Source: an uncultured Lentisphaerales bacterium (lineage in GTDB: Bacteria > Verrucomicrobiota > Lentisphaeria > JABSQK01 > UBA12247). Taken from it: a DNA stretch of 64,000 bases. Positions 1 through 64,000 of this stretch are shown piece after piece. The DNA is taken from positions 1 to 64,000 of the forward strand of contig CALSSJ010000036.1 of assembly GCA_943788985.1 (NCBI GenBank). Reading direction: 5' to 3'. The notes below the pieces were generated by a model. The model made no database searches. It was not told where the DNA came from and saw only the letters and a list, made by a program, of their open reading frames with translations. The first letter of the stretch is position 1. Each line of letters starts with the position of its first letter. Both the position numbers and the translations under genes were made by a program.

Positions 1-90
1 CCAGCGGCATCCGCCGCCGCCATGATCGTCTCTCCTGGCGCAGCTGTCACGGGCAGACCGTCTATGGTAAACTCAAGTGTCTGTTTCCAT
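1..90 (-). CDS. hoxU: HoxU/NuoG-like 2Fe-2S subunit of NAD-linked hydrogenase, N-terminus only (runs off window edge; one indel)
   Basis: Manual translation gives ATG at 90 then TLEFTIDGLPVTAAPGETIMAAADAA, the fer2_4-type start of HoxU. GGAG RBS upstream; directly follows hoxF. Confidence 0.75.
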
Positions 91-101
91 TATCCCGCTC
101 C

Positions 102-1919
102 CTATTCTCCGCGTTCCTGCTCGCCGCGTCCCGCAAGCGCTGCGGACTCGGCAATCGCCGCCGCGAGATCAAAGCTCGGCTCCCGTCCATTAATGGCGTT
201 TGCGATCCTGCCTGCGTACAACTCATGAAAATTCGCCAGTGTCGACACCACCGGATTGGGCGAGGTCTGGCCCAGTCCCGCAGCGGCTGGTCATCTTCAC
301 GGTTTCCGCCAAGTCCGACAACTGCTCGAGATCCGCAGCCGTCGCGACGCCCGCGCGCACCTTCTGCACCAATTGCAGCAGCAGCTGATTGCCCACCCGA
401 CAGGGGGTGCAATACCCGCAGCTTTCATCGACGAAAAATTGCAGAAACGCCTCCACTACCTCCAACAGGTCACGACTCTTGGAAAACACCATCAACGAGC
501 CTCCCGTCGCTAAGTCGTCGAAACAGATTTTTCGGTCAAGCGCATCTTCGCCGACCATCGCCCCACTGGGGCCTCCGACCTGCACAGCGCCGACATCGCT
601 CGCACCAGCCAACGCCAGCACCTCACGCAGAGAGATGCCAAAGGGCACCTCATAAACACCTGGACGCTTGCAATCGCCAGAGATACTCAACAGTTTCGTG
701 CCAGCGCTCTGCGTAGAGCCCTGCGCCGCAAACCAGGCGGGTGACTCATCCATAATGCGCGCCACACAACACAGGGTTTCGACATTATTGACACTAGTCG
801 GGCAGCCCAGATATCCCTTCTGAGCCGGGAATGGTGGCCGAGTCCGCGGGTCCCCTCGCAAGCCCTCGCACGAATTCAGCAGCGCCGACTCCTCGCCGCA
901 GATGTAGGCACCGGCACCCAACTGAATGCGAATATCAAACGTAAACCCGGCACGGCCCAGAATATTGCTGCCCAGTAGGCCCGCGTTGCGGCGAGCCTGC
1001 AGTCGCGCCTCAAGAAATCGCGCCAAATACGCATACTCAGCGCGCAGATAAATGATCCCTTCTTCGGCGCCAATGGCAAAGCCGCCAATGGTCATGCCCT
1101 CGATCAAGGTATCGGGGTATTCCGTCAACAGCACCCGGTCCTTAAATGTGCCCGGTTCTCCTTCATCGGCATTGCAGACCAGAAACCGGCGCTCCCCCGG
1201 CGCACGTGCCGTAAACTCCCACTTCATCCCGGTGGGAAAACCCGGCACCGCCCCGTCCTCGCAAGCGGGCCGTCTTCACATTGCGAATCACCTCGGCCGG
1301 CGTTAAGCCCAGCGTCTTTTTCAGGCTACTGCCCGGCGTCTGCGGAGTCAGCAGCACCGGTCCAGCTTGCCGAATGTGATTCTGAACCATGGCCTGCACG
1401 AGGTCATCGGAGTTATTACCGTCGCCTAGCTCCTCCACCAAATCCGTCGGCTTGCGGCCTTCCCTGCAACTCGCGAGCTAGCTTGCGTGCGGAGTCCGGG
1501 GTTAAACGCGTAAATACCGTGTCATCAATCAGCGCTGCTGGCGCTTGATCGCTCATCCCGATGCACGGCGTCGCCTGTAGGGTAATGGTCCCATCTGCTG
1601 TGGACTGCCCACACGAGATGCCCAGCGCCTGTTCGAAAGCCGCCAATACCGCATCACCGCCATGAAACCGGTCGATGATATCATCACACAGCCGAATGAC
1701 GGTTCCCACTGGCTCAATTGAGAAAAAAGAGTAAAACGAAACTGTAGAAGTCACCTGCCCCGGGCTGATCTGCAGCGCCTTGGCAATGACTGCAATTGAT
1801 TCTTCAGAGACGCAGCGAAATTCCTCCTGCACATCACGCAGGATATCTATCAGGCGCAAACGCGCATTGTCGTGGCGGTCGCAGATCGCCTCAACGCTTG
1901 CTCTAATACAGGTTACCAT
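102..1919 (-). CDS. hoxF: HoxF diaphorase subunit (NuoE-like + NuoF-like fusion) of bidirectional NAD-reducing hydrogenase; about 3 frameshifts
   Basis: ORFs 1416-1934, 1163-1441 and 223-1248 join into one gene. Motifs: TPCIGMSDQAPAALI, LRGRGGAGF, CNADEGEPGTFKDR, GAGAYICGEESAL, ESCGYCTPCRVG, and SRCGLGQTSPNP...GE* ending at 102. Confidence 0.9.
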
Positions 1920-2099
1920 TTTTATTCCCCTCATTCATGCCGCAGGAATGGTGCTAATCCCTGTAACTCCCATGCAGATTCGATGCCAACCCGCGCCTCC
2001 CGTTCCTGTTCTGAATTTTGCTGAACGCGTACACATTCATCCGGCATAATGATCCGTAATCGGACAAATCGGGTGGGGTGAACCGCATGTGTGCGTAAG

Positions 2100-2614
2100 C
2101 TGAGAGTACGATCGCTGCGCTTAGCGTTTCCAGCACGCTTCTGTCCCTCTTTCCCGGCGGCTTGCGGCCAGTTAGGAGTATCCTGTTCGATAAGACAACA
2201 AAGGCGAATTGGCTCGTGCCGTGGCATCAGGATTTGATCATTACCGTGGTTGAGGAGCAGTTCGTTCCTGGATAGGGGCCATGGTCCTGCAATCACGGAT
2301 ATCCGCACGTTCAACCACCAATTTTCCTTCTTGAGCAGATGGTCGCGATCTGCCTGAACCTCGACAAAACGCCAGCCACTAACGGAGCGCTAAGAGTGAT
2401 TCCTGCCAGCCACAAGGCTGGACGGATTGAGTTCGGGTATCTGCCCGAATACGACACGAAACGGGCAGTTGATTGCGAATGCATGGCCGGCGACGGTTTC
2501 CTGATGTCCCCTCTCCTTCTGCACGCATCTCGGCGCTCGGCATCGCCAACTCGACGCCGAGTCATCCACTTTGAGTACGCGCCCGATGAGCACTTGGATC
2601 CTGCCTTGGAGTAG
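2100..2614 (+). pseudogene. Phytanoyl-CoA dioxygenase (PhyH) family 2OG-Fe(II) oxygenase, with internal stop and lost start
   Basis: Frame upstream of ORF 2339-2614 reads RSILFDKTTKANWLVPWHQD...PG*GPWS...HVQPP. Downstream motifs NGALRVIPASH and LLHAS...RRVIHFEY. Confidence 0.75.
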
Positions 2615-2837
2615 TTTCGGCGCGTCGGCCAAGCAGGTCGTGTAGTGAGCGGAGGTGGCATCGCAGAAGCGAAAAAATAATCGACTCGAGTCGACTCTAG
2701 TCCATCTTTTTGTCGCAGCTCCCCCTCTCAACTTCCTCCTCCCCGGTCCCACAACTACGTCACCGCGATCGCGCTAGTGGTGATGGTAGATCTCTCCGGC
2801 GTGTGTCGGGACCAGCGTGAGCGCACGTCGGGTCATG

Positions 2838-3052
2838 TCATGGGTGCCGTTGAATGTGCTGCATCAGAGCAATCGGGTCCTTGAAGACCAAATGATTGAT
2901 GCGCTGGAGGATATAACGAACCGACGCACCGCTTTGTGAACAGACCGCGGCGAAGGTGTCTTTAATGTGGCCACTGCCGTAGGGGCGCCCCCCTAGATGA
3001 AGTCGGCTCGCAGGTCGAATACGCCGGCAATAGCGCGAAGGTCGTGCTTCAA
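2838..3052 (-). pseudogene. N-terminal fragment of N-acetylhexosamine 1-kinase / aminoglycoside-phosphotransferase family protein
   Basis: TTG start overlaps the nagB stop. Reads PYGSGHIKDTF...RYILQRINHLVFKDPIALMQHIQR, the typical NahK/LnpB-like N-terminus, then ends abruptly. Confidence 0.7.
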
Positions 3053-3840
3053 TGGTAGGGCTGCCATTCAGGTTCGTGGTCGAAGATCCAACGGTAGTAT
3101 TCTTGCTCGACAAGTTGCGCGGCGGCAGCTTCGTCTACGATCACTCGGCAGCGAGCGTGGAGTTGCAGGGCTGACGCCGAAATCATGGAGGTAACTGGGC
3201 CTTCCACTGCCCGCGCCAAGACCTGCGCCTTGCTTGCTCCAGTCACCAACAGTAGGATTTCGCGAGCATCAAGAATGGTGCCGACGCCCATGGTCAAGCC
3301 CCGATGTGGCATGTCCTCGGGCCGCGAGAAAGTAGCCCTGCGTTTTGGGCGATGGTGGTGGGGCGTCAGGGCTTTCTCGCGCGTCCGGGACTGCAGGGCA
3401 GAAAGCGGCTCGTTGAAGCCAATGTGCCCAGACTTACCGATCCCGAGCAGTTGCAGGTCGATGCCACCGCAACGGGCGATCCGCGCCTCGTACGCGAGGC
3501 ACTCAGCAGCGAGGATCTTCGGCAACGCCATTCGGGCAAGTAGGTGTTGCGTCGGTCGACGTTGATTTTACTGAAGAGGTGCTGGTCCATGTAGAAGCGG
3601 TAGGACTGGGGATCGTCGCCAGCCAAGCCTACGTACTCATCGAGATTGAAGGTACGGACCAGTGAGAAGTCCACTGCCTCGTCGACATGGGCGCGCGCAA
3701 GTTGAACATACACGCGCTCCATCGTGGCTCCAGTGGCAAGGCCAAGAACCAAGTCAGGTTCGGCTCGTACCTGATCGGCGATGAGCCGAGTGACAAGATG
3801 TCCGGCGTCTTCACGCGTGGGGACGAATAATGACTTCCAT
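3049..3840 (-). CDS. nagB: Glucosamine-6-phosphate deaminase (frameshifted)
   Basis: MEVIIRP start; VLGLATGAT, TFNLDEYVGL, GGIDLQLLGIGKSGHIGFNEP, TMGVGTILDAR, EGPVTSMISASALQLH. Confidence 0.93.
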
Positions 3841-3854
3841 ATGGGGACTCCTGT

Positions 3855-4711
3855 TTACGCGAAACGCTGGATGCGGGCTTGAACTTCTTCCTGGAAGCGC
3901 TCGATATAGGACAGGGCATAGGCCTTCAAGCGTGAGAGTATCGTCGACGATCAAGCACGTCAGGTCCATGCACCAGCTGAGTGCCAAACTAGCATCGACG
4001 GCGTGTGACTCGAAGAAGGTCGCATTGGCCGCCTGGCGGCCCGTAACGGCCAGGTCGTAGGACTTGCCGCCCGCGATCTGCGAGTCAAAAGACACCCGAT
4101 AACGCCGCCCGGAGGTTCCGGTGCGGCTCGACATCCATCGCCACCTTGTCGGCATCACAAAGCCAGTCCAAGGAGCGCCAGACCTCGCAGCCTACCACCA
4201 ACTTTGGCCGGGCATCCTGCGGCAATTTGCGCAACGCGGCGATTGCACCGCAGCAAGGGTGGCCACATGGGTGTCATGCTTATCTGTAGGGTTGTGCAGA
4301 TAGACCGTCTCAGGACAGGTCGCAAGGAGAATCTGATACAGATCTTCCGTGGTACTCTCATCCTTCGCGTCCTTTTATGATCCGGCTCGGGTAGCCCAAC
4401 TGAAATCTGGCAGGCGTACTCACCGATAAACCGCAGCTTTGCGCTGCTCGTGCTGCCGAATCGCCATCATTTCCTCATTGGTGCGCTCGGCATAGGGGCC
4501 GCAGCGGACACTCCCCCCCACCATCGGTGACTACCACGCCGGTAAACCAGCGATCGGACTGCCCGAAGCACACCGCGATCCCGTGATAGGCCATAAACTC
4601 TTGGTCGTCCTGGTGCGCGCCAATGCACAGGTGCGTGGTACGCGCGAGCGCCTCAGGCAGCGACTCGCCATCCGGCACAAACACGTCATGATCGGTTCGT
4701 GAGAGATTCAT
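3855..4711 (-). CDS. PIG-L/LmbE family N-deacetylase (several frameshifts)
   Basis: THLCIGAHQDDQEFMA metal-binding motif; VVVTDGGG; FDSQIAGGKSYDLA...NATFFESH; C-terminus YIERFQEEVQARIQRFA* ending at 3855. Confidence 0.8.
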
Positions 4712-6130
4712 CTAGCAGCTCGCTCCTTGCTTTCCATTTCTGATATCTGGTAAACTAGCGGCGGCAATGGCCTGGCCGTGTCGCTTCATCGACTCATCCG
4801 GGCTCGTGATGCCGATGCGCTCGTGCAAGGTCCGGAAACTCCAAGGCCAGCACCTCGTTCGCCTTTGCCACGATAGCTTCGCCACCAGCTCCTGAGCTGA
4901 CCCGGCCCAGAAGCAGCAGATTTCGCAGCTCATAATGGTCCGCATACTGCGCGATCGCGTAGCCAAAATAGGTACCGATAGTCTCATAAAGACGTTGCGC
5001 TCGCTCGTCCCCCGGCGGCCATCTGCTCCTGCAGAATGACCAAGCGTTCCGGTAGTCGCATTTCGGCGGGCGTCTCGATCCCGGCTGCTGGCAACAGGCG
5101 CGCTACGCCTTGCTGGGAGAAATACTGAACGCCGCAGCCAATATCGCCCGACCACTCATCGCGTGGCGCGTCCTCACGGTAGTCGATCGGGACAAAGGCT
5201 AATTCATTGAGCCATGACGTAACCTCGCCCCTGCGGGTTACAGTACCCAGCAGCCAGGCTGGTCCCCCATGGCGACCCCGAGAACTGCGGTATCGCCGAG
5301 CGACATAGAGCCTGCCCAGCGCCGTGACTTCGCCGTCGTTGATCACCTCGCAGGGCACGCCCCAGAGCTCCCGCAGACGCAGGAAGATGCCGCGCACATC
5401 AGTCTCGAACGCCTCTGGCGAAACACCGCGAAAAAGCGACGCAACCCGAACTTCGTTATCCACATAGATCCCGGCGGCGCTGCCGCCAATGGCGTCGACC
5501 CGTGGCAAATGCGCTGCCGCACGTTCCAAAGAATCCTGAATCCCTGCCAAGTGATAGGCCCGGATCGCTCTCAAAATATGGTGACCAAGTAATTTCTTCC
5601 GAAAAGACGACCTTGCCGTCGATCACCGCGGCGCACTTGCGGTCGCTTCCGCCCAGATCAAAGCCAATTCGGCAGCCGTCCAAGTTACGCCCTAGGGATC
5701 GCCCGGTCTCGTGCGTGGTTGGGATGCTCGACTCATCGCAGCCTTCTACGCGCATGTCTTCTCCGTACACGCCCCGGCCGATAGTTTCGCTATCGAACGC
5801 GTGGGCACCGCCAGGTGCATACTGCAGGGCAAGAGCAACGGCAATCTCGGGTGCGCCAGCCACAAAGATCCGCGATCCTCCCCACTGCCAGAGCAGAAAC
5901 TTCACCTCTCGTTCCACGGCTTTCGCCGTCAGCGCCGCCCACGCGGGCTCGGCGGGCAACACCATCATCTCGCGCCGAAATGTCGTGCCATCCGGGCGGC
6001 CAATACCAAGCACCACCCGCCGACTACCAGCCGTGGCGGCACACAAAGCCTGATAGCTCTGCTTCCAAAGAACGGCCGGGACAAAGCCTGGATCCAAAAT
6101 TGGCGCCACCCGCGCCGAAGGAACATTCAT
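4712..6130 (-). CDS. ROK family sugar kinase-like protein (frameshifted)
   Basis: RIGFDLGGSDRK phosphate-1 motif; IGGSAAG; VINDGEVTAL; WLNELAFVPIDY; no N-terminal HTH. Confidence 0.8.
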
Positions 6131-6210
6131 AGGGGGTACTCATCAATCGCCTCCGGTGGGTTCGATGGGCAATCATATCATATATGCAACGATTGTCTAA
6201 TCATGTCGCC

Positions 6211-6238
6211 TTGCATTATTTCGCATCCGATCCATTAT
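6211..6238 (+). promoter_or_regulatory. Possible sigma70 promoter for the ROK regulator in the divergent intergenic region
   Basis: TTGCAT-16 nt-CATTAT in an AT-rich spacer. Overlaps TTATTTCG, which resembles a NagC-type operator half site. Confidence 0.3.
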
Positions 6239-6269
6239 CTCGGGAAAACAAGCCCACTTCACGAGTATT

Positions 6270-7421
6270 ATGCGCAGCGATCAGATTCGCAAACGAGCGG
6301 CGAACCGTGCCGCGATCCTAACGACCTTGCACTACGATGGTCCGCAGCAGCGGAGCAGCCTGGCCAGCGCTTGCGAAGTCCGCAAGGCGAGCGTGACAAG
6401 CATCGTCGCTAGCCTCCTGGAAGAAGATCTAGTGGACGAAGTCGAGCCTGGGCGCTATCGGAGCGCAGTGAGGCTCAGGACAAAATCAAACCTCGGCCCT
6501 AGTCGCCAGCATCAGCCCCCGCGAGATTGTGGCTTCGTGCCTAGATCTGGCAGGAGAGACCGTCTGCATCGCCACACGGCCTGTCGCGGCTGACGCTGGG
6601 CCGGACACCATCCTCGCCACCCTTGGCTGCGGAGTTTCGCAGCGATGCAGGCGACCGTCGACGGCGCAGTGCTTGGGCTAGGCGTCTCGGTCCCGGGGAT
6701 CACCGATCCTGGCACAGGAGTCGGGTCCTATGCAGCCAACTTGCCGGGCTGGCGCGACGTCCCGGTCGCCGCCTATCTCAGCGACCGCTTCGACCTGCCT
6801 ATCGCTGTAGATAACGATGTCCGCTGCCAATTGCGGGCCCACATCTGGTTCGCCAGTTCTCCGCAGGAAGTCGACAGCGTTTTGTATGTGCTTGTCAACG
6901 ACGGCGTAGCTTGCGCATTTGCGCAACATGGCATCGTCTCACCAGGCGCCTACTTTGCAGGCGGCGAGATTGGCCATATCCGCGCCGGGGATCGCCACCG
7001 CCCATGCGCTTGCGGCCGAGAAGATTGCCTGGAGACCTACTGCAGTGTGCCAGCGATTCTTGCCGAAGTCCGCCCACTGTGCCCGGCTCCTGCTCCTGCC
7101 ACAGCCACCGATCTTGCCGCCGTTGCAGCCAAGTCGCCTGCTGTCGGCAATGTGCTCGACCGCGCAGCTGGCTATCTCGCCCACGGCATCGCCGGCGTGA
7201 TAGCTGCCTTGGACCCAGCGGTCCTCGTAATCGGTGCCGCAGACCACGCCTTTGCCGAATGCCTGTGCCCCTTGCTACGCACACGCCTCGATCAGGAGCT
7301 CATGGGCCTTGCCGTCTCTGGGTTGCGCCTGATCGCCGCAGGCGATGCGGAGCGAGAGTCCCGTCGTGGCATTGCCGCCACCGTCATTCAGAATAGCTTC
7401 AACAACACTGCTGAACCATGA
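6270..7421 (+). CDS. ROK family transcriptional regulator (NagC/XylR-like), frameshifted
   Basis: N-terminal winged HTH (RSSLASACEVRKASVTSIVASLLEEDLV); GLGVSVPG; VDNDVR; GEIGH...CACGREDCLE zinc motif. Confidence 0.88.
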
Positions 7422-7453
7422 TCGCCAATCTTCATCACGCACGGAGAATTCTC

Positions 7454-7648
7454 ATGCCCCGCATGCTGACTGCTCTACTCATTATCGCTTGCACCCTCGC
7501 GTCATCCGGCCAAGAGCCCGGCGGTGCCGTGCACCATTCCTTCAGCGTGCGGCATTCCGTCTCTCAAAAAGAGGCAACAACCGCAGCGGACGCACGTCGA
7601 TGCGAGCATGTTGGTGCGAATGGACAGCACGTTAGATTTGGATTCTAA
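7454..7648 (+). pseudogene. Short signal-peptide ORF, probably the truncated start of a secreted protein
   Basis: MPRMLTALLIIACTLASSGQE signal-like N-terminus followed by only about 45 aa. Confidence 0.35.
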
Positions 7649-7687
7649 AGGAACCGATTCGAATCCGGTACATAAGAAACGCAAAGA

Positions 7688-7989
7688 CGTCCTCACCCAG
7701 TCACCGAAAATGGCTTAATCCCGGAGTCCCCGGACAATTCGGGCACACCGCGGCTCGCAAGGCTACGGGCGTTGACGCGACTCAGGAGGTGGACCGGGCC
7801 CGGTCCGCAAGTTGCCCGCAAGGCAGGCCTCGAGATGACCGTCGAGTAGATGATTGGGGATGGTGCGACCGGCAGCACCTAAAACTAGGCAGCCATGACC
7901 AGTGTCGTGTGCAGGCTTTGGCCTCACACGAAGGAGGTAGTCGGGAGCAGGAGCCTGCAAGCTCCCCGATAATCCGCAAGAGCTGGTTA
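7688..7989 (+). ncRNA. Putative structured non-coding RNA of unrecognised family
   Basis: Two multibranch domains closed by long-range stems (7696-7703/7851-7858 and 7896-7903/7982-7989). At least 7 local hairpins, five GCAA motifs, G-U pairs favouring the + strand, no credible ORF, followed by a terminator. Confidence 0.6.
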
Positions 7990-7990
7990 G

Positions 7991-8027
7991 GGTAAGCCGT
8001 ACCTCTCAGGCTTACCGCTTTTCATTT
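7991..8027 (+). terminator. Rho-independent terminator
   Basis: GGTAAGCC (7991-7998) / GGCTTACC (8009-8016) perfect stem followed by GCTTTTCATTT. Confidence 0.7.
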
Positions 8028-8039
8028 ACGTCGCTTAGA

Positions 8040-10139
8040 TCATTTCGCCAGCTTGCGGGCGGCAACGTCGCGACGCATGGCGTCGAGCAAGGTGATGGCG
8101 GCAACGCCCTCGGGGGTGGCCGCGTGCCATCGTTGGAGCTCGGACTTCAGCGTGGCAGCAGTTACGTCGGAGAGCGGGGCATCTAGGGCCGCAAGGGCGC
8201 AGCCCGGGACCAGACGGCTTGTCCGGACATTACGGAGCAGATCATTCGCTTTTTTGATCAAAGCGGGGGTTTCCGCTGGATCGAGATGACGCATCATGGT
8301 CAACCACAGTACCCCTTCGGCATGCCGCGAGGTGGGCTCACGCATTGCCTCAAGAACCGAGGACCAATGCTCGACTTTGTTGTTCTGGGCCTTCGGTTTC
8401 TTAGTCAGGTCTAAGATCTTCTTGTACATTTCGAGACGCTCGATCTTCTCCTGCTCGCGAGAGGAAAGCTGCTGCGAGTACGCGTGAATCTCGAAGCGCA
8501 GCACATCGGCATCGGCCACCAGCGCCCCAGCCACTGCCTTGAGGGGCTGGCCTGTGTGAAACTTCAGCGCAATGCCGAGAACGTTACTCAGGAATGAGAC
8601 GTCATACGCAGCCGCATAGATGCTCTGGCCGATAAGTTCTGCGTAGATCTCGGTGGGGAGCTTGCGCTGCTTCAGGTAAGTCATGAGCCGGGCGCGGTCT
8701 TCGGGTGCATGGCGGTGGATGAGCAAAGACGCTACGTAGCGATTCAACAGTGACGTGGCATCTGCGGGCTTAAACAGAGAGGTGATTGTCTGGTTGACGT
8801 CGTCATCGCTCATGCTAAGGAGCCCAACAGCCTCACGGAGCAGATCGTAGCGGGTCTCATCGGCAAGTTCATCATTCTTGATGGCGGCGAAATATTGCGG
8901 GCGCAGATCCTTGTTGGCCTCGGAGAGCATGTAGCCCGCGTAGCTCTTCAGGTCCTGCTGATCTGCAGCAGCAAAGGCAGCAGCGTATGCTTCGATTGCC
9001 TTGGCGGAGGGGGCGTCCTTGAAGTGGTTGCGCAAGGCGATGTGAATCCCGGCATTCAGCTGATCTGGCACGATCATGGCGGCGAGCACGTTCTCAGCTT
9101 CGCGTTGGAGCCCCATCTGCTTCACCAATCGAATCAACATCTCGCGACCACTCGGGGTGTGATTGAGCGCAGGATTGTACGGAATGTCGTCTCCGCGATA
9201 GGCGAGGCGGCTGGTCGGCAGGGCTTTGATGACGGCGCGGCGCAGCAGCTCCGCCGTGGTACCGTTCTGGAGAATGGCGCCTGCAGCTTCGGCCTGCACG
9301 CCTGAATCTGGGTCCTGCAACAACCGAGCCATGGCCGTAAGGATAGCCTCGCTTTCTGGCATGTCGTTGAGCGCGCGCGCGGCGGCGCGGCGGACATCAC
9401 GCGCGGCAGCCGTGGACGCTGCGATAACGCCGCGCTCGACATTTCGGACGTGGTAATGGGCCCGGGCACACAGCAGCCATTCAAGCTCGACGATGTTCTC
9501 AGGAGTCGGGTTGGCGACCTGGGCCTTTACCTTGGCGGTATCCAGCCCACTGCGAATGCGGGCCGCAGTCTTTTTCGGGGCGTCGCCAGTGGGGCGAATG
9601 TCCAGAGAGCGTACGAGCAATGACGCCAGCGATAGCGGAATCCCGCCGGTGGAAACGTCTGCTGGATCATACCAACGCATGCGCACATTTCTGCCCTCAA
9701 TGGGGTAGATACCAACGCCAAGTGCTGGCACTCCGTAGCCGGAATAGGTCTGCACCGTAATCTGCTCCTCTACCTCAGCTGCGGACACTGTGCCCTCGCG
9801 TAGTTGAACCATGAGTTCCTTTGGCGCCATGCGGGTGCGCGTCAGATCTGAACGCCACTTCAAAAACACCAGATAGCGCTTCCTTACTTCAGGCTGCACC
9901 TTGGCGCTGCCAAGGTCGTACGGGTCATTGAACCCGCCGAACTCGATAGATGAGGTGGGCTCGCCACCTTTCAGTACAATCAGGGTCTTAGCGGATGCCA
10001 GCCAGCGACCGGCGCCTTGCATCTCCACCACAGCGATCAACGATGAACTACGAACGAGTTCAGGAAAGGCCGGCTGGCTCGAGCCGAAGCAGGAGGCTGC
10101 GATCAGTAAAACCGTGAAATATCTTAACCGACTTAACAT
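8040..10139 (-). CDS. Hypothetical exported protein with HEAT/armadillo-like repeats
   Basis: Intact 699-aa ORF with N-terminal signal peptide. HEAT-like RDVRRAAARAL...LLQDPDSGVQAEAAGAI; helical C-terminal two thirds. Confidence 0.7.
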   Translation of the reverse strand: MLSRLRYFTVLLIAASCFGSSQPAFPELVRSSSLIAVVEMQGAGRWLASAKTLIVLKGGEPTSSIEFGGFNDPYDLGSAKVQPEVRKRYLVFLKWRSDLTRTRMAPKELMVQLREGTVSAAEVEEQITVQTYSGYGVPALGVGIYPIEGRNVRMRWYDPADVSTGGIPLSLASLLVRSLDIRPTGDAPKKTAARIRSGLDTAKVKAQVANPTPENIVELEWLLCARAHYHVRNVERGVIAASTAAARDVRRAAARALNDMPESEAILTAMARLLQDPDSGVQAEAAGAILQNGTTAELLRRAVIKALPTSRLAYRGDDIPYNPALNHTPSGREMLIRLVKQMGLQREAENVLAAMIVPDQLNAGIHIALRNHFKDAPSAKAIEAYAAAFAAADQQDLKSYAGYMLSEANKDLRPQYFAAIKNDELADETRYDLLREAVGLLSMSDDDVNQTITSLFKPADATSLLNRYVASLLIHRHAPEDRARLMTYLKQRKLPTEIYAELIGQSIYAAAYDVSFLSNVLGIALKFHTGQPLKAVAGALVADADVLRFEIHAYSQQLSSREQEKIERLEMYKKILDLTKKPKAQNNKVEHWSSVLEAMREPTSRHAEGVLWLTMMRHLDPAETPALIKKANDLLRNVRTSRLVPGCALAALDAPLSDVTAATLKSELQRWHAATPEGVAAITLLDAMRRDVAARKLAK

Positions 10140-10253
10140 GGTTTACTCGGACAGTATTGAGGGAACGGTCCTACACTTTATGCCCCGTTCCTCATGAAGC
10201 AAGACCGAGGACCGCCATTCAGACGTGCGTAGCGAGGGCCAAGTTCCCCGGGC

Positions 10254-10911
10254 CTACGGTCGTGGCCCGAAGAGTGCGGATCCGAGGCGCACGATGGTGC
10301 TGCCCTCGGCCGTGGCCTCGAGATAGTCGCTGGACATGCCCATGGACAACTCGGGAAGCGGCAACCCGGAGGCATCGGCGAGCTCATTGCGCAGTTCGCG
10401 CGTGGCCGCGAAGATGCGGCAGCGATCTGCGCCTGATGCGTCACGTGGCGTCATGCTCATCACGCCTTCAATAGCGAGGTTTGCGTACTCCGCAAACCGT
10501 GGCGCGAGGGCGCGAGCCGCCTCGGGCGAGAAGCCAGCCTTGGCCGCTTCGCCAGAGATATTCAGCTGCAACAGCACCCGCTGAGTGACGGTTTCTTCGG
10601 CGGCAATGCGATCGATGCGGTCCAACAGCGACAGCGAGTCGACAGAGTGGATGAGCTGAGCGTGCTGGATGGTCGCGCGGACTTTGTTGCGCTGGAGTCG
10701 CCCGATCATATGCCAGAGGCAGTCTTCGGGCATGAGGGGGGCCTTGGCCGTGAGCTCCTGCGGACGGCTCTCACCAAAATTGCGGAGTCCGCACGCATAG
10801 GCCTGCTGAGCCACCTCCACGGGAAACACCTTGGTCACGGCGAGAAGAATCGGGGGCTTGCCGGGGGCGGCTGCGGCAAGTTCGGCAAGGATTTTGGCGG
10901 GGGTCGTGCAT
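10254..10911 (-). CDS. yggS: YggS family pyridoxal-phosphate homeostasis protein (one indel near start)
   Basis: LAVTK, FGESRPQE, WHMIGRLQRNKV, IHSVDS, LSMGMSSDY, EGSTIVRLGSALFG. ATG at 10911 overlaps the upstream TAA. Confidence 0.92.
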
Positions 10912-13600
10912 TAGTCGGGCAGTTGGTACCGCACTACACCACCGTTGGCAAAGAAGACGCCAAGCTCGTGCCGGGAGATGGCCAGAACAGCCAGGGCGTT
11001 CTCCTGTGGCAAGGTGATGGAATACGCAGGCTTGGTCTGGCGACGATAGTAGATGTCGATGGTCTTCTGATTGGCAACCGCGTAGTGATACTCGCTGACC
11101 GCGCCGGCTAGGGCGACGCCTTCGTTCTCAAGCAGAACGACTGGGCTCTCGCCGGGGGCACGCAGCCGGATGACACTGAAGCCGCGGCGGCAGATCACCA
11201 GTACGACGTCGTTGTGGGTGCCTCTGCGGAGTTCGCGAATACTGCTGTTAACGGAGATGGAGTCGGTGCCGATTCCCGGCCGAAAGAGCACGAGCTTGCG
11301 GCCCACGCCGATAATGGCGCAGTCTTGGACAATAATGAATGGCTCGCCGTAGGCCGGCCGTGTGAGGGTGCTGGCACCGCCTATGGAGACGTCGAATACG
11401 CCCTTTAGCACGCGATCGTGATACTGGGCAATGGCATAGCCGAAGGGGGCCAGTGGTGAGGACCCACTGCAAGCCGTTGCGATCGTAGGCGATGCCAAGG
11501 ACATTCGCTGGCAGCCAGTCGGGCCCGACCACGACGGAGTCAGCCAGGCGGCTAGCCCCGTAGCCAAAGGCTTGGGTCTGGGTGGCGCAATCGGGAAAAT
11601 GCACCAGCGTGGGCATCTGGTTCTGCCCGTCGACAGCCACCAAAATGCGGGGAACGGTGAGAAAGCACCCGCTCGAAGTCGAGAATGTCTTCCTGCCCAT
11701 CCCAGCTGCAGCGGGCGATGACAGGCGCGCCTTGCGAGAAACCGGCGGCGACGAACCCGGTGGGAGCCACTTGCACGGCCATCCAGCGCGCCTCGATGCT
11801 CAAGTTGAAACTAGCCAGGGTCCGGACGGTCTCTTGGAGGGTGAACGTGCCGGCCACCTTGTCGCGCCAACGCTCAAAATGACGGGTGGCATCGCGCTGT
11901 AGGAGCGTATCTTCCGGAGCCAATTCCCGCAGGGTGCGTACGGCTAGACGCACGGTGGCAAGGTCGGAGCCACCGAGATAACGGCTAAGCAAGACCCTGG
12001 CCTGATCCGCGGCAAGCTCCCGCACCTCGCGGCCCGGGTAGCCCGATGCGATGTCCGCAAGCATTTGGGCGATGTCCGCATCTCGGAGATGTCCCGATGC
12101 CTCGAGGACGATATTCCCGACGATCTCAAAGGTCTGGGAATGACGGCCCAGCCGCCCCAACAAGGCGATGCGTTCGCGCAGTGCAGGAATCGCCTGGCGA
12201 GATTTGGGCCAGGCTGCGGCGAGGCACTCAAGGGCGGTCTCTTGGTCTTGCAGTTTGGTCTCGTAGAGGTGCGCGGCAGAGACGGTATTGCCCTGGCTCA
12301 GCTCCCTGGCGACAGCCTGCTCATAGGCGTTCGTGGCCTGTGCTTTCTGGCCCAGCTGTGCGTAAAGGTCACCAGCCTGCGCGTATTTCCCGTCGCTCTC
12401 ATAGATGGGGATTGCTTCGCTGAGGTAGCCGCCAGCCACGAGGCAGCGCGCGGCCTCAAACGGTCGCTCAAGGTGGTCCCGATAGAGAGAAGCGGCTTCG
12501 CGATACTGCTTGCCGGCCTCGAGGATAGACGCAGCCTGCGCGTAGTCATGGGCAAGCTCGGCGAGAATGTAGGCGGCGCGGCGCGTGCGCCCCATGCGGA
12601 TCTCGCGATTCGCCAGCTGACGATACAATTGCAGTAGCTGGTGCTGCAGATCTAGCGGGATGGTCCAGGCATCTCCGGCATCTCCGCCGCCAAGGCGGTC
12701 CAGGTCGAAATCTGGCTTTTGCTCGCTCAGATTGGCCTTGGGCTCTGAGGTGCCGCGCGAGGAACCGCCACTGAACGGGATCGCATACTTCAGGCCTTCA
12801 TCTGGGTCACACTCGAGCATTGACACGAGCCGCTCGATCTCGACGCGGCGACGCATCTGCATCTTCTCGCGCATGTGACTGAGCTTTCCGTGCATCCACT
12901 TTCCCACGCCTGAGGAAGATCCGCCCTGGCCCTCATCTGGGCGCCCGGCCCGGGTTTGCATGGCTTGCTCCATAGCGCCTAGGCCGCGCTCGGCGCGTTC
13001 GCGCACCATCTTGCCGAACTTGGACTCTGTCTTTTTTCCGGGCAGCGCCTCGGGCTTTTCATTGGCAATATTCTCAGAGAGCCACGTCATGGAATCGGCG
13101 ACCGCCTCGTTCGGGTCTGCTTGCACCGCCAACAGTGGGACCGACTCGCTTTCTGGGGCAACTGCGTGGAACCATTCGGTCTTAGGCTTGCAGGAAATAC
13201 TTACGAGGTCTTGCAGGCCGTGGATGTCATTGTGTTCGATCGGGATCAGCCCGATCGCTGGATGCCAGCAGGCTTTCGGATAGGGAATGAGGCCCGCGAG
13301 TTCGGTTTCTGTGACGGCTGGCAAGATCTCCCGATCGATCGGGAGAAAAAGCGGCCCCATGGTCCTGTAGGCAATAGCGCGAGGGGATGGTTTGGGCGAA
13401 AGCGGCTGGGCAGCGATCAGCAACGCCCATGGCGTACGGTCTCTTACGCTGCTAGGCAGGATGTACAGGGGCATGTCCATAGTCGTAGATGGCCATTCAA
13501 GTAGGATTTCCAGCCAACGCCGAGTCCCGCTAATCGGGAGCAACCAGGCCCCGACATCATGTGGCGTGTTCGCCGGCGTGAGTTCAAGTTGCGCTTTCAT
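10911..13600 (-). CDS. bpX3-like domain + TPR + beta-rich C-terminal protein of a MoxR-vWA-beta-propeller ternary system (frameshifted in 3' third)
   Basis: N-terminus GAWLL..WLE....LYILP.S...LFLPID....P......L......WHPAIGLI; LECDPDEGLKYAIP; RRAAYILAELAHDYAQAASILEAGKQYREAASLY TPR array. ORFs 11248-11700 and 10911-11567 continue it. Confidence 0.72.
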
Positions 13601-16272
13601 TCGCAGGCCGCCAATACGGAGCGAAGCATTGGTTCGAATTCAGCACAATCTTGTTCTTCTCCATGGGTCAGTTCCTTCAGACCAAACACGCGGTTGGCCG
13701 AGGTCCACGCAGCAAGCGGTCCATCTGTGAGGGTAATGCAGATTTCTTCAGAGGCTGAGTCGTTTGCACGGATGTGAAGCATGTTGAGCGAGTCAAGAAT
13801 GCAGGCTCCTCGCGGTAGTTCTGCCCGCCGCAGGGTGACGCCGAAACCGCGCGGCGAGGGGATGGCCATAAAGGTGGCGCGATTTACCACCAAGGGATCG
13901 CCGGGCAACAGACAGAGCACGCCATGGTCAAAGGTCAGGCCGAGCCAGCCTTGCTCTTCGTATTGAAGGAAGAGGTTTCCGGACTGGACCAGAGCGGCGG
14001 TGATCCCTCTGACTCCCGGACGAGTGGTCGCGGTAGCCGCGGTATTATGGCTCTCCAGCACAGCCTGCCATTCCTCGGTCTGGTCGGGGCGCAGCGTGAG
14101 CCTCTCTACGGAAGAGGACTGCAAGTCGTATTGCCAGAGCTGATTGGCGTTATCGCAGGCGATGACGAGATGCCCGTCTGGGGAGCTCTGCGCCCAGGTG
14201 ACAGGCTTCACGACCAGCATATTCGTCAGGATACTACGATCGATCGAGCGATCGATAATTTCTCCGTCGGTGCCAACGGACCATGGCCCAAGGTGCCCGA
14301 AGCGGTCAAACGGATGGACGATCTCCTGCGCGTCGCCCATGCGGTCGAACTGAATGCCATTGCTCCAACTGAACTGGTACCAGCCGTTGTCTTTCTTATC
14401 CGAGCTCTTGCAGAACCGGCCATCATGATGCCGGAGCTTATGCTCCCGGCAGTCCACAGTCTGCAGTATCTCACCGGTCGCCAGATCGACCGCGTGTACT
14501 TCGGGCAGAGACACGTAGAACACGATGCCGCCGTCGACATAGGCCGGCAGCCCACGGCTGACCTGCAGTTGCACGGGCGAAGAGACGACGCGCCCAATGA
14601 GATCGGCCTGCACGGCAATCCGTGCCCGCGATTCGCCCGCACGAGCCAGAAGGATGCATTCCCCTTCTTGGAAGAAGGCGGCAGACGGCGTGGCCTCGGG
14701 TAAGCGTACGGACAGCAGGCGCGGGCAGCGCTTGGGATCGTCGAAATACAGCAGCGTCCCATCCGGCTGTAAGGCGATGGCCTGGTCCGGCCCGTTCGCG
14801 CACACGTGGCGCACGTCGACATCCGCAGGGACGCGCAGCGGAAACTCATCCAAGTCATAGATTAGCGGTCGTTCACCAGTGCTGGTAGCCTTGGTCGGCG
14901 CGCAGGCGTCACGCAGAATGCTTCGTTCCATCTCGGCATGCCGCAGGCGCAAGTTTCCACTGGAGGTGACGGAATAGATACAGAATTCACCATGGCTGTT
15001 TACTGTGGCTGCGTAGAGGTGAGCAGAATTCACCAGCCGCAAGTGCCGCCGAAAGTCCGGGTCCTGCAACGCGCGTTCATGGGTGATGAAGATGACCTCA
15101 CGGTCCCGCGGCGGTAACAGTCGCAGCAATTGGACCAGAGCCAGTCCGGGATGAGCGGTGGTCTCAAGCACCTCCAGGTGATCGATGAGATCGGCCCGCG
15201 ACGAGAGACTGACGGCTTTTACCCGATCCTCATCACTGCGCCAGATCTGCACGGTGCCGTTCCCGGTGGTACTGGCGAAGGCAAGCGCAGCAGCGGTCGC
15301 CATAATGCGCGGCACGCCCCACATGCGGATTCCGCAATCCAACAGCAGAATGCGGTGACGATCCAGTGATTGCTGAGCTGGTTCGCGTCGCAGGTAGAGC
15401 GCTTCATTGTTCGCCAGCCGAGCTGCCATGGTTAATTCGTCGTATGCAAGCTCGGTAAGTAGCAGGCGATGGAGCTCTCCACGGTTCGAAATGTCCCCAT
15501 AGCCGTCGCCCGTCACATCCACCGGCGAATGACACAAGCGCGGCAGATGGCTGGCGGGCACCAGCCGGTTCGCAAGATTCACCAAGGCGCCCAGCTCATC
15601 GTCCTCACGCAGTTGCTGGAGCAGGTAGCTGAACTCACGCCCCACCTCGAGTTCTTCGGGGGTGCTGGGGATGTCATCCAGTCCAGTTGCGGCCCGAACC
15701 GCGACCACGTTGAAATCGAGCTTTCTCAGTCCTTCGTGCAGCAGCTTGATTTGTCGCAACGTGTCGGCGAGCGAGTCTTCTGGCGACTGCGGCGGACGCG
15801 GCGCGAGGGACGTAGATAGATCTCGGAGAGCGCCAACGACACCTGGCGCGTCCTCTGACGAGACTTCTCGGCGGGGCAATACGAGCTCGGCCACCGTCGC
15901 CTGCCCGGTAGGGGACTGGCTAAACGGCTGCTCATTAATCTTTTCGAGGACCTCCATGGTCTCGTGCACCAACTCCTTGGCGTCGTCCCATTCCTCAGGG
16001 TAGATCGTGCAGATGCCGTTTAGAAAGGGGCTGAAGATGCCATGGCGCACCTCATCGCGAGACCAGTCGTTGGAGAAACTGACCATGAGCATGACCAAGG
16101 CAGGAAACGGCGGAAGGCCATCGTGCTCGAGGCGTTCAAGGATTCCCACGACCTGCTGCCGAAACGCGACCAGCCGACCATTGGCCAAGGCTAGCTCCAC
16201 GCCGTCTTCCGACCATTGCCAGAAGCTCTGCTCGTGTGGCGCGAAATGGGCGCGTGCGATCGTTTCGCTCAT
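13597..16272 (-). CDS. bpX1/bpX0-like + vWA + beta-propeller protein of a MoxR-vWA-beta-propeller ternary system
   Basis: Probable start MSETIARAHF..SFWQWSEDG; GLPPFPALV; GYGDISNRGELHRLLLTELAYDELTMAARLANNEALYLRRE; RILLLDCGIRMWGVPR; beta-strand repeat C-terminus. ATGA overlap with the next gene. Confidence 0.75.
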   Translation of the reverse strand: MSETIARAHFAPHEQSFWQWSEDGVELALANGRLVAFRQQVVGILERLEHDGLPPFPALVMLMVSFSNDWSRDEVRHGIFSPFLNGICTIYPEEWDDAKELVHETMEVLEKINEQPFSQSPTGQATVAELVLPRREVSSEDAPGVVGALRDLSTSLAPRPPQSPEDSLADTLRQIKLLHEGLRKLDFNVVAVRAATGLDDIPSTPEELEVGREFSYLLQQLREDDELGALVNLANRLVPASHLPRLCHSPVDVTGDGYGDISNRGELHRLLLTELAYDELTMAARLANNEALYLRREPAQQSLDRHRILLLDCGIRMWGVPRIMATAAALAFASTTGNGTVQIWRSDEDRVKAVSLSSRADLIDHLEVLETTAHPGLALVQLLRLLPPRDREVIFITHERALQDPDFRRHLRLVNSAHLYAATVNSHGEFCIYSVTSSGNLRLRHAEMERSILRDACAPTKATSTGERPLIYDLDEFPLRVPADVDVRHVCANGPDQAIALQPDGTLLYFDDPKRCPRLLSVRLPEATPSAAFFQEGECILLARAGESRARIAVQADLIGRVVSSPVQLQVSRGLPAYVDGGIVFYVSLPEVHAVDLATGEILQTVDCREHKLRHHDGRFCKSSDKKDNGWYQFSWSNGIQFDRMGDAQEIVHPFDRFGHLGPWSVGTDGEIIDRSIDRSILTNMLVVKPVTWAQSSPDGHLVIACDNANQLWQYDLQSSSVERLTLRPDQTEEWQAVLESHNTAATATTRPGVRGITAALVQSGNLFLQYEEQGWLGLTFDHGVLCLLPGDPLVVNRATFMAIPSPRGFGVTLRRAELPRGACILDSLNMLHIRANDSASEEICITLTDGPLAAWTSANRVFGLKELTHGEEQDCAEFEPMLRSVLAACE

Positions 16273-16468
16273 AAATTTGTTCAGCGGAAATTCAATGGTT
16301 GCCTGACCGGCGCACAGTAGGGTGTTTTTGTGGCTCGACAAGTCACTGGTCCAATCTGCGATGGCTCGTATCGTTTGGCTTTCCGCGTCGGAACCATCGG
16401 CGCAAGGCGCTGTCACAAGCGCTCGCCTGCGCGCCTCGCGCATCCCGTTCAACTAATACGCACCGTGC

Positions 16469-17425
16469 ATGAATCGTAAACTACTTGTAATTATTTCGAT
16501 CGCCGCAGCCCTGCTTCTTGGGGGATTGGCTTGGTCGTATGTCGCAGGCGGGCCGCCCAAAGTCGTCTCCGTCTCGCTGAGCGAGGGACCGCATTTTTCT
16601 GGGAGCCTGATTCCATTGACTCTGGTTTTGGAGTCATCCGGCATCGGCACGCCGGATAAATACGTGGAGATGAAGCTGCCGAAAGGGCTCGAGGCACGAA
16701 AGCAGGAACTGACCGTGAAGGGGCGACCGCGGCTGGGCGGCTGGCGCTACGAGGTGCGAATTCCCCTGCAGGCGTTTGAGGTGACCACGTTTCCCGAGTC
16801 CCAGGCCAAGCTGGGCGTGGTCGCGGAAAGCGATACGAATGATGACACGCTCGCGTTCACCGTGCCGGAGATCGTGATTCAGCCGCGAGATCAGCCCGAG
16901 GCGACGAGCGCCGCTGCACTAGACAGCAGCGTACTTGGCGGACGCAGCGTCTGGTTTTACATCGGCTGTGCCCTGGCGCTGCTCGTGACAATCGCGGTGA
17001 TCCGCTACTTGCTGCGCCGCGGCAACGAAGCAGATGGTGCCGTGACGCGTAAGATCGAGCCCCCATGGACCCTGGCCGAGCGCGCCCTCGGCGGCTTGCG
17101 GTCTTCACTGCCGCTGCCAGCGAACGAAGTCTATGTCGAGCTCACCGACATCGTCCGCCGCTACATCGAAGCGCTTTATCAAGTCCCCGCGACCGAACGC
17201 ACCACCCCCGAATTTTTGAAAGAGATCAACCGTCCGAACAGCCAGCTCAGCACCGACCACCGCTTGCTACTCGCGGACTTTCTGAGCTCGGCCGACATGG
17301 TCAAGTTTGCCCGCATGGATGCGACCGTCCGCCAACTTGAGGAAAGCATCGACAAAGCCAAAGAATTCGTGGTCGAAACCAGCGAAGCTGTGCGTCAGGC
17401 GCAGAAAGCCGAGGAATCCGCGTGA
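16469..17425 (+). CDS. Bat-operon membrane protein (BatD-like Ig domain + TM + DUF4381-like helical tail)
   Basis: PPWTLAERALGGL...YVELTDIVRRYIE...ERTTPEFL...ADMVKFAR motif typical of the gene upstream of batA. Confidence 0.75.
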   Translation: MNRKLLVIISIAAALLLGGLAWSYVAGGPPKVVSVSLSEGPHFSGSLIPLTLVLESSGIGTPDKYVEMKLPKGLEARKQELTVKGRPRLGGWRYEVRIPLQAFEVTTFPESQAKLGVVAESDTNDDTLAFTVPEIVIQPRDQPEATSAAALDSSVLGGRSVWFYIGCALALLVTIAVIRYLLRRGNEADGAVTRKIEPPWTLAERALGGLRSSLPLPANEVYVELTDIVRRYIEALYQVPATERTTPEFLKEINRPNSQLSTDHRLLLADFLSSADMVKFARMDATVRQLEESIDKAKEFVVETSEAVRQAQKAEESA

Positions 17426-18462
17426 ACGGCGAGTTTCTACATTTCGCGTCCAAATGGATGGCCGTGCTGATCATTCCGCTGGCGGTGGCAGCTATCCGTG
17501 GCTGGCTGCTGAAGCGCCCATCGCTGCGAGTTTCTTCGCTCGAGCCAGCCCGGGCCGGTCGCTCGCCGGTCAGCATGCTTCTGCGCGTGCCGCTGCTGTG
17601 CGAGGTCATCGGGCTCGGCTTGTTGATCGTCGCACTTTGTCATCCGCAGGCAGGACGCAAAGAGACAATCACCCGCAAACAAGGCATTGACATCATGCTG
17701 GCGCTCGACATCTCCACCAGCATGGATATTTACGATGCCCCCGAGAATATTCGCACGGAGGCGGCGCTGGCAAACGGGATCCGCAATGCCAGCATTCCGC
17801 AGCGCATTGCTCTGGCTAAGCAGGAAGTGGCGCGTTTTATTGACCGGCGCCCGAACGACCGAATCGGGCTAGTTGCCTTTGCTGGCGTGACCTACACAGT
17901 CTGCCCACCGACGCTTGATCATGACTTCCTGAAGTCGCACCTCGCGCAGCTCAAGACCGGCATGATCGAAGATGGCACTGGCATCGCCGCACCGATCGCT
18001 GGCTGCGTCACCCGGCTGCGAGATTCCCCAGCCAAGAAGCGCGTCATGGTCCTGTTTACCGACGGCGCGGATAACCGGGCGATCAAGATCACACCGCTGC
18101 AGGCTGCAAAGATCGCAGCAGACTATGACATCACCATCCACACGGTGGGGCTGGGCGGAAACAGGGCATTTACAATCCGCAATTTCTTTGGCCGCTCGCG
18201 CATGCAGCAAGTGGATGCGAGCTATGACCGCGGCCTGCTCAAAGCAATCGCCGCCGAAACCGGTGGACGCTATTTCGCCGCCGAAAGCGACGAAGAGTTT
18301 CGCGAGGTGCTGGAGGAGATCGACCGGCTCGAAACCGTGGAACTGGAGTCGCCTGAGTTTGTCGACTACGAGGATCGCTTCTGGCCGTGGCTGATGGCCG
18401 GGGCGGCTCTTCTGCTGATCGGCTTTTGCCTAGAACATACGCTGTTGGTATCTGTCCCATGA
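17422..18462 (+). CDS. batA: BatA family vWA domain protein
   Basis: GIDIMLALDISTSM MIDAS motif; DRIGLVAFAG; PPTLDH; DGTGI; LFTDG; N- and C-terminal TM helices. Confidence 0.88.
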   Translation: MNGEFLHFASKWMAVLIIPLAVAAIRGWLLKRPSLRVSSLEPARAGRSPVSMLLRVPLLCEVIGLGLLIVALCHPQAGRKETITRKQGIDIMLALDISTSMDIYDAPENIRTEAALANGIRNASIPQRIALAKQEVARFIDRRPNDRIGLVAFAGVTYTVCPPTLDHDFLKSHLAQLKTGMIEDGTGIAAPIAGCVTRLRDSPAKKRVMVLFTDGADNRAIKITPLQAAKIAADYDITIHTVGLGGNRAFTIRNFFGRSRMQQVDASYDRGLLKAIAAETGGRYFAAESDEEFREVLEEIDRLETVELESPEFVDYEDRFWPWLMAGAALLLIGFCLEHTLLVSVP

Positions 18463-21365
18463 ATTTTGAAAACTCCACCATGCTCTGGCACGCGTTCTGG
18501 GTCGCACCGCTTCTGCTCGCTTTGGTCGCGCTGGCTGGCTGGTTGCGACGTCGCGCGCTGACGCGCTGGGTCAGCGGCGAAGCGCTCGCAGCCAGCCTCA
18601 GCCACTCCCTGTCCGTATCTTCCCGGCGCACCAGGCAAGTCCTGTTTGGCCTAGCCATGCTTTTGCTGGTGATCGCCCTGTCGGGACCAACCTGGGGCAA
18701 AAAGCTAGTGCAGCGTCCCATCCAATCCCGCGATGTCATGGTCGTTCTGGACACCTCCCGCAGCATGCTGGCGACGGACATTCGGCCGACCAGACTGGCC
18801 CACGCCCGCTGGCTGATCCGCGAGATCGTCCGGGGCTGTCCCGGTGACCGCTTTGGCCTGATTGCCTTTGCTGGCGATGTCTCGCTAGAATGCCCGCTAA
18901 CGCGTGATCGAAATGGCTTCCTGCTGCACCTGAACAATGTCGACACCAATACCGTCGGCGTGGGCGGCAGTGACTTGGAAGGCGCGCTGCGCTTCGCCGT
19001 GGACAGCTTCGAAGCGGCCGAAAGTCGCCACCAAGCCATTCTCCTTCTTACCGACGGCGACGAGCTCAGCGGCGCAGCCCAGGAGATGGCGAACAAACTC
19101 GCACAGCAGCAAATCCGCATCTTTGCGGTTGGCATCGGAAACCCGAACGGTGAGATTATCCAGCTTTCTGACGGCAGTTTTATCGAGCACAAAGGCGAGC
19201 GAGTGAAATCCAGGATGAACGCGGCCCCACTCCAAGAGCTGGCAAAGATGACCAAAGGCGTCTTTGTGCATTCCACATCTGCCCAGACAGGCCGCGACCT
19301 GCTGGTGCGGGAAGTGCTGGCGCTGGCGCCGCGTGGTGACCGCACCGGTACTGTCTCACGCCCGATCGCGCGCTTTCAGTTTCCACTGGCGGCCGCGGTG
19401 CTTTTGCTGCTCATCCGCATCTGCATCAGCGAGCGCCGCCGCACTGCCGTCGCACTCGCGGTCATGTTGGTTCTGGTTCCAGGTGCGATCGCCCAGCAAC
19501 CGGTGGATCCGGTGGACCCGCTTGATCCGCTGGACGTGGCAGCGCAGGAAACCGCCGGTTTCGTCGCGCGCACCGTGGAGACGATTCAGCAGCGTCGCCA
19601 AGATCCCATCTACCTCGGCCGTGGACGGGATGCAGACCTCGCAGAATCGGACACGCAGCGTAAACGAGAGAAGCTGGCCTTGGAGTTCTATAATGATGGC
19701 GTGAAAATGATGCAGCACGAGCCAGACGAGGCCGCGCGCTGCTTCGAGGACGCGATCAAACTTTGCGGGGAGGCCCGAGAAATCTGGGTGCGTTCGACCC
19801 AGAACCTGGCCTTTGTAAAGCTCCAAGAAGCATTGCGCAGGCCTGGCGCGCGTGACGCAGTCAAGAAGGGACAGCTGCTTACCTTTGACCAAGCTGAAGA
19901 AGACCGTGAGGACCGCCTGCGGAATGCACTTACGCTCGTGGATGAAGCCGAGCTTCTGTTCCGCAAGGCGCTCCGCGAAGCGCCGCAAGACGAAGCGCTG
20001 GCAGGCAGTCAGGAGCACGTGGTCAACACCCGCAAGGCAGTGGCCTTCCAACACCGCTACCTCCAGAGCCAAGCAGACTACGTAGAAGGATTATTGAAAT
20101 CGCACGGCTCGCAGAGTCAAGCAAACCAGGCAGAGCTCACCAAGAAGCAGCCGCCCCAGGAAAGCGCCGAGGTGGCATCCACCGCAGCGTTGGATGCGCT
20201 GAAAACAATGATCGCGATGGAAAAGCTAGTCAAGCAGACGGACACGCCAGAGCATAAAAAGCGAGTAGAAGATGCAAAGCGCCTGCAGGAAGTGCGCGAG
20301 ACCCAGCAAGCGGCGATCGCTCTGGCACCGCATGATGCCAAGCGCGGTCCGATGGAGGATCGTGCCCTAGCGGTCCTGACCGAGTTGCTAGGTGACCTGC
20401 TTGACGAGCAACAGCAACAAGAGCAGCAAGAAGAGCAACAGCAGCAAGAGGAACAGCAACAACAAGAAGAGCAGGAAAAGCAACAGATGTCACCGGGCGA
20501 GGCACTGGCCCGCGAAGCCCGCGCCAGACAGCAGCGCACCAACGTCCAGGAACCAGCTGCCAAGCAGCCCGTGCAACAACGCGCCATTGATAAAACCACC
20601 GAAGCGCGTGATCAGGCCGCCGAGTCCGGCCAGAGAGCCGCAGAGCAGTTTTTGGATCAAGCCTTAGAGCATCAGCAGGACGCACTCACCAGTGAGGGTG
20701 AGGAGCAACGCCAGCACGAGCAAGATGCCCTGCAGGCACTTCGTGACGCGATCGACGCCTTCCAGCAACAACAGCCGGAGCAAGAGCAGCAGGAGGGTGA
20801 ACAAGATGAAGGCGAGCAGGACGGCGAAGGCGAGCAGCAAGAAAATGCCGCCTCGGCGGTGAATGAAGCCCTGGCAGATCAGCAGGATGCGAACGAGGCT
20901 GAGGCTCAGGATAAGAACCAGGCCCAGCAAGAAGCGCAGCAGAGCGCTGCGGAAGCCGAGCAGCAGCTCCGTGACCTTGCCGAGGAGGCGAGGCAAAACG
21001 GCGACGAGGAATCTGCTAAGTCCGCAGAAGAGGCCGCGGACAAGATCCGCGAGGCGATGGAGCACCAGCAGAACGCATTGGCCAACCGCCCTGATTCGGA
21101 GACGCGCAAGAATGCGGAGCAGGACGCCACCGAAGCCTTGCAGGACGCACAGGAACTCGCCGGCGGCGAAGAAGGCGATGGCGAGATCCGGGATGGAAAG
21201 GAAGCCGAGAGCGCGGCCTACGATGACGCAGCCGAGCAGGATAAGCTGGATGACCTGGGTGTAAACGCGATTCTTGAAGAGCTGGCCGAGCAGGAGCAAA
21301 ACGTGAAGGAAGCGTTGCGCCAGGAACGACGCAAACAAGCAGTGAACGTACGGAGGGATTGGTAG
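18459..21365 (+). CDS. batB: BatB vWA domain fused to BatC-like TPR and long Gln/Glu-rich repeat region
   Basis: GPTWG, LDTSRSMLATDIRPTRL, DRFGLIAFAG, LLTDGDE. TPR (FYNDGV...FEDAI...NLAF), poly-Q/E linkers and BatC-type terminal VRRDW. Confidence 0.82.
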   Translation: MNFENSTMLWHAFWVAPLLLALVALAGWLRRRALTRWVSGEALAASLSHSLSVSSRRTRQVLFGLAMLLLVIALSGPTWGKKLVQRPIQSRDVMVVLDTSRSMLATDIRPTRLAHARWLIREIVRGCPGDRFGLIAFAGDVSLECPLTRDRNGFLLHLNNVDTNTVGVGGSDLEGALRFAVDSFEAAESRHQAILLLTDGDELSGAAQEMANKLAQQQIRIFAVGIGNPNGEIIQLSDGSFIEHKGERVKSRMNAAPLQELAKMTKGVFVHSTSAQTGRDLLVREVLALAPRGDRTGTVSRPIARFQFPLAAAVLLLLIRICISERRRTAVALAVMLVLVPGAIAQQPVDPVDPLDPLDVAAQETAGFVARTVETIQQRRQDPIYLGRGRDADLAESDTQRKREKLALEFYNDGVKMMQHEPDEAARCFEDAIKLCGEAREIWVRSTQNLAFVKLQEALRRPGARDAVKKGQLLTFDQAEEDREDRLRNALTLVDEAELLFRKALREAPQDEALAGSQEHVVNTRKAVAFQHRYLQSQADYVEGLLKSHGSQSQANQAELTKKQPPQESAEVASTAALDALKTMIAMEKLVKQTDTPEHKKRVEDAKRLQEVRETQQAAIALAPHDAKRGPMEDRALAVLTELLGDLLDEQQQQEQQEEQQQQEEQQQQEEQEKQQMSPGEALAREARARQQRTNVQEPAAKQPVQQRAIDKTTEARDQAAESGQRAAEQFLDQALEHQQDALTSEGEEQRQHEQDALQALRDAIDAFQQQQPEQEQQEGEQDEGEQDGEGEQQENAASAVNEALADQQDANEAEAQDKNQAQQEAQQSAAEAEQQLRDLAEEARQNGDEESAKSAEEAADKIREAMEHQQNALANRPDSETRKNAEQDATEALQDAQELAGGEEGDGEIRDGKEAESAAYDDAAEQDKLDDLGVNAILEELAEQEQNVKEALRQERRKQAVNVRRDW
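20405..20488 (+). repeat. Low-complexity CAR/GAR repeat encoding poly-Gln/Glu linker
   Basis: EQQQQEQQEEQQQQEEQQQQEEQEKQQ. Confidence 0.8.
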
Positions 21366-23857
21366 ATGAGGATTGTGACTGCGATCTTTACAATTTTTTC
21401 CTCGATGGCGCTGTGGGCCTCCGTGCAGACCGCCCTGCAGCCAAGCTCCGCGCCGGTCGGCACCACGCTTAGCCTCACCCTGCAGTCCAATGAGGGCGCA
21501 CCAAGGTTGATGGCGTTTCCTACCGTTCCCGGGATCACCTGGATGAATCAACAGCCGCAGAGCAGGAGCAACATCCAGATCGTAAACGGGAGACGCACGC
21601 AGACCTTTCAGGCTACCTACACCCTGCGTGCCACTCGCGTTGGCAAGATCACTCTCCCTGTCATGCGGGTGCACCTGCCGAATCGCCCCAATCAACGCTA
21701 TAGCACACCGCAACTACAGGTCACCGCGACCTCCGTCGACAAGTTCGCCCAGCTCCGGCTGCTATACGATGGCAAGCCTACGCCGCCGCCATCGATTTAC
21801 ATCGGCCAGGAGCTCTTACTGCATGTGGAACTGCTCTACAATAAGGGTGCCAAGATCCATGGAAGCTTCTATACCGTCAACGGCCTGTTCCCAAAACTGG
21901 CGGGAGAAAACGCGGTATTTCAGGAGTTTCAGAAGGGGAACGACACGTTGCGGTGCAACCCGGACTTTACCCTGACGAAGACTAATCAAGTCCATACCCA
22001 GCATCGCCTCGTCGATGGCACCCAGTACGTGGTCATTCGCTACGAGGCGATGGTCAAGCCAATCAGCACAGGCACGATGCGGATTCAGGCGAGCCACACG
22101 ATTCCGCAAGACAGCGGGCAGCAACAAAGGCGCGGCTTCTTCGGCATGGTCCAGTCCGCCCCTGGCTCGGCGGTCACAGTCGACGCCGCGACGCCGCCGA
22201 TTCAGGTAAAGTCGCTGCCCGCGCCGACGGCGGCCGATGGCCATTTTCTCGGGCTCATCGGCGATTGGAAGGTGAAAGGCGCGTTGTCCGAGTCCACGGT
22301 AAAAGCAGGCGATGCGGTGGACTTGATCCTGGGCATCTCCGGCCGCGGAAGCATAGAGAGCCTGATGGCACCCAAGCTATCTCTGGCGGGTTTTCGCCAA
22401 TTCGAACCCAAGGTGGAACGGAAGCAGAAGCTACAGCGCGGCACCGTCCGCTGGACCTTGGTCCCGACCAGCGAGAACTCCCCAGCTGCAGGCGCTGACG
22501 CTGTCCACGTTTGACTACACCAAGCACAGCTACGTCCGCCACGTGATCGAACTGCCGCTGACCGTAGAGCCAGCAGAGCTGGTGGTGGGAAGTACGATTG
22601 GCGGGGCAGTCGTAAACGCGACCCAAGACGATGTTGGGGAAAGCTCCGGCCTGCTGAGCGATAATCCGGCTGCGCAGTCCGCATCGGGTATTCTCTACAT
22701 TAAGCGCGGCCCTGGCATTGCTCTGGCGCTGCCGCTGTGGCACAATGCCCGCCTGCTCTTGATCGCCCTCATTCTGCTGGGGCCAGCACTCTATTTGGTG
22801 GCAGCGATCAGCGCCGCTCGCTACGAGCGCCTAGCCGGAAGTGACGCCTACCGGCGTAAGCACGAGGCCAGCAAGGACCGGAGTAAAGTTCTTGCAGCGA
22901 TCCGCCAGGCTTCGCCCGAAACCCTTCCGCAGGTCATTCAGGACCAGGTCGCCCCGTTTCTAGGGGGCACAGTTGGAACTGCCGCCAGGTGCAACGACGG
23001 AAGAGATTGCCGCTGCGCTGAATGACCCTGAGCTGGCGGAGATGCTGCGCCAGGCAGACCAAGGCAGCTTCATGCCGGGCCTCGCTGGTGGGATTGATGC
23101 GGGAAAGCTAGCCGCGCATGTCTCAAAGATCGCCGTGTTTATCCTGGCGCTTAGCTGCCTGCAAGTACGCGGTGAAGCGACGCACGATGACGCCTATCTC
23201 GCGTTTGAGCGAGGCCAGATCGAGCAGGCAGAGATGCATTACGAGTCGCTGCTCTCGCGCCGTCGAAGCAACGCGGACATTCTTTACAACTTGGGCTGTT
23301 GTGCCTACCGCCAGGGCCGGTTCGGCCAAAGCGCTGCCTATTTCGAGCGCGCCAGGCGCTTGAAATCCGCAGGATTCGGACATCGTTGAGAACCTGAATT
23401 TCGTTCGCAGCCAGCTGGGCCAGGGGCCGGTGAATCCTTCCGAGACCCCGGGCGATCTGCTGCAGACCACGCGTGACCGGTTTCGCCCCGATCAGTGGTT
23501 GGTGGGCGCTGCGTTGCTGTGGCTTTTCTGCTGGGTGCTGTTGGCCCTGCGCCGGGCGAAACGCTGGCGCCTGCTCCCATACGGCACGCTCTGCGCCGTG
23601 GCTGCCAGCTTGTGCGTGATGGCTGCGCTAGTCCAACGGCAGACTAGTTATCGGGCCAATCAGGCGCTGATCACCAGTCCGGACACAGGGTTGTACCCCA
23701 TCGCGGCTCCCGAGTAGCGGGGGGTGTCGAAGCGACCACTACGCTCGGCGAGGGCTCAGCCGCCGAGATCCGCGAGCAAGGCATCGAATGGGTACGCGTG
23801 CGGGTGGGCAAGGACGAAGGCTGGGTAAAGGCCAACGCAATCCAAAGAATCTGGTAG
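21366..23857 (+). CDS. batD: BatD family protein fused to BatE-like TPR/SH3 module (several frameshifts)
   Basis: Signal peptide; QSRSNIQIVNG, GKITLP, FLGLIGDW, GRGSI BatD motifs. Then TPR (YNLGCCAYRQGRFGQS..YFERA) and SH3-like WVRVRVGKDEGWVKANAIQRIW* ending at 23857. Confidence 0.75.
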
Positions 23858-23915
23858 CGATCTGCCGCGTCGGTGTCATTTTGCAGGCTCTACGCCTTCC
23901 CCCTTGGAGTGCCCT

Positions 23916-25338
23916 GTGAATCCTGATATATTTCGCGCCTACGACATTCGCGGTAAGTTCGGCGCAGACTTTTCGCCAGAGGACTTCTACTTCATCGCCC
24001 AGGCCTATGCCAAAGTTGTGCAGCCCAAGGTCGTCGCCGTAGGGCACGATGTGCGAGAAACCTCCGGCTGCCTCTGGCAGCAAATCGTATCCGGCTTGAC
24101 CGATGCTGGCGTAGACGTCCTGAATATCGGTGGGATCTCTACCGACATGCTTTATTTCGCGGTGGTGAACTATCGCACCGATGGCGGCGTCGTGGTCAGC
24201 GCATCACACAATCCGCGCGAGTACAACGGCCTAAAAATGGTCCGCGAGCAGGCTATTCCAATCTCTCGCGACAGCGGGATCATGACCATCCGCGACGAGG
24301 CGCTGAAAATGAGCAAGCTAGGCCGCAAGCCAGTCGGCAAGCGTGGCGTGGTGCGTACCGTTCTCACTCATGGATGACTACGTGCAGCACATGCGCTACT
24401 TCACGGACCTAGGCGAGCTGACTCCGAAGCATCTTCTGTTGAACGCAAACTGCGGCTTTGCGGGGCAGGCTGTCTCTCGGATCCTGGAAGGCACGCCGAT
24501 CACCTATGATTCCATCTTCTTCGAGCCCGATGGCACCTTTGCGTCCGTGCCGCGCGGGCGGCCCGATCCCATGCAGCCGGATAATCAGGCGATCACCACG
24601 GGCAAGTTCAAGAGTGCGGACTACGCATTTGCCACAGCCTGGGATTGCCGACGCAGATCGTTGCTTTTTCTTTGATGAGAAAGGCGATTTCGTCGATGGC
24701 CCGTACGTCACAGCCCGCTTGGGCGAGAGCCTGGTCCGCGAAAATCATGGTGGCAGCGTAATCTGCGATCCACGCGTGATTTGGCCGGTGGAGGCCGCTG
24801 TGAATGCTGTCGGTGGTACGACGATCATCGGCCGTTGCGGCCACTCGTTCATCAAAGAGCTCATGCGCAAGACGGACTCAATTTTCGGCGGCGAGACCAG
24901 CGCCCACTACTATTTCCGTCGCTACTACTACACCGACAACGGCATGATCCCCTTCCTGCTAACCTTACGCGAACTCTGCCGCTCCGGTCGGACCTTAAGC
25001 GAGTGGCTTGGCGACCTACGTACGCAACATCCACTGTCTGGAGAGATCAATTACGCCTTCCCCGACACCGAGGCCATGCACCGTGCGACGGCGGCCTTAC
25101 ACGGCACCGAGAAAGAGCTTGGCGACGGCGAGATCGAGCCAGAAATGGACGGGCTGTCAATTCGCTTCAAGAATCCTACCTGGCGATTCAACGTGCGCAA
25201 GTCCAACACAGAGCCGTTTATGCGGCTCAATGTCGAGGGAATTGGCGACGCCGCTGGGTGCAGACCAATACCGAAACTCTAGGCAAGATTCTCGAAGACG
25301 AGGGCGGCCAGCGCCAGACCCCATTTCGCTGGGAATAG
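23916..25338 (+). CDS. Phosphomannomutase/phosphoglucomutase (frameshifted)
   Basis: IFRAYDIRG, SASHNPREYNG, D-x-DADR, GGETSAHYYF, RFNVRKSNTEP. Confidence 0.9.
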
Positions 25339-25383
25339 CAGAGGCTGGCCAGCGGTCTATCACACGATTGCCTGGGATATTTC

Positions 25384-26173
25384 CTACAGGTGGCGGCCGA
25401 AGTCCTTGCTGAAGCTGCGCGGGTTACCGCGCTTGACTTCCCAAGGAACCACCAGCCGCACGTTGTCCAGAGAGCCATTAAACGGACGACTGCTAAAGGC
25501 GTTTGCGCCGACTCGGATCGGCCGCTCGTGGACGTTTCATGCTTTGGCCGGGAGCGAACTGGATCTTCTTGGTCCGCCCGTTAGCACCAAACAGCACAGC
25601 GCCGGTCGTGCCGTATGAAAGTGTGACCTGGTGCCACTCCCCCACCGGGACACGGCAGCGAGAGCACCGTGATCTCATCCTTGTGGTAGATGTGGGCCTC
25701 GATCTTGTTCTTGTGCCAGATCACGTCCCAAGCCTTGAACACCGAGAACACAGTCTGGCTATACTTGAGTTCCTGCTCGATATTGACCCAGAAGGTAAAG
25801 CGCAAACGGACGCTTCGAGTTCCAGTTGTACATGCACCTACTGGCCTTGCTCTGCTTGCCATCAAAGTACAGGACTCTGTCGCTCGGCCCATCTTTGCCA
25901 AGTTCTTGCTTCGTCTTCGGCAGCTTCACGAGTTTCGCGGTGGATTCCAAACGCAGCTGGTTCACGGAGTAACTCTCGTTTTGCACACTCCGCACTTCCG
26001 GAATAGTGCCCTCCTGATTCATCCGCCAGTCGATGAAGACGATTGACTTGGGGTGCAGCGCCGGGGGTCGTGACCTTGCTAGCTTTGCGGTCCGTGTCTG
26101 TATCGGCCTCGATGCCGTCCTCGGCTGGCATCGACAGCACAAGCCACAGGAGGATAAAAGCATAGCGAGTCAT
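25384..26173 (-). CDS. Secreted LamG/ConA-like jelly-roll protein (frameshifted)
   Basis: Signal MTRYAFILLWLVLSMPA. Joined frames give VLYFDG, FTFWVN, WHQVTLSY, IRVGA, FNGSLDNVRL, and a stop at 25384. Confidence 0.6.
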
Positions 26174-26194
26174 GCGTGCTCCAATGCCTCAGGA

Positions 26195-27189
26195 TTAGTG
26201 TTGCAGGATCGTGTGAATGGCAGAAAGCTCTTTATCTGACAGCTCCAAGTTTGTCAGAGCCGCTACATTCTCTTCGAGCTGTTGCGGCAGACTGGCGCCC
26301 ACCAGCACGCTGGTCACGCGCTTGTCGCGCAGTAGCCAGGCCAACGCCAGTTGGGTAAGCTGTTGCCGGCGCTGATGCGCCATCACGTTCAAGGCACCAA
26401 TACGTTTTGAGCACGGCTTCGGTGACATGCTCCGCCTTGAGCGTGCCATGAACCTTGGCCGCCCGAGAGTTGTTCGGAATCCCGCGCAGGTACTTGCTGG
26501 AAAGTATCCCCTGGGCCAACGGCGAGAAGGCGATACAGCCCACTCCGCTATCTCCCACCTCGTCCAGCAACCCATCCTCGGCATTGCGCTCGAGCATGTT
26601 GTAGCGTACCTGGTGCACCAGGCATGGCGTGCCCAGATCCTTCAAAATCTTCACCGCCGTCTTCGTTTGCTCTGCAGAATACTTGGAGACGCCCACATAC
26701 AGCGCTTTACCGGACCGGACGATGGCATCCAATGCCTGCATCGACTCTTCGATCGGGGTTTCTGAGTCGGGGCAGTGGTGGTAGAAAATGTCCACATAGT
26801 CCAGCCCCATGCGTTCCAGGCTCTGGTCCAGGCTCGCCATGAGATGCTTTTTTCGATCCGCCCTTGCCATACGGCCCTTCCCACATCGGGTGCCCGGCCT
26901 TGGTCGAGATGATCAGTTCGTCTCTGTGGCTGGCAAGACACTCCTTGATAATCCGCCCGAATGTTTCTTCAGCAGATCCTGGCGGCGGCCCGTAGTTGTT
27001 GGCCAAATCAAAGTGCGTCACACCAAGGTCGAATGCGCGGACGATCAGGTCTCGCGCTGTCGAGCGTGAGTCCACGCTGCCAAAGTTATGCCAGAGCCCG
27101 AGCGAGACAGCAGGTAACTTCAAACCAGAGCGACCACAGCGGCGATAGGTCATAGACTTATAGCGAGACGACGAAGCTGTATGTGACAT
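26195..27189 (-). CDS. mgrA: Aldo/keto reductase, MgrA/YghZ (L-glyceraldehyde-3-phosphate reductase) type, frameshifted
   Basis: YRRCGRSGLKLPAVSLGLWHNFG, THFDLANNYGPPPGSAE, MGLDYVDIFYHH, QLALAWLLRDKRVTSVLVGAS. Confidence 0.9.
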
Positions 27190-27297
27190 GAACGATTCCT
27201 ACTGTAGTATATGTATCGAGTGGTAATAGAACCGCGCTTGTGAGATATCACAAGAAGTGCGGGCAGTACTGAACCCACAAAAAACGGGAGGCCCAGC

Positions 27298-29426
27298 ATG
27301 ATAGACACCCCAGACACGCCTGCAGATCCAGAGCAGCAGCCCGATCAGGCCGCTGAGCAAATTGATCGTGCCGAGGCGGAAACCATCCCAGAAGCCCCCG
27401 CCCCTTCCGTCGATCCCGACGCGGCGACCTCTCCAAACATTCAGTCTACCCCGGACTTCCGCCCCGACACCCCGGACCCTAAAGTTCCTGCTCCACCAAG
27501 ACGTCTCCTTGCGCAGTATCAGAGGACCTACTCAATTACGAGATCATTCCCTCCAAGCGCAGCGTCAATCCCGAAGAGCAGATCGCGTATCTCGGAGACT
27601 CGGAGGGCGATGCCCAAGTGCTCAACGAGTCCATGGGCAAGCTGATGAAAGAGCGCGGCATGATCAATGACGAGCAGCTCGCCAAAGCCCGCGAGCATCA
27701 AGAGCGCACCGGCCAGCCCTTCCTGCGCACCTTGCTGCAGACAGAAATTGCCATGCCGCAGCAGATCGATGAACTCCTCCACATGCGGATTCCCTTCCCG
27801 ATCGGCAAAATGCCCGCAGATGCCTTTACCAATTGGCTAATTGAGAGCAAGGCTGCCAGCCGCGAGCAACTAGCCGCGGCCTGGGAAGACGCCCGCGCGG
27901 CCAAAACAGACTTCATCACCCATCTCCGCACTTCCGAACTGGTCAATGACACCCAGCTGGCACAGGCCATGGCCGCCGAAAGCGAGATGCCGTTCGAAGA
28001 AGTTACTGGCGTTGAATCAATCTCCCAAGACATCCTAAGTGCCGTCCCCACGACCCTGCTGATAAAGCGCAAGGCGCTGCCGCTGCGCATGGGAAGATGA
28101 TGAATTAGTGGTGGCATTCGCCGATGCTGTGGATGTGCATGAGTTGGATAAAATGGAGCTAACGCTGGACCATCGCGTCCGCTCTGTACTAGTGCCGCGG
28201 GATCAACTCATGGCCCTGCTTGACCGCGTCCTCGACTCCGCTGTTGACCTGCCGCCAGAACAAGTAACGGACACCAGTGCCTGCCCCGAATACTCGATCT
28301 CATCCTGCGCGGGCTGATTCGCTGCCGCGGCACCGATGTGCATTTCGAGCCGCAGCGCTCGAGCACCCGCGTACGCTACCGAGTGGATGGCCGCCTCCAT
28401 GACATGATGACGCCTGGACCCGCCCACTGCGCGCCGCCTCGCCGCGCGTGTCATGACCCTGGCGGACATGAACGTGACCGAGAAACACCGGCCGCAAGAT
28501 GGCCACCTCACCTACAAGCTGGACGACACCGATTGCGATGTTCGCATTGCTTCTGTGCCGTGCAACCACGGTCAAAAACTGGCGCTGCGCCCGCGTCCAA
28601 GCTCACATGGCGCATTGCTCCCTAGAGCAGCTAGGCATGGGCAAAAGCCAGCGCCAGGCCATGGACGCCGTGATGAGCGAGCCCAACGGTTTGATTCTGG
28701 TTTCCGGCCCGGTCGGCGCTGGCAAGACCACCACGTTGTATTCCTGCCTGTCCTGTTTGGACTGCCTGGCGAACAACATCATGACCATCGAAGACCCGAT
28801 CGAGTATGAGCTGCCCGGTGGGGCCCAGATTCAGGGTAAACGAACGGTTGGAACTAACCTTTGCCAGTGGCCTGCGCGCCATCCTCCGGCAGGACCCGGA
28901 TGTCATCCTCGTGGGTGAGATTCGCGACGGAAGAGACCGCACAGGGTCGCCGTGCGCGCAGCCATGACCGGCCAGCTCGTGTTCTCTACGCTGCATGCGA
29001 ACTCCGCAGCCACAGCGGTCACCTCGTTGCTGAACCTCGACGTCCCGCCTTATCTAGTGAGCCAGGCAGTCACCGGCGTTGTTTTTCAGGAGCTACTGCG
29101 GAAAGTCTGCCCCGAATGCCAGTATGACGTCGAGCTGACCGAATTTATGCGGCGCGAGCTTGGCTTGGCGGCCGATGATCGTCGCAAGCTCAGTCGCGGT
29201 CGCGGCTGTAAGCACTGTCTGCAAACCGGCTATTCCGGGCGGGTCGGCGCGTACGAGATTCTCCATGTAGATGAAGCGTTTCGAGACGTCATCATCCGCC
29301 AGCCCACATCCCATGAGCTAAATGATGCCGCCGAGAAGGCTGGCATCCTGTCCTTGCGGGCCCACGCGACTCAGCTGGTGCTTAACGGCGGTGACCACCT
29401 TCGATGAGATGCAACGCGTACTTTGA
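27298..29426 (+). CDS. GspE/PilB family secretion ATPase with MshEN-like N-terminal domains (many frameshifts)
   Basis: [21 protein letters not shown], Walker [53 protein letters not shown] tetracysteine, GYSGR. Confidence 0.88.
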
Positions 29427-30151
29427 AACCAGCCGAACAGCCTCCCGTCACCGTTGTGGTCCCCTGCTACAACGAGGCCAACCGCCTAGGCAGAATCTTC
29501 GAGCTCATCCGCCAAGCGCAATCCCGAAACTGGGAGTGGCTCTTTGTCGACGATGGCTCCAGCGACAGTACTGCCCAAGACATCCGCGATTTTGCCAAGA
29601 CGGTCTCAGGCGTCAAACTCCTTAGCTTGGAGCGAAATAGCGGAAAGGGCTGTGCGGTTCGCCACGGCCTCGCCATGGGAATCGGTCGCTTGGTCGGCTA
29701 TGTCGATGCAGACCTCGCAGCCGATCCGCTGCTGTTCGACCGTTACAGCGAAGACCAAACTCTCCTCGACGGCGAAGAGATCTTGCTCGGCATTCGCGTC
29801 AAGACCCACGACGGCAACGTCCAGCGCCTCCTCTACCGGCATCTGATGGGCCGCGCTTTCCAAACCTACGCCTCTCTGGCCACCGGCCTCACCGTCTACG
29901 ACACCCAGTGCGGCTTCAAACTGATGTCCCGCGAGCGCGCCGCCGAATTAGCGAGCGGGATGACCTGCGATGGCTTTGCCTTCGACGTCGAGCTGTTGAT
30001 GCTCGCCAAGAAGGCCGGGCTGCGCTTGCGAGAAGAAATGATCCCCTGGGAGGAGCAAGGCGACTCGCGCGTCCGCTTTCGCCACATCATCCAGATGGCC
30101 TTTGAAATCCTCAGAATTCGCCGCGCACTCGGTCCCGTACGTGATTCTTAG
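29423..30151 (+). CDS. Glycosyltransferase family 2, dolichyl/polyprenyl-phosphate glucose synthase-like
   Basis: VVPCYNEANRL, VDDGSSD, NSGKGCAVR, DADL, DTQCGFKL, FAFDVELL. Confidence 0.9.
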   Translation: MKPAEQPPVTVVVPCYNEANRLGRIFELIRQAQSRNWEWLFVDDGSSDSTAQDIRDFAKTVSGVKLLSLERNSGKGCAVRHGLAMGIGRLVGYVDADLAADPLLFDRYSEDQTLLDGEEILLGIRVKTHDGNVQRLLYRHLMGRAFQTYASLATGLTVYDTQCGFKLMSRERAAELASGMTCDGFAFDVELLMLAKKAGLRLREEMIPWEEQGDSRVRFRHIIQMAFEILRIRRALGPVRDS

Positions 30152-30162
30152 CTCTGACCTGC

Positions 30163-31740
30163 ATGGATAGCCCGCTACCGGAAACACCTCACCCTTGGAA
30201 GACGCCAGAGAACTACGCGCTCGCTGGCGGCATCTTTACCGGCCTGGTCTGCGTCCTTTGCAGCTACCAGCACTTCGGTGTGACCTGGGACACAAACACG
30301 CAGCTGACCTACGCCGACCTGGTGATCGGCTACTTTGCCAGCGGTGGCACCGACACCTCCTGCAACCAATTCTATAACCTGCGCTACTATGGCGGCCTGT
30401 TCGAAGTCCTCGCGACCCGCTTTGGCCGAATCTTCAGCAGCGATGTTTTTGTCGGTCGCCACCTCTTCACCGGCCTTGTGAGTGTGGCCGCCATCCCCGC
30501 CGTAATGCAGGCTGCCCGCCAACTAGGCTGTCGCTGGATTGGCATGGCCTGCGCCGGGCTCGCCCTCTTCCTTCTACCGCGCTGGCTCGGGCACACCTGC
30601 AATAACTCCAAGGATCTGCCCTTCGCCGTCGGCTTTGCCTGGAGCATCGTGCTGATGATGAGCCTCTGGCGCGATCCAGATCTTCCCTGGCGCCATGTCA
30701 TCCTCGCCGCCGGCGCCGTCGGCCTCACCATGGCCTGCCGAGCAGGCGGTATCCTGCTCTACGGCTTTGCCGGCCTCGGCCTCGCCCTGCACATCTGGGC
30801 CCATCACGACCGCTGGACGCAAGTGGACTACTGGCCGCGCGGGCTACTCAAAGGAGCAGTCTTCATCGCCATCAGCTGGCTCTTGATGATTGCCTGCTGG
30901 CCCTGGGCGCACGAGAACCCCATTCTCCATCCCATCGCCGCCATCCAGGAAGCCGGCAGCTTCAGCCAAGAAAAGACCGTCCTGCTCGCGGGCAGCGAAC
31001 TCACCAGCGACGCCCTGCCCCGCAGCTACCTACTTCGCTACCTCTGGCTTAGCACCCCAACGGTCCCGCTGCTCCTCGCCCTGATCGGCCTGGGCATCGT
31101 GATATGCGAACTCCGCAAACTGCGGAGTTCGCACGCCCTCTGGCTGCTGTGGGTCGCATTCCCCCTTGCGTACTTCGCAATCCTGCGCCCACACGTCTAC
31201 GATGGCCTGCGGCATTTTCTATTCCTCTTGCCTGCACTCGCAGTCGGTGCGGCGGTCGGCGCAGAGCGACTGATCGACAAGCGCCGCTGGCTTGCCCCGC
31301 TGTTGGCGGTGTTAGCCCTCGCGACGTTTGCGGAGTCCGCACGCTGGCATCCCTACCAGACCAGCTACTTCCAGCCGCTCGTAGGTGGCGAGCTACACGA
31401 GCTCTACGATGTCGACTACTGGGCGTCCTCCTATCGTGAAGCCGCCCTGTGGATCGCCGAGCAATCCGGCGACCGCCCCGTCCGCATCTTGCTGGCCGCC
31501 AACAAGCACTCGCAGGTATGTTTTACGAACTTCGCAACCCCCAACATGGAGCTGTTCACGATCTTCTCTGGCCACCAGACTGGTCCGGTCCCGCCGGGGA
31601 TCGACTACTACGTCGGCATGGCGCGCTACGGGTTCGCAGACTTCTTCAGCGACTCGCCCATTGTGTATCGCATTGGCCGAAGCCGGGCGCGCCTGGCCGT
31701 GATTCGCCAAGCTGCCGGCCCTTTGAAAGCCGCGGAGTAG
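30163..31740 (+). CDS. GT-C fold (ArnT/PMT-like) integral membrane glycosyltransferase
   Basis: GVTWD, YYGGLFE, PRWLGH..NNSKDLPFA, YDGLRHFLF, HPYQTSYF, DVDYWASS; about 11 TM segments. Confidence 0.82.
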   Translation: MDSPLPETPHPWKTPENYALAGGIFTGLVCVLCSYQHFGVTWDTNTQLTYADLVIGYFASGGTDTSCNQFYNLRYYGGLFEVLATRFGRIFSSDVFVGRHLFTGLVSVAAIPAVMQAARQLGCRWIGMACAGLALFLLPRWLGHTCNNSKDLPFAVGFAWSIVLMMSLWRDPDLPWRHVILAAGAVGLTMACRAGGILLYGFAGLGLALHIWAHHDRWTQVDYWPRGLLKGAVFIAISWLLMIACWPWAHENPILHPIAAIQEAGSFSQEKTVLLAGSELTSDALPRSYLLRYLWLSTPTVPLLLALIGLGIVICELRKLRSSHALWLLWVAFPLAYFAILRPHVYDGLRHFLFLLPALAVGAAVGAERLIDKRRWLAPLLAVLALATFAESARWHPYQTSYFQPLVGGELHELYDVDYWASSYREAALWIAEQSGDRPVRILLAANKHSQVCFTNFATPNMELFTIFSGHQTGPVPPGIDYYVGMARYGFADFFSDSPIVYRIGRSRARLAVIRQAAGPLKAAE

Positions 31741-31793
31741 CGTTACCAGACCCGTCCACTCTTGCCCATGAACTAAACAGTCGGAGAAACTGA

Positions 31794-33029
31794 ATGGCTG
31801 CCAAAAAGAGCAAATCCAAGAAGAACAAAACGAAGCCTTCCAAGAGCGACAAGGCCCTCGACAAGCAGAACAAGGCCGCGAAGAAGGCCGCGAAGAAGGC
31901 CGAAAAGGGCAAGAAAGCTAAGAAGGGTGCTGCGCCAGCCAAGGCTGGGAATCCTGCGCTGGATGCGGGACTGCTGGCTAACAAGCGCATCAAAGATCCG
32001 GTGCGCGTGGGCATTGTCGGGCTGGGGCGAATCGGCTGGGATCATCACGCCCAGGCCGTGGCGCAACACAATGGGTTTGAGCTGGCAGCTGCCTGTGACC
32101 TCATGCCGACACGCGTACGAGAAGTCGTCGACGCGACTGGCTGCAGCGGGTATGCAGACCTCGCAGAAATGCTGGCCGACGATGCTGTCGAATTGGTGAT
32201 CGTCTGCACGCAGACAGTGGATCATGAGCGCATGGCGATTCAGGCGCTGAAGGCCGGCAAGCACGTGCTCTGCGAAAAGCCCGCTGTGCGGACTCCGCAA
32301 GGCGTGGACCGCATGATCAGCGCCGCCAAGGCCAACGACAAGCTGGTAACCATCCACCACAACTACCGGCGCAACCCGGAGTTTCTGGTCGCCCGCGAGA
32401 TCATCGCAAGCGGAGTCATCGGCAAAGTGTTTCGGATCAAGCGGCGCGTTGCGAACTTCGCACGCCGCAATGACTGGCAAGTGCTTTTGAAGTACGGCGG
32501 CGGCATGCTCGGCAACTGGGGCGTGCACTTGGTCGACCAAGGCCTGCAGCTGGCCGGTTCCGAGCCCGGTCGGGTCTGGGGCGCAGTGGGGCACCACTTC
32601 AATCCCGGCGATGCCGAGGATGACATCAAGGCCGTCTTCGAATGCAAGAACGGCGTGGTCGTCGACATCGACATGACCTGCGTCGACGCATCCCCCGGGC
32701 CAAGCTGGGTCATTCAAGGCACACACGGTACCTTCTGGATCATGGGCAGCACGGCCACCGTCAAGTACTTCGAGCCCAAGGCGCTGCCCAAGATCCGTAC
32801 GGTCGACAAGACACACGCCCTGAACCGCGCCTACGGCGTCCGGCCAGGACCAGAGAAGATTGACTGGATCGTCGATGAGTTTCCGGTGCGGCCCAAGGGC
32901 AGCTACGACAGCTTTTACGACAATCTCTATGAGGCGATCCGCAAGGGGGCAGAGCTACAGGTCACCCCGGAAAGTGCACGCACCACCTACGACGTGCTCG
33001 CACGGATCCGCCGCGGTAGCGGCTTCTAA
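31794..33029 (+). CDS. Gfo/Idh/MocA family oxidoreductase with Lys/Ala-rich N-terminal extension
   Basis: VGIVGLGRIG Rossmann motif, GKHVLCEKP, GGGMLGNWGVHLVD. Confidence 0.9.
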   Translation: MAAKKSKSKKNKTKPSKSDKALDKQNKAAKKAAKKAEKGKKAKKGAAPAKAGNPALDAGLLANKRIKDPVRVGIVGLGRIGWDHHAQAVAQHNGFELAAACDLMPTRVREVVDATGCSGYADLAEMLADDAVELVIVCTQTVDHERMAIQALKAGKHVLCEKPAVRTPQGVDRMISAAKANDKLVTIHHNYRRNPEFLVAREIIASGVIGKVFRIKRRVANFARRNDWQVLLKYGGGMLGNWGVHLVDQGLQLAGSEPGRVWGAVGHHFNPGDAEDDIKAVFECKNGVVVDIDMTCVDASPGPSWVIQGTHGTFWIMGSTATVKYFEPKALPKIRTVDKTHALNRAYGVRPGPEKIDWIVDEFPVRPKGSYDSFYDNLYEAIRKGAELQVTPESARTTYDVLARIRRGSGF

Positions 33030-33519
33030 CGGAGCATCGCAGCCTCTCTGCTCTGTGCCCACCATTGCTTTGACACTCCATGCTTGGTCTTCGTGCGGCC
33101 CTTGTGTTGCGAGCTCAATTATGTTACCAACTTATCCGGCGTAGGCAAAAAGTCCTACGATTGGCAACACAACGCCTATCGTATCGTGCGGTCGAGAATG
33201 CCGAGCCCCTCGGGTTTTCCTCACTGCAGAATAAACGCCTGAGCGCCTTCGCTGACTTGGTCAAAATGAAGCCTTTCTCGTGCCGTTCGTAGTGAGCCAG
33301 AGGAGTGGCGTTTCGGCTCGGTAGAATGCCGCTGCCTGCGGCCGTCTGCATTCCATGTTGCTGTCGTCCATGTTTCTGCCAGATTCGTTGAGCGTGCCCC
33401 CGGAGTGACCGACTGGACCGGAAGCGCAGTCTCGCGAACTCTGGTGCGCACTCAGGTTGACGGATCGGCTATTTGCTGGCACCTTTCGCAGGTCGCCCTC
33501 CCTCCCGCTGGATTCTCGC

Positions 33520-34236
33520 ATGCTCAAACGCTTTCTCCTTCCTCTGCTTCTCGGTCTCGCCCTTACTGGCTGCCAAACTCTTGATCCCGCGGTGCTCGGC
33601 GAACTCCTGCCAGCTCTCACCGGGCGAGGCGAGTTATCTGGTGCCACCATCGCAGCTGGCCTCGCCGATGCGCTGGAAGTAGGGACGCGCCAAGCTGTGG
33701 CGCAGACTTCCCGCGACGGCGGCTTCGGCCAGAACCCAGCGATTCGCATTCCCCTGCCGAGCAAGTTGCAGGGCATGGCTGATGGGCTTCGCAAAATCGG
33801 GTTCGGAGCCAGTGTCGATCGTTTCGAGAATCAGATGAATCTAGCGGCAGAGCAAGCAGCAGGGCAGGCAGCGCCACTCTTTATCGACGCCATCAAGCAG
33901 ATGAGCATTGCCGATGCCCAAGGCATCCTGAGCGGCGGCGAGCACGCCGCCACAGCCTATTTCCGCAAGGTCTGTGAACCGAAGTTGCAGGCGCGCTTTC
34001 GCCCGGTTGCGGCGCGGCACATGCAGGAACTCGGCGTCGTGACCCTGTATGGCGACCTGCTGAAGAAGTACAAGCGCATCCCCTTTGCTCCGCAGCCAAC
34101 CGTGTCAATCGAGGAGTACGTGGCAAATGCCGGCGTCGACGGCCTCTTCCATGTCCTGGCCCAAGAAGAAGCCAAGATTCGGCGCGACCCCGCTGCCCGC
34201 ACCACCGAGTTGCTCCGCCGCGTCTTCGGCCAGTAG
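33520..34236 (+). CDS. DUF4197 family lipoprotein
   Basis: Lipobox LALTGC; AGLADALEVG, MNLAAEQA, AATAYF, EEAKIRRDPAARTTELLRRVFG. Confidence 0.88.
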   Translation: MLKRFLLPLLLGLALTGCQTLDPAVLGELLPALTGRGELSGATIAAGLADALEVGTRQAVAQTSRDGGFGQNPAIRIPLPSKLQGMADGLRKIGFGASVDRFENQMNLAAEQAAGQAAPLFIDAIKQMSIADAQGILSGGEHAATAYFRKVCEPKLQARFRPVAARHMQELGVVTLYGDLLKKYKRIPFAPQPTVSIEEYVANAGVDGLFHVLAQEEAKIRRDPAARTTELLRRVFGQ

Positions 34237-34344
34237 GCAAGCTGCTCAGACGAAAGCCGCGCCTCAAGCGCGTAAGCCAACGACGCCAATCGCGAGTCAC
34301 AAAGCATCAAACAGCTCGCAAACGTGGGCCCCATACAGCCCCAT

Positions 34345-35645
34345 ATAATTCAGAAACCTTTCCTCCCCACTATTTTACTTTTTCTAGGCTATGGCTTCTG
34401 GGTCAGTCCGGACTTCAAGGAGATCGCTTCAGGGCTGGCGGTTTTCCTATTCGGCATGTACTTCCTGGAAGAGGGGGTTTCGCGGATTCACCGGTGGCAC
34501 GCTGGAAGCCATCCTGCGGCACAGCACCGACCGTACCTCGAGGAGTCTTTCGTTCGGCGTGGTCACCACCACCATCATGCAATCCAGCTCGCTGGTATCG
34601 GTCATCACGATTTCCTTTCTGAGTGCAGGGCTCATCGACTTGGCCGGGGGCTTAGGAATTATTTTTGGTGCGAACCTCGGCACGACAACCGGTGCCTGGC
34701 TGGTGGCGGGCTTGGACCTGAAAGTAAAACTCTCTGCCTATGCGATGCCCGTGCTGGTCTTTGGCTGTGTGTTGTATTTCCAAAAGAAAAACACGCTCCG
34801 GAGTCTTGGGTTTATCCTGGCAGGCTTGGGCTTCCTTCTTCTGTGCATTCATTTCATGAAGGAAGGCTTCGAGGCGTTTAAGGACAATATCGATCTCGTC
34901 AAGTATGCGATGCCGGGGTACAAGGGCCTGTTTATCTTTGCGGGAATTGGCGCGGTGGCCACGGTCATCATGCAGTCAAGCCACGCTGCGCTGGTGATCA
35001 TCATTACTGCATTGGCCGCGAAGCAGATCACCTATGAAAATTCGCTCGCCTTGGCCATTGGTGCGAACGTAGGCACAACTATTACCGCGATCGTCGGGGC
35101 GATGAGTGCCAGTATTGATGGGAAACGATTGGCCGGTGGCCACCTGGTGTTCAATATGACCACTGGAGCAATCGCCATCGCGACCATGCCATACCTGGCC
35201 AAGGCGGTCGATCGCATCAGCGCCGCCTGCGGCATTGCGGCAGACGACTACACCCTGAAGCTGGCGGTGTTTCATACGCTCTTTAATTCCAACGGCGTGA
35301 TTGTCATCGTGCCGCTAATCGGGGTTCTCGTACGAACGCTTTGCCGGGTGATCCAGGAGAAAGAAAAGCCTTCCACCGCACCGCGCTATCTAAACGACTC
35401 GGTCATTGAATTTCCGGGTACGCTGTTGAGCGCCGTGCAGAAAGAGCTCTTTCATCCGTACGACAATGCGTCTGAGGTCTTAGCCCATGGCATCAGCTTA
35501 AGCCGGACGGACCTGCTATCGGAAAAGAATTGGACCAGATCGTCAGGGAAAGTCGTCAGGTCATGCACATTGATATTGACGAACACTATTCACTGAACGT
35601 GAAGAGCCTGTACGCAGCGATTGTTGAATTTAACTCCCATGCCCA
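34345..35645 (+). pseudogene. Na/Pi cotransporter family protein; start apparently ATA, frameshifted, C-terminal PhoU-like part truncated
   Basis: Two repeats MQSSSLVS...GANLGTTTGA and MQSSHA...GANVGTTITA. Homology appears to stop after LYAAIVEF. Confidence 0.8.
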
Positions 35646-35787
35646 GTGGTCCCGAACACGAAAGCACCATCCTAGGCGACATCTTGTTCAATTCCCCTCG
35701 ACAGATATCGGCTTGGTCCTCATAGTAGGGATCGATCGGCCGCATCGTCGATCCCGCGGTCTAATCCACACAATTTCCGAGCGCAAC

Positions 35788-36901
35788 ATGCCAAAACGAA
35801 AAGCGGCCCCAAAGCCTACTAAATCCTTCGAGGAAACCCTCTGGGACACCGCCAACAAGCTCCGTGGCTCCGTCGAGTCCTCGGAATACAAGCACGTCGT
35901 CCTCTCGCTGATCTTCCTCAAGTTCGTCTCCGACAAGTTCGAGGAGCGCCGGGCCGAGCTGATGGCCGAGGGCAAGGAGGACTACCTCGACATGGTCGAG
36001 TTCTACACCATGCAGAATGTCTTCTACCTGCCGGAGACCTCCCGCTGGTCCTACATCCAGCAGCATGCCAAGCAGGGCGACATCGCCATCAAGATCGACT
36101 CCGCCCTCACCGACGTCGAGAAGAGCAATGCCTCGCTCAAGGGCGCCTTGCCCGACAACTACTTCTCCCGCCTCGGGCTCGATGGCAGCAAGCTCTCCGC
36201 CCTCATCGATGCCATCAACAACATCGACACCGTCGAGGACAAGGAAGAGGACACCGTCGGCCGGGTCTATGAATACTTCCTCGGCAAATTCGCCGCCTCC
36301 GAGGGCAAGCTCGGGGGCGAGTTCTACACCCCGAAGTGCGTCGTCAATCTCATCGCCGAAATGATCGAGCCCTACAAAGGCAAGATCTACGACCCCTGCT
36401 GCGGCTCCGGCGGCATGTTCGTCCAGTCGCATCAAGTTTGTCGAAAGCCACCACGGCAGCAAGAAGGACATCTCCGTCTACGGGCAGGAGTTCACCGCCA
36501 CCACCTACAAGCTGGCCAAGATGAACCTCGCCGTGCGCGGGCTCTCCGCCAACCTCGGCGAAGTCCCCGCCGATACCTTCTTCAAGGATCAACACCCCGA
36601 CCTCAAGGCCGACTACATCATGGCCAATCCCCCCTTCAACCTGAAGGACTGGCGCGGCCCCGACGAACTCGTCCACGACGGACGCTGGAACGGCTACGAC
36701 ACCCCGCCCACCGGCAATGCCAACTACGCCTGGATTCTCCACATGGTGAGCAAACTCTCCGAAAACGGCGTCGCCGGCTTCGTCCTCGCCAACGGCTCCA
36801 TGTCCACCAACACCAAGGGCGAAGGCGAGATCCGCCAAAAGCTCGTCGAGAACGACCTCGTCGACTGCAACGAAAACCAAGCCTACCCACTCGCCGCATG
36901 A
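35788..36901 (+). pseudogene. hsdM: Type I R-M methyltransferase HsdM (outer system), C-terminus missing after about 36868
   Basis: [48 protein letters not shown]. Ends at LVDC plus an unrelated 10-aa tail. Confidence 0.88.
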
Positions 36902-37022
36902 AGAAAAAACACTGCAAGCGCGACATTCGACAAAGCTCAGCCGAAGACGCTTAGATCAACGAACGTATTGCTCCGGCACCCACACTTCCCCAAATTCACA
37001 CTAATTTCTGAATCACCCAAAA

Positions 37023-38597
37023 ATGACCAGCACCCAACAATTTGACGAACTTAAACGCCGCATCTGGCAGATTGCCAATGACGTTCGCGGAACCGTGGAC
37101 GGATGGGACTTCAAGCAATACGTGCTTGGCGCGCTCTTCTACCGCTTCATCAGCGAGAATTTCGCCAGCTACATCGAAGGCGGCGACGACAGCATCGACT
37201 ACGCCAAGCTGGATGACTCCGTGATCACGGATGAGATCAAGGACGATGCCATCAAGACCAAGGGCTACTTCATCTACCCCAGCCAGCTCTTTGCCAACGT
37301 CGTCGCCAAGGCGAATGACAACGAAGACCTCAATACCGATCTGAAGGCGATCTTCACCGCGATTGAAAGCTCGGCCATGGGTTACGACTCAGAGGAGGAC
37401 ATCAAAGGCCTCTTCGATGACTTCGACACCACGAGCAATCGCTTGGGCAAAACCGTCAAGGACAAGAACACTCGACTCGCTGCCGTGCTGAAGGGAGTGA
37501 ATGAACTTGATTTCGGAGACTTTGAGGACAACGAGATCGACCTCTTCGGCGATGCCTACGAATACCTGATCGGCAACTACGCGGCCAATGCCGGAAAGTC
37601 GGGCGGCGAGTTCTTCACTCCCCAGCATGTCTCCAAGCTGATCGCCCAGCTCGCGATCCATGGGCAGACGAGCGTGAATAAGATCTACGACCCCCGCCGC
37701 AGGTTCTGGCTCACTTCTGCTGCAGGCGAAGAAGCAGGCGAAAAAGCTCACTGGAAATGACTACTTCATTGAGGACGGCTTCTTTGGTCAGGAGATCAAC
37801 CACACGACCTTCAACTTGGCTCGCATGAACATGTTCCTGCACAATGTGAACTACGATAAGTTCAACATGCAGCTGGGCAACACCCTGACCGAACCCCACT
37901 TTCGTGAGGACAAGCCCTTCGACGCCATCGTCTCCAATCCTCCCTACTCGGTGAAGTGGGTGGGCAGCGATGACCCGACCCTCATCAACGACGACCGCTT
38001 CGCCCCCGCAAGTGTGCTGGCTCCGAAGTCGAAGGCGGACTTCGCCTTTGTCCTGCATGCGCTGAACTACCTCTCCAGCAAGGGACGCGCCGCCATCGTC
38101 TGCTTCCCCCGGCATCTTCTACCGTGGCGGAGCCGAGCAGAAAATCCGCCAATACCTCGTGGAGAACAACTACGTGGAAACTGTCATCTCCCTCGCGCCC
38201 AATCTCTTCTACGGCACCACCATTGCCGTGACCATCCTCGTGCTCTCGAAGAGCAAGACGGACACGAAAAGTGCAGTTCATCGATGCCTCTGGTGAGGAT
38301 TTCTTCAAAAAAGGCACCAACAACAACCTGCTCACCGATGCCCACGTCGCCGAGATCATGCAGCTCTTCGACCGCAAGGAAGACGTCGATCACGTCGCCA
38401 AGTCGGTGCGCATGGAGAAGGTGGCGGAGAACGACTACAACCTCTCCGTCAGCTCCTACGTCGAGGCCAAGGACACCCGCGAGGTCGTCAACATCACCGA
38501 GCTGAATGCAGAAATCGAAACCACGGTGAGCAAGATCGACGGGCTCCGTAAGGACATCGACGCCATTGTGGCAGAAATCGAAGGGAGCGAGGCATGA
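37023..38597 (+). CDS. hsdM: Type I R-M methyltransferase HsdM (inner, EcoR124I/type IC-like), frameshifted
   Basis: [59 protein letters not shown]. Confidence 0.92.
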
Positions 38598-38996
38598 GCG
38601 GGAGGACCTTTCTGGAGAAGCTGCTCGATGGAGCGGAGGTGGAATGGGTGCCGTTTGTCGCAAGGCGAGAACAAGTTAACAGAGCTGAAACGTGGTAGAG
38701 TAATGTCCAAAGGATACTTGGTCGAGAATTCAGGCGACTATCCAGTATATAGCTCACAAACAGCAAAGAACGGGCAGATTGGCAAAATCAACACCTTCGA
38801 TTTTGACGGTGAATCAATTACTTGGACGACTGATGGTGCGAACGCTGGGACTGTTTTTCATCGAACAGGCAAATTTTCAATCACCAACGTGTGTGGGATT
38901 ATTAGAATCTGTGACACGGGTAGGTTGAACTACCGCTACTTATATCACTATCTGTCGTTCAATACCCAAAAGTGGCCAATGTCGGTGCATAGCTAA
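38594..38996 (+). pseudogene. hsdS: Type I R-M specificity subunit HsdS, only first TRD legible
   Basis: FLEKLLDGAEVEWVPL conserved start; RGRVMSK, YPVYSSQT, ITWTTDGANAGTVF, TNVCG. AT-richer; sequence then degrades. Confidence 0.8.
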
Positions 38997-38999
38997 TAC

Positions 39000-41663
39000 G
39001 TGGTTCTGAGGATGGCCGTTTGTGGAATATCTGATACCACGAACACGGAAAACCCGCAAGATCAGAACTAATCAGACTTCGTCTTGATGAGGCCATAAAC
39101 ATTACTGCTGATAAAAAACTGCTGCAACAAATGCAGGTATCAACAGTTTGAGCACGGAGCCAGCCAACCGCTAGATGTACCATTCTGTGAAGGTGCCCTG
39201 GTGCAGTGAGCTGAAAACGGGGTCGCATCGGAAGCCTTTAACCAGTCACGTACAGCAAGAAGTTTAACGGAGATCGCTCTAAATATTCAGTTTGTATCTC
39301 AAGGCACGATAGCCGTATTTGCAAACAGCGAACAAAACAGCTTCGACTTCAATGAACTGGGCGAAGGCGAAACGCTGATAGACTAAGACTTACGCACTTT
39401 TTCCAAAAATACCTCTGAAGTCTCTGATATTCGTTTTGATGTGAGACACTTCTGTGATGCGCCCCTACCAGATGCGCCACCGAGCGATCTTGGAAGTAAG
39501 CCATAGGCAAAATGGAGCAACGAAAGGGGGTTATCTGGCAACCACGGTCGGAAACTACCAGCTTTAAAGCCGCCGGCACGACTGGAGTTTGTCGAAAGGT
39601 TTTTTGTGTGGATGAAAAGACCTCGATACCAACGATGAAGAATACCAACGCTTTCCCCGATAGCGTGAATGGTCGACAGACGCGGTAAGCGAATGAAAGA
39701 CGATAAAAATCATCGTCACCACATCAGAAGCTAACAACCTGATGGAGCGATCTCCCATCTACAAAGCAGTGGTTTATTTGATGAATGCCACCGCAGCCAA
39801 TTCGGTGAGGCGCAGAAAAACCTGCAAAAGAAGTTCAAGCGGTATTACCAATTTGGATTCACGGGCACGCCGATCTTCCCTGAGAATGCTTTAGGCGCTG
39901 AAACAACAGGCAGCGTCTTCGGGCGGGAGCTGCATTCCTACGTCATCACCGATGCGATCCGGGACGAGAAGGTGCTGAAGTTCAAGGTGGACTACAATGA
40001 TGTGCGTCCTCAGTTCCAAGCCATCGAGACCGAGCAGGACGAAAAGAAGCTCACCGCCGCAGAGAACAAACAGGCCTTGCTCCACCCTGAGCGGATTCGT
40101 GAAATAACGAGCTACATTCTCAAGAATTTCCCCTTGAAAACGCATCGTGCCCACATGGGCGCGAAGGGCTTCAACGCCATGTTTGCGGTCAGCAGTGTCG
40201 ATGCTGCCAAGGCGTATTACGAAGCCTTCCGCGAGCTGCAAGCTGGTGTGGAGGACAAGAAACGCCTCAACGTGGCGACCATTTTCTCCTTTGCCGCCAA
40301 TGAAGAGCAGGACGCTGTCGGCGATATTGCCGACGAGAGCTTCGAGGTGTCGGCGATGAATAGCAGCGCGAAGGAATTTCTCAGCGCCGCCATTGGCGAC
40401 TACAATGCGGCCTTCGGATCGAATTACGGAGTCGATAGCAAGGGCTTCCAAAACTACTACCGCGATTTGGCTCAACGGGTAAAGAAGCAGGAAGTGGACT
40501 TGCTGATTGTGGTGGGAATGTTCCTGACGGGCTTCGATGCTCCGAGTCTCAACACGCTCTTTGTCGATAAGAACCTGCGTTACCACGGACTGTTGCAGGC
40601 GTATTCACGCACCAATCGAATTTACGATGCGACCAAGACCTTCGGCAACATCGTGACCTTCCGGGATCTTGAGAAAAGCACCATCGATGCAATCACGCTC
40701 TTCGGCAATGCCAACACCAAGAACGTTGTTCTGGAGAAGAGCTACAAGGAATACATGGAAGGCTTTACCGACATCGCCACTGGACGAGCCTGTCGCGGTT
40801 ATGTGGAAGTCGTCAAAGAGCTGCACGAACGATTCTCTGACCCAAGTGCGATCGAGAAAGAGCAGGACAAAAAGGATTTTGCAAAGCTGTTCGGAGAATA
40901 CCTGCGGGTAGAGAATGTGCTGAGGAATTACGATGAATTCACCGGACTTCAAGCGCTCCAAGAAGTGGATCTGGACGATGCGGAAGCGGTCGAAGAATTT
41001 AAAACGAAGCATTATCTGAACGACGATGATATTGAGGCGATGCAGAAGATCGAAGTGCCAGCTGATCGACTGGTGCAAGACTATCGTTCGACCTACAATG
41101 ACACCCGCGATTGGTTGAGGCGTCAGAAAGAAGGCGGTGAGAAGGAAGAGTCCACCGTGGATTGGGACGATGTCGTGTTTGAGGTGGATTTGCTGAAATC
41201 TCAAGAGATCAACTTGGATTACATTCTGGAGCTAATTTTTGAGCACAACAAGAAGACCAAGAACAAGGGTGATCTCATTGACGAAGTGAGACGAGTGATC
41301 CGAGCGAGCATCGGCAACCGTGCCAAAGAAAGCCTGATTGTTGATTTCATCAATCAAACCAATCTGGACGACATCGGGGACAAGGCCAACGTCATCGATG
41401 CCTTCTTCACTTTCGCGCAAGCGGAACAAAAGCGCGAAGCCGAGGAGCTGATCCAGACCGAGGCGTTGAACCAGGAGGAGGCACGACGCTACATCAAGGC
41501 GTCCTTAAAACGCGAATACGCAACTGAGAATGGCACGGCCCTCAATGCTACACTGCCGAAAATGAGCCCGCTTAACCCCCAATACAAAACGAAGAAGCAG
41601 ACAGTCTTCCAGAAGATCTCCGCCTTCGTTGAGAAATTCAAGGGGGTTGGGGGGCAGATCTAA
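39000..41663 (+). CDS. hsdR: Type I restriction endonuclease HsdR (inner, EcoR124I-like); 5' part garbled, 3' part intact
   Basis: [55 protein letters not shown]-terminal [10 protein letters not shown]. Start coordinate approximate. Confidence 0.88.
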
Positions 41664-41736
41664 CAGGGTTGTGTCCTTTTAACGCCTGCCTGCCATCATG
41701 AAGGCCCTCGTTTTTTCTCCCTCCACCGCTCCTCGC

Positions 41737-43061
41737 AAGGACGACGAGAAGGCGCTCTACGACCTGCTCGGCAACAAGGACGAGCGCAAGAAGTTCGACA
41801 CCCAGTTCAAGAAGGCCGAATCCAATTTCAAAATCGCCATCGTGGTGGACATGTGGCTGACGGGCTTTGACGTGCCCTTCCTCGACACCATCTACATCGA
41901 CAAGCCGGTCCAGCGTCACAACCTGATCCAGACCATCTCCCGGGTGAACCGGAAGTTTGAGAACAAGAAGAAGGGCCTCGTCGTCGACTACATCGGCATC
42001 AAGAAGCAGATGAACCTCGCGCTGGCGCACTACTCCAAGGCGGACAGCAGCAACATCGAAGAGATCGAGGCCTCCATCGTCGTGGTGCGGGATCACCTCG
42101 ACCTGCTGGGGCGGATTTTCCACCAGTTCGACACCACGCCCTACTTCAGCGGATCGCCCGTCGAGCAGCTGCACTGCCTGAACCTGGCCGCGGAGTTCGT
42201 GCAGCTCACCGAGAAGATCGAGAAGCGGGTCATGTTCCTCGTGAAGCGCCTCAAAGCCGCCTACGACATCTGCAGCGGCAGCGATGCCTTCACCCAGACG
42301 AGCGCGACCACATCCACTTCTACCTCGCCGTGCGCTCCATCGTCGCCAAGCTCACCAAAGGCGAAGCCCCCGACAGCGCCCAGATGAACGCCAAGGTGCG
42401 CGAGATGATCCTCGAGGCCCTGCAGAGCGACGGGATCGAAGAGATCTTCAAACTCGGCGAAGACGGCGCCGCCGAGATCGACATCTTCGGCGACGACTAC
42501 CTCGCCAAGACTCGAGAAGGTCAAACTCCCCAACACCAAGATCAAGCTGCTCCAGCAGCTCCTCAAACGCGCCATCGAGGACTTCCAAGAAGGTCAACAA
42601 GATCAAGGCCGTCGACTTCACCAAGCAGTTCCAGGAGCTGGTGAACAAATACAACGAGCGTGAAGAGAAGGACGTGCTGCGCAGTGAAGTGCTGGAGGGA
42701 TTCTCCGAAGAGATGATCGACCTCATCCACGCGCTGCAAAAAGAGAAAGAATCCTTCGACGAGATGGGCATCGATTTGGAAGAGAAAGTCCTTCTACGAC
42801 ATCCTCAAGACCCTCGCCCACAAATACGACTTCACCTACCCCGAGGACAAGCTGATCAAGCTCGCCAAGGCGGTGAAAACCGTGGTCGACGACAAGGCCA
42901 AATACACCGATTGGAGCGCCCGCGCCGACATCAAGGCCGAGCTCAAAGTGGACCTCATCATCCTCTTAGCCGCGAACGGGTATCCGCCTGTGGATCGGGA
43001 CGAAGTGTATAAGGAGATCTTCGAACAGGCGGAGAACTTTAAGAAGTATCAGGGGGCCTGA
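41737..43061 (+). pseudogene. hsdR: C-terminal part of a second HsdR (outer system; DUF3387-type tail), N-terminus missing
   Basis: FKIAIVVDMWLTGFDVP, LIQTISRVNR, GLVVDYIG, DWSARADIKAELKVDLIILL..GYPP...EQAENFKK. Confidence 0.85.
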
Positions 43062-43302
43062 GTCGCGCAACGGCATCCCGGTTCTGCTGATTGGGTGCAA
43101 GAAAGCCAACAAGGACGAGGCGAGTGTGCTGGGGGAGAAGATTGGCCGTTATCACCGCGAGACGCCATCCGCTTCCAGGCCTTCTCGACAAGCGGTTCGG
43201 TGGTCCAGTACTCACGGTCGAACTGGCAGTTTCGCCGCGACCCTTCACGATATGATCAAATAGCACCATACTCAATTTCTCTTGCTTACTTGGAAGGCTC
43301 CC

Positions 43303-44943
43303 ATGTCACAGCACCCGCTCGCTGGTAAACCCGCTCCCCAAGAATTACTGCCGAATATTCCCCGCCTGGTCTCGGCGTATTACACGCACGCACCCGATGT
43401 GACCGAGCCAGCGCAGCAGGTGTCGTTTGGTACCTCTGGACATCGCGGGACTTCGCTGAAAAATAGCTTCAACGAGGATCACATCCTCGCCGTGAGTCAG
43501 GCGATCTGCGAGTACCGCGCTGCCCAAGAGACAACCGGTCCGCTGTACATGGGCATGGATACGCATGCCCTCTCAGAGCCCGCGCAGGCCACCGCTCTGG
43601 AAGTGTTTGCGGCGAATGGCGTGCAGGTTGTGATCCAGGCCAACGGCGGCTATACGCCCACTCCAGTAATCTCGCATGCGATACTCGCGTACAACGCGGG
43701 TCGCACGACCGGCCGCGCTGACGGCGTGGTGATCACGCCCTCGCACAACCCGCCAGGCGACGGCGGCTTTAAGTACAATCCCTGTTCCGGCGGCCCAGCC
43801 GGAGGCGATGCCACCGGCTGGATTCAAGATCGCGCCAATAAGATTCTCAGTGATGGCAAGAAGGCAGTCAAGCAAATTTCGTATGAGCGGGCACTGAGGG
43901 CCCCGACCACCCGGCTGCACGATTTCATCACTCCCTATGTGTCCGACTTGGGCAACGTCGTCGACATGGCTGCCATTTCCCAAGCTGGCTTGCGGATCGG
44001 CGTCGACCCGATGGGCGGGGCTGGGATCCACTATTGGGAGCCGATTGCTGAGATGTACAAGCTGGATTTGAAGGTGGTGAATCCGTACGTCGATCCTACC
44101 TTTGGCTTCATGACCGTGGACAAAGACGGCAAGATTCGGATGGACTGCTCTTCGCCGGCGGCCATGGCCTCACTGATTGGTCTCAAGGACCAGTTCGACG
44201 TTGCCTTTGGCAACGACCCCGATTACGACCGCCACGGCATTGTGGCACCCTCGACGGGGCTGCTAAATCCAAACCATTACCTGGCGGTGGCCGTGTCGTA
44301 TCTGTTCCAGAATCGCTCCGGCTGGCGTGCCGATGCAGCCATTGGCAAGACCCTGGTGTCGAGTTCCATGATTGACCGCGTGGCTGCGGACTTGGGACGC
44401 ACCTTGTCAGAAGTGCCGGTCGGGTTCAAATGGTTCGTCGACGGTCTGGCCGGTGGCTCGTACGGATTTGGCGGCGAGGAAAGCGCTGGGGCAAGCTTCC
44501 TGCGCAAGGACGGGACGGTCTGGACCACCGACAAAGATGGCATCATTCTCGCTCTGCTGGCCGCAGAGATTACGGCGACGACCGAGAAAGACCCGGGTGA
44601 GCACTATCGTACGCTGGAGACAAAATTTGGCAGCCCCGTATACGAGCGCATGGATGCCCCGGCCACGCTGGAGCAGAAAGAGGTGTTGCAAGACCTCTCG
44701 CCCGAGATGGTCACGGCTACGGAGTTGGCTGGGGAGCCGATCACGGCCAAGCTTACACACGCGCCCGGCAATGGCGCTGCCATCGGTGGCCTGAAAGTCA
44801 CGACCGAGAACGGCTGGTTTGCCGCGCGCCCGTCCGGGACCGAGGCAATCTACAAGATCTACGCGGAGAGCTTCCGCGGGGCCGAGCATCTGACGCAGAT
44901 CCAAGACGAAGCGCAGACGATCGTGTCGGCAGCGTTCGGCTGA
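43303..44943 (+). CDS. pgm: Phosphoglucomutase (alpha-D-glucose-1,6-bisphosphate dependent)
   Basis: [42 protein letters not shown]; intact. Confidence 0.96.
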
Positions 44944-45161
44944 GCAGAGCCCCACGAGCAGCATCGGCAGAAATGCGAAAGCTGCGTTATCTGAGACGGT
45001 AGGAAAGGTAATAGTAGCGACAAGCGTCAAGTGGATACGGTTAAACTCTCCGCTGCTTCTCTGGACGTCTCAGGTAATGGGTAGGACGGAAAGCTAATGG
45101 CGACGATGGATCGCCTCGCAGGCGCTTGTCTCTCTTTAGGCTAAAAACAAAGGAAGACGAG

Positions 45162-47252
45162 ATGTACGATGCAAGGATCATGTTTCTATCAATTGGACTG
45201 GTGTTGAGTATGGCCTCTTCTCTGGCAGGCGCCGAAGCCACCTTGCCCCCACTCAAAGATGGCATCGCCCCAAAGACAGTTGAAGAAGCCTGGACCGGGT
45301 TTGACCCGCGTAAAGAGCCCCTGGATGTGGAGGTGCTCAAAGAGTGGGAAGAGGATGGCGTGGTTGTGAAGGTCATCCGGCTTCGCGTCGGGGTTTTCAA
45401 AGGTAAAAAGGCGATGCTCGCGGCCGTCTACGGCTATCCGAAGGGCGCAGAGAACCTGCCCGGTCTGGTCCAGATTCACGGTGGCGGACAGTCGGCGCAG
45501 AGCTCCTTTGTCGTGAAGGATGCCAAGAACGGCTATGCCACCATATCCATCGCTTGGGCCGGTCGGATCATCTCCACCAACTACACGGTCACGAACAAGG
45601 AAAAGGAAATGTTCTGGACCGGCAATACGGAAAGCCCGGACTACCGGGTGACGACGGACTGGGGGGCAGTTGACGCCTATCACCATCACTGCCGGTTCAA
45701 GGGCAACAACTTTGTCCAGAATCCGCCTGGGGAAAGCACCGTGGATCCGGTGAAGTCGCCGCGCAACAGCGGCTGGTTTCTGGCGACGATGGGGGCCAGG
45801 CGTGCCATAACCTTTCTGGAACGGCAAGCGCAGGTGGACCCAGAGCGGATCGGGGTCTACGGGATGTCGATGGGAGGGAAACTGACCGTACTGACGGCAG
45901 GGGCAGACTCTCGGATCAAGGCAGCCGCCCCAGCCTGTGGCGGCCTCAGTGATCGTTCCACGGATGGCAGGACGCTGGCAGCGGTGGCGGATGATAAATA
46001 CCTCGAGCGCATCACCTGTCCGACCATCATCATGAGCCCCAGTAATGACTTTCACAGCCATATCGAGGACATTCCCGCGTCCGTTGAGGCGCTGAAGACC
46101 AAGCACTGGCGCGTGGTGAGTTCGCCCAACAAGAACCACGGGGACCGCAGTGAATACTCGGTGGGGACGCGGCTTTGGTTCGACCAGGTCCTGAAAGGCA
46201 GCTTTGCCATGGCTGAAACGCCGACAATCAAGCTCACGCTGAACACCCCAGACAACACGCCCCACGCCTCCGTGACCTCCGACCCATCCCAAATCATCCA
46301 GTCGCTGAACGTGTACTACACACAGGACGCGGGCCAGCCGCCTGCGGACAGGTATTGGCGGTTGGCAAAGTCGATCAAGAAAGCAGGAACGCGGACATTT
46401 CAACTTCCACTGGTAAGCGTCGACAAGCCGCTGTGGGCCTATGTCGATGTCCAGTATGCCTTGGGCCGGACGGTGGAAGCCGTCGGCTACAGTGGCGAAA
46501 AGGTTACCACCGACACCTATCACCTGACCTCGCTCGTAGAGATGGTCCCCCAGGAAAGCCTCACCGCGGCCGGCGCCGTGGCCACCATTGATGAATCCAC
46601 GTTGCAGGAAGATTTTGATGGCTACCAACCGGGCAGTGACCTGCATACGGCATTCCCGGCATTCACCTTCAGCGACGGGATTTCGTGCGTAGCTGATCCG
46701 GGCTTCCGTCCAGGGATGTCCCTCAAGCTAAGGGACTCGCCAGATTTTGAACACGCCTGGCTTCCCCTGCTGACCGTGAACACCGCCATTGCGCCGTTTA
46801 TCGGCACCGACAAATGGACGTGCAGTGCTGACATCATGCTGGATGCCAAAGAACCGGCCCCGCTGACGGTTGAGTTTCGCGCCAAGAATCACAAGAAGAA
46901 GTTCACCCCGATTGTCGTCGATAGTGCAGGGGCAATATCAGCGCGTGGCAAAAAGACAACCCAGCTGTGCACGGTTGAGCCCGGCGCCTGGTGGACCTTC
47001 TCGGTCACTTATGACCTAAATCAGTCAGAGCACTTCCAGGTGACCATCCAGGATGCAAAAGGCAGTATGCTCGCAGAGAAGACCATTGCGACGCAGGGCG
47101 AGGTCGGAGCCGTGAACTGGGTAGGATTTATCGCCCATGCCAAGGCTGCAGGCAGTCTCTACATCGACAACGTAATCCTGCAGGAAGTGGCTGCGACGGC
47201 AGCGCCTGCTCCCGCTCCCGAAGCAGCAAAACAGCGAGCGGCCCGACCATGA
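45162..47252 (+). CDS. Secreted alpha/beta hydrolase (acetyl-xylan-esterase/dienelactone-hydrolase-like) with C-terminal beta-sandwich domain
   Basis: Signal peptide; PGLVQIHGGGQ; nucleophile elbow GMSMGG; SPSNDFH; C-terminal domain ending GSLYIDNV. Confidence 0.82.
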   Translation: MYDARIMFLSIGLVLSMASSLAGAEATLPPLKDGIAPKTVEEAWTGFDPRKEPLDVEVLKEWEEDGVVVKVIRLRVGVFKGKKAMLAAVYGYPKGAENLPGLVQIHGGGQSAQSSFVVKDAKNGYATISIAWAGRIISTNYTVTNKEKEMFWTGNTESPDYRVTTDWGAVDAYHHHCRFKGNNFVQNPPGESTVDPVKSPRNSGWFLATMGARRAITFLERQAQVDPERIGVYGMSMGGKLTVLTAGADSRIKAAAPACGGLSDRSTDGRTLAAVADDKYLERITCPTIIMSPSNDFHSHIEDIPASVEALKTKHWRVVSSPNKNHGDRSEYSVGTRLWFDQVLKGSFAMAETPTIKLTLNTPDNTPHASVTSDPSQIIQSLNVYYTQDAGQPPADRYWRLAKSIKKAGTRTFQLPLVSVDKPLWAYVDVQYALGRTVEAVGYSGEKVTTDTYHLTSLVEMVPQESLTAAGAVATIDESTLQEDFDGYQPGSDLHTAFPAFTFSDGISCVADPGFRPGMSLKLRDSPDFEHAWLPLLTVNTAIAPFIGTDKWTCSADIMLDAKEPAPLTVEFRAKNHKKKFTPIVVDSAGAISARGKKTTQLCTVEPGAWWTFSVTYDLNQSEHFQVTIQDAKGSMLAEKTIATQGEVGAVNWVGFIAHAKAAGSLYIDNVILQEVAATAAPAPAPEAAKQRAARP

Positions 47253-50200
47253 ACCGACCGTTGTGGAAGCCACTGATCTGGGCCATGGTAAGCTTGCTGA
47301 GCTGGGCTGCCACGGCATCCGCCAGCGCCCCGCGCCCCGAGAAGCCCAATGTGGTCCTGCTCCTGACAGATGATCTGGGCTGGCAGGATGTGACCTGCTA
47401 TGACATCGACGAGCCATCACCGATGGAGACGCCGAACATCGATGCGCTGGCCAAGAAAGGCGTCATGTTCTGGCAGGCCTACTCCCCAGCCCCCGTCTGC
47501 GCGCCAAGTCGTGCCGCGATCCTGACCGGTCAGCATCCGGCGCGCATTGGCATGACGTCTGTCTCTGGTGGCGTGGCACCGCCGCATTTTCGGAGGCCAA
47601 CGACCGGGCAGACGTCTCCCTGGAACAGCGGTCGCATGCCCCTGGCGGCAACCACGCTGGCCGAAGCAATGAGGGCCGAGGGCTACGCGACCGGGCACAG
47701 CGGAAAGTGGCATCTCGCCCCCGAACCAGAGCAGCACGGATTCGACACCAGTTGTCAGAATCGCGGCGTCCAGGGCGGAATGCCCAATCGACTTACCGGC
47801 TTTGCGACACGCGCCGCCAATGACCCGTTCCGACTCGATGAAAATGGTTTTCCCTTCGACATCCCGCAGGATGCAGCCCTGAAATTTCTGGAAGCGAAGA
47901 AGGACCAGCCGTTTTTCCTCTACTACGCGACCTGGCTGGTGCATGGCCCGATCTCGATGAAGAGCGAGCAACTGCTACAGAAGTACGTCAAGAAGTTGGG
48001 CGTAGAGTTGAAGCCGGAACACCGCGACACCTGGCGACAGGGCGGTCAATCCAACCCGTTCTACTGCGCGATGGTCGAGCAACTCGACTACTACATGGGC
48101 CAGGTCTTCGGCTACCTTGAAGCCACCGATGATCCCCGCTGGCCCGGCCACAAACTGATCGAAAACACTTATATCATTTTCACGTCCGACAACGGCGGCA
48201 TGGAGAATCTGCCCGAGCATCGCTTCACGGAGAATGCACCGCTTGCGAACGGCAAGATCTCCAGCAAGGAGGGTGGCATCCGCGTGCCGTTGGTGATCAC
48301 CGGTCCCGGCATCCCGGCTGGGGTACAGACCGATGTCATGGTCAACGGCCTCGATTTCTATCCCACCATTCTGTCGCTGATCGGCGCTGACAAGCCGCAA
48401 AGCGCGATCTTCGATGGCTGTGATCTGGCAACGCTGCTGACCGGCGACGCCACCGACCCAACGCTCATCCGCGAAGCAGACGGCTCCGTACGCGACACCA
48501 TGATCTGGCACTTCCCACAGATGGAGAACAGCACCGCCATCCGCGTCGGTGATTATAAGTTGCGTCGAAGCAGCGGCGCGGGTCCACGACCGTTGGAGCT
48601 GTATCGCCTGTATCGCACAGAGGGCGGCAAGCAGGTTCGAGCGGACATAGAAGAGGCCCATAACCTCGCTGCCGAGATGCCAGAGAAAGCAAACGAACTG
48701 GAAGCCCTGCGGGCTAAGCTGGTCGCAGAGGTGAACGGCCGCTACGGCTACTACAACCCGGACTGGCCGGGCGAATTGGCCGAAAAGGAGACCGCGCCCA
48801 GAATCCTCTCGCACCAGCAGAGCGGTCGAAACCTTACCGTAGTCTACGAGAATCGCGGGGCCAAGGTGGTCTACGCAGACCTGTTCTACACCCGGGTCGA
48901 TGGCGGTGGCCGAGAGGAGTGGCTGCGCGCCGACATGGCTCTTAAAGGCAACAACCAGGCGATCGTTTCCTTGCCTGAAGAAGCGAGTCACTACTTCGTG
49001 AATCTCGTCGACGAGAACAGCTTTCTCGTCGTCTACCCGAAGATCGACGCCCCAACGCTGCAGCAGCAAGAAAAGCCGTTCAGTGCAGCTGCGCTCACTG
49101 TGGAATCTCTGGAACCGCCTCCCACGGTACAGCGTACGCTGTTGGACGTATTCCCCGCATCCACAGTCACAGTCCCGCCTGACCGACAGGGAACCACCAA
49201 GCTTTCCTCCACCTATACCAAGACCGGCAGTAGCTGGGGCAAGTATCTGGATGAGGAAGTCGTCTTCCACCAGGAAATCAAGCACAACCAGGATACGGAA
49301 AATTCCTACACGGTGCGGATTGGAAAGGGCGGGCAGCTCTATTCACTCCGTGGGGCCTTTGGCGAAAGCATCCCCCCACAGTCAATCGGCAATCCGTGGA
49401 ATGATGAAATCTGGCAATTCGTGGCTGTCAACCACACCTATATGGATATCCAGACCGAGGACCAGAACCTGAGTCAGGAAACACTCGACAAGATCGAGAG
49501 CTCGCCCTATAAGCGGACCTACTTCATTCACAACTCCGGGGCCTACATCCCAGCCGTCGTGGATTCAGGGCGCATCACCCTGTCCTGTGACATCTTGATC
49601 CACAAGGACAAACCAGGAGCTATGGACTTGATCCTGCGCGACAGCAATAGACTCGGCATCAACTTTGGTGCCCTCCATGCCGACCGAAAGGGGATCACCT
49701 TCAATGGCCGCAAGATCTGTGCCGTCACGCCGGGTACCTGGTATTCGATTGAGCTTGCTTTCATGCTGAACCGAGAGACCCAGGAACGCGCAGACGTAAC
49801 CGTTCGGGCAGAGGGCATGACGCCCGCGACCGCCACCGTCCCCTTTACGGCTGCGGGGTTCGCACCGTTTAACTTCATTGGTATCACCAGCCCCGGCACA
49901 GACGGCATTGTCAACATCGACAACGTGCAGGTGAAACGCGTCACGGACACCTTCACCGAGTACCCGGTGAAACTTGATTACGAGCCCTACACCATTCTGG
50001 ACATCAATGGCCCTCCAAAGAGCGCGTTTGTGACCGACAAAGTCGCTGCCACGGGTAAGCGCAGCCTTGAGCTTCGCGACGCTCCGAGTCTGGAGCATGG
50101 CTGGCAGCCCATGTCCAAGATCAGCTTCAGCACCACTATTCCGTCTCCATTCTACTGTCCTTTGCTCGCCGCTGACCGACCGGCCGATGGCCGCACCTAT

Positions 50201-51253
50201 CGCACCGTGAATTGGGGCATCATTCCGCAGCTCAAAACCACGCATCGTTCGCCGTTGCTCTACTACGTGCAGACCAAAGACATTGGCGATGGTATCATCG
50301 AGATCACCTATGTCGTCCACAACTTCAGCGCCCGGGACGACGTCACCTTTTCCTGGCTCAATGCCCCGTGGGGCGGTACCCGCAGAACACGCCTTCCGTT
50401 CCACTATCTCAGCACGCCGGATGGCAAGGCCAATGACCGAGCCTGGATTGAAAAGACAATGGCAGAACGCGGGGCGTCCATTCCGGTGCGGGATACCGGT
50501 GGCTGGAATCTGAGCTGCGCGACGGAAGCCCCAGACAGCCCGAGCCTGGCCTTGGTCTTTGGACGTGACAAGCACCTGGCTGAGGAACTGCAGAAGCAGC
50601 GCGACGGCAAGCCACATCTGCAACTGGAAGGATCTATCTACCGCTACATGGCCACGCAGTGGCCCGATGATTGGGCCGAGCGCCCGGAGAGTTCCTTCCG
50701 GAACTATGATGTCGCCGTGGTCATTCCCAAGTTCAACCTGGCCCCGGGCACCAGCATCTGGTATCGCAGTTATCTTGTCGTCAACCGCCGGGACCGCGCT
50801 ATCGAGCAAGCCAATTCCCTCGTTGACGAAGTCGACTATGGCTATCGGACGTTCACCGCGGCTGACACGCCTACGGTACCCGTCGCTATCACCGGGACAA
50901 ACCGCACCTTCGAGCTGTTCAGCAAGCCTGTGGCAGGCACCATGCCCTTGTTTCTGATCGCAGACACCGATACGGGCCAGGAAGTGATCACGACGGATCC
51001 ATACATCTTCGTCGAGCAAGAGCCCCTGAATTTTGGGCTCCCCGAGTCGCATCCGCAATACGACTACTATGGCCGGCACGGCACGGGCTACACCCTGAAC
51101 GAAGGCGGATCGAACTGGAAGTCCTTGTTGGGCTATGCCTATCGTGACAAGCCAGCCACGGGCGACTGGGCGAGACTCTCCAGCCTCCTGCCCGCGGCGC
51201 AGTTCCCCGCGGCTACCGTCCATCACCTCGACCTGTGGGTCCCCGCCCGCTAA
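47249..51253 (+). CDS. Large secreted formylglycine-type sulfatase fused to uncharacterised C-terminal domains
   Basis: PNVVLLLTDDLG, CAPSRAAILTG, GKWHL, FTSDNGG, EGGIRVP; about 700 extra aa after the sulfatase domain. Confidence 0.92.
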   Translation: MNRPLWKPLIWAMVSLLSWAATASASAPRPEKPNVVLLLTDDLGWQDVTCYDIDEPSPMETPNIDALAKKGVMFWQAYSPAPVCAPSRAAILTGQHPARIGMTSVSGGVAPPHFRRPTTGQTSPWNSGRMPLAATTLAEAMRAEGYATGHSGKWHLAPEPEQHGFDTSCQNRGVQGGMPNRLTGFATRAANDPFRLDENGFPFDIPQDAALKFLEAKKDQPFFLYYATWLVHGPISMKSEQLLQKYVKKLGVELKPEHRDTWRQGGQSNPFYCAMVEQLDYYMGQVFGYLEATDDPRWPGHKLIENTYIIFTSDNGGMENLPEHRFTENAPLANGKISSKEGGIRVPLVITGPGIPAGVQTDVMVNGLDFYPTILSLIGADKPQSAIFDGCDLATLLTGDATDPTLIREADGSVRDTMIWHFPQMENSTAIRVGDYKLRRSSGAGPRPLELYRLYRTEGGKQVRADIEEAHNLAAEMPEKANELEALRAKLVAEVNGRYGYYNPDWPGELAEKETAPRILSHQQSGRNLTVVYENRGAKVVYADLFYTRVDGGGREEWLRADMALKGNNQAIVSLPEEASHYFVNLVDENSFLVVYPKIDAPTLQQQEKPFSAAALTVESLEPPPTVQRTLLDVFPASTVTVPPDRQGTTKLSSTYTKTGSSWGKYLDEEVVFHQEIKHNQDTENSYTVRIGKGGQLYSLRGAFGESIPPQSIGNPWNDEIWQFVAVNHTYMDIQTEDQNLSQETLDKIESSPYKRTYFIHNSGAYIPAVVDSGRITLSCDILIHKDKPGAMDLILRDSNRLGINFGALHADRKGITFNGRKICAVTPGTWYSIELAFMLNRETQERADVTVRAEGMTPATATVPFTAAGFAPFNFIGITSPGTDGIVNIDNVQVKRVTDTFTEYPVKLDYEPYTILDINGPPKSAFVTDKVAATGKRSLELRDAPSLEHGWQPMSKISFSTTIPSPFYCPLLAADRPADGRTYRTVNWGIIPQLKTTHRSPLLYYVQTKDIGDGIIEITYVVHNFSARDDVTFSWLNAPWGGTRRTRLPFHYLSTPDGKANDRAWIEKTMAERGASIPVRDTGGWNLSCATEAPDSPSLALVFGRDKHLAEELQKQRDGKPHLQLEGSIYRYMATQWPDDWAERPESSFRNYDVAVVIPKFNLAPGTSIWYRSYLVVNRRDRAIEQANSLVDEVDYGYRTFTAADTPTVPVAITGTNRTFELFSKPVAGTMPLFLIADTDTGQEVITTDPYIFVEQEPLNFGLPESHPQYDYYGRHGTGYTLNEGGSNWKSLLGYAYRDKPATGDWARLSSLLPAAQFPAATVHHLDLWVPAR

Positions 51254-51497
51254 GAGCCGGCCTCCAGTATCTCCGAGGGATATGGCAAGGAGCTCGGAAA
51301 ACGCCGCTCTCTGCCACTGGGCATCAGCCCAGACCTCGCGAGAAGTGGTGCCGCCAAATGGAGCCAGTGGTCAAGTGAATTTCGGGGCACATTTTGGCAG
51401 CCCAATTCGAGGAAATTTTTATCAGACGCTCCCGACACAATCACAGTAGCGCCTCCAGGGCGTTGAGCCAACAGCCAATGCCGAAGACTAGAAGATC

Positions 51498-52035
51498 ATG
51501 GTGCTACTGGATAGCATGCATGTGCATGAAACCTTAGGCTGGGCAGTGTCCGCCACTATGGAAACCACCTTGTGCCTGGATGCATTGACAATGGCCCTAG
51601 CCACCGGAAGGTGCCCACAGATCATGAACAGCGACCAAGGCGGTCAGTACACCAGCGCCGCCTGGATCAAGCGCGTTAAAGACGCCGGCATTCTTGTCTG
51701 CATGGATGGAAAGGGACGTTGGATCGACAATGTCCGCATCAAGAGGCACTGGCGCAGCGTCAAATATGAAGACGTTTACCTCAAGGCCTACGCAACACCG
51801 CGTGAATTGGGCAAAGGCCCTGCAGACTGGTTTGAGCGCTACAACACCACCCGCCCGCATTCCACACCAGACTATCGGACACCGAGGCAATCTCACGCTG
51901 AGGAAGCGGCATGACCACTTTGTGCTGGCCGCGGCCTTCGGCCGCCATGGGCCGTCACCCCAAACCCCAAGGTTTTCAAGGCATGCCGGCAACTCTCCAA
52001 TGCTGTCAGCTTGGGAGAAAAGTGGGGGAGTCTAG
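51498..52035 (+). mobile_element. IS3-family transposase remnant (integrase core) with right end
   Basis: NSDQGGQYTS, MDGKGRWIDNV, WRSVKYEDVYLKAY, YNTTRPHS. The catalytic E region is degenerate and the 5' half is absent. Confidence 0.82.
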
Positions 52036-52059
52036 CGACTCCCCCACGGTGCCGACATT

Positions 52060-52616
52060 GCGCCATTACCGCTCCGGCTATCCCAACGAATGCATGACCG
52101 GCTTCGAGTGGCAGGTCGCCGCCCATATGATCTGCGAAGGCATCGGCGAAGAAGGCTTGGCGATTGGCAAGGCAATCCATGATCGCTACTCGCAATCCTT
52201 ACACCGAGATTGAATGCAGTGATCACTACTCCCGGGCAATAGCCAGCTATGGTGCCTTCCTGACCGCCTGCGGCTATCGCTACGATGGCGCTGAAGGCAA
52301 GCTGGGCTTTGGTCCACGCCTCAGCCCAGAGGACTTCCGGGTCGCATTCACCACAGCAGAAAGCTGGGGTCGCTTCACACAGAAGGTAGCTGGGGGTACG
52401 CACACAGCCGCACTCGAAATTGGCTACGGCAGACTGCAGTTGAAGGAGCTTTCGCTGGACAAGGTGGCCGGAACTGCCGCCACCAACGCCACCATCGAAG
52501 TAGACGGACAGGCTGTCTCTGACTCCTGGGAGGTGAAAGCAGATCGCTACGTGCTAACGTTCAATTCGCACCTGCCAATCAGCGCTGGTCAACGTCTGGA
52601 GCTATCCCTGTCATGA
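52060..52616 (+). pseudogene. C-terminal fragment of GH116 (GBA2-like) glycoside hydrolase
   Basis: NECMTGFEWQVAAHMI..G..EEGLAI.KAIHDRY and RNPYTEIECSDHYSRAIASYG. Confidence 0.8.
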
Positions 52617-52694
52617 AAGAGCAGTGTTCGCACAGCCCCGCCGACTTTCAGCATCAATCTCAGTACGTAATCAAACCCAAAAAGAAAATCTCCC

Positions 52695-53939
52695 ATGAAA
52701 CCTCAATCGATGTTTACGGCCCTTGCTGTCACGCTTTTGGCGCTACTAGCGCAGGTCAGCTTCGCTGCGGACGGTACATATGCAGATGACAGCGCATTCA
52801 TGGCCACACACACTGAAATCGTCACCTTGACGAAAGGCGATGCCGCAATTGCTGTGGCCCCAGCCTACCAGGGGCGTGTCATGACCAGCACCTACGACCA
52901 GAAAAGCGGACCGAGCTTTGGCTGGATCAACCGCCCGGTCATCGAGAAAGGTCTGATGTCTGCCGAAGAGCGCAAGGGCAAACTGGAGCAGCACATCTAC
53001 ATCTTTGGCGGCGAAGAGCGCTTTTGGCTCGGCCCCGAAGGCGGCCAGTACGCCATCTTCTTCAAACCGGGTGACAAGTTTGAATTCTCCGATTGGCGAA
53101 CACCTGCAGCTATCGACACCGACGCCTACAAGATGGTTAGCAAGACCGAAGATTCCGCCTCCTTCAAACACGCCTGCGAACTGCAAAATCACAGCGGGGC
53201 CAAGTTCAACGTCGGCATTGAGCGCAAAGTGACCGTTCTCGCCAAAGATGATGCCGCCAAGATACTCGGTGTCGAGTTACCCGACGGTCTGCGAATGGTT
53301 GGCTACGAAACAGACAATCGCATCACCAACATGGGAAAGAACGCTTGGAAGCCGGAAACCGGCTTGCTTTCGATCTGGATCCTCGGCATGTACAACCCCT
53401 CCCCCGCCACCAATGTCTGCATTCCATTCAAACAAGGCCCCGAGAAGGAACTCGGCCCGCAGGTTAATGACACCTACTTTGGCAAAGTCCCAGCCGACTA
53501 CCTGAAGGTCCAGAAGCAGAAACTATTCTTCCGTGGCGACGGCACCCGACGCGGCAAAATCGGCATCGCACCACAGCGCTCTAAAGGTATCGCCGGCAGC
53601 TATGATGCGGACGGAAAAGTACTCAATATCGTGACCTACAACGTACAGGAAGCACCGAACGGGTTCGTCAACTCAATGTGGGAAATCCAGAAAGAGCCGT
53701 ATGCCGGAGATGTGATCAACTCCTACAACGATGGCTCTCCTGAGCCTGGCAAGCCACCACTGGGCCCATTCTACGAACTCGAAACCTCCTCGCCTGCCGC
53801 CGCTCTCAAGCCCGGCCAGACCCTGACGCATGTCCAGCGGACCTTTCACATCCATGGCTCTGAAGAAGACTTGGATCCGCTTGCCCGCAAGCTGCTTGGT
53901 GCTAAACTCGCCGTCATTAGGGACGCATTCAGCGAGTAA
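52695..53939 (+). CDS. Secreted DUF6786-like protein
   Basis: Signal peptide; PAYQGRVMTST, GGEERFWLGPEGGQ, INSYNDG, GPFYELETSSPAAAL. Confidence 0.75.
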   Translation: MKPQSMFTALAVTLLALLAQVSFAADGTYADDSAFMATHTEIVTLTKGDAAIAVAPAYQGRVMTSTYDQKSGPSFGWINRPVIEKGLMSAEERKGKLEQHIYIFGGEERFWLGPEGGQYAIFFKPGDKFEFSDWRTPAAIDTDAYKMVSKTEDSASFKHACELQNHSGAKFNVGIERKVTVLAKDDAAKILGVELPDGLRMVGYETDNRITNMGKNAWKPETGLLSIWILGMYNPSPATNVCIPFKQGPEKELGPQVNDTYFGKVPADYLKVQKQKLFFRGDGTRRGKIGIAPQRSKGIAGSYDADGKVLNIVTYNVQEAPNGFVNSMWEIQKEPYAGDVINSYNDGSPEPGKPPLGPFYELETSSPAAALKPGQTLTHVQRTFHIHGSEEDLDPLARKLLGAKLAVIRDAFSE

Positions 53940-53959
53940 ACAGGAAACTCCCGAGCGGC

Positions 53960-54496
53960 GCGATTCACTGAGGAAGAAATCACTATCACGATTCTGGTAG
54001 CCTTGCTGCTGCTGCCGTCATTGAGCAAAGCCCGTGGCAAAGCAAGGCTGACCGCCTGCACCAATCAGCTCCGGCAGATAGGGTTGGCAATCGCCCTGTA
54101 CAACGGCGATCACGAGGAGTATTACCCGACAACCTCCTGCCAAGATGACTCGTGGGACTATCTGCTGCACCAGTACGATGGTCGCGAATCCAGAGGAGTG
54201 GGGGCCGTCGACCAGCCAGAGTGGAGTCTTGCGGTTGTGGGGCTGCAGGACTCACGAATAAACTCAGCAGCTCCGCTGTCGTAAATCTGAGAACCTTTAC
54301 ATCCTTGAATTACACAGGAAATCCAGGAAACAATGCCCGTTTTCCGCACGCGCCGCTTATGATAAACGCGCTATTAGGCAATGGCCATTTCGCCTTTGCA
54401 TCTCGCGAAGAGCTCTTGCTGGATAGCCGTGGAAACAGGATCAGATGGGGACTGGGTACCGCGTTCGACACGGTCAAAGCTAGGAACCCGAACTGA
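53960..54496 (+). pseudogene. Degenerate prepilin-type / H-X9-DG (DUF1559-like) gene
   Basis: [32 protein letters not shown] and H...NALLGNGH. The N-methylation motif is degraded and the gene is frameshifted. Confidence 0.72.
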
Positions 54497-54670
54497 ACAG
54501 TCGCTTGCGCTTGGCTTGGCGATTTCAGATTGCAACCAAGTAGCTCGAGGAGCTTGGAGGTGCGAGAGCACCTCGGTTTATCTGCGACGCCCGCTGCGCC
54601 GTATCTGAACTCGGTACTCCGACCAGTTCAATTCCCCTATATCGCAAGTTCAGCGCAGCAGCGCGTTTTC

Positions 54671-56272
54671 TCACCGGTGGGTTAAATTAGTGCCATTACG
54701 CCGTAGGAAAGGGAGCGTCCGCAAGTACTCTGGGCTTAGGTCAGTGCCATTGTGCACTACTTCTCGGGCTTCTTCTCGGGTTTGAAGCTGGTGCTGTCGC
54801 TTTTGGAAGGCCGCTTCGATGGCGTCGACTTTCTCGGCGTCTGCTGCCGTGCAAACCTGAACTGCTGGGTGAGCTTCGCGTAGTGCCATGAGCCTGTTGG
54901 CGGTGACCGCTGTTTCGCTGAGGTAGAGTTTACCTAGGCGGGTGACTTCTGGCTGCGCAAGACCTGCATCGGTGAGGTCGGGGCCGTGGAGGTTCAGACG
55001 TTCGAGTGCAGAGACGCTGTTGAGCGTTGAGATGACTTGGTCAGCTTGCGAAAAACGGCTCATGTCGAGGGCGGCTAGTTTGGCTGCGCCAGACAGTTCG
55101 CTGAATTGGGCGGGAGAGGGGGCGATCCCACCAAACTTGAACTCGGTAATGTCATCTTTGAGTGAGACCAACTGCTGCCAAGTGGCGTCGGTCGGTGGCT
55201 CGGACAGGTTTAGGCGATCGACGTAGTAGCCAGATTTCTCAAGGCCTTGTGGGAGGATGAAAATGTCGGCCGCTCGCAATGCTGTGAGCAGTTGGTCGCG
55301 CTTGGCTTGTGCTGCTTACTGGGCTTGTTCATGTGCTTCGCGGGCCTGCTTTTCGACAGCTGATTCTGCGGGGCCTCGTGCACCGTTCGCAACCCAATGC
55401 GTGATGGTCAGGATCTCGTCTGCACTCGGACGGGGCTTGCCCTCCGGAGGCATCGCCATGTCGTGTGATTCGTGCAGCCATAATAGCTGAACCAAGTAGC
55501 TGTTGTGCGGCTCGCCCGGAACAATGGGCGTCTCTTCATTCTTACCGGCTAACAGCAGGTACTCATAGGAATCGACGCGATAGTCGCTTTTCTGTTTGTC
55601 TGGACCATGGCATTTGATGCAGTATTGCTGGAGGATGGGATCAATGGTGTGGCGATAGAAGTCGTCCTCTTCGACCACAGCCGCCGCCTGTTGCTCTGGT
55701 TCTTCAGGCTGGGCTTCGAGATGTTGCTTCAGCCAGGCAGGGGCATACTCGGTGAGATAGCTGGAGCCGTGCGTGAGGCTGCCGCCAAAGTGTCCAGCCA
55801 GTGACATGACTGCCAGGAGGACGACGAGAAGCGGTAGGTAGGCCTTGCCTGCTGCTCGATCGCGCTGCAGCTGGGCAGCAGCGAGCAGGATGGTGCCAAC
55901 AGCAAAGCCAAGGCCGAGCCACTTGTGCCGGTCCGCTGTTGGGCCGGTGTAGTCGCCGTTGGCAAAAAGAAACAGGCCAAGGCATGCGGCGACAATCGCA
56001 CTCAAAACGGTCAGGCTTAGGAGAAGATCCGCGGCGAGCCGAATGCCTGGGTTGCGCTTGAAGAAGTAGACTGCCTCCAGCAGGCAGAGACCACTGAAAA
56101 GTCCGATGGGCAGGTGCAGAGTTAAGGGGTGAAAGCGCCCAAGAAATTGGACCCACGAAGTGGCTCCAGCTTCTGCGCTGAGGCCGTCAGTCCAGAGAAA
56201 GGTCGTACCGAGTACGCAGCTGGCGCAGATGAGCCCAAGCCAGCAGGGAATGAGGAAGTCTTGCTTTGTCAT
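54671..56272 (-). pseudogene. DUF2231-like membrane domain + planctomycete cytochrome c + LRR protein, with internal TAA at 55316
   Basis: GRFHPLTLHLPIG, GHFGGSLTHG, CIKCH heme motif, MPPEGK, WVANGA. LRR (LERLNLHGPDLTDAGL) in ORF 54671-55279. Confidence 0.8.
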
Positions 56273-56276
56273 GCTG

Positions 56277-57731
56277 TCAGGCGAGAATCTCAGGAATGAT
56301 CTCGCCATGGTCATCGGTCAGGCGGACATCGTGACCGCTGTAGCGATAGGTGAGCTTGGTATGGTTGATTCCCATGAGATGCATCATATTCGCATGCAGG
56401 TCATGCACAGTTATTTTTTTCTCAATAGCCCGGTAGCCATAGTCATCGATGGTACTGTAAATGGTGCCGCCTTTGATGCCGCCACCGGCCAGCCAGATGC
56501 TGAATCCTTGGGGGTTGTGATCACGCCCATCCTTGCCTTGGGAAAATGGAGTACGTCCAAACTCGTCGCTAAAGACGATAAGGGTGCTATCGAGCAGCCC
56601 GCGCGATTTGAGGTCTTTAATGAGACCAGCGATCGGTTGGTCGACGGTGGAGGCGTTCCGCTCATGCCCATGGATCAGATTGCCATGTTGGTCCCAGCGA
56701 TCCGCGCCCTTGTCATCGGGCATAGTGAACTCGACAAAGCCAACGCCCTGTTCCACGAGTCGGCGTGCCATCAGGCATTGGGCTCCGTAGTTGCGGGTTT
56801 GGTCATGGGGGGCGTTCATCCCGTAAAGGCTTTTTGTCGCAGCGGACTCCTTGGAAAGGTCCGAGACTTCGAGCACTTCCATCTGCATGCGGAAGGCCAG
56901 CTCGTAGTTTTGGGCGGCGGTCTGGACTTGGTCGGCATGGTGATAGTGGTTGAGCAAGTCGCGGTCGATCTTGTCAATGAAGGAGAGCTTCTTCTGTTGG
57001 AGCTCGCTGACTTTCTCCTGGGGCAGGATGTTATTCATGACCGGGTGCTTGTGCGCGATGATGGTCCCTTCGTGATTGACTGGCAGGAAGCCGCTGCCGA
57101 AGGTTGGACGAGTCCGCCAGGGGGACGAGTCCGCCAGGGGGACGAGTCCGCCGTTGATGACTACGTAGCTCCGGAGATTCTGGCTCAATGTGCCCAATCC
57201 GTAGGAGAAACAAGCACCCATGCTCGGGCGGCCGGAAAGCATATGCCCACAGTGCAGTGCGTAGTTCGCATTCGGGTGATTGGGCGAGAAGGCGGTCATG
57301 GAGCGAATGACGCAGAGGTCGTCGGCGCAAGAGCCGATGTGGGGAAAGAGGCCGCTTACTGGAAGGCCGCTCTGGCCGTAGTTCTTGAATTCCCAAGGGC
57401 TCTTGAGTAGATTTCCTTTGCTGTTGAAGACGGTGGCGTCGGTCTTGAACTTGGGGAGCTGGCCGTTCTCTTTGTCCAGCTGAGGCTTGGGGTCGAAGGA
57501 GTCTACCTGAGAGACCCCGCCATCCATATAGAGAAAGATGACGCTGCGAGCCTTCGGCGCAAAGTGCGGAATGCGCGGCGCCAGCGGCGCCAGCGGCGCC
57601 AGCGGCGCCAGCGGCGCCAGCGGCGAATCTCCAGCCAGAACGTTGCCCTGCATCAGGTTCCTCAGAGACAGCATGCCGAAGCCCATGGAGCTGCGTTTCA
57701 GGAAATCACGGCGATCGATTGACCTATTCAT
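56277..57731 (-). CDS. DUF1501 family protein with Tat signal
   Basis: DRRDFLK, AKARSVIFLYMDGGVSQVDSFDPKP, ARRLVEQGV, WDQH, EFGRTP, GRDHNP. Confidence 0.9.
   Translation of the reverse strand: MNRSIDRRDFLKRSSMGFGMLSLRNLMQGNVLAGDSPLAPLAPLAPLAPLAPRIPHFAPKARSVIFLYMDGGVSQVDSFDPKPQLDKENGQLPKFKTDATVFNSKGNLLKSPWEFKNYGQSGLPVSGLFPHIGSCADDLCVIRSMTAFSPNHPNANYALHCGHMLSGRPSMGACFSYGLGTLSQNLRSYVVINGGLVPLADSSPWRTRPTFGSGFLPVNHEGTIIAHKHPVMNNILPQEKVSELQQKKLSFIDKIDRDLLNHYHHADQVQTAAQNYELAFRMQMEVLEVSDLSKESAATKSLYGMNAPHDQTRNYGAQCLMARRLVEQGVGFVEFTMPDDKGADRWDQHGNLIHGHERNASTVDQPIAGLIKDLKSRGLLDSTLIVFSDEFGRTPFSQGKDGRDHNPQGFSIWLAGGGIKGGTIYSTIDDYGYRAIEKKITVHDLHANMMHLMGINHTKLTYRYSGHDVRLTDDHGEIIPEILA
57106..57152. repeat. 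17-bp tandem repeat GGACGAGTCCGCCAGGG (2 full + 13 bp)
   Basis: Directly visible in the sequence. Confidence 0.9.
57575..57625. repeat. 9-bp tandem repeat GCGGCGCCA x5 plus partial, encoding (PLA)5
   Basis: Directly visible in the sequence. Confidence 0.92.
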
Positions 57732-58170
57732 AGGTTAAACACGTAGATGAATTCTTTGCGGTTGATGACCACGTGGCAGAGCTCCTTCCAGGGCTCGACA
57801 CGCTGCAAGCCTTCCTCGGCGCTGATTTCCAGCATGGACGTTACTTCGCCGAGCAGAGAATGACACCAGGCAATCTCTGCATCGGTAGCCGCTCGCCCGA
57901 AAGCGTTTTGATCAGGGCCTTGGCTCACGCCTCGGCCTGTGCATGAACGAAGGGCGAATTGATCAAGGCGAGAGCTTGGCTAGGCACGTTGGTGATGTTG
58001 CGCTTTCCAGTGGCTGCGGTCGCATTAGGCATGCCAAAGACGGAGAGGAATGAGTCCAGGAAGTTGCGTCGAATGCCCAGGTAGACGGAGCGACGTCCGG
58101 CTCCATCCACAGGCCCGGATGGGGGCTTGCCGCGGGCTCCCGGTAAGTCATTTACGTAGACGTCGAGGCT
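57728..58170 (-). pseudogene. C-terminal fragment of DUF1553 (PSD1) protein
   Basis: RRSVYLGIRRNFL..FL..F..P......R..TNVPSQALALINSPFV; W.ELCHVVINRKEFIYV. Internal stop at 57925; 5' part absent. Confidence 0.82.
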
Positions 58171-58189
58171 CGGGCCCGCCAGGGTCCGC

Positions 58190-58335
58190 TTCAGGCCTGC
58201 CAGAATTCTATCCCGGTAGGGCGCTTTGGCCAAGCTGGCGATGTGGCTACGACGGCAGCGTTTCTCTGTGACCCTGCGTCTTCGTTTCTCACTGGGCAAA
58301 CTCTCTGCGTAAATGGCGGACGTTCCACCACCTAG
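58190..58335 (+). pseudogene. C-terminal fragment of SDR (FabG-like) oxidoreductase
   Basis: Manual translation [41 protein letters not shown]; not in the ORF track. Confidence 0.8.
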
Positions 58336-58405
58336 CGGTGCGCCAAGCGCTTGAAGGGCGCATGTTGTAAAATGCGCAAATGGAGACGGTTGGCAGCCTT
58401 TGCCA

Positions 58406-59794
58406 CTACGCTAAGTCCGACAGGCTTCTGCTAGGAGCCTGTGGTGCTACGCCAACCGGTCCCCCGGCCACAGGCTTCGGGCGCGTCGAATATCCGGGAA
58501 GGGACTTGCTGTAATCCGCGATCTGGACCGCGAGCTCCCTCGCCAGGGTAGGCTTGTCGGCCCACAGATCGCGCGTCTGTGCCGCATCTGTAAAGGTATC
58601 ATAGAGAGCCTGCTGACCGGTGACTGGGTTTTGCAGCAGCATGTACTCTTCGTGCCGGATCCCCAGCATCGGCCAGCCCGCGATGGCTTCGTCGTTGCCG
58701 CTGCAGTCTGCATTGCGCGACTCCCACATCATCGGCAAGCCACGCTTGAACTCCTCACCATGGAGGGCTGGCAGGGCACTGACGCCATCTGGGATCCAGT
58801 GAAACGGCATCGAGATGCCAGCCGCATCAAGCAAGGTCGGCACGAGATCAACCGCAGAGATCCAGGTGTCGTCGATCACGCGATCCGCTGGCGTATGTCC
58901 AGGCCAGCGCACGATGAACGGGACTCGGATCCCCCCATCGAACAGCACGTGCTTCTGACCGCGCAGACCACCGGTAGTGCCGAAGGTACCGTGCTCCAGC
59001 ATCGTGCGCTCCGGGCCGTTGTCACTGGTGAATACGACCAGCGTATTCTCTGCGACGCCCAATTCATCCAGCGCCTCCATCAGTCGCCCGATCTGTCGGT
59101 CAGCATTGTGGATCACAGAGTAGTAGGTCTGCTGTGGTTCCGGAAGGTGCTTGAAGGGCTCACGTTGCTCCTCCGTGGGATGCAGCGGCGTGTGCGGATC
59201 CTTGAGCCAGAGGTTGATGAAAAAGGGCCGATCTGAGTCCTCGTTGATGAAATCGATAGTGGAATCGACGACCATCCGGCTGGAGTTGGCAGCCCAGACG
59301 GGATCAGAGTCATTGAACAACGTGTGGGGCCAGGGCGTGGTCTCATGCCAGGTCGGGCCATTGCCGTTCCAAGTCCGGGTATCGTCGTAGCCGTAGTCCT
59401 TGACGAAAGGCGCGTCCGGATGGCCATGAATGCCACCACCACCACCGAGATGCCACTTGCCATAGTGGGCAGTGCGGTAGCCGTGGGTCTGCATCAATCG
59501 CGGCAATGAGGGAGCATCGGCATTCAACCAGTGTGGCATATGTCTGGAGGTGTTGGCATCATGGCGTGCAAAGTGTGCGTGCACCTCCCAGCGCCCGGGA
59601 TAATGGCCGGTCATGAAACTGCAGCGGCTCGGTGAACAAACGCAGCTGGCGACGTAGAAACGGGTGTAGCGCGAGCCTTGCGAGGCGAGCTTGTCGAGGC
59701 ACGGGGTCTGAATGGTCTCGTTGCCGTAGCAACCCAGGTCGCCGTACCCCCAGTCGTCAGCCAGGATGAAGAGAATATTGGGAGGGTCTGTCAT
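58406..59794 (-). CDS. Formylglycine-type sulfatase (no signal peptide)
   Basis: MTDPPNILFILADDWGYGD, CSPSRCSFMTG, GKWHLG, FTSDNGP, DGGIRVP. Confidence 0.93.
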   Translation of the reverse strand: MTDPPNILFILADDWGYGDLGCYGNETIQTPCLDKLASQGSRYTRFYVASCVCSPSRCSFMTGHYPGRWEVHAHFARHDANTSRHMPHWLNADAPSLPRLMQTHGYRTAHYGKWHLGGGGGIHGHPDAPFVKDYGYDDTRTWNGNGPTWHETTPWPHTLFNDSDPVWAANSSRMVVDSTIDFINEDSDRPFFINLWLKDPHTPLHPTEEQREPFKHLPEPQQTYYSVIHNADRQIGRLMEALDELGVAENTLVVFTSDNGPERTMLEHGTFGTTGGLRGQKHVLFDGGIRVPFIVRWPGHTPADRVIDDTWISAVDLVPTLLDAAGISMPFHWIPDGVSALPALHGEEFKRGLPMMWESRNADCSGNDEAIAGWPMLGIRHEEYMLLQNPVTGQQALYDTFTDAAQTRDLWADKPTLARELAVQIADYSKSLPGYSTRPKPVAGGPVGVAPQAPSRSLSDLA

Positions 59795-59864
59795 CGTGCA
59801 TTCCGGGGAGTTGATAGCGCTGGAAAAAGGAGAGATGGGCGCACTGCTGCCAAAGACCTGGCAG

Positions 59865-60668
59865 CTATTCGCGGACGGCGTCCCACATCGTGTCGCGAAC
59901 GTTGCCTGTACTCGCCAGGTCACCGGCGGCGGTTTCAAGCGTCTGGTAAAAGGACAGCCATTCGACATGCCCGTCGAGTATGAGGTAATTGGAGCCTTTG
60001 GCCCCATGATGTCCCAACTGGGCTAGGGAGCTTTCAACGCCAGAAGGCTGGTCCGTACTCGTCCAATACCGGCCTAAGCTTTTTTGCGCACGCCATTGCT
60101 CTAGGATTCCGATCGAATCGCTTGGCGACGGTGTGATATCGATGCGAAGCGAGAACGGCGTGGCGGTCCGGGTCGCGTTATTACGGCCTGAAATCCCACG
60201 GGTACTGCCATAGATGTTACCTCTGCCCTTGGCGAGGAAACTGATCGTGTACGAGTTGGCAAGACAGTCTGGATCAGAGCCGTAAAATCTCGCTACGTCG
60301 TCTGACGGGCATCGGTAGATGGAACGATCCTTCCAGCCAGCGCTGCGACGTAATACATTCTGGTCTTGGTCCGCTCTCGTCAGACCACGGCCGTCGTAAT
60401 CCCCGAGTTTGTCATCCCACGAATGATGCGGGTAGGGACCGGGAAAGGCGGGACTCCAGGTCGTCGGCGCATAGCCGCCATTGTCATCGTTATACATGGC
60501 CATCGATAACCCGATCTGATACAGGTTGTTCTTGCAGGCCGTGATCCTGCCTTTCTCCTTTGACTTGGTCAAAGCAGGCAGCAACAGCGCGGCTAGAATT
60601 GAGATGATCGCAATCACCACCAATAACTCGATGAGCGTGAACCTGGTGTCAGCGCGAGCGAGCGGCAT
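59865..60668 (-). CDS. Prepilin-type N-terminal cleavage / H-X9-DG (DUF1559-like) protein
   Basis: [56 protein letters not shown]. Confidence 0.92.
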
Positions 60669-60967
60669 AGAGGACTCTCATTACGGGAAGGTGGGGCACT
60701 GCCGCAAAGACTTGCGGAGACGATCAGACAGTAGTGCAATTCACGGAATTGTGCAATCGCTTCAACGTCGAGGCCGCGCTCTCGCGAGTTTCGCTCCGTC
60801 TGAACAAGCCGATGGATGAAGTGCCATCGTCTACGGGGCTATTCACCCAACTTGTCAGACTCAGATCCGCTGGTGCGACCGGTTCGGGCATAGGCACGGC
60901 TTTTAGCACATCTCCTCGTCCTCTCGGAACCACGAGGAACAATGACAGCCAGCGAGAAACTCCACCG

Positions 60968-63769
60968 TCAGGCGGTGTAGCCTCCGCATCGTTTCCGTCG
61001 ATCACGCACGAAATTTACCAGCAAAACTGCTGGAAGCAACAGCCACATTGGTGGCGCGGGAGTGGTGAAGCCCAGTCCTGAGTCGCCTTTCAGTCGTTGT
61101 TTGTGCATGCGCTCCAGCATCTTCCATTGTGCGCTGTTCTCGACGACAATGTAGGACGACATCGGCACCATAATCCCGGTTTCCTGGCTTCTTTTCACGA
61201 ACTGCGCCAGGGTTTCCTCGGCTTCGGCCGGGTTTCTGCGGGCTTGCGAACTCCGCAACCAGAGGCCAAGGCTGTCGAGGTACGCCTGCTCCGTCACTTG
61301 CTCACTGGCAACCGGGGAAAATGCCCCTGTCTTCCCGTCATACACCTCCAACGGCCCGGGGGTAGTGCCGGGAAAACGCAGGAGGGAGTCGGTGGCATCT
61401 GCGCGCAGCACCCTGACCACGCCATTCATCCGCAGCGCGATCGCGGCGTTCACCAGGCTTTCCGGCTCAGCGTACAGCGTACCCACTTCGGCCCAACCCC
61501 GCTCGATCTTGGTGCCGTCCATAGGAAACAGCACCGGGTAGCTACGCCATTGTTCATCGTCGCCTGCCTCACGGGTGCGTTGCCACAGCGCGCGGCCAAT
61601 CGCATGCGGCATGCAACTTCCGCCAGCAACCGGCAGCCAGCACTGCTCGAGCGTTCGGGTGAGATCATCCGTTACCTCGAGGTCCTGCGCCTGATAGTTC
61701 ACTGCGGTCATCCGGAGATCATCAGTCTCCAGGCGCGTCATTATCTCCGAAATCCGCGCAGTCTCCTCCGCCGAGGTTGGCTTGTTCCAAGGGACGAATG
61801 CGTGGACGTACGGCCTCGGCTCAAAACGAGGCAGGCCAGTAAGCACCTCCGCGTTAAGCTGGACAAAGCTCTGCCCAGATGCTGCCCCGGTCAGCGCCGT
61901 CTGCTTGCCACCAAAGGATAATGCCCGCTCGCCGAGATATACCGTGACGGCCCGCCCCGCAGCTGGCGCAAACTCAATGTGCACGGTCCGAATCTCCTCT
62001 ATCGCAAAGGGATAGACGCGGAAATCCAACTGCGTGGGACTGTCGTAGCGCAGGAGTCCTGGATCCCGGCGCTCGACGTCCCGGATCTGCTTGTAGATTG
62101 CCGTCGCCGCACTGCGCTCGAAGATGCGCCCTGGCACGAGCTCCTCGCCCACCTCAAGTGCGAAGTCCGCAATCAGCACTCCCTCTGGAACGCGAAGCTT
62201 GGTTTCATACTCCGATCGATTGCCACCATCATTCCGCAGCAAGATCTTGTAGCGCACATTGGAATCTCCTCGCTGTGCCGGAATGCGCTCGATCTGGTGC
62301 AACACGACGTTCCGCTCCGGAGGCCTCACCGTCCAGCGTGCCTTGGGCTTGCTCTCTAGGCCTTCACCAAAGAACGCTTTGAAGAGTGCCGCGCTCCGTG
62401 CAGCAGACAGTACCATCCCATCAAAAACGATCTTCTGGCGGAGCGGATCGATCAATGGCACCCGGTCCTTATGTGAGCGCGTATGGCCCGATTTCAAAAC
62501 GGAACGGAGCAGTCGGTGTGAGCCTTGAAACTGCAGCGTCTTGGAGTAGTCGGGGCAGCTGTTGAAGGCAAGCGCCTGCCGCAGTACCACACGCTCGGCA
62601 TACAGCGTGCCAATCACACCTAGTGGAGCAACAGAAACGCCAACCGCGACGACCGTCAAAGCTACCGCCCTGCTCAAATTTTCAGAGACTGCCCGAATGT
62701 CTTCGAGAAGCAGCCCGAGGTGAAAGATAAACAAGAGGAGCGGAAATAGCAGCAAAACTCCCAGCCCCACGACTAGGCCCAGCACACCAACAGGAACGAA
62801 CGGCAGGAAGACCACAAAGAAGTACAGGGTGTACGGGAAGCAGACCGCTCGCACCGCCAGAATGCCCAGCCGGAAGCGCTTGCCACAAGCCTTGGCTGGC
62901 ATGACAACTGCGATGCCAGTTACGATGGCAAAGGCGTAGAACCATAGGCTTTGAAAGTTTCCAGGAAGCGGGATGACTGCATTCAACGCCAGTCCTGCTA
63001 GCGGGCCCACTAGCCCAATAACGATACCGGCCCCGGCCGCGACCAGAGCGCCGCACTTCCCCTTACTTTTGAATCGGATCCAGCCCATCAAACGAAGGAT
63101 GAGGATCATCTCCAGTGTCACGAAGGAGCAGCAAAGCAGAACAGCAACGGCCCCATCGAGGCGGCCGCCCCAGCTTGAGGCAAGGGAAACTACCACATAG
63201 CTGGTCAACGGCAAAGAGATTGCGCTTACCACGCAGACCCCAACGTCAACTGCAACAGGCTTTCCCGCATCGCGGCAGCTTAGCCAAACAAGGGCGTAGA
63301 GAATCCCGGGCATCGCTAGGCCAATACCCGAGACTTGGATCGAACCGGCGGACAGCATCCAGCGCGGAACGTTCCCGGTCACAAGTTCGTCAGCGGCGTA
63401 GAAGAGCAAGACGACGTGGCAGATCTGAATCATAAGAAGACCGACACAGGACCATATGCTCGGTGTGAAGGTCCGTGTTGGGGAGGAATCTTCCATATCC
63501 TCCCCCTCTACAGCAGCACTACGCGACAACCAGCCCGCGCGGGCCTGCCAGTAAACAGCAGAAAACGCGATGAGCACCAACCCTTGCATCACCATCACAC
63601 TGGCACCGAGCAGGGTCTCCGTCTCCGTGAGCTCACCAATGATCAGGTCCCCGTGATAGGTGAGTAGCGCCAGACTCGCGATGCTTGGCACAAGTCCGGC
63701 CCACACCACTAGGGCGGGATGCCGTAACACCGGGGGAATAAGATTACTTCGTGACTCAGCGGCTTGCAT
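60968..63769 (-). CDS. MSEP-CTERM-like multi-TM protein with VIT-like domain
   Basis: About 11 TM helices; PYTLYFFVVFLPF; VPGRIFERSAA..IY.QIR..RRDPGLL..RVYPF; SYIVVENSAQ; C-terminal TPAP-TM-basic tail. Confidence 0.78.
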   Translation of the reverse strand: MQAAESRSNLIPPVLRHPALVVWAGLVPSIASLALLTYHGDLIIGELTETETLLGASVMVMQGLVLIAFSAVYWQARAGWLSRSAAVEGEDMEDSSPTRTFTPSIWSCVGLLMIQICHVVLLFYAADELVTGNVPRWMLSAGSIQVSGIGLAMPGILYALVWLSCRDAGKPVAVDVGVCVVSAISLPLTSYVVVSLASSWGGRLDGAVAVLLCCSFVTLEMILILRLMGWIRFKSKGKCGALVAAGAGIVIGLVGPLAGLALNAVIPLPGNFQSLWFYAFAIVTGIAVVMPAKACGKRFRLGILAVRAVCFPYTLYFFVVFLPFVPVGVLGLVVGLGVLLLFPLLLFIFHLGLLLEDIRAVSENLSRAVALTVVAVGVSVAPLGVIGTLYAERVVLRQALAFNSCPDYSKTLQFQGSHRLLRSVLKSGHTRSHKDRVPLIDPLRQKIVFDGMVLSAARSAALFKAFFGEGLESKPKARWTVRPPERNVVLHQIERIPAQRGDSNVRYKILLRNDGGNRSEYETKLRVPEGVLIADFALEVGEELVPGRIFERSAATAIYKQIRDVERRDPGLLRYDSPTQLDFRVYPFAIEEIRTVHIEFAPAAGRAVTVYLGERALSFGGKQTALTGAASGQSFVQLNAEVLTGLPRFEPRPYVHAFVPWNKPTSAEETARISEIMTRLETDDLRMTAVNYQAQDLEVTDDLTRTLEQCWLPVAGGSCMPHAIGRALWQRTREAGDDEQWRSYPVLFPMDGTKIERGWAEVGTLYAEPESLVNAAIALRMNGVVRVLRADATDSLLRFPGTTPGPLEVYDGKTGAFSPVASEQVTEQAYLDSLGLWLRSSQARRNPAEAEETLAQFVKRSQETGIMVPMSSYIVVENSAQWKMLERMHKQRLKGDSGLGFTTPAPPMWLLLPAVLLVNFVRDRRKRCGGYTA

Positions 63770-64000
63770 GGCTACCCCTCGTCATCACCAGTGCACTCAG
63801 CGCGGCAAAGCCACAGAGAAATACCGCGCATCCCGTAAGTAGATGAACGCCCGAGAAGAATCGCTCCGGCAGGAACCCGCCGGTTCCCGTGTGCACGTAG
63901 AATAGCGCTACGATGCGCATCGCATTGACCGTCACGGTCACTGCCAAGGCGATCGGCACAGCCGCAGCACACCGCGTGAGCCCAGGCAATGACTTCCAGC
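63756..64000 (-). CDS. Exosortase (XrtK-like), C-terminal part
   Basis: VNAMRI and H...G exosortase catalytic Arg/His motifs; stop overlaps the start of the CTERM-tagged gene. Confidence 0.72.
   Translation of the reverse strand, partial: WKSLPGLTRCAAAVPIALAVTVTVNAMRIVALFYVHTGTGGFLPERFFSGVHLLTGCAVFLCGFAALSALVMTRGSHASR

Follow-up and report, generated by a model that had tools for sequence, protein, structure and literature searches.

The DNA analysed here, a window of 64,000 nucleotides, carries at 7540..8016 on the + strand an element that is almost certainly homologous to the 3' (ring) region of GOLLD RNA, a giant cage-forming RNA of bacteria and phages; it is complete from the first to the last stem. 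It is best explained as a stranded, little-decayed ring remnant, whose 5' cap, promoter and tRNA-array context have probably been removed by deletion or illegitimate recombination. Positions 7540-8012 match the Rfam GOLLD model (RF02032) over its whole length (1-416 of 416 positions) at 98.2 bits (E = 2.1e-26), which falls below the gathering score of 150 bits; the match surfaces only in E-value mode, and at gathering scores the sole Rfam match across the window is a tRNA at 7608-7673. The gathering score is also missed by seven of 17 homologues (L014, L016, L018, L020-L022 and L025; 113-148 bits). HMMs built from homologues only, with the window left out, recover the element as the top match in the genome, with E-values of 1.5e-15 (10 loci above the cut-off), 1.2e-21 (four genome loci) and 9e-32 (16 loci, L025 left out), and the genome holds a single GOLLD copy, at 7540-8012(+). 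Homology across the conserved 3' region and a covarying 3' secondary structure with pseudoknots are shared with GOLLD RNA; the 5' cap domain, the total length of about 700-830 nt and the usual, though not obligatory, context near tRNA genes or in prophages are lacking. Because cap and length were tested and are not there, the element is a cap-less GOLLD variant and is not filed as a full member.

A sequence-only reading had described the region as an unassigned RNA, and had itself named a strong hit to a known Rfam family as decisive against this; the match over the whole GOLLD model is such a hit, though it lies below the gathering score. The estimated extent of about 330 nt was too short, as the RNA starts about 7540, 148 nt upstream of the proposed start, and comprises one more hairpin as well as a tRNA-like domain. 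It is very improbable that this is a new stand-alone RNA family or an RNA-based mobile element with its own terminator: routine annotation does miss an element below the gathering score, and a truncated gene does adjoin it, but the full-length GOLLD match and the homologue-only HMMs assign it to a known family, and it is present as a single copy without flanking direct repeats or an associated nuclease. The faint resemblance to HEARO/omega-RNA came to nothing, with no match at E<=10 and with a ROK gene and a HEAT-like ORF, not HNH or IscB, in the flanks. The same reading rightly recognized the sequence of a + strand structured non-coding RNA that is not a riboswitch and follows a truncated gene start.

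According to the cryo-EM report, full-length GOLLD folds into cap and ring domains and forms hollow 12- to 14-mer RNA-only cages, in which the linker, plus any linker tRNA, points inside, and encapsulation has been proposed as the biological function (PMC12286853). The GOLLD RNA of env-38 is described there as a 14-mer cage (Kretsch et al., PMC12286853 / bioRxiv 10.1101/2024.12.08.627333); its 3' region is given as residues 421-833 (PMC12286853), which fits the 416-position Rfam model, and its bridge B7 joins residues 546-547 with 617-618 (PMC12286853, Supplementary Table 2). Stem numbers were mapped by eye onto the window from the env-38 model, and bridge residues from this table. The window shares with env-38 GOLLD the helices of the whole 3' region, two pseudoknots and, by this mapping, the residues of B6-B9 and the L26 and L27 motifs. 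It differs in having no 5' cap and a length of about 480 nt instead of about 800, in an L24 without the A-run of B10, in a G.G in the L22 pseudoknot, in the absence of a tRNA island or prophage, and in a score of 98 bits, under the cut-off.

The structure was examined by comparison. Eight pattern scans, two of which found nothing, gave 21 loci, 19 of them with a GOLLD match; L019 and L032, which lack such a match, were set aside. L023 and L024, with 99.8% identity to the window, are not counted among the homologues, which number 17 (13 viral contigs and four named genome records, one from Lentisphaeria and three from Verrucomicrobiota). Neither the alignments nor the counts include L010, a match in genome G006. 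In a MAFFT alignment of 18 sequences that was not fitted to structure, 72.8% of the cells of 84 pairs are paired, as compared with 55.5% in shuffled alignments (0/500 as high) and 35-47% when the structure is slid, a control over which a structure registered on the window has an advantage. Compensatory, two-sided changes, which the sequence-only reading had proposed to look for, are present in 68 of the 84 pairs, and RNAalifold independently gave 37 pairs, 31 with two-sided changes.

The RNA begins with stems P13/P14 (7540..7606; numbering mapped by eye to env-38), which bear the A-rich loop L14 (7565-7569), which serves as B6 donor in the cryo-EM cage. They are followed by a tRNA-like domain and by the GC (7681..7682) of a conserved GCAAAG linker motif, a predicted partner of L20 in bridge B7 from the alignment as mapped by eye. 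The long-range helix 7696-7703/7851-7858 (7696..7858), which had been proposed as the closure of a first domain, is paired in 84-96% of cells with two-sided changes in 8/8 pairs. A pseudoknot helix, 7710-7715/7891-7896 (7710..7896), likely P17, had been overlooked; it is 87.9% paired, shows two-sided changes in 5/6 pairs and is intact in the window at 6/6 pairs. Hairpins 7720-7743 and 7748-7768 (7720..7768) come next, the second bearing loop L20 (CGCAA, 7756-7760), which is invariant across the alignment. The P21 multiloop (7772..7845) is closed by an outer helix, 7772-77/7840-45, also overlooked, of which the five inner pairs are 91% paired. Inside it, P21a (7791-7806) exposes a palindromic loop (7796-7801) predicted to form the self-kissing bridge B8, and P21b (7813-7825, 95% paired) is predicted to provide bridge B9 and the receptor of B6. 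The P22 hairpin (7862-7879, 94% paired; whole feature 7862..7890) has a loop that pairs with 7888-7890 in homologues; the middle pair of this L22 pseudoknot is G.G in the window and C-G in 14/18 rows. P23 (7897..7988) encloses P24 (7905-7931), the loop of which lacks the A-run of bridge B10, and P26 (7942-7976) with conserved GGGA and AUAAU. P27 (7991-98/8009-16) with its UCUCA loop is followed by a U-rich run (7991..8027) and is a possible terminator; it is absent from the list of a terminator scan, in which the loop limit was 8 nt.

The strings and coordinates in the sequence-only reading are correct and the arms that it listed do pair, including the covariation-supported hairpins 7813-7825 and 7862-7879, while its further stems fared unevenly. 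Hairpins 7720-7743, 7748-7768, 7791-7806 and 7905-7931 and helix 7897-7903/7982-7988 are paired in 41-75% of cells (single-pair ends apart), mainly because their arms vary in length and fall out of register; the homologous stems are visible by eye. A GCG-TTGA-CGC hairpin and hairpin 7829-7846 lack support and conflict with the covarying helix 7772-77/7840-45, and the arm 7941-44/7966-69 is 36.9% paired vs 34.3% in shuffles, of which 60/500 are as high. Five GCAA motifs are indeed present, at 7757, 7807, 7818, 7957 and 7976, but most lie in CGCAA pentaloops or junctions, not in GNRA tetraloops. What had been called a terminator has a covarying stem (7994-8013, 93%) and a U-rich run, and may also terminate, but it is the GOLLD stem P27 with the conserved UCUCA loop.

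As mapped by eye, the window keeps the motifs of B6 (the A-rich L14 and the P21b receptor), B7 (the linker GC and L20), B8 (the central GC of the L21a palindrome) and B9 (L21b), as well as GGGA/AUAAU of L26 and UCUCA of L27. The B10 adenosines of L24 are not evident, and the A-run is absent also in the Verrucomicrobiota loci L020-L022. Most of the contacts predicted for open RNA rings would be available to the element. Two within-species changes in the ring core are structure-neutral: one at 7808 lies in a junction, and one at 7824 turns G-C into G-U, the commonest pair of the family there. At 7808, the window has C where four DNA runs, L023, L024 and two RNA-library runs have T, and this C is probably an error or a rare allele.

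Folding energy was rejected as a test of the element. The z-scores against shuffles are about -1, no better than shuffles, when the sequence-only reading had looked for a difference (7680-8035: -0.98 on the + and -1.07 on the - strand; 7540-8012: -0.83; 7688-8027: -1.61), and the subregion 7896-7990 alone stands out (-3.48). The nine homologues tested, out of 17, spread between -0.9 and -3.1, so that folding energy says little for a pseudoknotted family and comparison must carry the evidence.

The linker J13/15 holds a pseudo-tRNA (7608..7673, +) with D, anticodon and T arms, which Rfam scores as tRNA at 36.5 bits (cut-off 29); the statement that the RNA has no tRNA signature was thus mistaken, as this domain lies inside the same RNA. 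The anticodon is UGG (7639-7641), the acceptor stem has 4 bp, the CCA is missing and the T loop is closed by an A.C mismatch. ARAGORN made no call at 7608-7673, and the domain does not match the 7-bp acceptor, intact T stem, discriminator and CCA end of a functional tRNA-Pro(UGG), so judged by its sequence the pseudo-tRNA would not decode. A normal tRNA-Pro(TGG) is present on contig C23 of the genome. A tRNA is called at the same place of the linker in 10/17 homologues (by Rfam, and by ARAGORN run without L025-L032). Because the eight ARAGORN linker calls show seven different anticodons, their sequences argue that the linker tRNA serves structure and not decoding. GOLLD RNAs of Mycobacterium and Mycolicibacterium with a tRNA or pseudo-tRNA in J13/15 have it at the same position, where it is likely non-decoding, according to two reports (PMC6582537, PMC12990946). 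The mycobacterial RNAs are full-length and lie inside large tRNA clusters (PMC6582537, PMC12990946), whereas the window element is cap-less and alone and its acceptor stem is more eroded.

Linker tRNAs vary in other ways among the homologues. L022 has one with a UUA anticodon at 2593-2661 (ARAGORN). In the viral locus L025 (about 1590-2000, - strand), the linker tRNA appears split in the anticodon loop by an AT-rich insert of some 400 nt without an ORF >=40 aa, and Rfam gives the GOLLD RNA of this locus in two pieces. L029 (about 1290-1390, - strand) has a tRNA-like linker domain with a long extra arm, uncalled by Rfam. Just upstream of the viral GOLLDs in L013 (601-670) and L016 (509-580), ARAGORN calls tRNAs with the CUA (amber) anticodon.

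A host gene for a ROK-family regulator (6270..7421, +; HTH and ROK; Pfam MarR/HTH, ROK) ends 118 nt before the ring start, and between them lies the likely start of a secreted-protein gene fused to the GOLLD sequence (7454..7540, +), with GGAG 8 nt upstream of the ATG and a hydrophobic N-terminus. This frame runs from ATG 7454 through 29 codons before the GOLLD sequence and continues to a stop at 7648, within the pseudo-tRNA. Its in-frame hexamer coding score is +0.10, whereas the other frames score -0.67 and -0.56 and codons 30-64 score -0.28, and its hydropathy reaches 2.9, the signal peptide being judged by eye. Most simply, this ORF would be a truncated secreted-protein gene; a weak search found no longer homologue, and no clear paralogue was seen. 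A 169-nt contig of run X12 diverges right before 7541, which places the junction there. Misassembly at the junction was considered and rejected, as the junction is bridged in L023 and L024 and also by contigs of four DNA runs, each from a different study; one of these may be the source of the window itself.

The ROK gene is split in the window by three extra bases (near 6495, 6620 and 6635) that other assemblies do not have, and it is one open frame in L024. Over 6270-7421 and 3049-6130, many single extra bases in the ROK gene, a nagB-like gene and neighbouring ORFs are absent from short-read contigs. Split ORFs in this genome are often assembly errors.

The 118 nt upstream of the ring leave no room for a cap. 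All 17 homologues have at least 353 nt upstream with neither tRNA genes nor long ORFs: eleven have a tRNA or ORF 353-813 nt away, and six have none in the available 537-1718 nt. L020-L022 have about 370 nt of alignable upstream sequence in common. Two HMMs of the 5' domain found no match upstream of the ring or elsewhere in the genome; this model is weak, as leave-one-out tests missed 4/10 loci, L020-L022 among them when these were left out together, and completeness of the genome is 83.6%. It is therefore the argument from space that carries weight for the absence of the cap. It is improbable that a small or unrelated 5' domain in 7422-7540 substitutes for the cap, or that a cap encoded elsewhere is joined in trans. 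GOLLD RNAs are known to vary in their 5' region (PMC12286853, PMC12990946), the genome is incomplete, and 7422-7539 has a weak local similarity to L022 (6/1000 shuffles as high); three other homologues, however, gave 76-241/1000, the stretch is unstructured, folding worse than shuffles (z +0.85) and reading as coding, and no 5' match was found genome-wide.

The surroundings show no trace of a phage or of transposition. No direct repeats flank the element, ARAGORN finds no tRNA in the window, none of 16 nearby proteins matches PHROGs, no phage hallmark was seen among 28 further ORFs, and there is no integrase on the contig and no Terminase_6N in the genome. An allele of the empty site was not found: a search of 14 further genomes of the order gave no match to the ROK protein at E<=1e-20, and none of the four DNA runs has a joint that skips the element. 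Downstream, and outside the RNA, a convergent ORF of 699 aa with a weak HEAT-repeat match occupies 8040..10139 (-). Farther away, 11552-16452 (-) holds two genes with MoxR-vWA-beta-propeller ternary-system domains (bpX3; bpX0 and bpX1), and at 35530-43012 (+) type I restriction-modification genes are fragmented and partly duplicated, with two HsdM starts and several HsdR pieces; some of these breaks may be assembly errors.

In a tree of 17 rows, the element groups with the Verrucomicrobiota loci L020-L022 (98/93 support) on a long branch of its own (0.86), and these loci are 54% identical to it over the tree columns. These nearest relatives resemble the window in the linker tRNA and in the P22, P23 and P26 motifs, and with GOLLD scores of 113-121 bits they too fall under the Rfam cut-off; unlike it, they retain the upstream sequence that they have in common, and their loci contain additional tRNA genes. 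The nearest GOLLD relative that was seen is the 169-nt contig of run X12 (record 11), from another marine organism, with 7 differences in 66 nt over 7541-7606, which runs on into a more canonical tRNA start. Among relatives GOLLD is rare: of 150 other genomes in the class sample one (G006) has it, again with a linker tRNA, and of 150 in the phylum sample none. BLAST of 7580-8030 against 40 relatives gave one 23-nt chance match only, blastn of 7540-8012 against phages and plasmids gave none, and a search with a viral GOLLD produced two short matches to P13/P14. In L018 (1185-2008), the GOLLD RNA lies behind an ordinary protein gene with ~480 nt free upstream, a linker tRNA and no other tRNA in the locus, and the contig ends inside the RNA. 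Among the papers listed by literature searches with little coverage of subscription journals, none dealt with GOLLDs of PVC bacteria or with natural ring-only GOLLDs; GOLLDs outside prophages are already on record, and prophage or tRNA context is not obligatory (PMC5737381). The original description of GOLLD in 2009 is said to mention shortened GOLLDs with only the 3' half.

The ancestor of the ring would have been a full-length GOLLD that stood in a tRNA array and belonged to a Verrucomicrobiota-type subfamily; the fusion to the start of a host gene probably came about by deletion or illegitimate recombination. Nearly all divergence of the ring would have arisen while its structure was under selection. 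Any transcript of it would now be no more than the tail of the ROK transcript, of which P27 with its U-run would be the terminator, and this could help to preserve the 3' end. Possible signs of drift are two C.A pairs at the base of P14, the crippled acceptor and T stems of the tRNA, and the G.G of L22; 4/50 conserved columns are changed in the window, as compared with 0-1 in the three nearest homologues. Counts of broken pairs do not demonstrate decay: by leave-one-out, 4/36 (11%) and 11/57 (19%) are broken, several of them from register offsets, within the ranges of 0-26% and 2-40% among the homologues. Relative to L020-L022, 12-16 of 37 well-aligned pairs are compensated and 1-3 broken, but these compensations may predate the loss of the cap and hence do not decide between a remnant and a working RNA.

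Alternatively, and rather less plausibly, the element is a working, naturally cap-less GOLLD kept by its host, with the ring released from the ROK transcript or made from a promoter of its own. The break is at the domain boundary, and a break within a few bases of it is seldom expected from random deletion, though complete rings are the easiest to recognise. The helices and pseudoknot P17 are intact, L21a has a perfect 6-nt palindrome, the base composition fits that of the 58% GC host and sets the element apart from the other alignment rows, and the changes at 7808 and 7824 do not disturb the structure. One report describes decamers formed in vitro by the isolated 3' domain of Streptococcus agalactiae GOLLD (P14-P27, 375 nt; PMC12990946); both are rings without a cap, the S. 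agalactiae construct being laboratory-made (PMC12990946) and the truncation in the window being genomic, with P21b and a linker tRNA. Tentatively, ~8-12 copies might assemble into open rings or cages through kissing of L20/J13-15, L21a and L21b and an A-minor contact of L14, with the tRNA-shaped linker inside. On the other hand, no sigma-70-like promoter was found on the + strand, L24 lacks the B10 adenosines and the L22 pseudoknot has a mismatch, there is no second cap-less copy among the 17 homologues, and the rarity of GOLLD in the class and phylum samples also counts against a retained function.

In favour of a working RNA, an RNA-library contig of 210 nt falls within the element in run X17, a run chosen for holding it. 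In libraries X15 and X16, 30/30 bins of 20 kb are covered at a similar low depth of 1-8, as DNA would be, and contigs in X15 and X18 extend beyond the element into the convergent gene, a pattern expected of DNA carry-over. No RNA enrichment at the element is visible in contigs of the RNA libraries, which give no level, strand or ends, and uncovered bins in X17 and X18 are uninformative.

If the element is only a remnant, as is probable, the gain for annotation is modest. The tRNA-bearing GOLLDs of PVC bacteria (the window, L018 and L020-L022) score under the Rfam cut-off, and routine scans miss them. It is possible, if doubtful, that the element is a ring-only GOLLD domesticated by a marine bacterium of PVC type, cut at the boundary of cap and ring and placed on the chromosome away from phages and tRNA arrays, where it would still form open rings around a tRNA mimic. 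In that case it would be a natural minimal GOLLD, with the ring and linker tRNA as the working unit. Cap and ring are separate structural domains, and a natural ring-only copy would offer a short substrate for the assembly of rings with a linker tRNA and without a cap.
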